Part shown: piece after piece, positions 1 through 64,000 of the stretch | Layout: every line of letters begins with the position of its first letter | How positions within the stretch are numbered: position 1 is the stretch's first letter | NCBI GenBank assembly: GCA_038087875.1 | Contig: CM075993.1 | Location: 8,310,001-8,374,000, forward strand | Direction of reading: 5' to 3' | Source of the DNA: Malacoraja senta | Lineage: Eukaryota | Length of the DNA stretch: 64,000 nt | Notes under the pieces: generated by a model | Database searches by the model: none | Seen by the model: the letters and a program-made list of their open reading frames with translations, nothing else | Told to the model about the DNA's origin: nothing | Program-made: the position numbers and the translations under genes

Positions 1-652
1 ATCTGTGAAGATCTTTCCTGGTCCGAGAACACTAATGCAATTATCAAGAAAGCTCATCAGCGCCTCTACTTCCTGAGAAGATTACGGAGAGTCGGTTTGT
101 CAAGGAGGACTCTCTCTAACTTCTACAGGTGCACAGTAGAGAGCATGCTGACTGGTTGCATCGTGGCTTGGTTCGGCAACTTGAGCGCCCTGGAGAGATA
201 AAGACTACAAAAAGTAGTAAACACTGCCCAGTCCATCATCGGCTCTGACCTCCCTTCCATCGAGGGGATCTATCGCAGTCGCTGCCTCAAAAAGGCTGGC
301 AGTATCATCAAGGACCCACACCATCCTGGCCACACACTCATCTCCCTGCTACCTTCAGGTAGAAGGTACAGGAGCCTGAAGACTGCAACGACCAGGTTCA
401 GGAACAGCTACTTCCCCACAGCCATCAGGCTATTAAACCTGGCTCGGACAAAACTCTGATTATTAATAACCCATTATCTGTTATCTGCACTTTATCAGTT
501 TATTTATTCATGTGTGTATATATTTATATTATGGTATATGGACACATTGATCTGTTTTGTAGTAAATGCCTACTATGTTCTGTGTGCTGAAGCAAAGCAA
601 GAATTTCATTGTCCTATCAGGGACACATGACAATAAACTCACTTGACTTGAC
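1..652 (+). mobile_element. Rex1/Babar-type LINE, 3' fragment (RT C-terminal region, 3' UTR, (CTTGA)n tail)
   Basis: Encodes ..EDLSWSENTNAIIKKAHQRLYFLRRLRR..FYRCTVESMLTGCI..LPSGRRYRSL.. with an in-frame stop; ends AATAAACTCACTTGACTTGAC; near-identical to 4086-4720. Confidence 0.9.
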
Positions 653-797
653 TTCTTGAATCTCGACCGTCTTTCTTGTGAAGTGCTCCCACCGCGCTGT
701 TGCGGAGGGAGTTCCTGGACCTAAACCCAGCCACGGTGAAGGAATGATAATGTGCAGTGCAATCTTGACATAAAGCATCTCAATATCAATAGACAAT

Positions 798-988
798 AGA
801 CAATTTGGCCCTTCAAGCCAGCACCGCCATTCAATGTGATCATGGCTGATCATCCCCAATCAGTACCTTGTTCCTGCCTTCTCCCCATATCCCCCTGACT
901 CCGCTATCTTTAGGAGCCCTATCTAGCTCTCTCTTGAAAGTATCCAGAGAACCGGCCTCCACCGCCCTCTGAGGCAGAGAATTCCACA
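798..988 (-). mobile_element. CR1 LINE 3' end fragment
   Basis: Minus-strand LWNSLPQRAVEAGSLDTFKRELD motif plus the CR1 3' UTR also seen at 59031-59300. Confidence 0.85.
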
Positions 989-1612
989 GATGGGATTGTG
1001 GTTGTGGTTTTGGGTTCACCTTGTCTAGTTTCATATCCCGCTGAGTGCGATATCATTGGGTGCTACAAGAGCACTTCATATTCACCCCACCTCTGGAACT
1101 GAGCTCTTTGCACCATATTTGGACCAAGACTGTGATGAGATCTGAAGCGGTGTGAACCTGATGCAGAGCTCACTTGAGCCACAATCAGCAGGTATCATTG
1201 TTGATGATTGGGCTGTCATTACTATATAGGATCAATCCTGCATTTCCCAAAAAGGAAATGTTTTCCTGAGCCTTCCCGGGCAGTCTAGGACTACATTCCT
1301 AGCCGATAACTAGCTCCTTCGTCTTGCTAACATTGAGGGAAAAGGGACTGTGTGATGAGACGGAGATCAAGGGAGATGGAATGCCGCTGACTGAGGGGAT
1401 AGAAACATAGAAAATAGGTGCAGGAGTAGGCCATTCGGCCCTTCGTGCCTGTACTGCCATTCAATATGATCATGGCTGATCATCCATGGCTGATGGTGCA
1501 GGCTTGTTAATCATAACTAATCTAGTTGAAGGAGATGGAAATGGAAAGGATCTAATTAAACACGGGAGAGGATTAAAAAGGAAAATGGAGAAAACATGCT
1601 GGAATTGTCAGT

Positions 1613-1998
1613 GGCCTCTATTCCTTGGAGTGCAGGAGGATGAGGGGTGATCCCATAGAGGTGTATAAGATCATGAGACAAATAAATCAGGTGGATGCAC
1701 AGTCCCTTTTCCAGGGTAGGGGATTGAGAACCAGAGGGCATAGATTTAAGGTGAGGGGGGAAAGATCTAATAGGAACCTGAGGGATAACCTTTTCACGCA
1801 AAGGGTGGTTGGTATATGGAATGAGCTGCCGGAGGAGGTAGTTGAGGCAGGGACTATTGCAACGTTTAAGAAACAGACAGACAGGTACATGGATAGGACA
1901 GGTTTAGAGGTATATGGGCCAAATGCAGGCTAGTGGGACTGGTGTAGATGGGACATGTTGGCCGAAAGGCCTATTTCCTTGCTGTAAGATTCTATGAC
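1613..1998 (+). mobile_element. CR1 LINE 3' end fragment
   Basis: ORF 1625-1933 RRMRGD.IEVYKIMR..RTRGH..FTQRVVGIWNELPEEVVEA matches the CR1 ORF2 C-terminus. Confidence 0.9.
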
Positions 1999-2079
1999 TA
2001 ACGATGTATCTGGATATTGTTAAGGAGTGTCATTATTTTTAGATTAGTTTAATGTTGTTTAGTTTAGTTTACTTTATTA

Positions 2080-2385
2080 GCACGAGAACCAGGGGCCACA
2101 GTCTTAGAATAAAGGGGAGGCCATTTAAGACTGAGGTGAGAAAAAACGTTTTCACCCAGAGAGTTGTGAATTTGTGGAATTCCCTGCCACAGAGGGCAGT
2201 GGAGGCCAAATCACTGGATGGATTTAAGGGAGAGTTAGATAGAGCTCTAGGGGCTAGTGGAATCAAGGGATATGAGGAGAAGGCAGGCACGGGTTATTGA
2301 TAGGGGACGATCAGCCATGATCACAATGAATGGCGGTGCTGGCTCGAAGGGCCGAATGGCCTCCTCCTGCACCTATTTTCTATGA
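2080..2385 (+). mobile_element. CR1 LINE 3' end fragment (second subfamily)
   Basis: RTRGHSLRIKG..FTQRVVNLWNSLPQRAVEA plus 3' UTR ending CCTATTTTCTATG. Confidence 0.9.
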
Positions 2386-2722
2386 CACGTATACCGAGGT
2401 ACAATGAAAGACTTTTGTTGCATGCTATCCAGTCAGCGGAAAGACTATGCATGATTACAATCAAGCTGCCCACAGTGTACAGATACAGGATAAAGGGAAT
2501 ATTGTTTAGTGTAAGATAAAGGCCTGGAAAGTCCAATTAAAGATAGTCTGAGGGCTTTGAAAGATACATTATTGTTGTAAATGAGCACAATGGAGTCTGA
2601 AGGGTCTCGACCCGAAACGTCGCCTATTTCCTTCGCTCCATAGATGCTGCCTCACCCGCTGAGTTTCTCCAGCATTTTTTCCTACCTACAATAACACATC
2701 TGATGTGCAACCAGTAACTCAC

Positions 2723-2880
2723 AAAAGGTTCTCGATTTTGAGCTCCATCCTTCATGTATAAAGTCAACAGTCTTGATCCTTCGTACAGGGCAAACCTCCA
2801 GACACAAATTTCACTTGTGTTATAGTTGCACAAAGGGAAAAATGAGAATCACCGATGAGGAAAAGTGATTTATAAAAGAC
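2723..2880 (-). other. Candidate spliced exon of an unidentified minus-strand transcript (duplicate at 48690-48847)
   Basis: Non-repeat island bounded by acceptor TGTTTCACTTTCTGCAG| and donor TTT|GTGAGT; all three frames have stops; ATGs near the 3' end. Confidence 0.35.
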
Positions 2881-2999
2881 CTGCAGAAAGTGAAACATAT
2901 TTATTGAAGGTACCCAAGCAGATTGTGAGATTGGAACCACAAAATCTCATGTTTTGCTTGGGTAGCTTAAAACCCAATGGTATGAACATTTGCATAGAA

Positions 3000-3220
3000 A
3001 CAAGGAACTGCAGATGCAGATTGACAAAAAAAAGAGACAGTGCTGGAGTAACTCAGTGGGTCAGGCAGCATCCCTGGAGAACATGGATAGATGATATTTT
3101 GGGTCCGAACCCTTCTATCGAGTCTGAAGATGCGTCTCGACCTGAAACATCGCCTCGCCATGTTCTCCAGAGATGCTGCCTGACCCACTGAGTTACTCCA
3201 GCACTCTGTGTCTGTTTTTG
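3000..3220. mobile_element. Head-to-head inverted pair of PLE terminal modules
   Basis: AGTGCTGGAGTAACTCAGTGGGTCAGGCAGCATC.. and its reverse complement flank a degenerate CTGAAGA..GAAAC core. Confidence 0.8.
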
Positions 3221-3523
3221 TATGAATATTGAGTCTTGTAATTGCAAGTAACCCACTCTCCCTGTGTTCTCCCTCACATTCCCTCATCCTTCCAGCTTCT
3301 CAGTTTGTACACCTCTCCCATCACTACCCCCCCCCCCACCACCTCCCCACACACCTGGCTCCATCTGCCCAGCATCCCCTCCCCATCTTGTTCCTCCTAT
3401 CACCCATTTGCCTCTAACTCCCTCTTTCCTCTCCTCTCCTGTAATCTGGTCATCGTTCTTCTTTCCTCGCAGACCTGATGGAGGGTCTCAGCCTGAAACT
3501 TTGACTTACATCTTCTGCCTCCA

Positions 3524-4720
3524 CAGATGCGATCTCGCTGGCCCTCCACTCCGCTCTTGTCCACTTGGACAACAAAAACTCATATGTCCGGCTGTTATTC
3601 ATCGATTACAGCTCGGCATTTAATACAATCATCCCCTCCAAGCTGGTTACCAAGTTCGCAGAACTGGGTCTCTGCGCATCCCTCTGCAATTGGATCCTCG
3701 ACTTCCTCACTCACAGACCACAGTCTGTTCGTATTGGTGGAAATGTGTCAGACTCGATAACCTCAAGGCTGCGTGCTCAGCCCCCTGCTGTACTCACTCT
3801 ATACTCATGACTGCGTAGCCGGACATAGTGCGAACTCCATCATCAAGTTCGCTGACGACACCACTGTTGTGGGACGTATCACTGATGGGGATGAGTCAGA
3901 GTATAGAAGAGAGATCGAGCAACTGTCCATATGGTGCCAGCACAATAACCTGGCCCACAACACCAGCAAAACCAAGGAACTGATTGTGGACTTTGGAAGG
4001 AGTAGGATGGGGACCCACAGTCCTGTTTATATCAACGGGTCGATGGTTGAAAGGGTCAAGAGCTTCAAATTCCTGGGCGTGCACATCTCTGAAGATCTTT
4101 CCTGGTCCGAGAACACTGATGCCATTATTAAGAAAGCACATCAGCGCATCTACTTCCTGAGAAGATTACGGAGAGTCGGTTTGTCAAGGAGGACTCTCTC
4201 TAACTTCTACAGGTGCACAGTAGAGAGCATGCTGACCAGTTGCATCATGGCTTGGTTCGGCAACTTGAGCGCCCTGGAGAGGAAAAGACTACAAAAAGTA
4301 GTAAACACTGCCCAGTCCATCATCAGCTCTGACCTCCCTTCCATCGAGGGGATCTATCGCAGTCACTGCCTCAAAAAGGCTGGCAGTATCATCAAGGACC
4401 CACGCCATCCTGGCCACACACTCATCTCCCTACTACCTTCAGGTAGAAGGTACAGGAGCCTGAAGACTGCAACGACCAGGTTCAGCAATAGCTACTTCCC
4501 CACAGCCATCAGGCTATTAAACTTGGCTCGGACATAACACTGAACTTTATTAGCCAATACTGTTATTTGCACTTTATCAGTATATTGATTCATGTGTGCA
4601 TATATTTATAGAATGCCTTGTAGTCAATGCCTACTATGTTCTGTTGTGCTGAAGCAAAGCAAGAATTTCATTGTCCTATCAGGGACACATGACAATAAAC
4701 TCACTTGAACTTGAACTTGA
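3524..4720 (+). mobile_element. Rex1/Babar-type LINE, 5'-truncated, RT-coding remnant
   Basis: [16 protein letters not shown] (3565 ORF) and [23 protein letters not shown] (ORF 3773-4537); a deletion/frameshift disrupts the GxPQG motif; (CTTGAA)n tail. Confidence 0.93.
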
Positions 4721-5399
4721 CCCACTGAGTTCTTTCAGCCTTCTGTATTTTTGCTTGATTCAATAAGATCTTCCAAGCAGAAGCCAGGAAGAACAGTGCA
4801 TCATTTTATGATGGTCTGCAGAAGGGTCTCGACCCAAAATGACGCCCATGCCTTCTCGCCAGAGATGCTGCTTGTCCCGCTGAGTTACTCCAGCATTTTG
4901 TGTCTATCATCACTTTGTGAGCTCTCCTCCCTGAGTTGGGAATAGAAAAGTACACTGGGGTATCTCAGAAATTTCATAATTGTGATCGATTTCAAGAAAG
5001 GGACACATTTCATTGTAGTCATTCCAAGGGATCTCCATACTGTCTGGCACAAGGTGAGTGGTTGCAAAATTGTCCAATGTACAAAGAACTCTGTCCATCA
5101 GTACATTCCACTAGATTCAGGAACAGCGTCTACCAGACTACTGAACAGACTTCTCATCAACAAAGGGTGTCTTCCCAATCTCACAATCTACCTTGTACAG
5201 CCCTTAAATATCTGTTTATCTGCAGCTGTAACACTATATTCTGTACTCTGCTATTTTTCTCTTTGCACCGCCTGTTGTCCTTCTTTATGGCCTGGTTGTA
5301 CTCATGTCAGGTATGATTTGACTGGATAGCATTCAAAACAATATAATACTGCAAAAAAAAAGCAAAGTTGGATAGCATCTTTTAATTTGGATAGCAACT

Positions 5400-6790
5400 C
5401 AATTTATAAATTTGCAGACGACTCCACTGTAGTGGGCCGGATGTTAAATAATGATGGGACGGAGTACAGGAATGAGATTGAGAACCTCGGAACCTGATGT
5501 CAAGAGCATGACCTTTCCCTCAATATCAGCAAAACAATGTTTAGTTTGGGGGCAACACGGTGGTGCAGCAGTAGAATTGATGCCTTACAGACCCGGGTTC
5601 AATCCTGACTACGGGTGCTGTCTGTACAGAGTTTGTACGTTCTCCCGGTGACCAGGTGGGTTTTTCCCGGGTGCGTTTACTCAAACACTCCAAAGACGTA
5701 CATGTTTGTAGGTTAATTGGCTTCGGTAAAGATTGTACATTATCCCTAGTGTGTAGCATAGTGCTAGTCAACGGGGATCACTGGTCAGCACGGACTCGGT
5801 GGGCCAAAGGGCCTGTTTCCACACTATATCTCTAAATTTAACTAAACTAAACAAAGGAGATAATGATCGACTTCGGGAAGCGAAGCGGTACGCATACCCC
5901 AGTATATATTGAAGGCGCTGAAGAACAGTGAAAAGCTTTTGTTGCGCGCTCTCCAGTCAGCAGAAAGACAATACATAATTACAATCGAGCCATTTACAGT
6001 GTATAGATACATGATAATGGAATAACATTTAGTGCAAGGTGGTACAAGTGTGAGATGGTGAAAGGTCCAAGTTCGTAGGAGTAAATATCTTCAGCAACTA
6101 GTCATGGACCACCCATATCAAAGCAATGGTCAAGAAAACACATCAATGCCTTTACTTCATTAGAAGGCCTAGGAAGTTTGGCATGTTCCCAACAACTCTC
6201 ACCAACATCTACAGACATGCCATAGAAAGCATTTTATCGGGAAGCATCACAGCATGGTTTGGGAACAGCTCCATCCAAGACCGCAAGAAATTGCAGAGAA
6301 TTGTGGACGCAGTCAAGACCATCACGCAAACCAAGTCCCCTCCATCTACACTTCAGGCTGCCTCGGCAAGGCCACCAGCATAATCAAGGACGAGTCTCAC
6401 CCCAGACATTCCCTCTTCTCCCCTCTCCCTCCAGGGAGGAGGTACAGAAGTGTGAAAACTTGTACCTCCAGATTCAGGGACAGTTTCTTCCCAGCTGTTA
6501 TTGGGAACTGAACCATCCTATCACCAACTAGAGAGTGGTCCTGAGCTACCATCTATCTCATTGGAGACCCTCAGACTTTCTCTAATCAGACTTCACTGGA
6601 CTTTATCTTGCACTAAACATTATTCCCTTTATCCTGTATAAGTACACTGTGGATGGCTTGATTGTAGTCATGCATAATCTTGCTGCTGACTGGCAGCACA
6701 TATCAAAAAAAGCTGTTAACACGTGACGATAAACTAACCAAAAAATAAAACAATGTTTTTCGCTTTATCTCGGTACATGTGACAATAATA
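5400..6790 (+). mobile_element. Older degraded Rex1/Babar LINE interrupted by a SINE and an inverted Rex1 3' UTR piece
   Basis: KFADDSTVVG at ~5409; KKTHQCLYFIRR..SITAWFGN; LPPGRRYRS..SFFPAVI; many frameshifts. Confidence 0.8.
5548..5852 (+). mobile_element. HE1-like tRNA-derived V-SINE
   Basis: A-box-like TGGTGCAGCAGTAG, B-box-like GGTTCAATCC, central TTTGTACGTTCTCCC domain, CR1-like tail GGGCC.AAGGGCCTGTTTCC..(CTAAA)n. Confidence 0.88.
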
Positions 6791-6964
6791 AAATCATACT
6801 GATACATTCCACAGTTGCCATCCATCACAGCACAAGAAATCCAAGCTCAACCACTGTATTGGCCAGTTTTCATCTCGTAACAGCCTGCTGTCAATGAGAT
6901 GGATTATGGAAGATTCTTCTCAAATCTGATTCTCCTCAGAGATATGTCACTATTCTCCAACTTA

Positions 6965-7370
6965 CGTAGCAGTAGAGCTGCTGCCTTACAGCGCCAGAGA
7001 CACGAGGTCGATTCTAATTACGGGTGTTGTCTTTACAGACATTGTACGTTCTCCCCGTGACCTGCTCCGGTCACCTCGCACGGACAGGTTTGTAGGTTAA
7101 TTGGCCTTGATAAAATTGTAAATTGTCCCTAGTGTGTGTAGGATAGTGTAAGTGTGCGGGGATCGTTATTCAGCCAGGACTCGGTGGGCCGAAGAGCCTG
7201 TTCTTGCACTGTATCTCTAAAACTATGCTAAACTAAAAAAAACTAAACACCAAACACATACAGGTTTGTGAGTTAGCGTGTAGGATAGTGTCAGTGTCTG
7301 GACTGGTCAGCGAGGACTTGGTGGGCTGAAGGGCCTGTTTCTGCACTGTATCTCTACAGTCTAAAGTAAA
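6965..7370 (+). mobile_element. HE1-like SINE plus a second 3' half
   Basis: Same head, core and tail motifs as 5548-5852. Confidence 0.8.
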
Positions 7371-7379
7371 CTGCTCCAT

Positions 7380-8030
7380 GATGCTATGCAAGCTGTAATC
7401 TTCACCAATAGATCCATCACACTCTCAACCATCAACTAGACAGTGTCGTCACACCAGCCCTCTTCTCAATCTTCCCAACTATGACATTCCAATCAGTACC
7501 CTGTGGATGTGGAATTCATCTACAGGATGAGCAGAAAACATTTTGATCTTCATTATCTCCACTCCAGAACCAAAATCACATCAACCTGATTAAAGTACAT
7601 TACATTGATGAAGACATAAGGAACTGCAGATGCTGGAATGTTCGGTAAAACACAGTTCTACAATACCTCAGCAGTTCAGGCAGTATCTGTGGAAGGTGTA
7701 GATAGGCAACACATTACATTACATGGATGATGCTTTTGTATCTGCACACTTGGAAGCTGGGATCCAAACCACTGTCTCTTCCTTATTGGAGTATGTAGGA
7801 TGATGTGTCTTAAGCTAAACATCTGGAAGACACTTACCTTCACCGCACCGTGACCTGGCCTTCAAAGCTCATGGGAAGAGCCTGGTCATGTTGCACATCC
7901 TAGGAGCCACATCTCATACATGCACAAGGTTCACCACCCTCTAGTGTCCCAGCACAATCTTTAGCCCCCTGAAGAAGATCAAGAATCAATTGGGGCATTC
8001 AATTTATGGTCTGCCAGGCAATAGTGATAC
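7380..8030 (+). mobile_element. Highly degraded RTE-clade LINE RT remnant
   Basis: Residual PALFSIF and VEFIYR..FDLHYLHSRTK translations resemble RTE RT; interrupted by a PLE module. Confidence 0.5.
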
Positions 8031-8034
8031 CCCA

Positions 8035-8610
8035 CAGATAGACACAAAAATTGGAGTAACTCAGTGGGTCAGGCAGCATATATGGGGAAAAAAGGAATAG
8101 GTGAAATTTTGGGTCGAGACCCTTCTTCAATGAAATAAGACATATGAAAAGGGACAGAGAACAAATGAATGAAAGATATGCAAAAGGACAAATAAAAGGC
8201 AGCAACGATGGTCAGGGAAAGATGGTCCATTGTTGGCAGTGGGGAACGTGATAATGAGTGATACAAACAGTGAAACTCGGCAGGACGACAGTGAAACTAG
8301 CGCGACTACTAGGGTGGGGAAGGGACGGAGAGAGAGGGGATGTAAGGGTTACTTGAAGTTAGTGAAATCAACATTAATACCACTGGTACACAAAAATGCT
8401 GGAGAAACTCAGCGGGTGCAGCAGCATCTATGGAGCGAAGGAAACAGGTAACGTTTCGGGCCGAAACCCTTCTTCAGACTGATAGGGGGTGGGGAGAAGA
8501 AAGGAAAAAAGGAAAAAAAGGAAACATTAATACCACTGGGTTGTAAGCTGCCGAAGCGAAATATGAGGTACTGTTCCGCCAATTTGCGTTCTGCCAGTGG
8601 AGGAAGCCCC
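8035..8610 (-). mobile_element. PLE 3' end containing a nested younger hammerhead module (8387-8522, 17-bp TSD)
   Basis: AACATTAATACCACTGG at 8370-8386 and 8523-8539; flanks resemble the PLE endonuclease C-terminus and UTR at 29330-29850. Confidence 0.85.
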
Positions 8611-9089
8611 AGCCTCTGATATGTGTTAGAGATAAAGATAACCTACAGCAGAACCTCAAAACCCTGCTGGAGTTACCCCTGGGATCCTGCAGGTTAAATG
8701 GACCATTGTCAGGATCCTCTCTGAACCCTGATCCCACTTCACCAGCTGCAGTGGGTGGACTGCATTGTTTAAATATTTGACACTGGATTCCTCAGATCTC
8801 AATGATGGGAGGAGATTTTCAGGAGGCAGAGGAAGTGCTTGTGGTGTCTCCTGGACTCCTGTACACCTCAGAGATGCAGACTACCTACAGCAAACAAAAC
8901 ACAAAGTGCTGGAATAACTCAGTGGGTCGTGCTGCATCTGTGGAGAACATGCAATAGGTGACGTTTTGGTCGGGACCCTTCTTCAGACTGACTGTAGTAG
9001 TGGAGGGGAGCAAGCTGGAGGAGAAGGGGCGGGACAAAGCCTGGCAAATGATAGCTTGTTCTGGGTGAGGTGGGAGCTTTTGCTTAGTA

Positions 9090-9275
9090 TTTCAACATGC
9101 TGAAATTTTTTTCTGCAACCTAGCTGAGGCCACGAGTATTCGGGAACTTCCCTCGAGCATGAAGGAGAGTTCCAGTGACCTCATAGGACCACATGTCGAC
9201 CATGCTGCGAGTTTGAGTCGAGGGCAAACTCTTTTAAACTCGTAGATTAGGTCGCTGCAATGGGACAGCCCCTTC
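9090..9275. mobile_element. Probable non-autonomous DNA transposon end (PIF/Harbinger-like); related terminus at 24616-24740
   Basis: Terminal TGGGACAGCCCC here and GCCCTGTCCCAC at ~24617 look like one TIR type; the superfamily call is tentative. Confidence 0.4.
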
Positions 9276-9282
9276 ATAGTCT

Positions 9283-9545
9283 GTGTAGGAAAGAACTGCA
9301 GATGCTGGTTTAAATCGAAGGTCCCTGTAGATACAAAATGCTGGAGTAACTCAGCGGGACAGGCAGCATCTCTGGAGAGAAGGAATGGGTGACGTTTCGG
9401 GTCGAGACCCTTCTTCAGACTCTTCTTCAAGGGAGTTGGCGGGACAGAGATGGAATGTAGTCGGAGACAGTAAGACTGGTGGGAGAACTGTGAAGGGGGA
9501 GGGGATGGAGAGAGCGGGAAAGCAAGGGTTACTTGAAGTTAGAGG
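9283..9545 (-). mobile_element. PLE 3' terminal region with intact hammerhead core (continues to ~55750 in the duplicate copy)
   Basis: Minus strand reads GTCTGAAGAAGGGTCTCGACCCGAAACGTCACCC; the duplicate continues into KLEEQHLIFSLGSLHPRGMNI. Confidence 0.88.
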
Positions 9546-9745
9546 NNNNNNNNNNNNNNNNNNNNNNNNNNNNNNNNNNNNNNNNNNNNNNNNNNNNNNN
9601 NNNNNNNNNNNNNNNNNNNNNNNNNNNNNNNNNNNNNNNNNNNNNNNNNNNNNNNNNNNNNNNNNNNNNNNNNNNNNNNNNNNNNNNNNNNNNNNNNNNN
9701 NNNNNNNNNNNNNNNNNNNNNNNNNNNNNNNNNNNNNNNNNNNNN
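9546..9745. other. Assembly gap (exactly 200 N)
   Basis: Run of N. Confidence 1.
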
Positions 9746-12101
9746 AGCTCCCGGTCAAAGCGCTGTTCTTGCGTTCCGCAGGGTTAAGCTGGCGACTGAA
9801 AAAGGCGAGAGGCCACCAGTGACACAGAGCAACTGCTCCAGCAAACCGCTGACCGCAGAATCAGAAGCATCCAACGTCAGGGCGGTAGGGGCATCAGTAT
9901 CAGGTGAATCAGGGCGTCAGATTCTGTTCTGTGTCTTGTGTCTACTGTTTGTGGGTAAGGGTGTCTGTTTAGTGTTCAGCCATGAGCGAATGGCGGTGCG
10001 GGCTCGATGGACCTGGTGGTCTACTCTCGCACCTACTTTCTATGTTTCTATGTCTATGTCAGATGAACCAGCATCGTCGCTTGAGCCAATGCCTCCCCCG
10101 CACCATCGAAAGTTGCCACCGTGTCATCATTCCACTGCATGTCTCGCCGCTTACCTATCAGCAACTGAGAAAGCGGACGCATGATCCTGGCCGCCGCCAG
10201 CACAAAGCGATGATAAATTGTGACCATCCCCACGAACTCCTGAAGGCCCCGCACTGTGGAAGGCAGCAGAAACTGGCGAATGAATGGCCTCAACTTTGTC
10301 CGGATGCGGGACAGCACCGTGGTGAGTCACTCGATTGCCCAGAAAATCAATGGAGCTGAGGCAAACTGGCACTTGTCGGGGGTTGATGGCGAGACCGTGC
10401 TCGCTGAGGCGCTGGCACAACAGACGGAGGTGGGCACAATGTTTTTGCCCAGAGCGGCAAGCCACGAGGATATCGTCCAGGTAAATGAACAGGAAATCAA
10501 GTCCCCAACCCACTGTATCCATCAGGCGGTGGAAAACCTGCTTGAGGCCAAAAAGCACACGAAGGAACTCATACAAACCAAAGGGGATGATAATAGCCGT
10601 TTTAGGCACGTCCTCCGGTCGCACAGGGATCTGGTGATAGCTCCGGACTAAGTCAACCTTCAGAAAATAACTTGGCCCCAGCCAAATGGGCGGAGAAGTC
10701 CTGGATGTGGAGAATCAGATAGTGATCCGCGATGGTGGCATCGTTCAGGCGGTGGTCGTCTCCACAAGGCCTCCAGCCCCCGGAGACCTTCGGTACCATG
10801 TGCAGCGGGGAAGCTCATCTATCAGAGCGCCAGACAATTCCCATGGCCTCCATCTGGTGAAACTCCGCTTTAGCAATCTGGAGCTTGTCGGGAGGCGGCC
10901 TGTGGCCGCGGGCATGGTGCGGTGAGCCTGATGTAAGAATGTGATGAACCCCACCGTGTTTAGGGCTGGCCGAGTAGTACTGCGGAGTCAAAATGTCAGG
11001 AAAATCCTCCAATATTTGGGCATAAATATTGTCCACGGAAGACACAGGGTTGCGGTGTGATGTGGCGAACGCAGTTGGGAGCAGGGAGATCAATTCGGAT
11101 GTAGAAGCATGAACGAGGCGTTGGACCCTCACATCGACTAACAGTGATTGACCCCGCAGGAAATAGGCACCCAGCAGCGGCTGCGACATGTCAGCAACGG
11201 TGAACAGCCAGGTAAAATGGCAAGTACCAGAGATGAGCGGGATCGTGTGCTCGCCGTAAGTCCGTATGGTGCTGTCATTCGTGGCAGTTAATGAAGGCCC
11301 CCGCTTTCCAGAACGAGTGTCCACCCCGATGGAATCGTCGTCCTGAGTGCTGGTCCCATGCGTACTGACGGTGTATCTGGCCGACCGCTGTGGTGCTTTC
11401 TGGCGGCCTGCCCTGGCATTTCCTGGAAATTAGCAGGGCGAGCGGCATTGGCGGGCCGAGGATCCGCAGCATTGGTGGTAGAAGCACCACTTTCTCTTAC
11501 TGGCTTCTCCCGGAGCAGGAGACTCAGCTGTGTCCCCCGTGGGCATGTCCCCTGGTCGCTATGTTTTCCAGGGAGCTATCGACAACCGATCGAGCGAACC
11601 GCTGCCCTGCTGCTTGGACGGCCACAGCTCGTTGGCGCGTTCTGCTAACTGCCGGGGGTCGTCGATGTAGTCCGGCAAATGCTCCAGGAAGGCGTATTCA
11701 AAGAGCAGGCAGGGCCGTTGGCCGTCCATCAGCGTGAGCATTTCGCTCATGGGGACCGATGGCTTGTGATCGCCAAGCCCGCCCATCTGGAGGAGCTCGA
11801 TCCAGGCGGCTGAGCCCGAAGGTGCGGAGAAGCAGCGCTTTGAGGCCCTCAAACTTATCGGCCTCCAGTGGCTCGCTGAGGTAAGGAACCAAGCGACCGG
11901 CTGTCTCCTGATCGAGCACGCCGACCACGCGGGTACAGTAGCGGGTGTTGTCGAATGTGGAACTGGGCCTGGGCTCGCTGGAACCACACCTGGGGCTGCG
12001 AGGTCCAGAAAAGCAGCAGCTTAAGTGCAACAGCGTTTTGTTGGGCCGGATCGGCGGCAACGGCGGGGTTGAGAGTCGGCTGCGTCCATTTATGCATTGA
12101 C

Positions 12102-12115
12102 CGTCGGGGTCACCA
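12102..12115 (-). promoter_or_regulatory. Primer-binding site complementary to the tRNA-Trp 3' end
   Basis: Minus strand TGGTGACCCCGACG directly after the LTR; matches the recalled vertebrate tRNA-Trp 3' end (..CGUCGGGGUCACCA). Confidence 0.85.
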
Positions 12116-12116
12116 A

Positions 12117-12312
12117 TATAGCAAGACACGTGTTGTCAAACAAAGTGATTTTATTAAGTTCACACAAAACAGCTCTCAGAAGCACAACAAGGGGCAAGGG
12201 CGTTACCAACACTATTTATACCCGGGGGGACTCGTGACCCGCTCTTCCCATCATACCAAGTCACATGACCCAACCCCCAGAGCCGAGTGTCTAACCACCA
12301 GGGACCGCCACA
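12117..12312 (-). repeat. Gypsy 5' LTR (~196 bp)
   Basis: Starts TGTGGCGG, contains TATAAA and AATAAA in sense, abuts the PBS; ends TA rather than CA. Confidence 0.75.
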
Positions 12313-12764
12313 CGGTGATCTGCATTGACGGAGGCCTTGTTACACTGTTGGGGTGACTGTTTCGCAGCCACTGTGTTACTTTTGAAACCGTTGTTGTTCA
12401 GGCAGTAAATATAATTGTTGTACATTTACCACCCGAGGGGAGGAAGTGACCGCTTTGCAGCGTTGTGTGGTGAAAGTGATGGATATATTTCCTGTATCTG
12501 ATTACGATTCAGAGAATTGTGGCACTGGGAGAGATGACTGATCTTGCATCAGTTTAAAAAAAACAAAGCTTGTTTATAATGTCATCTGAGCCCTCGTCTG
12601 AGGTCACTGTCAAACCTCACTAAGGTTATGCAGTACTGTGTATTAGAAGGTTTTTATTTTACACAATGCAGAGACTACCTAAAAAGGACTCCTGGAGCCT
12701 GTGAAAAAAAGTAGATCTTATGCTCATTATCTCATTCACAAATAACTGCTGAGTCTGATTAATA

Positions 12765-12990
12765 GTTCAGTTTAGAGATACAGCTGGAAACGGGCCCTTT
12801 GGCCCACTGAGTCCGCGCTGACCAGCGATCCCCACACACAAACACTATATCCTACACACACGAGGGACAATTTACAATTTTACCAAGGCTAATTAGCCTA
12901 CAAACCTGTACGTCTTTGGAGTGTGGGAGGAAACCAGAGCACCCGGAGAAAACCCACGCAGGTCACGGGGAAAACGTACAAATTGTGTAC
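12765..12990 (-). mobile_element. HE1-like SINE, 5'-truncated
   Basis: Reverse complement of the SINE core and tail. Confidence 0.85.
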
Positions 12991-13393
12991 ATGTTTTAAA
13001 GTTTATAGTGATTAGTACAGATGTGGTTTATCAAGTATGTGCAGAACTCAAGTGATTTCTGTACTTGTGGGATCTGGGGAAATGTAACTGTAGGTCTTAA
13101 TGTTAAATTCATGCACTGGAGTTTTGCTAAATTGTTCTGTCAAAAATGTTGCCACATTTTATCATTGTAGTAGTTTATTTCAGAGTCTCCCCTGGGAGAA
13201 TTAAATAAATTGGATGGATTTGTTGATGGGCAAATTGTTGTCTAGGACAGGAAGAGTTTGACAGTAAGTGGTTTGTTTCTTTTATGTTACCTTGATGTTA
13301 TCGTTGAGATACTTCTCATTTGGGTTGCTATTTTGCAATTAATTTAAAGCTATCCACAATTCATTAACATATCCTGGCACTGATTATTATAAT

Positions 13394-13606
13394 GTGTAGG
13401 AAGGAATTGCAGATGCTAGTTTAGACACAAAATGCTGGAGTAACCCAGCAGGTCTGGCAGGATCTCTGGAGAGAAGGAATGTGTTGTAGAAGGAACTGCA
13501 GATGAAGGAGGGTCTGAAGAAGGGTCTCGACCCGAAACGTCACCCATTCCTTCTCTCCAGAGATGCTGCCTGTCCCGCTGAGTTACTCCAGCATTTTGTG
13601 TCTATT
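13394..13606. mobile_element. Inverted PLE terminal modules with a 15-bp TSD
   Basis: ACTGATTATTATAAT at 13379-13393 and 13607-13621. Confidence 0.9.
13510..13545 (+). ncRNA. Minimal type I hammerhead ribozyme motif (PLE-associated)
   Basis: GGGT-CTGAAGA-A-GGGT(CTCG)ACCC-GAAAC-GTC-ACCC: conserved core, helix II, helix I GGGU/ACCC, GUC cleavage triplet, palindromic ACGT in place of helix III. Confidence 0.75.
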
Positions 13607-14036
13607 ACTGATTATTATAATTTTGTTCCTTGGTTGCTGTTCTTTATTTTAGATTGACAGACGACAAAATTACCTTTAGCACTGTAAGAAGCAGCGTTAG
13701 GAAACTTGCTCTGTCTTCCCTCCCTCAACGTCCCCCCCCACCCAAACCTCCACAAAAATTAAAAATGTCTAATTCTTAAAAATATAATTAATATGTTCAT
13801 GTGATAGGAGCAGAATTAGGCCATTCGGCCCATCAAGTCAACTCTGCCATTTAATCATGGCTGATCTATCTCTCCCTCCTAAACCCATTCTCCTGCCTAT
13901 CCCTGATCAAGAAACAATCTATCTGAGTCCCCCTGTATCCGACCCACCTAATCCCTTTATTCAGAACAAAGCAGCTGGTGATTGGTGTCAAAGTAGGTGA
14001 TGAACAGGGTGACTGTTCCTAGAAGGAGCTAGCATA

Positions 14037-14328
14037 GGGGCGGCATGGTGGCGCAGCGGTAGAGTTGCTGCCTTACAGTGCCGGAGACCAGAGTTCGATC
14101 CCGACTACGGGTGCTGTCTGTATAGAATTTGTACGTTCTCCCCGTGACCTGCGTGGGTTTTCTCTCGAGGTCTTCGGTTTTCTCCCACACTCCAAATTGG
14201 TTTGGTAAATGTAAAAATTGTCCCGAGTGTGTGTAGGATCGTGTTAATATGCGGGGATTGCTGGTCGGTCCAGACCCGGTGGGCCGAAGGGCCTTTTTCC
14301 ACACTGTATCTCTAAACTAAACATAAAC
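14037..14328 (+). mobile_element. HE1-like tRNA-derived V-SINE, full length
   Basis: GGGGCGGCATGGTGGCGCAGCGGTAG (A box), GAGTTCGATCC (B box), core, CR1-like tail. Further copies at about 16068-16325(+), 20790-21105(+), 22015-22310(-), 25452-25720(-), 26597-26860(-), 28438-28715(+), 30113-30412(+), 36468-36685(+), 38792-39057(+), 39371-39620(+), 44292-44574(-), 45222-45540(+), 57057-57332(-), 57408-57705(+), 58503-58752(+). Confidence 0.92.
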
Positions 14329-16707
14329 TTGATGAGCTGAATGGCTGCCTCCTGTTCTGTAGTCTGTAACAGTTCTGTGATTCATCTCCAGGGCTTCCTC
14401 TTTGTGCTCTTTGGATTGTATATTGTCGCAGAGTTGAGATACAGAGTTGCAAGGGGAGGGTATGGATCCTGAGGAGGAAGGGGAGGGGGGGGGGGGGGGG
14501 AGAGAAAGAAGGTTACTTGATTTCTGTGGCTAACTTGCTTGAAGAGAATATTTTGTTTTGTCAGCAGTGGAACCAATGCATCTTTTATTCCCTTTGGAGT
14601 CCTGCCAGTTCACCGTGTTCACAATTTGTGTCACTAACTTTATATAATGTCCTGCTAATTGATACGGAAACTAGATATCTTTACAGAATCAACACATGCT
14701 GGAAACGTAGTTTTGCTCTTTGATCTTGCATGTGTAATTGGATTTCGCCTCAAAAGGGAAAATATATGGTCCTGCTGCTCGTTTGTTGTGCAGCCTCTGA
14801 TGCCCTTTCAGAAATCATTACTCACTGGGGTCTCCACTGTGCATGCCACAAGGGAATTGTTTGGCCAATAAGTAAGCACGCTATCGATGGTACAAAAATA
14901 TACTGATTCCGCCATCTGTTCCTGCTGTCATGCAGATTAAAACGTGTTCAGCGGTTCAACTATTGTAGCTGAAGGTGTTTATGTGATTTTTATTTAATGT
15001 ACTGAGTCAACGGCTAATGCGTTTGGAACTGAAATTCCAACCGAGTAAACTAGTTGGCCAAACACACAAAGCAGCAGAGGAACTCGGCATGTTAGGCGGT
15101 ATCCAGGGAGGGAATGGATAGGTGACGTTTTGGATCGAGACACTTCTTCATCAAATTAGTTGGCCTAAGTCGGCAATAGATATTGTTTTTCTGGCTACTG
15201 ATTTAACGTTTGTTATCTTTCGCTGATAAATCTCCTCGCGTTACTTCACTTCCTCTCAATTCCTGCTACTTGCATCTCAACTGTCGAAGGATTTATGGGG
15301 GGAAGAAAATATAAACTGCTGAAAGAACTCAGCAGATCACAGGTGAATCTGTGGAGGTAAAGGAATGGTCGCCATTTTGGCACGGAGAGAGTAGGGTAAA
15401 GTATAGAGAGGTGAGAGGGAGTGATGAGACAGAGGTGGTAGGTGGAACCTGATGAGGGGCGGGGTGGGGGGGAAGGGCTAGGGGTGATGGGAAGACAGGT
15501 GGTGGAGGGGAGGGGAGGGGGAAGGGAAGAGGCGGAGGCTGGTGGGTAAGGTAAGAAAATGGAGCCATTAGGTTGAAGGTCACCCAAACAGAATACGGGG
15601 TGCTGTTCCATCAGTTTGCCTTTGGCCTCACCATGACAATGTAGAAGGCTGAGGACAGACTGAAATATATGGATTCAGAAGAATTAACTGCTGTTGTTAA
15701 GCTAGGTCTCAATGAGTTACATGCTTTTTCACAATCATCTTTTTTTTTTCATACTTGGTCATTTCAAAACCAGCATTTTTATATTTGTGTTGTGAGCCTG
15801 AAGTGACATGCCCCTGGATGGTGGTGAGAGAGAAGGTATAGGGACGTCTTTCCCCTTTGGTTGCAGGGGAAAGTACAGGGAGATGGGGACCAGGGAGTCA
15901 TGGGGAGAATGGTCCCTGCAGAAAGCAGGAGGGTTGAGAGGAGATGGAGTGGGGTGAAGAGGGCTGGTCATCAAGATATACAGCACGGAAACAGGGATGT
16001 ATGATGGTCTACATAGGCACAATGGATGAAGCGTAGTTTCTATTCCAGTTCATTATCAAAATCTGGAGGGGAACACAGTGGCGCAATGGGAGATGGCGCC
16101 AGAGACCCGGGTTCGATCCTGACTACGGGTGCAGTTTGTGCAGAGTTTATACATTCTCACTGTGTCCGCGTGGGTTTTCACCGGGTGCTCTGGTTTCCTC
16201 CCACATTCCAAATACGTGCAGGTTTGTAGGTTAATTGGCTTCTGAATAGAACTAGTGTAATTTTTTGGTCGGCATGGACTCGGTGGGCCAAAGGTGTTCC
16301 CACTCTGTATCTCCAAAAACTAAAAACAACGTATAGAACTGACAAATCTTTCAAGTTTTTTTAACGAAAAGAGTTTTTTTGCTGTGGACAAATGCAACCA
16401 ATTTTGGAGGCAATTTTATAAAGCAAAGAAGAAAAAAAAATCTCATCAAACACAGTGCCTTCCATAATGTTTAGGACAAATACCCATCATTATTTATTTG
16501 CCTCTGTACTCCACAATTCGAGATTTGTAATAGAAAGAATCGCACGTGGTTAAAGTGCACATTGTCAGATTATAATAAAGGCCATTTTTATACATTTTGG
16601 TTTCACCATGTAGAAATTACAGCAGTGTTTATACATAGTCCCCCCATTTCCAACAGATCAAAAACACTCTTCAGGAGTCAGGTGTGGATCTTTCCTGGGT
16701 CCGGGAA

Positions 16708-17350
16708 AGAAGATCTTTCCTGGACCCAGCACACTGATGCAATTGTAAAGAAGACACATCAGCGACTACTTCCTGAGAAGATTACGGAGATTCGACATGT
16801 CGAAAAGGATTCTCCTAAATCTCTACAGGTGCACGGTAGTGAGCATTCTGACTGGTTGCATCATGGCCTGGTTCGGCAACTTGAACGTCCAGGAGCGAAA
16901 AAGACTACAAAAAGTTGTGACCACTGCCCAGTCCATCACCGGCTTTGACCTCCCCACCGTCGAAGGGATCTATCGTAGTCGCTGCCTCAAAAAGGCAGCC
17001 AAAATCATCAAGGACCCACACCATCCTGGCCACACACTTATCTCACCATTGCCATCAGAAGAAGGTACAGGAGCCTGAAGACTGTAACGTCCAGGTTCAG
17101 GAACAGCTCCTTCCCCACAGCCATCAGGCTATTAAACACAATGAATAAGCTCTTAGCTCTGAACTACAAAAGACTATATTATTATTTGTTATTTACACTA
17201 TATTTGTTAGTTATTGAACTTTTTCTTTTTTTTCCCGTTATATACAATGCTTACATATTCACATATTCTGTTGTGCTGCAGCAAGTAAGAATTTTATTGT
17301 CCCGTCCGGGACATATGAAAAAAAACCACTCTTGAATTGTTGACTCTTGG
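16708..17350 (+). mobile_element. Rex1/Babar LINE 3' fragment nested in Tc1
   Basis: EDLSWTQHTDAIVKK..LYRCTVVSILTGCIMAWFGN; (CTTGA)-like tail. Confidence 0.88.
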
Positions 17351-17351
17351 A

Positions 17352-18102
17352 TTTGTCAATGACCACTGTCCGCAGAAGACTTCATGAACAGAAATACAGA
17401 GGCTACACTGCAAGATGCAAACCACTGGTTAGCCGCAAAAATAGGATGGCCAGGTTACAGTTTGCCAAGAAGTACTTAAAAGAGCAACCACAGTTCTGGA
17501 AAAAGGTCTTGTAGACAGATAAGAGGAAGATTAATTTATATCAGAGCGATGCCACGAATAAAGTATGGAGCAGAGAAGGAACTGCTCAAGATCCAAAGCA
17601 TTCCACCTCATCTGTGAAACATGGTGGTGGGGGTGTTATGACCTGGGCATGTATGGCTACTGAAGGTACTGGCCTACATATCTTCATTGATGATACAACT
17701 GCTGATGGTAGTAGCATAATGAATTCTGAAGTGTATAGACACATCCTATCTGCTCAAGTCCAAACAAATGCCTCAAAACTCATTGGCCGACAGTTCATTC
17801 TACAGCGAGACAATGATCCCAAACATACTGCTGAAGCAACAAATGAGTTTTTCAAAGTTAAAAAATGGTCAATTCTTGAGTGGCCAAGTCAATCACCCGA
17901 TCTGAACTCAATTGAGCATGCCTTTTATATGCTGAAGAGAAAACTGAAGGAGACTAGCCCCCTAAACAAGCATAAGCTAAAGATGGCTGCAATACGGGCC
18001 TGGCAGAGCATCACCAGAGAAGACACCCAGCAACTGATGATGTCCATGAATCGCAGACTTCAAGCAGTCATTGCATGCAAAGGATATTCAACAAAATACT
18101 AA
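17352..18102 (+). pseudogene. Tc1 DDE transposase, C-terminal part
   Basis: VKHGGGGVMTWAC, QRDNDPKH, WPSQSPDLNSIEH motifs; upstream stop codon and missing N-terminus. Confidence 0.92.
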
Positions 18103-18772
18103 TCATGGCTACTTTCATTTACATGACATTGCTGTGTCCCAAACATTATGGTGCCCTGAAATGGGGGGACTATGTATAAAAACTGCTGTAATTTCTACAT
18201 GGTGAAACCAAAATGTATAAAAATGTCCTTTATTAAAATCAGACAATGTGCACTTTAACCAGGTGTGATTTTTTCTATTACAAATCTCAAATTGTGGAAT
18301 ACAGAGGCAAATAACTAAATGATGGGTCTTTGTCCCAAACATTATGGAGGGTACTGTAAGTAGTTTTTGTGGCATTTACTCAACAGCCTGACTGCTTTCA
18401 TGTGCTCTTCTATTCAATGCTCTTGTATGAATGTCCAGTACCTGACTACAAGATATGTAATCAATTGCACTGATCAATGCAAAAATATTGGTTTTACTCT
18501 CTGAGTCTCCTTCTGTTTCAGCAGCTTGTGCATCACACATAATAGACGTTCATCATTTATGATTTGCAATTAACAGTAATGAAGAATAGAGAAGATTTCA
18601 ATATTGCAGATCTAATTATACACAAGAGAGAATTCATTTGTCTAACTATAGTCATTAATATATTGGCTTGTTTCCAAAATGCTTTGATAGAATGGTTGAA
18701 CCACTTTAAAATGATTGTGATCGGGGTTTATCGAATCTGCTTGTTTGAAGCCACACCTAGATAGACACTCTA

Positions 18773-18958
18773 GATAGACACAAAAAGCTGGAGTAATTCA
18801 GGAGGTCAGACAGCATCTCTGGAGGAAAGGAATAGGTGACTTTTCGGGTCGAGACCCTTCTTCAGACTGAAGAAGTCTTGACCCAAATCGTCACTTATTC
18901 CTTTTCTCCAGAGATACTATCTGACCCGCTGAGTTACTCCAGCTTCTTGTGTCTATCT
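18773..18958. repeat. Head-to-head palindrome of PLE terminal modules
   Basis: Arms of ~90 bp centred on CTTCTTCAG-A-CTGAAGAAG. Confidence 0.9.
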
Positions 18959-19282
18959 TCAGTTTAAACCAGCATCTGTAGTTCATGCAATAATCTCTGC
19001 TTGCTTCTTTAATCCGTACTCATCTGTGATTTAATGTCCTTTTGGAACAGGAAGATCTGTCTTGCCCTTGACCCCAATCATCACACCATACACTGTGTAT
19101 ATAAAGGGCAGAATCTCCTGGTATTTACTTTGGAAGAGATGCTGATATCTCCTGAGTGAGGCTTCCTTACAGACCTTGTTATAAATGACCTACGAGGCAT
19201 TATTGTCTACCGCCCTTCATTATAAACATTAGAAAATAACCAGTTATAGGTCGTACTAATTTGTAAGGAGCTACAGCAATAA

Positions 19283-19470
19283 AAAGGCACAGAGTGCTGG
19301 AGCAACTCAGTCGGTTAGGCAGCATCTCTGGAGAATGTGGATAGGTGATATTTCAAGTCGGGACCCTTCTTCAGACTGAAGAGAGGTCCCGACCAGAAAC
19401 ATCTCCTATCCATATTCTTCAGAAATATTGCCTGACCCGCTGAGTTACTTCAGCACTTAGTGTCTTTTTT
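19283..19470. repeat. Head-to-head palindrome of PLE terminal modules
   Basis: Centred on TCTTCAG-A-CTGAAGA; imperfect flanking repeat GTA(C/G)TAATTTGTAA. Confidence 0.85.
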
Positions 19471-22400
19471 TGTAGTAATTTGTAATATATTGCTTATCCT
19501 GGAGTAAATGTGCTTTTTTGTGTGTGTTTACCACAGGGAAATTGGACTCCAAGGTGCATCAAGGAATGAAGAAGGCATTAATGCGGCAGAAACAGATAAC
19601 ATAGTGTACAAGAAACCAAACGTGGGATGTGGCACGAGGTTTGGATTGCCTTGTGCTGTGAAGTCCCAGAGCTGGTAACTTAAAAGTGCATTGTAAAATG
19701 TATAGCCAGTAAGGTACAGTTGCAAAATCTAACAACCCTCCACTGCATTAACCAGCAGCCTGACACTGATGACCCAGAAATCTCAAAGCCTTTATATGTA
19801 TCAATATTTAAGAATGTAATTCAAATACTTGGTAATATTAAAGAGAGGATTGTTCAGAAACATACATTCCAGTAATCCTGCCACCATTTGGCAATCCACA
19901 AAACAAGGTCTTGTTCAGCTTTACTTTCCACATTTGATTAAAGGAGTTAATGATGCTTGAAACCTATCTGTCTTTGGCCATGCTTTCTGGTAATGGAAGA
20001 AACGTTAAAGGAGGTGCTTATAGGCTCCTGGAAGAAATATAACATTGCAGCTGACCTTTGCTGCTCAAAATGGGGAAGTAGTATTTGAGATGGTGTAAAG
20101 TGAGTCAAGACCAGGTACTGGGAGGTCACAGAAACAGTGGAAATCGCAGATCACCTCACAAAATAATAGACACTTGCCCAGTTGGCCAACACCTGCTCCA
20201 CTTGTGGAAATGTCTGCAGTCCCCATATTGGTCCCATCAACCAAACTGAGTGGAACTAAGTCATCCTAAGACCACCTCAGAAGAAGACGTGAAATGTCAC
20301 ATTTTTTCATTTTAACCAAGATTGGGTTTGAGGCAATATTGTATGTTCAACAGTCACTATTTTAGCAACAACCCTTGTTTAAGATTCAGCTTCCAGGATT
20401 TTTAAACAGAGTGGGAGTGTGGAAGTCACAAGCATCGTCAGCATTTATTACCATCTCTGGTTGCCCTTGAATGCTTATGGACGTTTGATACTCCTGAGGC
20501 TTGCTTGACTATTTCAGAGATAATTAAGAATTGAGCACATTGATATGAGTGTGGGTTCACGTAATTGACCACATTCGGGTTGTATTCCTGTAGGTCTTTA
20601 GCAAACCAGATGGGCTTTTTAATCAACAAATCCAACTGCTTCTGGGTGAATTGCCAACTTTTTATTTTCTGGTTCTTTTTTTTTCTTTTGAAACTGAATT
20701 CATTTCTGAAGCTGGGATTTTGAACTTTCTTTCTGTGGGTTGTAAGTTTGCAGCGCTTCATTGCTTCCCTGGAAATGTACCTACGACACGGGAGACACAG
20801 TGGCCCAGCGGGAGGGTTGCTGCCTTGCAGTGCCAGAGAACCGGGTTCAATCCTGACTACGAATGCTGTCTCTACAGAGTTTGTACGTTCTCCATGTGAC
20901 CGCATGGGTTTTCCCCGGGTGCTCTGGTTTCCTCACACACAGCAAAGACGTACAGGTTTGTAGGTGAATTGGCTTTGGTAAAGATTATAAATTCTCCCTA
21001 GTGTGTAGGATCGTGATAGCGTATGTGGTTGGTCGCTGGTCGGACCAGACTCGGTGGGCCGAAGAGCCTGTTCCTGCGCTGTATCTCTAAACTAAACTAA
21101 ACTAACCTACTCAAGAGTTACAGGTAGACAAAAATACTGGAGAAACTCAGCGAGTGAGGCAGCATCTATGGAGCGAAGGAAATAGGCGACGTTTCGGGTC
21201 GATGTGTTACAATACATTGTTGAGGATATCCCAGCAAAGGGACTTCTCTGTCTGTCCGTCAGTGCTAAGGGATTCAATGTGAACTTCACAAGATAGTATA
21301 TCGATCCCAGTCAGGAAAATTGTTCATTCGTTGTATCTGCCACTGCTTGATTTAGAAGCTGTGTGTATACCCTGTGTTTATGCTAAGAGAGTCCTTGCTT
21401 ATTACCTCTGTTGAACAGAGCAGCTGTAATCCCATTATTTGTTTCCTTTACTGCTGAAACCTAAGAATATCAGTGTCTAAGTAAAGAATTGATAGTTGAA
21501 TCCAAACCGAGACCACTACTGTTCATTTTGACTGTGTAGTGCTGACAAGATGCAGAGCAAAACTTTCATTTTCTACATATGTTACTGTCAGTGACTTGGC
21601 AGATTTGTTCTGATCGTTTGTGTTGCTCTGATTCAGGCTCTTCCTTATTTTCCTAACTTGCTCTGGATCGAGAGTGCTGTCATAAGCCGCTGGACATGTA
21701 TTTCTGATGACACGGGATATTGGTGATCATGATCACAAGGCTGCTGTAAGCATTGTGATTGGACAATGTCATTGGAGGTGGCTTTCCTTTGAATTATCCC
21801 TGATGCTTCCTTTCCAAAGAAGCATGTTCTTTGTAATTCTAGTGACCCACCAGTGGATACAGGGACAGAGATTGCACATGATTAGAGCAGAGTTCCTCTC
21901 TTAGCCTCATCTAAGGTTCCAGAATGGGTGTATCCTTGGTAATCTTGACTCCAAGCTTCCTATCATACAGCCACCAAATATCAGCAATGAAGCTGCTGAT
22001 AGATCGGAGTTTTGTCTAGAGATACAGCATGGACACAGGCCCTTCAGCCCACCAAGTCCATGCTGACCATCGATCACCTGCTCACACCACTTCTATGTGA
22101 TCCCACTTTTGTTTCCACTCCCTGCACATTAGAGGCAATTTTTCAGAGGCCAATTAACCTGCAAATCTGCAGGCTTTCAGGATGTTGGAGGACACCAGGG
22201 CACCTGGAGAAAACCCACGAGGTCACAGGGAGAATTTGCAAACTACACACAGACAGCACCCAAGGTCTCTGATGCTGCGAGGCAGCAGCTCTACCAGCAG
22301 TGACACCGGAGCAATCATTGTCTTTCAATTAGTCCATTACAACCTCAAAATGATGAAAGCAGAAACCCTGTTCGTGCAAGGTTTTGCACAACATAGATCC

Positions 22401-24176
22401 AGCGTCATGTGAATCTTACCATATGTCTCATTATCCGCTTGGTATTCCCAGTTTATTTGACGTCAAAATGGCATCAATGTAATTGAATGAATCAATACCA
22501 CATGCTTCTGCTACCTCCCTCAGGAACTTGTACCACAGACTGAAACCCAGTCCCTGCTGATGCGTTTTGAATCTGCTTCCCTTGAGCGTGGGTCGTATCC
22601 TTTAGTTCTGTTGGGTGGAGCAGACACATCTGTCGGCAAATAAAGAAGATAGACACAAAGTGCTGGAGTCGCTCAGCGGGCCAGGTGGCATCTCTGGGGA
22701 AAAAACAATGGGTGTCGTTCAGGGTCAGGAACCTTCGTCAGATTGGAAATAGAGGAGAGGAAACTGGGGGTACAAATAGACCAGAGCAAAGCAGGACCGG
22801 CAACAGATGACCAAGGAAAGGTGGAGCCCATTATGGTCCATTGTTGGCTGGGGAAGAGGTGATAATGAAGGAAGACAAGAATGCGAACAATGGAACTAGT
22901 AGGGCAATTAGGGTGGGGGAGGGGGAAGAGAGAGGAGGGGGCAGGGGGGGTGAGAAATGCGGAAGTTACCTGAAATTAGAGAAACGGTTGCCCAGTCTAA
23001 GTGGGCCATTGTCAGGTTGGGCCAGAAGACCACAGGTTCAAATTGTTGTCGAGTTCTTTCGTCCCTTGATTCTAGGGACCCTTTCCTCGGGCTGAGAGTC
23101 AGAAGAAAGGGAAGCAAGAGATGTAGATGGTGATTGTGAGAGATACAGAACAAATGAATGAAAAATATGCAAAAAGGAACGATGATAACGGAAACGGTCT
23201 GTTGTTGGCTGTGGGTTAGGTGATAACAAGTTGTACAGACTATATCTCTCTATATCACCATCTATATCTCTCGTTTCCCTTTCCCCTGTCTCTCAGTCCG
23301 AGGAAGGGTTCTCGACCCGAAACGTCACCCATTCCTGTTCTCCAGAGATGCTGCCTGACCCACTGAGTTACTCCAGCGTTTTGTGTCTATCTTTGGTTTA
23401 AACCAGCATCTGCAGTTCTTTCCTACACACCTTGTTATATCAATGTCAGTTTACATACAGTCTCATACACACACACACTATCCATCCGCACAGAAACACC
23501 TACTGTCACTTCTCTGCACAATTCCCCACATCCCTGACACTCCCACGCAACACACTGCCCCTCCCCACACACACACACACACACGCTTAGAAATTTTCAT
23601 TATGCTTTGGAACATTTCTTGACAGATGAAACAACTTATTTTCAGGCTTCTGGAGCTAACACTCCACAGTGCGATCATTAAAATGATTCTTCCTGACTTT
23701 CTCTAGCAGTGCACCTGGGGTATTCCCCGTAATTGCAAAGCTTGCCGTGAGGACTCAGTGTAAAATTTTCCAGGTGGGAAGCTGAGTATTGCAACACTCC
23801 TTCATCAGGAGGAAGTGTATTAATATTTGAAAGCTTACAATACTGCTCCACTCTTCTCTCACTTGCCCATTAATCTATCCACCTTCTTGGTCTGTCACTC
23901 CAATGACGCATTGCACCCAACACCAAAGCAAATTAGTGGTGAAAAAGGATTATTAAACATTACTGCCTTACAACGCCAGAGACCCGGGTGCAATCCTGAC
24001 CAAGTGTGCTTGTCTGTAAGGAGTTTGTACGTTCTCCCCGTGGCCTGCGTGGGTTTTCTCCGGGAGCGGTTTCCTCCCACACTCCAAAGACGTACAAGTT
24101 TGTATGCTTATTGGCTTGGTATAATTGTAAATTGTTCCTTGTGTGTGTAGGATAGTGTTATTGTGCAGGGATCGCT

Positions 24177-24310
24177 TCTTCTTTCGTGTGGCGTGCACAG
24201 CCTAAAGTTGTTGGACAACTTGTTCTATTTGATCTTCCGTTTGTGCACGTCGAGTTGATTGCATTAGTCGAAACAGGGCGGACCACGTGAAGGTTGCAAT
24301 CTTCCACCCC
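24177..24310 (-). mobile_element. Short non-autonomous retroelement (family 1): HDV-like ribozyme head, hairpin body, (GAA)n tail
   Basis: 11-bp TSD CAGGGATCGCT (24166-24176, 24311-24321); homologous copies at 43362-43497 and 62756-62877. Confidence 0.9.
24257..24310 (-). ncRNA. Minimal HDV-like (CPEB3-type) self-cleaving ribozyme, predicted intact
   Basis: P1 GGGGUGG/CCGCCCU (G1.U wobble), J1/2 AA, P2 GAUUGCA/UGCAAUC, P3 ACC/GGU, L3 UUCACGU, GU, 5-nt linker replacing P4, J4/2 CUAA. Confidence 0.85.
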
Positions 24311-27169
24311 CAGGGATCGCTGGTCGGCACGGACAAGGTGGGCCTAAGGGCCTGTTTCCGCATTGTATCTCTAAACTAAACTAAAATACTAAGTGCTGGA
24401 GTAACTCAGTGGGTCAGGCAGCATCTGTGGAGGGAATGGATATGCGATATTTTGGGTGGGGCCCTTCCTCACACTCCGCAATCTGAAGACATGACCCAAT
24501 GCGATTCATTCCCTCCATTGATGCTGCCTGACCCGTTGAGTTACTCCAGCATTTTGTGTTTTGCTCAAGATTCCAGCATCTGCATTCCTTGTGCCTCCAT
24601 TATTAAAGACTAATAGCCCTGTCCCACGGTGCGAGTTCATTCAAGTGCTCTCCCGAGTTTTTAAAAAATCAAACTCGTGGTAAGCACGGAGAATGAACGT
24701 AGCGGGTACGTCGGAGCTTGGGGACGTCTCTTAACGGCTCATAAAATTGTAAATGTGCTTAAAAAATAAACAATAAATGACTAATTCTTAATTTTCAAGG
24801 ATGGTCCCCAAATAAAACCATTCTTCATTAAACACTGGCTCAGAGACAGAGAAAAACACACAAAGTGCTAGAAGAACTCAGCGGGTCAGGCAGCATCTGT
24901 GGAGGGAATGGACAGGCAACTTTTCGGGTTGGGACTGAATGTGGTGGGGGAGAAAGCTGGAAAAGAGACCTGGGAGGGGGGACAAAGCCTGGCAAGTGAT
25001 ATGGGGAAGATAGACACAAAACGTAGGAGTAACTCAGCGGGTCAGGCAGCATCTCTGGAGAAAAGGAATAGGTGACATTTCGGGTCGAGAACCTTCTTCA
25101 GACTGAAGTTGAGTTCAACTGCTGAATGTGCCTATCTAAAAGTCCCTTAAATGCCACTCTCGTATCGGCCACCTGCTCTTTATTTCTGTCACAGCCTTTC
25201 GGAAGGCTTCACCCAGCTAATTAATAAGACTGCTCAAATCATCCACTTCCCTCCCAGAAAGCCAGCAAGGCACTAACCCACCCAACCTCCAGGGGTAAGT
25301 AATTGTCAAAGCTGTTACCGAGACTGAATGCTTGTGAATGTCTTAGACATTTACAAACATTCCTATCTACTTAGACACATGAAAAAGTAATTAAAAATAT
25401 TTTAAAACTACACTGAGCAACCGCCCTCACATTCTTAACAGTTCATTTAAAGTTTAGTTTAGAGATACAGCATGGAAACAGGCCCACCGAGTCCACAGCG
25501 AGCAACGATCACCCACCCGTTCACTAGTTCTATCCGACAAAATGTATTGAAATCAATTAACCTACAAGCCTGTAAGTCTTTTGAATTTTGAGGAAACCGG
25601 AGCACCCGGAGAAAACCCAGTTACAGGAATTATATACAAACTCCATACAGACAGCACCTGTAGTCAGGGGCGAACTGGCTGTAAGGTAGCAAATCTACTG
25701 CTGCACCACCGTGCTGCCCTTAAAGTAATTGAACAATGTAACAAATGGAAGCAGGAGTCAACTATTTGGTCCCAATACTTGCCCTGCCTTTCAATAACAT
25801 CTTTATCTAATCTAATACCTCAGCACTACCTTCCGGCAATTGCTCCCTTAATACCCAAACGTCCATCGATCTCTGCTTTGACTGCCAGAAGAGGTAGTTG
25901 AGGCAGGTACTATTGCAATGTTTAAGAAACATTTAGACAGGATAGGACAGGGTTAAAGGGATATTGGCCAAACGCTGGTAGGTGAGACTAGTGTATCTGG
26001 GACATGCTGGTCGGTGTGGGCAAGTTGGGCTGAAGGGCTGTTTCCACCATGTATGACTCTATGACTGAGTATTCCTTACCCTCTTGGGTAAAGAATTTCT
26101 TTAAATCCATCATCTTCTGAGTAGAAATTCAGTCTCTCATCTTTAAATTTGAGGGGTAATTGTTTCACACAAATGGTGGTGGGTGTAAGCTGCCAGAGGA
26201 GGTAGTTGAGGCTGGGACTATCCCAACGTTGAAGAAACAGTTAGCCAGGTACATGGATAGAACAGGTTTGGAGGGATTTGGACCAAACACAGGCTGGTGG
26301 GACTAGTGTAGCTGGAACATTGGCCGGTGTGGGCAAGTTGGGCTGAAGGGCCTGTTTCCATGCTGTGTCACTCTATAATTCTAAGAGATCATAGACCCAG
26401 CCTTCTTAATCTCTCTGCATTGAACAATCCTCTCCATCCCAAAGAATCACACCAATAAGCGCCTGTTACTTTTAATTCCAGTTATGACGCGAACTGTTCA
26501 GGATATTGCAGAAGCAGTCACACCACCTTCCTGTACCACTGCTGCAAGATATATCTTTACCCTTTTATTTTGGTCTTCATAGACAATGGAATATACGTTA
26601 GTTTAGAGATCTAGCTTGGAAACACACACAGATCCCACACCGACCAGGTGTACATCGATACCTGTACACTAGTTGTATCCTACACACAAGGGACTATTTA
26701 CCAAAGCCAATTAACCTACAAACCTGTATCAGTACATGGGGAAAACCCATGCAGTCACAGGGAGAACGTACAAACTCCTTACAGACAGCACCCATAGTCA
26801 GGATTGAACCTGTGTCTCTGGCGCTGTAAGGCAGCAACACTAAGGCTGCGCCACCGTGCCAGACTCATATCCAGGCTCATGGCTGGCTCATATCCAGATG
26901 TGCTGGCCAACATCCCACTTACCTGGCCCTCATACGGAAGGACATTATCTTGCAGACAGACAGTACCTGTAGTCAGGATCAAGATCGAGAGAGAATGAGG
27001 AGCTGAAACAAATAAAAATCTGCCAACAAATTTAGAAATTAGTGGGATCAAAATGGGTTTGTTATCTTGGGAGGCAATGTGGAGCAGGTGGTAGAGCTGC
27101 TACCTCGCAGCAACAGAGACTCAGGATGGATACTGACCTCGGGTGCTGTGCGTGGAATTTGCACATTCT

Positions 27170-27470
27170 TCCAGAGTGCTTCGAGAGACTGGTGATGGTG
27201 CACATTAACTCCAGCCTCCCAGTCAGCCTTGATCCATTGCACTTTGCTTATCGTTCTAACAGGTCCACAGCAGACGCCATTTTCCTGTCCCTAAACTTGT
27301 CTCTGGAACACCTAGACAACAAGGACTCCTGCGTTAGACTCCCATTTATCGACTATAGCTCTGCCTTCAACATCATAATCCCATCCAAACTCATCTCCAA
27401 ACTTCTGGATCTAGAAATCAGCTCCCCCCCCTCTGCCACTGGATCCTCAACTTTCTGACTCACCAACCTA
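27170..27470 (+). mobile_element. Rex1/Babar RT internal fragment
   Basis: [38 protein letters not shown]. Confidence 0.85.
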
Positions 27471-27661
27471 ATCTTATACGTTCCTGTAAGCAATTAGGGT
27501 GGCACAGCTGGTAGAGCCACTACCTCACAGAGCCAGAGACCCAGGTTTGACCCTGACCTTGGGTGCTACCTGTTGCTTGTCACATGTACCGAGGTACAGT
27601 GAAAAGCTTTTGTTGCGTGCTGACCAGTCAGTGTAAGGATAATACATTGATTTCAATAGAG

Positions 27662-27789
27662 TCTGAAGAAGGGTCTCGACCCGAAATGTTGCCCATTCCT
27701 TCTCTCCAGAGATGCTGCCTGTCCCGCTGAGTTACTCCAGCATTTTGTGTCTACCTTAGATTTAAACCAGCATCTGCAGTTCTTTCGTA
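27662..27789 (+). mobile_element. PLE hammerhead module with an 8-bp TSD, inserted in a Rex1 UTR fragment
   Basis: CAATAGAG at 27654-27661 and 27790-27797; starts TCTGAAGAAGGGTCTCGACCCGAAAT. Confidence 0.8.
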
Positions 27790-28879
27790 CAATAGAGCCC
27801 TTCAGTGCATAAATACATGATACGGGAATAACATTTAGTGCAAGGTAAAGCCAGTAAAGTCCGATCAAAGACAGTCCGCGCGTCAGATGAGGTAGATAGT
27901 AGTTCAGGACTGCTCTCTAGTTGTGGTAGGATGGTTCAGTTGCCTGATAACAGCTGTGTGGAACTTGTACGTTCTCCCTGTGACCGTGTGGGTTTCCATG
28001 GAGGCATATGGGCAAATTAAAATCAGCATCTTAAACATAGAGAAGCGATCAGGTTTGGGAAGAATTCCAAGATTTTGGACCTGGATGTATGAGGGCCACT
28101 GTGATAATCTCCGGCAGTGAACGAGGGAGATGTACATGAAGTCCAATAGTAGGAAGAATTCTCTGAGGGGTTTGGGAATTGAGGAGAACAACAGCAAAAA
28201 GAGGACAAGAATTTTAAACCTGAAGTGTCGGCTGAGGGGCAGCTGGTGTAGATTAGGAGGATGGGTGATGGATGGCACGGACTTAGAGCAACTTAGGACA
28301 AAGCCATAAAGCTCTGTATGAAGCTTAACTCTCTTATGTATGACACTTTTAGTACTGTGATTCTCCAGTGCTGTGCTTCATGCCATCTGTTTCTAATTTA
28401 TAGTCAACGTGCTTACATTCTTTGTCTTATTTTTAAAGGGAGGCACAGTGGTGCAACGGTAGAGTTGTTGCCTTACAACACCAGAGACCCAGGTTTGATC
28501 CTCACTATGGGGGCTGTCTTTTCGGAGTTTGTACATTCCCTAATGACCGCGTGGGTTTTCTCCAGGCGCTCCAGTTTCCTCAAACAAACCAAAGACGTGC
28601 AGATTTGTCGGTTAATTGGTTTTGGTAAATTATGAAATTCCCTCACGTGTGTGTAGGATCATTAGTCGGCGCGGACTCGGTGGACCTGTTTCCACGTTGT
28701 ATCTATAACGTCTAAAGCCTCAGTGAGGATTGGATGACCAATAGTAAAGTAATGAATAATACGAATGTCCTCAAAGGAGTTTACACAAATAACTCCAGAG
28801 ATGGAAAATTCCAGGGACAAACTTAGACTAGGAATCTGGGGCACAGTATATTTAGAGGAGATTGGACAGTGATCTACTT

Positions 28880-29325
28880 CACTTCCCTCTGGATTTATGA
28901 TGAGCTGCTTCCACCCTGGTTTTGTAGGTTCTGAGGTGGTTGATGTGGAAGGTGAGAAGCACAGACACTTTCACAGATGGGGCGGAAGGTGCTACATTGG
29001 CTGGGCGATGGGGTGATGCACTCATTCTAATCCTCTGTGTGCTCTCCACCTGTGGACTTGAAGGTCTCAATACCACCCTGATTGCTTCTGCGCTGTAAAT
29101 GGTCAGAGACTCCCAGGATGTTGTACATCTTTGAAGAAGCTTTGAGCACATCCTTGACCATTTTTTTCTATCCACCAGGTAAATCTCTTCCCCTTTCAGA
29201 GCTTGGAAGAGAGTATTTGTTTCACAGGTGTAGAGTCAGGCATACAAGCATCAGTGCTTGCCCAACAAATCTCACTGATTGTAACAGAGCCGTCATTGCT
29301 GGGATTGTTGGCCTGAGAGAGAACA
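28880..29325 (-). mobile_element. Degraded RTE-clade LINE 3' fragment
   Basis: Minus strand KDVLKASSKMYNI resembles the RTE C-terminal KDxLKASLK motif. Confidence 0.55.
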
Positions 29326-29329
29326 TTTG

Positions 29330-29850
29330 CCAAACACTTTTAACTCCCCCTCCCATTCCCACACTGACATTTCTGTCTTGAGCCTCCTCCACTGTCAGAG
29401 TGAGGCCCAACACAAATTGGAGGAACAGCACCTCATATTTCGTTGGGCAGCTTACACCCGAGTGTTATGAACATTGATTTCCATAACTTCAAGTAACCCT
29501 TGCTTTCCTGCCATCTCCATCCCTCCCCCATCCTAGTTTTCCGACCAGTCTGACTGTCCACCTAATTAAATTTTATCTTTATATGCCTCGTTGTCACCTT
29601 CCCCGAGTGAACAATGATCTATTCTACATTTTCCTTGATCTCCATTCCCTTTGTCCTATTTTCACACCTTACACTTCCATAACTATGTATCTCCCTCTCC
29701 CCTAACTCTCAGTCTGAAGAAAGATCTCGACCCGAAACAACAGCCATTCCTTCTCTCCAGAGTTGCTGCCTGTCCCGCTGAGTTACTCCAGCATTTTGTG
29801 TCTACGGTGTAAATCAGCATCTGCATATACACGTGCACCTACTTCCTACA
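29330..29850 (+). mobile_element. Penelope-like element 3' end: GIY-YIG endonuclease C-terminus, UTR and hammerhead module
   Basis: NSPSHSHTDISVLSLLHCQSEAQHKLEEQHLIFR..MNIDFHNFK*, followed by CAGTCTGAAGAAAGATCTCGACCCGAAAC. Confidence 0.85.
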
Positions 29851-31409
29851 CATACAGAGACCATTGATGTTAATTATCATTCCAATGAATATAGTCCATG
29901 AAAATCATTCAGTTAGTGCGGATGGAGGGAAAACATTCCATTGGCAGTTGATTCAAAGACCAAGGAAGACATTTAAAAGGATCATTGACCTGAAATGTCA
30001 ACTCTCTCTCTCTCACCAGATGATGCCTGACATTGGATATTTCCAGTGCTTTCTGTTTGAATGGCAAAGGTTTAGAAATTTGGGCCAAAAATTGTAGGGC
30101 TATGAAGAACATGGGCAGCTCGGACGATTTGCTGCCTTGCAGCGCTGGAGCCCCAGGTTCGATCCCGACTACGGGTGCTGTCTGTACGGCGTTTGCACGT
30201 TCACCCCGTGCCCGCGTTGGGTTTTCTCCGAGACCTTCGGTTTCATCCCACACTCCAAAGACGTACAGGTTTGTAGATAAATTGGCTTGGTGTAAATGTA
30301 AATTGTCCCTAGTATGTGAAGGGTAGTGTTAATATGCAGGGATCGCTGGTCGGCGCGGACCCTGTGGGCTGAAGGGCCTGTGTCCACGCTGTATCTCTAA
30401 AACTAAAACAAACTTTATGTACAGCCCGGTTGTGATCTTAAAACTCTGTGAGTGTAAAGGGTGGTGGGTTAAAGTCACTCCGAGCTTCCTGAAGGGAACG
30501 AGATGGGCGGTGAGGTTAAATAATTTGTGAGGCTATGGGGGAAAGAGCAGGAGAATTGGGAACAGATGTGGAGTCTTAATATTTCCAATATATATTTTAG
30601 TCATTCAAAATATGCACAGGAAGTACAGTTGGTCTCATCTTTCTTTCCATTCATTGCAACAATACCACTCACTTTCCCCTTTAATCAATGCACTCATGAG
30701 AGGCTGTTGCAGGGGACCCAGCCCCTCTGTATCCAGAGAGGTGTCAGGATAACCCTAGACTGTGGCACTTCCACACAAAGCCCCCTCTCTTGGATGTACC
30801 GAGCTTCAGTTCGTCCCCCAGAACTACTCCTGCTGCTTGGAAAATCTTTTATTTCAGAAGTAAATTTATTCCAAATAATAAACATATACTAAACAAAAAC
30901 CGTGCAAACCTCTTCATTCGCTCTTAGTGTCTGTACATTGGAGCAAAGCGCAGTGGTGCAGTTGGCAGAGCTGCCATCCCACAGGTTCAATACTGACCTC
31001 GGATGCCGAGTGTGGAGATTTTGCATGTTCTCCCTGTGACTGTGTGGGTTTCCTCCTGGTGCGCCGGTTTCCCACTACATCCCAAAGACATGCAGGTTTG
31101 CAGGTTCATTGGCTTCTGTAAATTACTGTAAAGTACAGCATGGAAACAGGCCCTTTGGCCCATCAAGTCCACGCCGACCATCGATCACTGTTTGCACTAG
31201 TTACAGTGCCCTCTATAATGTTTGTTACAAAACAAAGTCAATAGCAAGCAGAAGTTAAAATCGCAGGCAATCAAACCAAGTATTGAGCGGCACTCGAAGC
31301 CAACCGAGGGCTTCAGACTCTGCGACGTGCACCAGGAAACCTCGGTATGCCCCAGTGTCTTCTCCCAGTATTCTCGAGCCTTATCAGAAGAGAGAGAATG
31401 TTTGGTAGG

Positions 31410-31490
31410 TTAGGTGTATCGAATGCATTTTCGACTTACGATATTTTTGATTTACGATGGGTTTATCGGAACATAAGTTGAGGAGTTACG
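31410..31490 (+). mobile_element. Tigger/pogo-like transposon terminus
   Basis: AATGCATTTTCGACTTACGATATTTT..TTACGATGGGTTTATCGG resembles Tigger5/MER47-type ends (recalled, not searched). Confidence 0.5.
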
Positions 31491-31990
31491 GTATGGAGGA
31501 GAGAAGGAACTGCCCAAGATCCAAAGCATACCACCTCATCTGTGAAACATGGTGGTGGGGGTGTTATGGCCTGGGCATGTATGGCTGCTGAAGGTACTGG
31601 CTCACTTATCTTCATTGACGATACAACTGCTGATGGCAGTAGCATAACGAATTCTGAAGTGTATAGACACATCCTATCTGCTCAAGTTCAAACAAATGCC
31701 TCAAAACTCATTGGCCGGCTGTTCATTCTACAGCAAGACAATGATCCCAAACATACTGCTAAGCAACAAAGGAGTTTTTCAAACCTAAAAAATGGTTAAT
31801 TCTTGAGTGGCCAAGTCAATCACCCGATCTGAACCCAATTGAGCATGCCTTTTATATGCTGAAGAGTAAATTGAAGGGGACTAGCCCCCAAAACAAGTAT
31901 AAGCTAAAGATGGCTGCAATACAGGCCGAGTAGAGCATCACCAGAGAAGAAACCCAGGTGACGTCCATGAATCGCAGACTTCAAGCAGTC

Positions 31991-32154
31991 TGGGAAAGAG
32001 CGTTCACGTCGCGGCCCTGTTTTCACCAATCTTTCCACCACCATGCGCAAGAAGCACAAGCGCAAGACAGACACCATTGTATGCAGATCTGAGAAGTGTG
32101 TTCAGCTCTGGCTGAACAACTTCTAATCTTGTGTGTGGACTCGATAAGAAGAAG
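31991..32154 (+). mobile_element. Ribozyme-headed short element, family 2 (HDV-like fold lacking the P1 5' strand), inserted in the Tc1 transposase
   Basis: P2 GGAAAGA/UCUUUCC, P3 GCG/CGC, L3 UUCACGU, P1' GGCCCU, GU, 5-nt linker, CCAA; nested 3' hairpins; AAGAAGAAG tail; replaces ATTGC of the Tc1 sequence (compare 18061-18090). Confidence 0.8.
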
Positions 32155-33201
32155 ATGCAAAGGATATGCAACAAAATACTAAACATGACTACTTTCATTT
32201 ACATGACATTGCTGTGTCCCAAACATTATGGTGCCCTGAAATGGGGGGGGACTATGTATAAACACAGCTGGAATTTTTACATGGTGAAACCAAAATGTAT
32301 AAAAATGGCCTTTATTAAAATCTGACAATGTGCACTTTAACCACATGTGATTTTTTTTCTATTACAAATCTCAAATTGTGGAGTACAGAGGCAAATAAAT
32401 AAATGATGGGTCTTTGTCCCAAACATTATGGAGGGCACTGTGTATGTTATCCCACTTTCGTATCCATTTCCCACTCATTAGGGGCAATTCACAGAGGCCA
32501 ATTAACCTACAAACCCGCACATCTTTGGGATGTTAGAGAAAGCCCAAGCAGTCACAGGAGTAAATGCAAACTCCCCACAAACAGCACCCAAGGTCAGGAT
32601 CGAACTCGGGTCTCTGGCACTGTGAGGCAGCGGTTCTACCAGCTGTGTCACTGCCACCATATATCTAGCATGGAGCCACGGTAAAATTACAGAATGGAGT
32701 TACTGTCCTGGGTGATGTCCAGAGTTGGATAACACAATATGGCGTCTATAAAGATGCATGTGTTTCAGTTCCAGAGTCTTGCAAGCTGTCCATATGCAGT
32801 AGTGCTGGAGGGAAGCCCCCTTGCATCATGACATAAGATGTTTAGCACTCTCTCCAACAATAGAGATTAGCTAACATGACCGTAACATGACCTGCTATGG
32901 ATTGTTTGCTTGTGAAGGAAGGAACTGCAGATGCTGGTTTACACCGAAGATGGTGGAGTAACTCAGTGGGACAGGCAGCATCACTGGATAGAAGGAATGG
33001 GTATTGTTTTGGGTCGAGACCCTTCTTCAGACCTTGCTTATGAGCAATGCCTTGCACAATAGGACAAGCAACATGCACCCTCAAATATAATGGTAGTTGA
33101 GGAACAGTGCAGAGTCCAAACTGCTGTTCATTAATCTCTCTTTGCACACAAAAAAATAATAGCAAATTCAATGCTTTCGAACCACTTTTTAGTGATGCGT
33201 T

Positions 33202-33239
33202 ATGATGGGTCTTTGTCCCAAACATTATGGAGGGCACTG
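33202..33239 (+). mobile_element. Solitary Tc1 TIR end
   Basis: ATGATGGGTCTTTGTCCCAAACATTATGGAGGGCACTG followed by TA. Confidence 0.8.
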
Positions 33240-33884
33240 TAATTAGGGTGGCCATTTTACACTTATTGAATATAAATGGATGTTAAAAATGATTAGAATG
33301 CAAATGGTGCAGGTTGGGTCTCCCCTGATGTTTGCTCAACTGCTCTGCGACCTCAGGGTGTCACCACACAAACTGGGTGAAAGTGCAGTTTAAAAGGGAA
33401 AAAGAGGCTGGAGGCAAATGCAATAGAATTAAGATGGGCATACGACCATTTTTTAATGTTGAAAAGGCTCGAGAGAATCTCACTGCTTCTGGTCTTTGTG
33501 CTGCAAACATCCTTTAGCTCTGCAAGCTTCCTCTCAGCTACATAAGCATTTGGAGTGACATTTGGGTAATTTACAAGCCGTTGGGAGCAATCGTTTCCTT
33601 GTTTGCCTAATCAGATAATTAAGAGGCTCATTTCTGTCGTCTTGTGGTCACGTTCAGCTCTGCCTTGTGCTGATATTATAGGCTGTACATGGCAGGTTTC
33701 AGCAGTGACTGGCTGAGAATTCCTAATTCAGACCTAGAATGACTGACAAAGTCACCAGCATCTCAGTTAAAGGTGGAGGCTTTGAACTGTCAGCCTTTTT
33801 GGATTATGCTGGAGAACTGGAAAACGTTAATCCCCAGTACACAATGTAAACAAGAGTCAAGGACATTAAAACAAAAATGTGAAT

Positions 33885-34400
33885 TGGAACATAGAACATG
33901 AAACAGCACAGCACAGGAACAGGCCAATCAGCCCGCAATGACTCTGCCAAACATGATTCCAAGATAAACTAATCTCAATTGCCTGCACGCGATCCATATC
34001 CCTTCATTTCCTGCCTATCAAAAAGCCTCCTGAATGCCACTATTATATCTGCCTCCAGTACCACCCCTGGCAGTGCATTCCAAATACCCATCACCCTCCC
34101 CGCACATTTCCTTCCAATTTTATCCCTCTCACCTTAAACCTATGCCTTCTAGTCTTCGACATTTCCACCCTGGGGAAAAAATGATGACTGTCTATCTATG
34201 CCTCCCTTAATTTTTATATACTTCTATTAGTTCTCCCCTCAACCTCTGGTCTTCCAGTGAAAACGATCCGAGTTTGTTCAAACTCTCCTTGTAGCTAATA
34301 CCATGTAATCCAGGCCGCATTCTGGTCAACCTCATCTGCTCTCTCTCCTACACATCCTTCCTGTAATGGGGTGGCCCGAACTGCACACAATACTCCAGAT
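33885..34400 (-). mobile_element. Older CR1 3' fragment
   Basis: Degraded CR1 ORF2 C-terminus and tail on the minus strand. Confidence 0.75.
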
Positions 34401-34781
34401 GAGGACAATCAGACCAGACCATGCAACCCAGGCGGAGAGACCATGACTCTGGCATGCGATCCATGCATTGTGCCAGAACTTGCGCGCAAAGAACACATTG
34501 TTGCTATATGGAAGACAGGAAACCCGCACAGTCTTTAGGAGAACGTGCAGATTCCATACAGACAACAGGATTGAACACGGCTTATGATAGAGTTGGTTGC
34601 ATGTGCGATTTGAAGATGTGTTCACCGTTTTTGAGCACCCACGAGATTAGTGGGCATCTTAAGGCGCTGAATCCAGGCTCTGGTGACTCATCACTGGCAT
34701 GGTCTCCAACCATTTGTTACAGCCCCTCTGTGCCGAAATCCAGAAAGCCTCCTGGACAAACTCCTTGCAATGTCCTTGAAT

Positions 34782-35540
34782 TTAGAAACATAGAAAAATA
34801 GGTGCAGGAGTAAGCCTTTCAGCTCTTCGAGCCAGCACCGCCATTCAATATGATCATGGCTGATCATCTAAAATCAGTTCCTGCTTTATCCCCATATCCC
34901 TTGATTCCTTTAGCCCTAAGAGCTAAATCTAACTCTCTTGAAAACATCCAGTGAATTGGCCTCCACTGCCTTCTGTGGCAGAGAATTCCACAGATTCACA
35001 ACTCTCTGGGTGAAGACATTTTTCCTCATCTCAGTCCTAAATGGCCTACCCCTTATTCTTAAACTGTGGCCCCTGGTTCTGGACTCCCCCAACACCAGGA
35101 ACATGTTTCCTGCATCTAGCCTATCCAATCCTTTAAGAATTTTATATGTTTCTATAAGATATCCTCTCATCCTTCTAAATTCCAGTGAATTCAAGCCCAG
35201 TTGATCATATGTCAGTCCCTCCATCCTGGGAATTAACCTGGTGAACCTACGTTGCACTCCCTCAATAGCAAGAATGTCCTTCCTCAAATTAGGAGCCAAA
35301 CATTGCACACAAGACTCCAGGTGCGGCAGTAGGACCTCCTTGCTCCTAAACTCAAATCCTCTCACAATGAAGGCCAACATGCCATTAGCTTTCTTCTCTG
35401 CCTGCTGTACCTGCATGCTTACTTTCAGTGACTGATGTACAAGCACACTCAGGTCTTGTTGAACTTCCCCTTTTCTAAATTTGATACCATTGAGATAATA
35501 ATCTGCCTTCCTGTTCTTGCCACCAAAGTGGATAACCTGA
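34782..35540 (-). mobile_element. CR1 LINE, 5'-truncated
   Basis: ORF 34916-35446 KKANGMLAFI..IEGVQRRFTRLIP..RTRGHSL; same subfamily as 59031-62313. Confidence 0.92.
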
Positions 35541-38168
35541 TAACCTGGATGACTTGACCTAAATCACTCTTCACTGCTCAATTATCAATTCATCATAAGA
35601 TCATAAGTGATAGGAGTAGAATTAGGTCATTTCGCCCATCAAATCTACTCCGCCATTCAATCATGGCTGATCTATCTCTCCCATCTAACCCCATTCTCCT
35701 GCCTTCTCCCCATAACCTCTGACACCTGTACTAATCAAGAATCTATCTATCTCTGCCACTGAAGTCAAGTTTATTGTCAGAAGCACAAGTACGATGAGTC
35801 ATAGGTACAATGAAAGTCCTGCTTGCAGCAGCATAAAACCATTAGACATAGGAGCAGAATTAGGCCATTCGGCCCATCACATCAGCTCCTCCATTCAATC
35901 ATGGCTGATCAATTTTTCCCTCTCAACCCCATTCTCCTGCCATCTCCCTTTAACCTTTGACATCCCTACAATCAAGAACCTGTCATTCTCTGCTTTAAAA
36001 AGCATCACAGACTTAGTCATCACAAAAAAAATAAAAAAATTCTGCAAGACAATTAAAAAAACTGCAAAAACAATTTAATGCAAAACACAATTGGAAAGAT
36101 AAAGCAAGGCCGCAGTAGTGCAAGAGGCTCGTCTGTAGTGTTCTGTTGCCATGGTGGGATTAGGGATGTGTGGATTGGTTCAAGAAACTGATGGCTGAAG
36201 GAAAGTAGCTGTTCCTGAACTTGGTGCTGTGGGACTTCAGGCTTCTGTACCTCCTGCCCAATGGTAGCAACGACAAGAGGGCACGGCCCAGACGTTGGGG
36301 ATCCATGATACAGCGAAATTCATCCAGGAAAAGGGGACTGTCTTTAGGAGAGCACCAGAGGAAACCCACCTCATATTTCCCAGAGTATAAAAGATTTCAC
36401 TTCACCCTGCAGGGTAAAATTCTTCTAAAGCTCTTAGACTGTCTGCACCTCTATCATTGTACATATTGGCAGTCATAGTGGCGCAGTGGTAGAGTTGCTG
36501 CCTTACAGCAAAATGCAGCGCCACAGACCCGGGTTCCATCCCGACCACAGGTGCTGTCTGTATGGACTTTGTACGGTCTCCCCGTGATCTGCGTGGGTTT
36601 CTCCAAGATCTTCGGTTTCCTCCCACACTCCAAAGACGTACAGGTTTGTAGGTTAATTGGCTTGGTAAAATGTAAAAATTGTCCAGTGCTGAGTGATGCT
36701 CTGCCTAGAGCTTTTCAGCGTACTACATCCAGATCCATATTAGGTCAGTGATGCAACTGGTAGAGCTGCTGCCTCAGTTGACACAGATTCTAAACTGACC
36801 TCCAGTGCTGTCGATGTGCATTTTACTCATTCTTCCTGTGACCAAGTGAGTTTTCTTTCACTTTTCAAAGACATGCAGGTTGTTTGGTCCCCTACTCTAG
36901 TCGTCATACTAGTTTCGCTGTCGTCCTGTTGAGTTTCACTGTCTGTGCAACTCGTTATCACCTATCCTCGTTATCACCTATCCATAGCTATATTTAAGAG
37001 GGAGTTAGATGTGGCCCTTGTGGCTAAAGAGATCAGGGGGTATGGAGAGAAGGCAGGTACGGGATACTGAGTTGGATGATCAGCCATGATCATATTGAAT
37101 GGCGGTGCAGGCTCGAAGGGCCGAATGGCCTACTCCTGCACCTATTTTCTATGTATCTATGTATCCCACAGCCAACAATGGACCTTTGTGGGTTTCACCT
37201 TTCTTTGATCATTGTTGCTTTTTGCATATCTTTTATTCATTTGTTCTAGATCTCTCCATATCACCATCTATATCTCTCGTTTCCCTTTCCCCTGACTCTC
37301 AGTCTGAAGAAGGGTATGGACCCGAAATGTCACCTATTCCTTTTCTCCAAAGATGCTGCCTGACCCGCTGAGTTACCGCAGGTTTTTGTGTCTATCTTCG
37401 TTTGGTAGGTTATTTGGCTGCTCTAAATTGCCCTTAGAATGTAGGTGAGATATGGAATCTTGGAGGAGTTAGATGTTATTGTACCTGCCTCAACTACTTA
37501 CTCTGGCAGCTCGTTCCATATACCCACCACCCTCTGAGTGAAAAAGTTGTCCCTCAGGTTCCTATTAAATCTAAACCCCTCCCACCTTAAACCATGAAAG
37601 TTCAACCTGAAACCTCTCATCTTAAACTTACACCTCCTGGAAAGAGACGGAGAGAACTCCAGCAGGATTTGCAAACACATCCCACAGATGACAAAGTCTG
37701 ACCTAGTTCATGCATAGAAACATAGAAAAATAGATGCAGGAGTAGGCCATTCGGTCCTTGGAGCCAGCACTGCCATTCAATATGATCATGGCTGATCATC
37801 TAAAATCAGTACCCCTTTCCTGCTTTCCCCCCCCCATATTCCTTGATTCCTTTAGCCCTAAGAGCTAAATCTAACTCTCTTGAAATACTGCAGAAATCTG
37901 AGACACCAGCAGTTGATGGAATGGGAGGTGAACAGAGATGGGGTTTAGCGTGACCGCGTGTGAAACAAGTAGGCTGAAGGGCACGTTTCCTGCAGTGCGA
38001 TTCCACGTTTCTGACATCAGTGATAAATTTTCCAAATGGAATCTCCAAGTTGCTTTCATGTAAAATACAGCTTCATGTGTTGAAGAGTCACAGATTCAGT
38101 GAAGTGCAATCAATATCATCTGGACCTTTTTGCAATGAAGGCAGATGTATCAGCAGCTGTTTGTTCAA

Positions 38169-38208
38169 TAATGAATGAATGAATGAATGAATGAATGAAT
38201 GAATGAAT
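38169..38208. repeat. (GAAT)n microsatellite, probably a LINE tail
   Basis: About 10 tandem units next to a Rex1-like minus-strand terminus. Confidence 0.9.
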
Positions 38209-38329
38209 ACCTTATTGTCGCATGTGACGGGTCACAGTGAGATTCTTTGTTTTTCACACCCAAGGTATGTTGAGCTTATAGGACTTGATATTACAATCCC
38301 TACTATAATTGGCACCTTCTTAATATCTT

Positions 38330-38685
38330 GAGTGGGAGTAGGGGTAAAAACTTCATTGGGGCCATCAGGTGGACACCCTCCTTCCTTGGTGTTTCGTTGA
38401 TAGGCCCACGACACCTCCAGAGGGCTCAACAGCAACAGTTGGCTTCCCAGGTGCGCTCTCCTCCGTGTTACCCCTCTTGCTGGTCATTTTTAAGCCCAGT
38501 TGGAGTCCTTCCTCTTCAGCCACAGCCAGTTGCTGCTTCGCTCGGCAGCCTCTGATAGCGACCTGACGGCTTTCCGGAAGGCCTGTCCTCGAACTCCCAT
38601 TCCCTTCAGGAGTCTGGTTGTTGACATGGCTACAAACCCTCTACAACCAACCTCTACAGGGAGCACCTGGGTACCAAAGAGTCGC
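38330..38685 (-). mobile_element. Restriction-like-endonuclease non-LTR retrotransposon (Hero-like), 3' fragment
   Basis: LPVEVGCRGFVAMSTTRLLK..LSEAAERSSNWLWLKR* is the typical C-terminus of Hero-type RLE ORFs. Confidence 0.7.
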
Positions 38686-39644
38686 CACACAAAGTTACAA
38701 GTATCCCACCCTAGGTCCTCCTTTGTTTCGTCCCCCTCACCCTCCCCTCCCCCTCCCGAATGCCGGGTCCTCCTTTGTTCTCCCCCCAGCCCCAGAGACC
38801 GCGTTCGATCCTGACTATGGGTGCTGTCTGCAGGGAGTTTGTGCATTCTCCTTGTGACCACGTGAATTTTCCCCAGGTGCTCCGGTTTCCTCCCACCCTC
38901 CAAAGACGTACAGCTTTGTAGATTAATTGGCTTTGATAAAAATTGTAAATTGTCCCTAGTGTGTGGAATAATGTTAGTGTGCAGGGATTGCTGGTTGGGG
39001 TGGACAGGGTGGGCCGAAAGGCCTGTTTCCACTCTGTATCTCTAAACTAAACTAAACAGTCGCTTATCCAGAATGAACACTACATTTACAATGTGTTTCT
39101 GATCATCTGTCAATCCTCAGCAGGAAATTCAGATAAATAATCTCTATTGTTCCGTTTAAACGTAACCAAGCTGATTTGCTCAGATATTGCTGTGAGAAAT
39201 ATACCCAATTACTCAAACTGTACAACATTGCTACACAACGGCCCCACCTATTCCAAATATTGCCAATGCCAATACTTACTGAATGTTTCAACGCTGCTCC
39301 TTTTCTCATTGGCAATGGTCACTGTCCTGTACCTACTATGACCTCTGAACTAATGCTATTCAGCAAACAAAGGGCGACACAGTGGCCCATCTGGTAGAGC
39401 TGCTGCCTCACAGCTCCAGAGACCCAGGTTAGATCCTCACCTCGGGTGCTGTCTGTGTGGAGTTTGCACGTTCTCCCCGTGGCCATGTGGGTTTCCTCCG
39501 GGTGCTCTGGTTTCCTCCCACATCCCAAAGATATGCGGGTTTGTAGGTTAAATGGCGTCTGTAAATAGTGCCCCTAGTGTATAGGGAGTGGATGTGAAAG
39601 TGTGATAACTTAGGACTAGAATTTAGAACTAGAATTGTGAATTT

Positions 39645-40270
39645 TCAAGGCGTATTTGCCTTCATTGGTCTGGGCAATGAGTAGAGTCCGGAAGCTATGT
39701 TGCAGCATTTTTACAGGGCTTTGGTTAGGCCGCATTTGGAATGTTGTGTAGAGTTCTGGTTTGCCTCATTACAGGAAGGACGTGGAACTTTTGGAGAGGT
39801 TGCAGAAGTGGTCACCAAAATGCTGCTTGGGTTAGAAGGTGTTAGAGGGAAGTTGGACGATCTTGGATTGTTTTTCTCTGGAGCATTGGAGGCTGTGGGG
39901 ACATCTGATGGAAGTATATAAAATGATGAGAGGAATAGATAGGGTAGATAGATATTTTTCCAGGATGGAAATGTCACATTCTTGAGGGCAGAGGGCCTCA
40001 GGTGAGAGGGGCAAAAGTTTAAAGGAGATATGAAGGCCGTTTTTGTTTTGAGGCAGTGGGAGGTGGATGCCTGGAATGCACTGCCAGGGGTGGTGGTGTG
40101 GGCAGGATACGATAGTGGCATTCAGATAGACGCGTGTAAAGGCAGAAAATGGAGGGATATGGATCACAAGCAGGCAGATGAGATTAGTTTAACTTCACAT
40201 AATGTTCGGCACAGATTTTGTCGGCTGAAAGGCCTGTTCCTGCGTTGCACTGTTCTATGTCCTATGCTCT
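39645..40270 (+). mobile_element. Older CR1 3' fragment
   Basis: YRALVRPHLECCVEFW..VDAWNALP. Confidence 0.8.
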
Positions 40271-41349
40271 ATGAGTGCAGTCCCAACAGCTCTCAAGATA
40301 CACCACCATCCGCAACAAAAAAAGCTCACTGGCTCTTGTATCCCATTAACCAACCTAAATATTCACAAATTGCTGGAGTAATTCAGCAAGTCATGCAGCA
40401 TCACTGGAGAACATGGGTGGATGGTGCTTTGGGTCAAGACCCTTCTTTCAAGAACTTTCTTCCAATCTTCTTCAGACTCTTCTTCCAGTCTGAAGAAGGG
40501 TCTCAGCCAGAAACATCCCTATCCACATTCTACAGAGATGCTGCTAGACTTGCTGAGATACTGTGCATCTTGTGTCCTTTTGTGTACTAACCAGCATCTG
40601 CAGTTTCTTGTTTCCACCCTAAATATTCACTGCAGTCTTCCAAATCCATGATGTCTACGACAAGAAGGTCAAGGGAATCAACATCACCAACAGCTTATAG
40701 ACACAAAAAGCTGGAGTAACTCAGCGGGACAGGCAGCATCTCTGGATAGAAGGAATGGGTGACGTTTCGGGTTGAGTCCCTTCTTGTTCCCTTCCAAGTC
40801 ATGTGTCGTCTTCACTTGGAAATGCCTGCTATCCCATCACTGTGTCTGAGTCTGACCCCTGGAACTCCCTCCCTACCATCACTGTGTGAGCATCCTCTTC
40901 AGAGGTCCAAGGAGGTGGCTCACCGCCTCCTCCAGAATGACTCAGAATCTGCAGAAAATGCTGTCAGCGACCACATTGCAGAAATGAATGAAACAAAACA
41001 ACCGAGATCGACACCAAGGGGGTGGACCGCGAATGGACAGATTATTTCAGGGGATGGAGAGGAAAATCAGAGAACCCTAGTCACTTGTATATGGTATGTG
41101 TTGTTTGTGACGTTAGCCAAAGTGCTCGCAGAAATGGGCAGGAACTCATAGTTAACTCATAGAATAATGAGTGAGGTTGGGACATGGATAGGAAAGGTTG
41201 AGAAGGATATGGGCCAAATGCGGGCAACTGGAAGTAGCTTAGATCTGGCATCTTGGTCAGCATGGATGAGTTAGGCCGAAGGGCCTGTTTCCGTGCTGTA
41301 TGACTCTATGATTCCATGTTACTAGTAAGAGATAGTGAGAATGAAGATC

Positions 41350-43070
41350 TAGAGTCATGGAGTAATACGATGTGGAAACAGGCCCTTCGGCCCAACTCCC
41401 CCACACAATGTCAACAATGTCCCAGCTACACTAGTCCCACTTGCCTGAGCTTGGTCCATATCCCTCCAAACCTGTCCTATCCATGTACCTGTCTAACTGT
41501 TTCTTAAACGATGGGATAGTCCCAGCCTCAACTACCTCCTCTGGCAGCTTGTTCCGTACACCCACCACCCTTTGTGAGAAAATGCTATCCCTGGGATTCC
41601 TATTAAATCTTTTCCCCTTCACCTTGAACCTATGTCCTCTGGTCCTCGATTCCCCTACTCTGGGCAAGAGACTCTGTGCATTTACCCGATCTATTCCTCT
41701 CATGATTTTGTATACTATAAGATCACCCCTCATCCTCCTGCGCTCCATGGAATAGAGACCCAGCCTACTCAACCTCTCCCTATAGCTCACACCCTCTAGT
41801 CTTGGCAACATCCTTGTAAATCTTTACTGAACCCTTTCAAGCTTGACAATATCTTTCCTACAACATGGTGCCCAGAACTGAACACAATATTCTAAATGCG
41901 GTCTCATCAACGTCTTGTACAACTGCAACATGACCTCCCAACTTCTATATTGAATACTCTGACTGATGAAGGCCAAAGTGCCAAAAACCATTTTGACCAC
42001 TTTATCTACCTGCGACTCGACCTTCAAGGAACCATGCACCTGTACTCCTAGATCCCTCTGCTCTACAACACTACCCAGAGGCCTACCATTTACTGTATAG
42101 GTCCTGCCCTTATTCGACGTCCCAAAATACAACACCTCACACTTTTCTGTATTAAATTCCATCAACCATTCCTCCGCCCACCTGGCCAATCGATCCAGAT
42201 CCGGCTGCAATCTTTCACAACCATCTTCATTATCTGCAAAACCACCCACTTTTGTATCATCAGCAAACTTTCTAATCTTGCCCTGTAGGTTCTCATCCAA
42301 ATCATTGATGTAGATGACAAACAGTAACGGGCCCAGCACCGAACCCTGAGGCACACCACTAGTCACAGGCCTCCATTCCAAGAAGCAACCTTCCACCATC
42401 TCCCTCTGCTTCCTTCCATGGAGCCAATTTGCTATCCATTCAGCTATCTCTCCTTGGATCCCATGCGATCTAACCTTCCAGATCATCCTACCACGAGAAA
42501 CCTTGTCGAATGCCTTACTGAAGTCCATGTACACAACATCTACAGCTCTGCCTTCATCAAGCTTTTTGGTCACGTCTTCAAAAAACTCAATCAGATTTGT
42601 GAGACACGACCTCCCACGTACAAAACCATGCTGACAATCCGTAATCAGCCCTTGCCCATCCAAATGCCTGTATAACCTATCCCTCAGAATACTCTCCAGT
42701 AACTTACCAACCACAGATGTTAAGCTCACCGGCCTATAGTTCCCAACATTTTCCCTGCAACCCTTCTTGATAACATTTTCCACCCTCCAGTCTTCCGGCA
42801 CCTCTCTGTATTTAAGGACGACTCGTAAATTTCAACTGGGGCTCCCACAATTTCCTCTCTAGATTCCCACAATGTCCTTGGATACATCTGATCAGGCCCT
42901 GGAGATTTATCTACCTTCAGTACTTCTTCGACGGTAACACTGACTGCTCTCAAGACACTTCCAGTCACTGCTCCAATTTCCTCCGTCCTACTGTCTTTCT
43001 CCTTGGTAAATACAGAGGAGAAATACTCATTTTGTAACTTGCCCATCTCCGGTGGCTCTACACAGACAGG
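41350..43070 (-). mobile_element. CR1 LINE (HER1-like; tail shared with the SINEs), 5'-truncated, RT domain
   Basis: ORF 41824-42801 NYRPVSLTS..QHGF..DFSKAFD..GVPQGSVLGP..FADDTK; tail GGGCCGAAGGGCCTGTTTCC. Confidence 0.95.
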
Positions 43071-43361
43071 ACAAAACCAGGATCTCTAAACAAAGTCTTG
43101 CTCCCTAAATTACTGCAAATAACACTTTCCCACTGATAGACATGCCACAGAGGGTAGTTGAGGCCAGTTCATTGGCTATATTTAAGAGGGAGTTAGATGT
43201 GGCCCTTGTGGCTAAGGGGATCAGGGGGTATGGAGAGAAGGCAGGTACGGGATACTGAGTTGGATGATCAGCCATGATCATATTGAATGGCGGTGCAGGC
43301 TCGAAGGGCCGAATGGCCTACTCCTGCACCTATTTTCTATGTATCTATGTATGTTCAAAAT

Positions 43362-43497
43362 GGGGTGGGAGATTGCAACCTTCACGTGGTCCACCCTGTT
43401 TCAATGAATGCAATCAACCTGGCGTGCACATTGAGAAGATCAAACAGAAGAGGTTGTCTTACAACTTTAGGCTGTGCACGCTATACGCAAGAAGAAG
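43362..43497 (+). mobile_element. Ribozyme-headed short element, family 1, full length; catalytic C replaced by T
   Basis: 11-bp TSD ATGTTCAAAAT (43351-43361, 43498-43508); HDV-like fold 43362-43415 with J4/2 TGAA. Confidence 0.9.
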
Positions 43498-43839
43498 ATG
43501 TTCAAAATCTTCACTTTTGTAACAGATAAAAAGAACCGAAGTTTAACAGAAGCTGGTCCTGAATCTGGTGATGCATGCTTTCTAGATTCTGTACCTTTTG
43601 CCCAACAGGAGCAAGGGGAAGAAGGAATGACCAGGATGTGACAAATCTTTCATTATGTTGCATTGCAAACATATTAAAACAACGTGACTATTTGGAACGT
43701 CCTGACATAAATGCTCCTTTTTTTGCAATTTTTCCTCTCTTTGCACTTTCTGGGACTTTGCTTTTTCCTTTCCTCCTCATTCATCTTTTATTCCGCCTCC
43801 TTCCTATCGCGTCCGTTTAACCCCACAGTTAATAATCTA

Positions 43840-43940
43840 GTCAGTCTGAAGAAGGGTTTCGGCCCGAAACGTTGCCTATTTCCTTCGCTCCATAGATGCT
43901 GCTGAACCCGCTGAGTTTCTCCAGCATTTTTGTCTACCTC
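43840..43940 (+). mobile_element. 101-bp PLE hammerhead module with a 14-bp TSD
   Basis: CAGTTAATAATCTA at 43826-43839 and 43941-43954; CTGAAGA-A-GGGT(TTCG)GCCC-GAAAC-GTT. Confidence 0.9.
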
Positions 43941-45959
43941 CAGTTAATAATCTAAAGTGAGTGCCGTTGACATCCCACTTTTCCATCTGTTTCTAACTGT
44001 GAAATGCTTCCTGAAAAATCTTAGTTCTATTTCTCCCGATGTTCTTAGCTCTGACGTAAACCACAACCTTTCACCGCTTCCTCTTCTCTCTTCATTCTAT
44101 CCATTCTCCTGCCTTGTGGAGCCCTTCATTCACAGACAGACGATCCAACACCAACATCTGTACCTCTGACTATTGAGCCGATGTATTTTGCATCCTGTGG
44201 CTGGTCCGTGGGATTGTATATACGTGACTTGTTGTCGCTTTGACTGTTGTCGACGTTACTGCAGATATTCCTCCAGTGCCTCTACGGTCCTTTAGTTGAA
44301 TTTAGAGATACAGCACGGAAACATGCCCTTGACACGATCCCCGCACACTCACACTATTCTACACACTAGCGACAATTTACAATTATACCAAGCCAATTAA
44401 CCTACAAGCCTGTACGTCTTTGGAGTTTGGGAGGAAACCAGAGCTCCCGGGCAAAACCCACGCGGTCACGGCGAGAACATACAAACTCCGTACAGACAGC
44501 ACCTGTAGTCAGGATTGAACCCGGGTTTCTGAAGCTGTAAGGCAGCAACTCTACTGCTGCGCCACCATGCCACCCTCCTCCTGTCCAGCAGGTGCTCACC
44601 CAGCTCTCGTCCTCATCAGCTCAATCTAATCCACGCAAGACATCGCACAACAACCACTTGGCCTCAACCTGTTGCTCATAATCAGACAAGTGGAGATTTA
44701 ACAGAAAGCAAAGTGGTTATCTCAGGTACAGAAGCTTCTAACCTCTAGGTCAGCACCAGACACCACCTGACCAACTGTGCTGGTATTAAAGTTTAATAAA
44801 ATCAAAGAACTTAAGCCATTGAAGTGTAAGCTGAAGCCACCTGTTACTTGGAGCCAAGCTTCACCTTCACACTGACCTGACTTTCCACCCTTCACAGCAC
44901 CCACTGCTCTATCTCTCACTAATACATTCAGTTTTATTCCGTCTTAACTTACAAAGCAGCTACCACAGGAAAAAAATAGTCAATCAGAGAACAGCTAATC
45001 ATACCACTTAATCTGATCACTTAATCGTTTCCAGCTCGGCAGAAGCCACAGGTAGAACATGAAGCCGTCAGAGAGGCACACAGTGGAGTTGTCTGCCTAG
45101 ATCTCCCTACCGCCTCTGTGTTTGAATGAACTGATTGTTCCAATGTCCTTGTCCTGTCCACATTAACCTGCAGCTTATACCTTTTTGATTAAAATTAAAG
45201 AGGCAACAGGAATGTTGTGGTGGAACAATGGCACAGCTGGTAAGGGTGCTGCATCACTGTGCTGGGAGACCCGGGTTCGATCCTGACCTCGGGTACTGTC
45301 TGAGTGGAGTCTGCACATTCTCCCAGTGACCGTGTGGGTTTCCTCCAGGTGCTCCGGTTTCCTCCCACATCCCAAAGACGTGTGAGTTTACAGGTTAATC
45401 AGCCGCTGCAAATTGCTCCTATTGTGCAGGGAGTGGATCCGAAAGTGGGAGAAGACAGAACTAGTGTGAAAGGGTGATTGATGGTCGGCATGGACTCGGT
45501 GGGCCGAAGGGCCTGTTTCCATGCTGTATCTCGAAACTAAAATAAGAAATTCTGATGACGATTTCTGATCATAACATTTCTTGGTAAAATATGTTCTTAT
45601 CTTGCCACTGCTTCTATCTTCATTCTTTTGCGAAATGGAATATGAACCAGTGTCTCTCTCTCTTTCCACTGGTTAGTAAGTGCCCTGTGAGTAAAAATAA
45701 TTTCACTTTATTTACGTAATCAAACGCCTTCAAACTTCGAACAAGTATAACATCTTCCATTTACCTCCTCTGTTATCAGCAGGACAAGGCTAGATTCTTT
45801 TGTTTCTCCTGCTGTTGAATCGTGTGGAAATTACTACCAAACCCTTTCATTGTTCTGCAATTCCAGCAGTTAAGCATTGTTCTGCACTGCCCATCACTAT
45901 TTAACTTCAACGGGTCGATGGTTGAAAGGGTCAAGCGCCTCAAATTCCTGGGGGTGCAC

Positions 45960-48900
45960 ATCTGTGAAGATCTTTCCTGGTCCGAGAACACTAATGCAAT
46001 TATCAAGAAAGCTCATCAGCGCCTCTACTTCCTGAGAAGATTACGGAGAGTCGGTTTGTCAAGGAGGACTCTCTCTAACTTCTACAGGTGCACAGTAGAG
46101 AGCATGCTGACTGGTTGCATCGTGGCTTGGTTCGGCAACTTGAGCGCCCTGGAGAGATAAAGACTACAAAAAGTAGTAAACACTGCCCAGTCCATCATCG
46201 GCTCTGACCTCCCTTCCATCGAGGGGATCTATCGCAGTCGCTGCCTCAAAAAGGCTGGCAGTATCATCAAGGACCCACACCATCCTGGCCACACACTCAT
46301 CTCCCTGCTACCTTCAGGTAGAAGGTACAGGAGCCTGAAGACTGCAACGACCAGGTTCAGGAACAGCTACTTCCCCACAGCCATCAGGCTATTAAACCTG
46401 GCTCGGACAAAACTCTGATTATTAATAACCCATTATCTGTTATCTGCACTTTATCAGTTTATTTATTCATGTGTGTATATATTTATATTATGGTATATGG
46501 ACACATTGATCTGTTTTGTAGTAAATGCCTACTATGTTCTGTGTGCTGAAGCAAAGCAAGAATTTCATTGTCCTATCAGGGACACATGACAATAAACTCA
46601 CTTGACTTGACTTCTTGAATCTCGACCGTCTTTCTTGTGAAGTGCTCCCACCGCGCTGTTGCAGAGGGAGTTCCTGGACCTAAACCCAGCCACGGTGAAG
46701 GAATGATAATGTGCAGTGCAATCTTGACATAAAGCATCTCAATATCAATAGACAATAGACAATTTGGCCCTTCAAGCCAGCACCGCCATTCAATGTGATC
46801 ATGGCTGATCATCCCCAATCAGTACCTTGTTCCTGCCTTCTCCCCATATCCCCCTGACTCCGCTATCTTTAGGAGCCCTATCTAGCTCTCTCTTGAAAGT
46901 ATCCAGAGAACCGGCCTCCACCGCCCTCTGAGGCAGAGAATTCCACAGATGGGATTGTGGTTGTGGTTTTGGGTTCACCTTGTCTAGTTTCATATCCCGC
47001 TGAGTGCGATATCATTGGGTGCTACAAGAGCACTTCATATTCACCCCACCTCTGGAACTGAGCTCTTTGCACCATATTTGGACCAAGACTGTGATGAGAT
47101 CTGAAGCGGTGTGAACCTGATGCAGAGCTCACTTGAGCCACAATCAGCAGGTATCATTGTTGATGATTGGGCTGTCATTACTATATAGGATCAATCCTGC
47201 ATTTCCCAAAAAGGAAATGTTTTCCTGAGCCTTCCCGGGCAGTCTAGGACTACATTCCTAGCCGATAACTAGCTCCTTCGTCTTGCTAACATTGAGGGAA
47301 AAGGGACTGTGTGATGAGACGGAGATCAAGGGAGATGGAATGCCGCTGACTGAGGGGATAGAAACATAGAAACATAGAAAATAGGTGCAGGAGTAGGCCA
47401 TTCGGCCCTTCGTGCCTGTACTGCCATTCAATATGATCATGGCTGATCATCCATGGCTGATGGTGCAGGCTTGTTAATCATAACTAATCTAGTTGAAGGA
47501 GATGGAAATGGAAAGGATCTAATTAAACACGGGAGAGGATTAAAAAGGAAAATGGAGAAAACATGCTGGAATTGTCAGTGGCCTCTATTCCTTGGAGTGC
47601 AGGAGGATGAGGGGTGATCCCATAGAGGTGTATAAGATCATGAGACAAATAAATCAGGTGGATGCACAGTCCCTTTTCCAGGGTAGGGGATTGAGAACCA
47701 GAGGGCATAGATTTAAGGTGAGGGGGGAAAGATCTAATAGGAACCTGAGGGATAACCTTTTCACGCAAAGGGTGGTTGGTATATGGAATGAGCTGCCGGA
47801 GGAGGTAGTTGAGGCAGGGACTATTGCAACGTTTAAGAAACAGACAGACAGGTACATGGATAGGACAGGTTTAGAGGTATATGGGCCAAATGCAGGCTAG
47901 TGGGACTGGTGTAGATGGGACATGTTGGCCGAAAGGCCTATTTCCTTGCTGTAAGATTCTATGACTAACGATGTATCTGGATATTGTTAAGGAGTGTCAT
48001 TATTTTTAGATTAGTTTAATGTTGTTTAGTTTAGTTTACTTTATTAGCACGAGAACCAGGGGCCACAGTCTTAGAATAAAGGGGAGGCCATTTAAGACTG
48101 AGGTGAGAAAAAACGTTTTCACCCAGAGAGTTGTGAATTTGTGGAATTCCCTGCCACAGAGGGCAGTGGAGGCCAAATCACTGGATGGATTTAAGGGAGA
48201 GTTAGATAGAGCTCTAGGGGCTAGTGGAATCAAGGGATATGAGGAGAAGGCAGGCACGGGTTATTGATAGGGGACGATCAGCCATGATCACAATGAATGG
48301 CGGTGCTGGCTCGAAGGGCCGAATGGCCTCCTCCTGCACCTATTTTCTATGACACGTATACCGAGGTACAATGAAAGACTTTTGTTGCATGCTATCCAGT
48401 CAGCGGAAAGACTATGCATGATTACAATCAAGCTGCCCACAGTGTACAGATACAGGATAAAGGGAATATTGTTTAGTGTAAGATAAAGGCCTGGAAAGTC
48501 CAATTAAAGATAGTCTGAGGGCTTTGAAAGATACATTATTGTTGTAAATGAGCACAATGGAGTCTGAAGGGTCTCGACCCGAAACGTCGCCTATTTCCTT
48601 CGCTCCATAGATGCTGCCTCACCCGCTGAGTTTCTCCAGCATTTTTTCCTACCTACAATAACACATCTGATGTGCAACCAGTAACTCACAAAAGGTTCTC
48701 GATTTTGAGCTCCATCCTTCATGTATAAAGTCAACAGTCTTGATCCTTCGTACAGGGCAAACCTCCAGACACAAATTTCACTTGTGTTATAGTTGCACAA
48801 AGGGAAAAATGAGAATCACCGATGAGGAAAAGTGATTTATAAAAGACCTGCAGAAAGTGAAACATATTTATGTTTTTTTATTGAAGGTACCCAAGCAGAT

Positions 48901-51900
48901 TGTGAGATTGGAACCACAAAATCTCATGTTTTGCTTGGGTAGCTTAAAACCCAATGGTATGAACATTTGCATAGAAACAAGGAACTGCAGATGCAGATTG
49001 ACAAAAAAAAGAGACAGTGCTGGAGTAACTCAGTGGGTCAGGCAGCATCCCTGGAGAACATGGATAGATGATATTTTGGGTCCGAACCCTTCTATCGAGT
49101 CTGAAGATGCGTCTCGACCTGAAACATCGCCTCGCCATGTTCTCCAGAGATGCTGCCTGACCCACTGAGTTACTCCAGCACTCTGTGTCTGTTTTTGTAT
49201 GAATATTGAGTCTTGTAATTGCAAGTAACCCACTCTCCCTGTGTTCTCCCTCACATTCCCTCATCCTTCCAGCTTCTCAGTTTGTACACCTCTCCCATCA
49301 CTACCCCCCCCCCCCCCCCCCACCACCTCCCCACACACCTGGCTCCATCTGCCCAGCATCCCCTCCCCATCTTGTTCCTCCTATCACCCATTTGCCTCTA
49401 ACTCCCTCTTTCCTCTCCTCTCCTGTAATCTGGTCATCGTTCTTCTTTCCTCGCAGACCTGATGGAGGGTCTCAGCCTGAAACTTTGACTTACATCTTCT
49501 GCCTCCACAGATGCGATCTCGCTGGCCCTCCACTCCGCTCTTGTCCACTTGGACAACAAAAACTCATATGTCCGGCTGTTATTCATCGATTACAGCTCGG
49601 CATTTAATACAATCATCCCCTCCAAGCTGGTTACCAAGTTCGCAGAACTGGGTCTCTGCGCATCCCTCTGCAATTGGATCCTCGACTTCCTCACTCACAG
49701 ACCACAGTCTGTTCGTATTGGTGGAAATGTGTCAGACTCGATAACCTCAAGGCTGCGTGCTCAGCCCCCTGCTGTACTCACTCTATACTCATGACTGCGT
49801 AGCCGGACATAGTGCGAACTCCATCATCAAGTTCGCTGACGACACCACTGTTGTGGGACGTATCACTGATGGGGATGAGTCAGAGTATAGAAGAGAGATC
49901 GAGCAACTGTCCATATGGTGCCAGCACAATAACCTGGCCCACAACACCAGCAAAACCAAGGAACTGATTGTGGACTTTGGAAGGAGTAGGATGGGGACCC
50001 ACAGTCCTGTTTATATCAACGGGTCGATGGTTGAAAGGGTCAAGAGCTTCAAATTCCTGGGCGTGCACATCTCTGAAGATCTTTCCTGGTCCGAGAACAC
50101 TGATGCCATTATTAAGAAAGCACATCAGCGCATCTACTTCCTGAGAAGATTACGGAGAGTCGGTTTGTCAAGGAGGACTCTCTCTAACTTCTACAGGTGC
50201 ACAGTAGAGAGCATGCTGACCAGTTGCATCATGGCTTGGTTCGGCAACTTGAGCGCCCTGGAGAGGAAAAGACTACAAAAAGTAGTAAACACTGCCCAGT
50301 CCATCATCAGCTCTGACCTCCCTTCCATCGAGGGGATCTATCGCAGTCACTGCCTCAAAAAGGCTGGCAGTATCATCAAGGACCCACGCCATCCTGGCCA
50401 CACACTCATCTCCCTACTACCTTCAGGTAGAAGGTACAGGAGCCTGAAGACTGCAACGACCAGGTTCAGCAATAGCTACTTCCCCACAGCCATCAGGCTA
50501 TTAAACTTGGCTCGGACATAACACTGAACTTTATTAGCCAATACTGTTATTTGCACTTTATCAGTATATTGATTCATGTGTGCATATATTTATAGAATGC
50601 CTTGTAGTCAATGCCTACTATGTTCTGTTGTGCTGAAGCAAAGCAAGAATTTCATTGTCCTATCAGGGACACATGACAATAAACTCACTTGAACTTGAAC
50701 TTGACCCACTGAGTTCTTTCAGCCTTCTGTATTTTTGCTTGATTCAATAAGATCTTCCAAGCAGAAGCCAGGAAGAACAGTGCATCATTTTATGATGGTC
50801 TGCAGAAGGGTCTCGACCCAAAATGACGCCCATGCCTTCTCGCCAGAGATGCTGCTTGTCCCGCTGAGTTACTCCAGCATTTTGTGTCTATCATCACTTT
50901 GTGAGCTCTCCTCCCTGAGTTGGGAATAGAAAAGTACACTGGGGTATCTCAGAAATTTCATAATTGTGATCGATTTCAAGAAAGGGACACATTTCATTGT
51001 AGTCATTCCAAGGGATCTCCATACTGTCTGGCACAAGGTGAGTGGTTGCAAAATTGTCCAATGTACAAAGAACTCTGTCCATCAGTACATTCCACTAGAT
51101 TCAGGAACAGCGTCTACCAGACTACTGAACAGACTTCTCATCAACAAAGGGTGTCTTCCCAATCTCACAATCTACCTTGTACAGCCCTTAAATATCTGTT
51201 TATCTGCAGCTGTAACACTATATTCTGTACTCTGCTATTTTTCTCTTTGCACCGCCTGTTGTCCTTCTTTATGGCCTGGTTGTACTCATGTCAGGTATGA
51301 TTTGACTGGATAGCATTCAAAACAATATAATACTGCAAAAAAAAAGCAAAGTTGGATAGCATCTTTTAATTTGGATAGCAACTCAATTTATAAATTTGCA
51401 GACGACTCCACTGTAGTGGGCCGGATGTTAAATAATGATGGGACGGAGTACAGGAATGAGATTGAGAACCTCGGAACCTGATGTCAAGAGCATGACCTTT
51501 CCCTCAATATCAGCAAAACAATGTTTAGTTTGGGGGCAACACGGTGGTGCAGCAGTAGAATTGATGCCTTACAGACCCGGGTTCAATCCTGACTACGGGT
51601 GCTGTCTGTACAGAGTTTGTACGTTCTCCCGGTGACCAGGTGGGTTTTTCCCGGGTGCGTTTACTCAAACACTCCAAAGACGTACATGTTTGTAGGTTAA
51701 TTGGCTTCGGTAAAGATTGTACATTATCCCTAGTGTGTAGCATAGTGCTAGTCAACGGGGATCACTGGTCAGCACGGACTCGGTGGGCCAAAGGGCCTGT
51801 TTCCACACTATATCTCTAAATTTAACTAAACTAAACAAAGGAGATAATGATCGACTTCGGGAAGCGAAGCGGTACGCATACCCCAGTATATATTGAAGGC

Positions 51901-54900
51901 GCTGAAGAACAGTGAAAAGCTTTTGTTGCGCGCTCTCCAGTCAGCAGAAAGACAATACATAATTACAATCGAGCCATTTACAGTGTATAGATACATGATA
52001 ATGGAATAACATTTAGTGCAAGGTGGTACAAGTGTGAGATGGTGAAAGGTCCAAGTTCGTAGGAGTAAATATCTTCAGCAACTAGTCATGGACCACCCAT
52101 ATCAAAGCAATGGTCAAGAAAACACATCAATGCCTTTACTTCATTAGAAGGCCTAGGAAGTTTGGCATGTTCCCAACAACTCTCACCAACATCTACAGAC
52201 ATGCCATAGAAAGCATTTTATCGGGAAGCATCACAGCATGGTTTGGGAACAGCTCCATCCAAGACCGCAAGAAATTGCAGAGAATTGTGGACGCAGTCAA
52301 GACCATCACGCAAACCAAGTCCCCTCCATCTACACTTCAGGCTGCCTCGGCAAGGCCACCAGCATAATCAAGGACGAGTCTCACCCCAGACATTCCCTCT
52401 TCTCCCCTCTCCCTCCAGGGAGGAGGTACAGAAGTGTGAAAACTTGTACCTCCAGATTCAGGGACAGTTTCTTCCCAGCTGTTATTGGGAACTGAACCAT
52501 CCTATCACCAACTAGAGAGTGGTCCTGAGCTACCATCTATCTCATTGGAGACCCTCAGACTTTCTCTAATCAGACTTCATTGGACTTTATCTTGCACTAA
52601 ACATTATTCCCTTTATCCTGTATAAGTACACTGTGGATGGCTTGATTGTAGTCATGCATAATCTTTCTGCTGACTGGCAGCACATATCAAAAAAAGCTGT
52701 TAACACGTGACGATAAACTAACCAAAAAATAAAACAATGTTTTTCGCTTTATCTCGGTACATGTGACAATAATAAAATCATACTGATACATTCCACAGTT
52801 GCCATCCATCACAGCACAAGAAATCCAAGCTCAACCACTGTATTGGCCAGTTTTCATCTCGTAACAGCCTGCTGTCAATGAGATGGATTATGGAAGATTC
52901 TTCTCAAATCTGATTCTCCTCAGAGATATGTCACTATTCTCCAACTTACGTAGCAGTAGAGCTGCTGCCTTACAGCGCCAGAGACACGAGGTCGATTCTA
53001 ATTACGGGTGTTGTCTTTACAGACATTGTACGTTCTCCCCGTGACCTGCTCCGGTCACCTCGCACGGACAGGTTTGTAGGTTAATTGGCCTTGATAAAAT
53101 TGTAAATTGTCCCTAGTGTGTGTAGGATAGTGTAAGTGTGCGGGGATCGTTATTCAGCCAGGACTCGGTGGGCCGAAGAGCCTGTTCTTGCACTGTATCT
53201 CTAAAACTATGCTAAACTAAAAAAAACTAAACACCAAACACATACAGGTTTGTGAGTTAGCGTGTAGGATAGTGTCAGTGTCTGGACTGGTCAGCGAGGA
53301 CTTGGTGGGCTGAAGGGCCTGTTTCTGCACTGTATCTCTACAGTCTAAAGTAAACTGCTCCATGATGCTATGCAAGCTGTAATCTTCACCAATAGATCCA
53401 TCACACTCTCAACCATCAACTAGACAGTGTCGTCACACCAGCCCTCTTCTCAATCTTCCCAACTATGACATTCCAATCAGTACCCTGTGGATGTGGAATT
53501 CATCTACAGGATGAGCAGAAAACATTTTGATCTTCATTATCTCCACTCCAGAACCAAAATCACATCAACCTGATTAAAGTACATTACATTGATGAAGACA
53601 TAAGGAACTGCAGATGCTGGAATGTTCGGTAAAACACAGTTCTACAATACCTCAGCAGTTCAGGCAGTATCTGTGGAAGGTGTAGATAGGCAACACATTA
53701 CATTACATGGATGATGCTTTTGTATCTGCACACTTGGAAGCTGGGATCCAAACCACTGTCTCTTCCTTATTGGAGTATGTAGGATGATGTGTCTTAAGCT
53801 AAACATCTGGAAGACACTTACCTTCACCGCACCGTGACCTGGCCTTCAAAGCTCATGGGAAGAGCCTGGTCATGTTGCACATCCTAGGAGCCACATCTCA
53901 TACATGCACAAGGTTCACCACCCTCTAGTGTCCCAGCACAATCTTTAGCCCCCTGAAGAAGATCAAGAATCAATTGGGGCATTCAATTTATGGTCTGCCA
54001 GGCAATAGTGATACCCCACAGATAGACACAAAAATTGGAGTAACTCAGTGGGTCAGGCAGCATATATGGGGAAAAAAGGAATAGGTGAAATTTTGGGTCG
54101 AGACCCTTCTTCAATGAAATAAGACATATGAAAAGGGACAGAGAACAAATGAATGAAAGATATGCAAAAGGACAAATAAAAGGCAGCAACGATGGTCAGG
54201 GAAAGATGGTCCATTGTTGGCAGTGGGGAACGTGATAATGAGTGATACAAACAGTGAAACTCGGCAGGACGACAGTGAAACTAGCGCGACTACTAGGGTG
54301 GGGAAGGGACGGAGAGAGAGGGGATGTAAGGGTTACTTGAAGTTAGTGAAATCAACATTAATACCACTGGTACACAAAAATGCTGGAGAAACTCAGCGGG
54401 TGCAGCAGCATCTATGGAGCGAAGGAAACAGGTAACGTTTCGGGCCGAAACCCTTCTTCAGACTGATAGGGGGTGGGGAGAAGAAAGGAAAAAAGGAAAA
54501 AAAGGAAACATTAATACCACTGGGTTGTAAGCTGCCGAAGCGAAATATGAGGTACTGTTCCGCCAATTTGCGTTCTGCCAGTGGAGGAAGCCCCAGCCTC
54601 TGATATGTGTTAGAGATAAAGATAACCTACAGCAGAACCTCAAAACCCTGCTGGAGTTACCCCTGGGATCCTGCAGGTTAAATGGACCATTGTCAGGATC
54701 CTCTCTGAACCCTGATCCCACTTCACCAGCTGCAGTGGGTGGACTGCATTGTTTAAATATTTGACACTGGATTCCTCAGATCTCAATGATGGGAGGAGAT
54801 TTTCAGGAGGCAGAGGAAGTGCTTGTGGTGTCTCCTGGACTCCTGTACACCTCAGAGATGCAGACTACCTACAGCAAACAAAACACAAAGTGCTGGAATA

Positions 54901-55529
54901 ACTCAGTGGGTCGTGCTGCATCTGTGGAGAACATGCAATAGGTGACGTTTTGGTCGGGACCCTTCTTCAGACTGACTGTAGTAGTGGAGGGGAGCAAGCT
55001 GGAGGAGAAGGGGCGGGACAAAGCCTGGCAAATGATAGCTTGTTCTGGGTGAGGTGGGAGCTTTTGCTTAGTATTTCAACATGCTGAAACTTTTTTCTGC
55101 AACCTAGCTGAGGCCACGAGTATTCGGGAACTTCCCTCGAGCATGAAGGAGAGTTCCAGTGACCTCATAGGACCACGTGTCGACCATGCTGCGAGTTTGA
55201 GTCGAGGGCAAACTCTTTTAAACTCGTAGATTAGGTCGCTGCAATGGGACAGCCCCTTCATAGTCTGTGTAGGAAAGAACTGCAGATGCTGGTTTAAATC
55301 GAAGGTCCCTGTAGATACAAAATGCTGGAGTAACTCAGCGGGACAGGCAGCATCTCTGGAGAGAAGGAATGGGTGACGTTTCGGGTCGAGACCCTTCTTC
55401 AGACTCTTCTTCAAGGGAGTTGGCGGGACAGAGATGGAATGTAGTCGGAGACAGTAAGACTGGTGGGAGAACTGTGAAGGGGGAGGGGATGGAGAGAGCG
55501 GGAAAGCAAGGGTTACTTGAAGTTAGAGG
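45960..55529 (+). repeat. Copy 2 of the >=9.5 kb duplication (carries second copies of all features listed in 1-9545)
   Basis: Direct match to 1-9545 with a handful of substitutions and three short indels. Confidence 0.98.
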
Positions 55530-56156
55530 TCAATGTTCATACCTCTGGGGTGTAAGCTGCCCAGGCTAAATATGAGGTGCTGTTCCTCCAATTTGCGCTG
55601 GGCCTCACTCTGACAGTGGAGGAGGCCCAAGACAGAAAGGTCGGATTGGGAATGGGAGGGGGAGTTAAAGTGCTGAGCAACCGGGAGATCAGGTAGGTTA
55701 AGGCGGACTGAGCAGAGGTGTTCAGTGAAACGATCGCCAAGCCTGCTCTTGGTCTTGCTATTATTGTTTAAAAGTCTGATGGCTGTAGAGAAGAAGCTGT
55801 TCCTGAACCTCGATGTTACACTTTCCAGGCTCCTATTTCTTCCCTATGAGAGTGAAATGAGTGTGTGGCCAGGGTGGTGTGGGACTCTGATGATGCTGGC
55901 TGCCTTTTTGAGGCAGCGCCTCCCGCAATTCCCTTCGATAGTGAGGTCAGTACTTGTGAAGGACTGGGCAGTGTTCACCTGGGCATTCGAGTTGCTGAAC
56001 CTGTCTGTGATTCAGTCAGTCAATATCCTCCCAACTATACCTGTAGAAGTTCAAGGGACTACACAAAGCGTGGTGGGTGCATGGAACAAGCTGCCAAAGG
56101 AGGTAGTTGAGGCTGGGACTATCCCAACATTTAAGAAGCAGTTAGACAGGTACATG

Positions 56157-56245
56157 TCTGAAGAAGGGTTTCGGCCCGAAACGTTGCCTATTTCCTTCGC
56201 TCCATAGATGCTGCTGCATCCGCTGAGTTTCTCCAGCATTTTTGT
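56157..56245 (+). mobile_element. 89-bp PLE hammerhead module inserted in a CR1 3' end
   Basis: GTACATG at 56150-56156 and 56246-56252. Confidence 0.85.
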
Positions 56246-57834
56246 GTACATGGATAGGACAGGTTTGGAGGGATATGGACCAAATGCAGGCAGGTGAGAC
56301 TAGTGTAGCTGGGACATGTTGGCCAGTGTGCGCAAGTTGGGCCGAAGGGCCTGTTTCCACACTGCAACACTCTAAGATTCTATGACTCTCTAGTACACTC
56401 TGACATACCAACTCTGATTGAACTTCATGGGTTTGGGGGTGTGAGTGGGGTAGATAGACTGGCATGTTCTATTTTGGTCAACTGCGCTCTCTCTAGACCT
56501 ATCAACAATCTTGCTATCACAGATGACACATGCTAAAGAGGAATCCCCCAGCTGCGATAGCTGTTCGAGAGCACAGCTGTCTATAGATCCCTATAAAGAA
56601 GTTGCTGATGTGGAAAATGAGAGGTTCATGTGCTGCTCACTGTAATCTATCCATTGATGCAATCTCTACAGATCCCTGGAGAAAGCAGGCAGATGCAGCT
56701 AGGATTGCTTGCCTAATCTGGCGTAACCCGGCAATTGAGGGCAGTGAAGGAACAGACACTTCAACAAATGGCCATCAGATGGCCTGAGGCTCATCAAATT
56801 TGTTCAGACCAGGAGATGTAACGCAGAAGGATTATAGAATAACCTGAGAATTCAATGTAACCTCCAGTGTACAATGAGTCAAAAACAAAGCACCGGAGGA
56901 ACTCAGCAGGTCAGGCAGCCTCTGTGGAGGGACATTCACCTACAGCTCACAGATTGACACAAAAAGCTGGAGTAACTCAGCGGGACAGGTAGCATTTCCG
57001 GAGAGAAGGAATGGGTGACGTTTCGGGTCGAGACCCTTCTTCAAACGAGTTGATGAGCATGGAAACAGCAGGCCCTTCACCTCTCTGAGTCCACGCTGAC
57101 CAGCAATCACCCATACACTAGTTCAATCTTACTAGGGACAATGTGCAGAGGCCAATTAAACTCCAAACACACACGTCTTTAGAATGTGGGAGGAAACTGG
57201 AGCACCCAGTGTAAACCCACGTGGTTATGGGAAGAACGTGCAAACTCCACACAGGTAGCACCCGTAGTCAGGATCGAACCCGGGTCTCTGGTGCTGTGAG
57301 GCAGCAACTCTCCCACTGCGCCACCGTGCCGCCATTTGCTGCCCAGATGGCCAGTTACGTTCTAATCGTTTCTAACGCCATAATCTTGCACGATCCTATA
57401 AGCAGTCAGGGTGGAACAGTAATACAGCTGGTGGAGCTGCTGCCTCATAGTGCCAGTGACCCAGGTTCGATCCTGACCTCAGGTACTATCTGTGTGGAGT
57501 TTGCACGTTCTCCCTGTGGGTTTCCTCCAGGTGCTCCAGCTTCCTCCCACATCCCTAGGTTTGTAGGTTAATTGATCTCTGGTGTGTCAGGAGTGGATGA
57601 GAAAGTGGGATGAAATAAAACCAGTGTGAATGTGTTATCGATGGTTGGCGTTGACTTGGAGGACCAATGAGACTGTTTCCATTCTGTATGTTTAAACTAC
57701 ACTAATCCTAGCCTGCCCTGTAAATTAATTGCCTCCCCGCACCGATTTTTATTCTTTTTAATTTAGCCCTCTCCACAAGCAATCACATCACTCCGGTTCT
57801 ACCTGGCTCTCACGCTGTGTCACTCCGAGTCCTC

Positions 57835-58460
57835 CCAAACAAGACTGCCTGGCAGATCCATTATTTCTACCTGTTCCTGCCCCACCGAACTCATCTCCAA
57901 ATGCTGCGATTCTACCTGTTCCCCTTTGTCTAGTCCCTCCCAACCAATGTCAGAGACACCTCACATGCTCTTCAACACTTCAATAACTGTCAATTTCTAG
58001 TCCCCCATCACATCATCTTTACCATGGACATCCAGACTCTTTACACCTCCATCCTCCACCGGGAAGGTCTCAGGGCCCTCTGATTCTTCTTTGAACAGAG
58101 ACCCAAACAGTTCCCTCTGCTAACACTCTCCTCTGCCTGGTTGAACTTGTCCTCATCTTCAACAGCTTCCCTTTTGACTTTGTTCACTTTCTTCTAGTCA
58201 AAGCTGTGGCTATAAGCACTTACATCTGCCTGCCTTTTATGATGGTTCAGAAGAGTCCTTGTTCCAAATATGGGCAAAGCTAAATGTTGTTGCCAACCAT
58301 ACACTGGCACCATCCATAACCTTTTCCCTGCTATATTGAAGACTGCATCGGGGCTGGCTCCTGCACCCATGCAGAATTTGATTTCATCAACTTTACCACT
58401 AACTTCCAGGCTTCCCTCAAATTCAAAAGTGTGCAGTTCGTGGTGTTTCCCCACTCCAAA
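57835..58460 (+). pseudogene. Degraded Penelope-like reverse transcriptase
   Basis: PGRSIISTCSCPTELIS, IFTMDIQTLYTSI (58015-58053), LLCLVELVL and YIEDCIG motifs with stops and frameshifts. Confidence 0.8.
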
Positions 58461-58913
58461 TTTGCCATGTAGAAACAAAGTACTGGAGATGCTGGTTAAA
58501 GTGCAGAGACCCAGGTTCGATCCTGATGACGGATGCTTTCTGTGTGGCGTTTGCACGTTCTCTCTGTTACCGGATGGATTTCCTCTGGGTGCTCTGGTTT
58601 CCTCCCACTTCCCAAAGACATGTAAGTTTGTAGATTAATTGGCTTTGATAAATTGTTCCTATTAGGATTGAACGAGTGTATGGGTGATTGCTGGCCAGTG
58701 TGGACCCGGTGTGTCGAAGGGCCTATTTGCACGCTGTATGTCTAAAGTCTAAAATCAGGCAGCATCTTTGGAGAACATGGATAGGTGACATTTTGGGTTG
58801 AGACCCTTCTTCAGATTCCAATCTGGTAAGAAGAACGTGTCCAAAGACAGGCAGCTCGATTTGTTACTAATACCTATGAGAGAGAAGCGAATGTTACCAA
58901 ACTTCTGAATTCA

Positions 58914-59014
58914 CTGGTACACAAAAATGCTGGAGAAACTCAGCGGGTGCAGCAGCATCTATGGAGCGAAGGAGATAGGCAACGTTTCGGGCCGAAACCC
59001 TTCTTCAGACTGAT
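58914..59014 (-). mobile_element. 101-bp PLE hammerhead module with a 16-bp TSD
   Basis: CAAACTTCTGAATTCA at 58898-58913 and 59015-59030. Confidence 0.9.
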
Positions 59015-59030
59015 CAAACTTCTGAATTCA

Positions 59031-62000
59031 TAGATACATAGAAATAGAAAATAGGTGCAGGAGTAGGCCATTCGGCCCTTCGAGCCTGCACTGCCATTCA
59101 ATATGATCATGGCTGATCATCCAACTCAGTATCCCGTACCTGCCTTCTCTCCATACCCCCTGATCCCTTTAGCCACAAGGGCCACATCTAACTCCCTCTT
59201 CAATATAGCCAATGAACTGGCCTCAACTACCCTCTGTGGCAGAGAGTTCCAGAGATTCACCACTCTCTGTGTGAAAAAGTTTTTCCTCATCTCGGTCTTA
59301 AAAGATTTCCCCCTTATCCTTAAGCTGTGACCCCTTGTCCTGGACTTCCCCAACATCGGGAACAATCTTCCTGCCATCTAGCCTGTCCAACCCCATAAGA
59401 ATTTTGTACGTTTTTATAAGATCCCCTCTCAATCTCCTAAATTCTAGCGAGTATAAGCCAAGTCTATCCAGTCTTTCTTCATATGAAAGTCCTGACATCC
59501 CAGGAATCAGTCTGGTGAACCTTCTCTGCACTCCCTCTATGGCTATAATGTCCTTCCTCAGATTTGGAGACCAAAACTGTACGCAATACTCTAGGTGTGG
59601 TCTCACCAAATCCCTGTACAACTGCAGTAGAACCTCCCTGCTCCTATACTCAAATCCTTTTGCTATGAAAGCTAACATACCATTCACTTTCTTCACTGCC
59701 TGCTGCACCTGCATGCCTACTTTCAATGACTGGTGTACCATGACACCCAGGTCTCGCTGCATCTCCCCATTTCCTAATCGGCCACCATTTAGATAATAGT
59801 CTGCTTTCCTGTTTTTGCCACCAAAGTGGATAACCTCACATCTATCCACATTATACTGCATCTGCCAAACATTTGCCCACTCACCCAGCCTATCCAAGTC
59901 ACCTTGCAATCTCCTAGCATCCTCCTCACAGCTAACACTGCCCCCCAGCTTAGTGTCATCCGCAAACTTGGAGATGATGCCTTCAATTCCCTCATCCAGA
60001 TCATTAATATAAATTGTAAATAGCTGGGGTCCCAGCACTGAGCCTTGCGGTACCCCACTAGTCACTGCCTGCCATTGTGAAAAGGACCCGTTTACTCCTA
60101 CTCTTTGCTTCCTGTTTGCCAGGCAGTTCTCTATCCACATCAATACTGAACCCCCAATACCGTGTGCTTTAAGTTTGTATACTAATCTCTTATGTGGTAC
60201 CTTGTCGAAAGCCTTCTGAAAGTCCAGATACAACACATCCACTGGTTCTCCCCTATCCACTCTACTAGTTACATCCTCGAAAAATTCTATAAGGTTCGTC
60301 AGACACGATTTACCTTTCGTAAATCCATGCTGACTTTGTCCAATGATTTCACCACTTTCCAAATGTGCTGCTATCCCATCTTTAATAACTGACTCTAGCA
60401 GTTTCCCCACTACCGATGTTAGACTAACTGGTCTGTAATTCCCCGTTTTCTCTCTCCCTCCCTTCTTAAAAAGTGGGGTTACGTTTGCTACGCTCCAATC
60501 CTCAGGAACTACTCCAGAATCTAAAGAGTTTTGAAAAATTATCACTAATGCATCCACTATTTCTGGAGCTACTTCCTTAAGTACTCTGGGATGCAGCCTA
60601 TCTGGCCCTGGTGATTTATCGGCCTTTAATCCATTCAATTTACCCAACACCACTTCCCGACTAACCTGGATTTCACTCAGTTCCTCCATCTCCTTTGACC
60701 CGCGGCCCCCTGCTATTTCCGGCAGATTATTTATGTCTTCCTTAGTGAAGACGGAACCAAAGTAGTTATTCAATTGGTCCGCCATATCCTTGTTCCCCAT
60801 GATCAATTCACCTGTTTCTGACTGCAAGGGACCTACATTTGTTTTAACTAATCTCTTTCTCTTCACATATCTATAAAAACTTTTGCAGTCAGTTTTTATG
60901 TTCCCTGCCAGTTTTCTTTCATAATCTATTTTCCCTTTCCTAATTAAGCCCTTTCACCTCCTCTGCTGGTCTCTGAATTTCTCCCAGTCCTCTGGTATGC
61001 TGCTTTTTCTGGCTAATTTGTACGCATCATCTTTTGCTTTGATACTATCCCTGATTTCCCTTGTAATCCACGGATGCACTACCTTCCCTGATTTATTCTT
61101 TTGCCAAACTGGGATGAACAATTTTTGTAGTTCATCCATGCAGTCTTTAAATGACTTCCATTGCATATCCACCGTCAACCCTTTTAGAACTAATTGCCAG
61201 TCAATCTTGGCCAATTCACGTCTCATACCCTCAAAGTTACCTTTCTTTAAGTTCAGAACCGTTGTTTCTGAATTAACAATGTCACTCTCCATCCTAATGA
61301 AGAACTCAACCATATTATGGTCACTCTTGCCCAAGGGGCACGCATAACAAGACTGCTAACCAACCCTTCCTCATTACTCAATACCCAGTCTAGAATAGCC
61401 TGCTCTCTCGTTGGTTCCTCTACATGTTGGTTTAGATAACTATCCCGCATACATTCCAAGAAATCCTCTTCCTCAGCACCCCTGCCAATTTGATTCACCC
61501 AATCTATATGTAGATTGAAGTCACCCATTATAACTGTTTTGCCTTTGTTGCACGCATTTCTAATTTCCTGTTTGATGCCATCCCCAACTTCACTACTACT
61601 GCTAGGTGGCCTGTACACAACACCCACCAGCATTTTCTGCCCCTTAGTGTTTCGCAGCTCTACCCATACCGATTCCACATCCTCCAAGCTAATGTCCTTC
61701 CTTTCCACTGCGTTAATCTCCTCTCTAACCAGCAACGCTACCCCACCTCCTTTTCCTTTCTCTCTATCCCTCCTGAATATTGAATATCCCTGGATGTTCA
61801 GCTCCCAGCCTTGGTCACCCTGGAGCCATGTCTCCGTGATCCCAACTATATCATAATCATTAATAGCTATCTGCACGTTCAACTCATCCACCTTTTTACA
61901 AATGCTCCTTGCATTGAGACACAAAGCCTTCAGGCTTGTTTTTACAACGCTCTTACCCCTTATACAATTATGTTGAAAAGTGGCCCTTTTTGATTTTTGC

Positions 62001-62313
62001 CCTGTATTTGTCTGCCTGCCACTTTTACTTTTCACCTTGCTACCTATTGCTTCCGCCCGCATTTTACACCCCTCTGTTTCTTTGCTCACCCATTTAAGAA
62101 CCCCACCACCTCTTATTCGCTGTTTATTATTGTTTTCTTCTTTCCCCCCTACATGTTGGGTCTGAGTGCTTTCCTTCTCTGCCTCACACACTGTCTAATA
62201 GCTTTCTCTATTTGAGTCCCTCCCCCCAACCATTCTAGTTTAAAGTCTCCCCAGTAGCCTTTGCAGATCTCCCAGCCAGGATATCGGTCCCCCTCAGGTT
62301 CAAGTGCAACCCA
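59031..62313 (-). mobile_element. CR1 LINE with the end of ORF1 and a nearly complete, frameshifted ORF2 (APE endonuclease + RT)
   Basis: EN motifs LNARS, GITETWL, VYRPP, MGDFN, ILDWVL, KSDH; RT ORF 59298-60866; ORF1 end LHLNLRGTDILAG..LN*; (TTCTAT)-type tail. Confidence 0.96.
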
Positions 62314-62697
62314 TCCTTAATTCACTGGGGTGGAACCCTCTCCAAGACAGACGTGAAGCTCACCACTTGACCTGTTTTTACAAAATGTTAAATGGCCAGC
62401 TCGACATAGATTACAAAACCTACACCAAACCCCACCCAATTAGGAGCAGACAACGGCATTCGATCCAATTTGAGATACCAGCTACCAAGACAGATGTGTA
62501 CAGCAATTCATTCTTCCCCTGCACAATAAAAGCATGGAATAATCTCCACTCTACCATAGTTACCCAACCAGATGCAACTAAATTTAAGGTAGCTCTTTCT
62601 TCCCAAAAACCCTTTCTGGCTTAAGTCCTCCCTCCACCACCTCCAGTTTAAATTCCACTTGGAATATTTTGGAGGACGGAGAAACCAAGAACCAAGA
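62314..62697 (+). mobile_element. 3' fragment of a different CR1/L2-group LINE
   Basis: LGWNPLQDRR..CFYKMLNG..YSNSFFPCTIKAWNNL; (AACCAAG)n tail; clade not determined. Confidence 0.7.
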
Positions 62698-62755
62698 ATG
62701 ATCTCGATCCTAAATGTCACTATCTATGTTCTCCAGGGATGCTGCCTGACCTGCT

Positions 62756-62877
62756 TCTTCTTCTTCTTCTTCTTGCATATGGCGTGCACAGCCTAAAGTT
62801 GTACGACAACTTGTTCTATTTGATCGCATTTGATTGTGCACACCGGGTTGATTGCATTTGTCGAAACGTCCCACCCC
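62756..62877 (-). mobile_element. Ribozyme-headed short element, family 1, with an internal deletion in the ribozyme
   Basis: 7-bp TSD ACCTGCT (62749-62755, 62878-62884); GGGGTGGGAC joined directly to GTTTCGACAAATGCAATC; long (GAA)n tail. Confidence 0.85.
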
Positions 62878-62929
62878 ACCTGCTGATTCACTCCATCAAT
62901 TTGAGTCTTTTTCCAGATTTCCCTTGGTT

Positions 62930-63880
62930 TGGCTCCGGGTTCACTCCGTGACTGACTCCGTTCCGTGTTTTCCCAGGTCCAAATCTGAGTTAATACACCA
63001 CCCCGGGTTTTACCCGGATCTTGGTTTCGTTCCGTTCCGGGTTCGAGGCGGCTCCGTCGCGGGTTTTTGCGCCGCCCGGCAGTCCGCTCCGCTCCACTCC
63101 GGGTGTTGTGGACGCCGCGCCGGGTTTTGCCCGCCCCCTCGCCAGTGCATCAGTCCTTCGCCTCGGGGACTGCGCGGATCTGGGAGCGGAGACAGCGGAG
63201 CGGGGGGATCGGGCCCGAGAGAGGCCCCGCAGCCTGACCCGAGCCTAGCCTAGCCCAGCCCAGCTGACCCGGCCTGGCCCGGCCCTTCCCTTCCCCCGCC
63301 TGCGGCCTCGGGCCTCGCCGCCGCTGTCGGTGAAGAGAGAGAGTGAGAGTGAGATGGCCGCGACCCCCCGGTGAAGGCGGACAGCCCGCCCGCCAGCCCC
63401 GAGCCCTCAGCCGCGTCGATGAGCCTGGAGCCCGGCTGCCGTCCCCGGGTAAGCCGCCGCTCTCTCGCCCCGGGTCCCGGCTGACGGGAGCAATCCCTTT
63501 GTTCGAGGCCGGGGTTGTTGGGGTGGGTGGGGGGGAGAGATGTCGGGCCCGACCCCCCGGGACCGGGCAGGGGGCTCGATTAGCGGGGCTGCCCGGGCTC
63601 GGCGTGGTGACAGGTGGTTGGGAGAGAGGGAGGGGGAGGGGGGGGGGGTTGGGCCGAGAGGCTCCGAGCCGGATCTCACCAGCCCTGAGCCGGCACATGG
63701 TGAGAGTGGGCAGGATGAGGATGCTGGAGGGGTCAGGGTTACCCTCCTCTCCCCAATAAACCTCAGCCACTGCCCCCCTCCCCTGCTTGGCTTTGGCTGG
63801 AAGCATCGACGAGCGAGCAGAGAGGCATTGTTGTGGTGCCCGAGCCCCCAACGCTCTGGCAGCTTCACAAGTAGACCGAG
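62930..63880. promoter_or_regulatory. CpG island, probable promoter and first exon of a host gene
   Basis: Abrupt high GC and CpG density in non-repeat sequence; CCGCCC boxes; plus-strand donor CGG|GTAAGC at 63448/63449. Confidence 0.75.
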
Positions 63881-64000
63881 TCCCTTCTGTTAAATTGAGT
63901 CTCATTTATTGTCTGTTTACTTATCCCTCCCTCTTTCCATGTTGTTTGGTGCCTTGGTGCACTTGGCTCAGTTACAGCACCCTCTGAGTCAGATGATTGT

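What the first reader, a model, noticed from the sequence alone, without database searches (positions are those of the whole stretch)
24177..24310. A ~135-nt SINE-like retroelement whose head is a minimal HDV-like ribozyme rather than a tRNA
Seen (minus strand): GGGGUGG-AA-GAUUGCA-ACC-UUCACGU-GGU-CCGCCCU-GU-UUCGA-CUAA-UGCAAUC gives the full nested double pseudoknot in 54 nt: 7-bp P1 with G1.U, 7-bp P2, 3-bp P3, 7-nt L3, catalytic-position C in J4/2, and no real P4. G1, the predicted cleavage product end, is the first base inside an 11-bp TSD, and all three family copies start at the same GGGGTGG. No Pol III A/B boxes are evident. Established: HDV-like ribozymes process the 5' ends of R2, RTE and L1Tc/ingi elements, and short internally deleted derivatives exist in insects and trypanosomatids. 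Inference: a promoter-less vertebrate element that excises its 5' end from read-through host transcripts and is copied by a (GAA)n-tailed LINE (Vingi/Ingi or RTE are candidates). I am not aware of this being described in cartilaginous fish, but could not search.
Basis: partly seen in the sequence, partly recalled or inferred. Interest (0 to 1): 0.92.

Follow-up and report, generated by a model that had tools for sequence, protein, structure and literature searches.

The report
Ribozyme-headed short retroposon, young and abundant
This is one copy of a very young, high-copy short mobile element whose first 54 bases fold like a stripped-down hepatitis-delta-type self-cutting RNA, which most likely cuts the element's own 5' end out of longer transcripts before a related long element copies it into new sites.

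Summary
Window 24310..24177 (minus strand) is a 134-nt element with a (GAA)n tail and an 11-bp target-site duplication (TSD) that abuts G1.

- **Copy number:** all 40 genome matches that were scored, out of 1410 first-look candidates, are 100% identical to it. An older subfamily has 2005 candidates.
- **The fold:** the first 54 nt fit an HDV-like double pseudoknot with no real P4. My descriptor hit the window only here, and hit 7.4 Mb of random sequence twice.
- **Related LINEs:** three related compact single-ORF LINE families with APE and RT domains lie in the same genome. Families A and B have a (GAA)n tail. All three carry the same fold at the 5' end of their homology, with different helix sequences.
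- **Covariation:** across 13 sequences, 97.9% of pair cells are paired against 41.5-49.2% for slid controls, and 13 of 18 pairs change on both sides.
- **RNA ends:** raw RNA reads from four runs join a template-switch oligo exactly to G1.
- **Against:** no Rfam match reaches its gathering score.

Catalysis, the mobilising LINE and the LINE clade ("Vingi-like" by architecture only) are inferred. The principle is known; this is a new vertebrate variant with a minimal ribozyme.

The parts
24177..24310 (-). One full copy of the 134-nt retroposon (young subfamily), ending in AAAGAAGA of the (GAA)n tail
   Evidence: It is identical over 134 nt to all 40 scored genome matches.
24257..24310 (-). 54-nt head: a candidate P4-less HDV-like ribozyme, with the predicted cut between 24311 and 24310
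   Evidence: Descriptor hit. RF02682 aligns end to end at 16 bits, E 1.1. Covariation with the LINE ribozymes. Template-switch junctions at G1.
24304..24310 (-). P1 5' strand; pairs with 24275-24281; G1.U at the cleavage site
   Evidence: helix 1 has 98.9% of cells paired, and 5 of 7 pairs change on both sides.
24295..24301 (-). P2 5' strand; pairs with 24257-24263 (the pseudoknot)
   Evidence: helix 2 has 96.7% of cells paired, and 6 of 7 pairs change on both sides.
24282..24294 (-). P3 (24292-24294 with 24282-24284) enclosing the 7-nt L3. The L3 C at 24289 pairs with the G at 24274 (P1.1).
   Evidence: helix 3 is 100% paired. The P1.1 pair is CG in 8, UA in 4 and other in 1 of the 13 rows.
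24264..24267 (-). J4/2, reading CUAA; the C at 24267 sits at the catalytic position
   Evidence: The older subfamily reads CGAA in 15, CAAA in 3 and TGAA in 2 of 20 copies.
24268..24272 (-). 5-nt linker where the related LINE ribozymes have a P4 region of 18 to 44 nt
   Evidence: Alignment A1.
24195..24249 (-). Predicted body structure: an outer 8-bp stem enclosing a 7-bp hairpin. Both stems are kept in the older subfamily. This is a prediction only.
   Evidence: z -1.42; 20 of 200 shuffles fold as well. Sequences.
24311..24321 (-). Upstream copy of the 11-bp TSD
24166..24176 (-). Downstream copy of the 11-bp TSD
43362..43497 (+). Older-subfamily copy, 85% identical. The catalytic-position C reads T at a CpG. 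TSD copies lie at 43351-43361 and 43498-43508.
62755..62877 (-). Copy with the ribozyme core deleted (positions of about 10-36) that still starts at the same G1. TSD GCAGGT.

Best explanation
The feature is a copy of a non-autonomous non-LTR retroposon of 134 nt plus a (GAA)n tail. Its first 54 nt are a minimal, P4-less HDV-like self-cleaving ribozyme.

Proposed cycle:
1. A genomic copy is transcribed as part of a longer RNA.
2. The head folds into the nested double pseudoknot and cuts just 5' of G1. This gives the element an exact 5' end without needing a promoter of its own.
3. The reverse transcriptase of a compact, single-ORF, (GAA)n-tailed APE-type LINE primes on the tail at a nicked target and copies the RNA to its 5' end.
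4. The result is a full-length insertion flanked by a 9-14-bp TSD.

Related LINE families in the same genome carry full-size versions of the same ribozyme fold at their 5' ends, so head and partner use the same trick.

Shown:
- Element anatomy, copy number and TSDs.
- Fold conservation with compensatory changes across four element families.
- LINE anatomy and tails.
- RNA 5' ends at G1.

Inferred:
- Catalysis.
- Read-through transcription as the source of the RNA.
- Which LINE family does the copying.
For: **1. Youth and spread.**
- All 40 scored matches are 100% identical over 134 nt, out of 1410 candidates.
- 28 of the 30 fetched loci have flanks of their own. The other two are the window (L005) and its duplicate (L006).
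- 22 of 30 have an exact TSD abutting G1.
- In the older subfamily, 17 of 20 fetched copies start with the full GGGGTGGG.

**2. The fold is unlikely by chance.** The descriptor gives 1 hit in the window and 2 in 7.4 Mb of random sequence.

**3. The same fold on related LINEs.**
- LINE-A is about 3.1 kb, with at least 1283 3'-end candidates.
- LINE-B and LINE-C are 47-55% identical to it in the endonuclease.
- Each starts with the same module lengths, 7-2-7-3-7-3-7-2-[P4]-4-7. LINE-C's own 5' end is not defined.

**4. Covariation.**
- 97.9% of 234 cells are paired, against 41.5-49.2% when the partners are slid.
- 13 of 18 pairs have changes on both sides.
- The covariation score is 0.682, against a shuffled mean of 0.268 (0 of 500 shuffles reach it).
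- The P1.1 pair switches from C-G to U-A.

**5. Sequence link to a LINE.** Head positions 14-39 are 85% identical to the LINE-B ribozyme core.

**6. HDV covariance model.**
- RF02682 aligns end to end to LINE-C at 33.1 bits, E 9.4e-4.
- It aligns to LINE-A at 19.3 bits and to the head at 16 bits.

**7. Catalytic-position C.**
- It is kept in 18 of 20 older copies although it lies in a CpG.
- In the young subfamily it is kept while the CpG is lost.

**8. RNA 5' ends at G1.**
- Reads carry a template-switch-oligo sequence joined to G1: 87, 111, 505 and 351 reads in X23, X24, X21 and X22.
- Mixed read-through ends at the same boundary number 426, 276, 163 and 188.
- Seven G in a row (3 from the oligo plus 4 from the element) argues against oligo strand invasion.
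- Single-cell reads lie about 4-10 times more often on the element's sense strand.

**9. LINE 5' ends.** In two TSD-defined LINE-A copies the TSD is followed directly by GGGGAGAC or GAGGAGAC. A third is ambiguous by 2 nt.

**10. 3' ends agree only at the very end.**
- Element: ACG(A/C)AA(GAA)n.
- LINE-A: ACGACA(GAA)n.
- LINE-B: TCGCAA(GAA)n.

**11. No Pol III signals**.
Against: - **No curated match.** No Rfam family reaches its gathering score in the window. RF02682 scores 16 bits against 44. The HDV and CPEB3 models give nothing at E<=10. Over the whole genome the best RF02682 score is 36.7 bits, and only 62 of 82112 candidates were scored.
- **Folding energy.** Nested folding energies do not stand out from shuffles (z -0.04 for the head, -0.21 to -1.28 for the LINE ribozymes). 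Pseudoknots are not modelled there.
- **Within the SINE family.** There is no two-sided compensatory change, only U.G against U-A in P1. The covariation rests on four related lineages, so independent events are few. A1 holds 13 rows that I chose from more copies.
- **The RNA data.** They cannot tell cleavage from initiation at G1. Read-through across the 5' boundary is plentiful in the bulk runs, so cleavage is not complete if it happens at all. Those transcripts could also be antisense.
- **Departures from the usual pattern.** LINE-B reads CAGA or CACA in J4/2, not C-N-A-A. LINE-A has no G after P1'.
- **LINE-A's first base.** The 7-bp P1 used for the LINE-A rows in A1 starts one base upstream of the TSD-defined start, so its first base is uncertain by 1 nt.
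- **Body.** The element's body shows no BLAST similarity to the LINE-B 3' region or to the LINE-A regions fetched.
- **Copy at 62877.** It starts at G1 although its ribozyme core is missing. That fits a later deletion, but this is not proven.
Confidence: 0.78

Rival explanations
1. The head is mainly an internal promoter (Pol III, or Pol II as in the Pr77 element of trypanosome L1Tc). G1 is then a transcription start, and the ribozyme-like fold is secondary or a second function.
For: - Template-switch junctions at G1 fit an initiated 5' end as well as a cleaved one.
- The single-cell runs show a discrete sense-strand RNA.
- The first 77 nt of L1Tc and NARTc are reported to be both promoter and HDV-like ribozyme (PMC3383444, abstract seen in the listing).
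- The element contains no run of four T.
Against: - No A-box or B-box with up to 2 mismatches lies in the element, and it shows no tRNA likeness.
- What is conserved across the four families is pairing, not sequence. A promoter does not predict that.
- The same fold heads 3.1-kb protein-coding LINEs.
Confidence: 0.12
2. The fold is conserved as a structural signal only, for example as a binding site for the LINE protein or for translation or RNA stability. It no longer cleaves, and the exact 5' end comes from something else.
For: - HDV-like ribozymes of R2 are also described as protein-binding and IRES-like elements (PMC6765202, passages read).
- The first ATG of the long LINE-A frame lies in the P2 3' strand.
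- J4/2 departs from the usual pattern in LINE-B.
Against: - The element has no ORF to translate.
- The catalytic-position C is kept in 18 of 20 older copies despite lying in a CpG.
- G1 is both the insertion end and the RNA end.
Confidence: 0.07
3. The pseudoknot is a chance resemblance in an ordinary short repeat.
For: - Rfam matches are below threshold.
- Folding energies are unremarkable.
Against: - The descriptor finds about 3 in 10 million positions of random sequence, yet here it starts on the element's first base.
- Covariation across four families.
Confidence: 0.03

Closest known systems
R2 SIDEs: short internally deleted R2 and R2/R1 elements of Drosophila (PMC3414825, abstract seen)
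   Same: A non-coding element that keeps a 5' HDV-like ribozyme to make its own 5' end from a co-transcript, plus a 3' end used by the LINE protein.
   Different: - SIDEs are plain internal deletions of a site-specific rDNA element.
- Here insertion is dispersed, and the ribozyme has lost P4.
- The body matches none of the LINE regions that I fetched and compared.
NARTc / L1Tc and the Pr77 hallmark of trypanosomatid ingi-clade elements (PMC3383444, PMC4035085, abstracts seen)
   Same: - Autonomous and non-autonomous partners share a 5' HDV-like ribozyme.
- Copies are dispersed.
- Ingi is reported as the sister clade of Vingi (PMC13708176, passages).
   Different: - The host is a protist.
- The ribozyme is 77 nt and doubles as a promoter.
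- NARTc is a truncated L1Tc.
- Here the host has vertebrate-type repeats, the ribozyme is 54 nt, and no promoter function has been tested.
Minimal (P4-less) HDV-like ribozymes, including phage theta ribozymes (PMC10879173, passages read)
   Same: The double pseudoknot without a P4 domain, and a catalytic C in J4/2.
   Different: That paper reports nearly 99% of minimal examples in Caudoviricetes phages, where they act in tRNA processing. This one heads a eukaryotic retroposon with thousands of copies.
Bipartite non-autonomous LINEs of the Vingi and RTE clades (PMC5786205, section 23 read)
   Same: Short non-coding derivatives that keep a LINE's extreme 5' and 3' ends and are thought to depend on the parent LINE.
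   Different: [quoted passage not shown]
- Here the head is only related to a LINE ribozyme (85% over 26 nt).
- Only the last few bases plus the tail match at the 3' end.
Mammalian CPEB3 ribozyme (resemblance recalled, not tested by any search)
   Same: As I recall it, it has the same 7-nt L3, the same GU after P1, and the CGAA J4/2 seen in the older subfamily.
   Different: - It is a single-copy intronic ribozyme with a P4.
- The Rfam CPEB3 model gave no match at E<=10.
Schistosome SINE-like elements with hammerhead ribozymes (PMC6765202, passages read)
   Same: A short retroposon that carries a self-cleaving ribozyme.
   Different: - A different ribozyme class.
- Pol III transcription.
- Processing of tandem multimers.

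Membership tests
HDV-like (delta-like) self-cleaving ribozymes | Nested double pseudoknot: P1, P2, P3 and P1.1 in the canonical order | tested here: met
   -.
- 97.9% of cells are paired, and 13 of 18 pairs have changes on both sides across the element and three LINE families.
HDV-like (delta-like) self-cleaving ribozymes | The cleavage site lies directly 5' of G1 at the base of P1, so the ribozyme's first base is the product's first base | tested here: met
   - G1 is the first base inside the TSD in 22 of 30 young copies.
- G1 is the RNA 5' end in four runs.
- That the end is made by cleavage is inferred.
HDV-like (delta-like) self-cleaving ribozymes | A catalytic cytosine in J4/2 | tested here: met
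   - C at 24267.
- C is kept in 18 of 20 older copies.
- This is position and conservation only, not chemistry.
HDV-like (delta-like) self-cleaving ribozymes | Divalent-ion-dependent self-scission giving a 5'-OH product | not testable with these tools
   It needs an in vitro cleavage assay and chemical mapping of the 5' end.
Rfam HDV-type families (RF02682; the HDV and CPEB3 models) | A score at or above the curated gathering score | tested here: not met
   - 0 matches at gathering score in the window.
- Head: 16 bits against 44.
- LINE-C: 33.1 bits.
- Genome best: 36.7 bits.
SINE in the strict sense | A head derived from tRNA, 7SL, 5S or snRNA with an internal Pol III promoter | tested here: not met
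   - ARAGORN finds none.
- No A-box or B-box with up to 2 mismatches in 24177-24310.
Bipartite non-autonomous LINE (internal-deletion derivative) | The 5' part and the 3' part are both recognisably those of one autonomous LINE | tested here: inconclusive
   - The head core is 85% identical over 26 nt to LINE-B.
- At the 3' end only the last 5-8 nt plus the tail agree.
- The body has no BLAST match to the LINE-B 3' region or to the fetched LINE-A regions.
Vingi clade (for the partner LINEs) | Compact single ORF with APE and RT domains and no RNase H (as described in PMC13708176) | tested here: met
   - About 3136 bp.
- Exo_endo_phos and RVT_1 are found.
- No Pfam family in the 219 aa between the RT domain and the zinc knuckle.
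- The ORF starts about 80 nt from the 5' end.
Vingi clade (for the partner LINEs) | RT groups with Vingi references in a tree | not tested
   - No labelled reference sequences were available.
- The nearest named proteins are unnamed teleost RT fragments at 63-72% identity.

The most novel reading that the evidence does not exclude
A currently active, promoter-less vertebrate retroposon family lives entirely on read-through transcription plus a 54-nt P4-less HDV-like ribozyme. That would be the first minimal delta-type ribozyme with a clear job in a eukaryote. In addition, 5' HDV-like ribozymes would be a general, so far unlisted feature of Vingi-type LINEs. That would include the native 5' UTRs now being carried into Vingi-based gene-insertion tools.
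Probability: 0.4. Interest if true: 0.8.

Novelty: new variant of a known kind. Interest (0 to 1): 0.66.

Why it matters
HDV-like ribozymes that trim the 5' ends of non-LTR retrotransposons, and of their short derivatives, are established in insects and trypanosomes.

This case adds a vertebrate-type genome in which the principle is running now. All 40 scored copies are identical, there are thousands of candidates, and RNA ends lie at G1.

It is also a natural 54-nt P4-less version. The paper I read places such minimal forms almost wholly in phages (PMC10879173).

The fold also sits on compact Vingi-like LINEs. That clade is absent from the 2018 list of ribozyme-bearing clades (PMC5786205). 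It is now used, with its native 5' UTR, in gene-insertion platforms (PMC13708176).

If the 5' UTR is a ribozyme, that bears on how such RNAs should be designed.

The four covarying versions also make a ready comparative set for structure-function work.

Tried and rejected
**RNA-family and folding searches**
- Rfam at gathering score on the window gave 0 matches.
- RF02682 over the whole genome gave 5 matches, the best at 36.7 bits and none over the cut-off. Only 62 of 82112 candidates were scored, and the same search rings in 6 of 14 control bacteria. It says little either way.
- Nested minimum-energy folding gave z-scores of -0.04 to -1.42, which is not informative for a pseudoknot.

**Rejected origins and partners**
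- tRNA origin of the head is rejected.
- The RTE-type LINE with a (GAA)5 tail in L014 was set aside as the main partner. Its end, a stop codon followed directly by the tail, does not resemble the element's 3' end. It is not excluded.
- Simple internal deletion of LINE-A is rejected. There is no BLAST similarity between the element and the six LINE-A copies or the two 5'-complete copies that I compared.

**Fetches that missed**
- The LINE 3' ends sought in L092, L123 and L124 were not in the stretches fetched.
- The 5' regions of L114, L117 and L121 showed no ribozyme. Those copies are probably truncated or were mis-placed by my offset.

- Kojima 2011 (Vingi) and Ruminski 2011 (ribozymes in RTE and others) are not held. 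What they show for vertebrates or Vingi could reduce the novelty.

**Literature searches on novelty**
- 'Vingi' with 'ribozyme' gave 6 papers. For one I read passages (PMC5786205), and it does not list Vingi among ribozyme-bearing clades. For the other five I saw only passages or the listing, and nothing there makes the link.
- 'HDV-like' with 'cartilaginous' gave 2 papers that look irrelevant by title.
- 'self-cleaving ribozyme', 'retrotransposon' and 'shark' gave R2 papers and others.
- One search was badly framed and told me nothing.

- Twenty contig-level runs under several coded organism labels (A to H, one metagenome, one unlabelled) hold the element's words. I did not lay them, so they are not evidence of anything.
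Full report
**Observation**

Read on the minus strand, window 24310..24177 is a 134-nt unit that ends in AAAGAAGA. It is flanked by AGCGATCCCTG on both sides (24321..24311 and 24176..24166). G1 at 24310 is therefore the first base inside an 11-bp target-site duplication (TSD).

- P1: 24310-24304 with 24281-24275.
- P2: 24301-24295 with 24263-24257.
- P3: 24294-24292 with 24284-24282.
- L3: 7 nt.
- GU follows P1.
- A 5-nt linker stands where P4 would be.
- CUAA comes before the P2 3' strand.

Two more copies lie in the window:
- 43362-43497 (+) is 85% identical and has its own 11-bp TSD.
- 62877..62755 (-) lacks the ribozyme core but starts at the same bases.

**Is it more than chance?**

I wrote an HDV-type descriptor with these requirements:
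- P1 of 7 bp starting with G.
- J1/2 of 0-3 nt.
- P2 of 6-7 bp.
- P3 of 3 bp.
- L3 of 6-8 nt.
- G after P1'.
- 3-60 nt, then C-N-A-A, then P2'.

It hits both strands of the window once, at 24310(-). It hits 7.4 Mb of first-order Markov sequence twice. The descriptor was written after I had seen the hit.

Here the match begins on the first base of a mobile element, which chance does not explain.

**The family**

In the window's own 1.94-Gb assembly, the element found 1410 first-look candidates. All 40 that were scored are 100% identical over 134 nt.

Of the 30 loci fetched, one is the window and one is a nearby duplicate of it. The other 28 have flanks of their own. The TSD counts over the 30 loci are:
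- 22 have an exact TSD of 9-14 bp abutting G1.
- 4 have a 9-13-bp TSD set 1-2 nt off.
- 1 has eight extra G between the TSD and G1.
- 1 has a 6-nt TSD.
- 2 have none by exact match.

Tails run from (GAA)2 to (GAA)6.

An older subfamily, found with the copy at 43362 as query, has 2005 candidates, and the 40 scored are 93-100% identical to the query. I fetched the first 20 listed. Of these, 17 start with the full GGGGTGGG and 3 lack one or two leading G.

Their J4/2 reads CGAA in 15, CAAA in 3 and TGAA in 2. The catalytic-position C is thus kept in 18 of 20 although it sits in a CpG. In the young subfamily the C is kept and the CpG is gone.

P1 position 5 pairs U-A in the old subfamily and U.G in the young one.

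**Partner LINEs**

A (GAA)n-tailed LINE fragment beside the element in L030 led to a family that I call LINE-A. It has at least 1283 3'-end candidates. All 30 fetched loci share its 3' end; 28 of them continue into a (GAA)n tail, and 2 read GAAGAATAA or GAAGAAGAC there.

Its frames carry endonuclease and RVT_1 domains and a weak zinc knuckle. No Pfam family is found in the 219 aa between the RT domain and the knuckle, so no RNase H.

Two copies that reach the 5' end lose similarity to each other at the same point. The long frame opens about 80 nt later. One copy spans about 3136 bp.

This matches the description of Vingi as compact, single-ORF and lacking RNase H (PMC13708176, passages). It also matches the 3128-bp length listed for one Vingi family (PMC5786205, table 2). 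I could not place the RT in a tree. The nearest named proteins are unnamed teleost RT fragments at 63-72% identity.

An endonuclease search found further families at 47-55% identity. I call these LINE-B and LINE-C.

**The same fold on the LINEs**

The 5' end of LINE-A was read in 22 rows: 20 fetched out of 40 scored, plus L067 and L068. Three pairs of these rows share flanks.

The 5' regions of LINE-B (L115, L116, L120) and LINE-C (L118, L119) show the same order and lengths of modules. Only P4 varies, from 5 nt in the element to 44 nt.

TSDs could be checked in three LINE-A copies. In two, the TSD is followed directly by GGGGAGAC or GAGGAGAC. In the third the start is ambiguous by 2 nt. The 7-bp P1 used for the LINE-A rows in A1 begins one base further upstream. 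Nine of the 15 distinct flanks have a G there, so LINE-A's first base is uncertain by one nucleotide.

Three LINE-B copies have unrelated flanks up to G1. One carries a 16-nt duplication of its own start. The two LINE-C copies share their upstream flank, so their 5' end is not defined.

MAFFT aligned 13 sequences that I chose: 4 from the element, 3 LINE-B, 1 LINE-C and 5 LINE-A. No hand editing was needed. On that alignment the pseudoknotted structure gives:
- 97.9% of 234 cells paired, against 41.5-49.2% with the 3' partners slid by 1-3 columns.
- 13 of 18 pairs with changes on both sides.
- A covariation score of 0.682 against a shuffled mean of 0.268 (0 of 500 shuffles reach it).
- A single P1.1 pair that is C-G in 8 rows, U-A in 4 and unpaired in 1.

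The rows belong to four related lineages, so independent events are fewer than cells.

Element positions 14-39 are 85% identical to the LINE-B core. That ties the head by descent to a LINE ribozyme.

**Known-family models**

No Rfam family reaches its gathering score. With relaxed thresholds, RF02682 (the HDV ribozyme of F. prausnitzii, gathering score 44 bits) aligns end to end as follows:
- To the head, exactly 24310..24257, at 16 bits and E 1.1.
- To LINE-C at 33.1 bits and E 9.4e-4.
- To LINE-A at 19.3 bits.

The HDV and CPEB3 models gave nothing at E<=10. Nested energy folding recovers P1 and P3, but the z-scores are unremarkable.

**RNA**

I laid four raw-read RNA runs of one coded organism on 24117-24370. 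Two are oligo-dT RNA-seq and two are single-cell.

Depth is several hundred-fold over the element and near the flank level outside it. This is expected for a repeat.

At the 5' boundary there are two kinds of loose ends:
- **Mixed flanks at 24310.** These number 426, 276, 163 and 188 reads, with agreement 0.35-0.58. They are read-through from many loci.
- **A uniform sequence at 24311.** This numbers 87, 111, 505 and 351 reads, with agreement 0.64-0.89.

The uniform sequence, in reverse complement, reads as a SMART-type template-switch oligo ending in GGG. I recognise it from memory and no tool checked it. The junction has seven G in a row: three from the oligo plus the element's four. The cDNA therefore ran to G1 and switched there.

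Strand invasion by the oligo would not add the G runs together.

Single-cell reads lie about 4-10 times more often on the element's sense strand. In the same runs, poly(T) loose ends abut 24182-24189. That is either A-tailed RNA or oligo-dT priming on the A-rich tail.

RNA that starts at G1 therefore exists. The data cannot say whether G1 is a cut or a start. The plentiful read-through in the bulk runs shows that cutting is not complete, if it happens.

**Promoter rival**

ARAGORN finds no tRNA. No A-box or B-box pattern with up to 2 mismatches lies in the element (consensus recalled).

Conservation of pairing rather than sequence argues against a promoter as the main reading. So does the presence of the fold on 3.1-kb coding elements. 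A dual role, as reported for Pr77 of L1Tc (PMC3383444, abstract), is not excluded.

**Which LINE copies it**

The element shares only its very end with the LINEs:
- Element: ACG(A/C)AA(GAA)n.
- LINE-A: ACGACA(GAA)n.
- LINE-B: TCGCAA(GAA)n, seen in one copy.

Its body has no BLAST match to the LINE-B 3' region or to the fetched LINE-A regions. The body is predicted to form a hairpin inside a longer stem.

An RTE-type LINE with a (GAA)5 tail also exists. Its end looks different.

The partner is therefore inferred, with the Vingi-like families favoured.

**Comparison with what is known**

- Bipartite non-coding derivatives of RTE, Ingi, Vingi and R2 are listed there too. Vingi is not among the ribozyme-bearing clades.
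- P4-less minimal forms are reported as nearly 99% confined to phages (PMC10879173, passages).
- My searches found no paper that links such a ribozyme to Vingi or to cartilaginous fish.
- The two key older papers are not held. I could not query Repbase or Dfam.

**Verdict**

The thing is a ribozyme-headed non-autonomous retroposon, not a strict SINE. It is a new variant of a known kind. What is new is the minimal ribozyme, the host type, a very recent burst of copies, and a LINE lineage not yet listed as ribozyme-bearing.

Catalysis remains to be shown at the bench.

Noticed in passing
window 1-9545 and 45960-55529; gap 9546-9745: The two stretches are 99.7% identical, and a 200-N assembly gap follows the first. 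Element copies at 24310 and 43362 have exact twins about 45.96 kb upstream in the contig (C17:8288215 and C17:8307403). This is either a tandem segmental duplication of about 46 kb or an assembly artefact.
   Followed up: partly
window 24050-24176 and 24311-24450: The element sits inside another interspersed repeat. The interrupted sequence continues across the insertion once one TSD copy is removed. Similar flanking words recur at other loci (for example L012, L024, L029).
   Followed up: no
L014:324-1472 (+): An RTE-type LINE 3' end whose ORF stop codon is followed directly by (GAA)5. It lies just upstream of an element copy, so at least two unrelated LINE lineages here use (GAA)n tails.
   Followed up: partly
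L118 and L119 (G000:C1936, C4421) and many small contigs listed: LINE-C copies (47% endonuclease identity; many with a 352-aa open frame) sit mostly on small contigs. The two fetched share the same upstream flank. This suggests site-specific insertion or tandem arrays.
   Followed up: no
L070:1-60 and L120:171-215: Two LINE copies carry a partial duplication of their own first 12-16 nt just upstream of the 5' end. One young element copy (L001) has eight extra G there. These look like 5'-junction irregularities of reverse transcription.
   Followed up: no
window 24182-24189 (runs X21, X22): Between 61 and 162 reads per listed site carry long poly(T) loose ends that abut the last bases before the (GAA)n tail. 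This is either A-tailed element RNA or oligo-dT priming on the A-rich tail.
   Followed up: no
window 24277 (run X24): 55 reads show an element variant with extra letters inserted right after the P1 3' strand, where P4 would be. They are seen in one run only.
   Followed up: no
(protein search with L061:705-1667, minus strand): The LINE-A RT is 63-72% identical to unnamed proteins of several teleosts (a moray cod, an Antarctic plunderfish, a cutthroat eel). The family is either widely conserved in fishes or has moved between lineages.
   Followed up: no
Contigs of 20 runs from 12 studies, filed under several coded organism labels (A to H, one metagenome, one unlabelled), hold 90-100% of the sampled words of the young element.
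   Followed up: no
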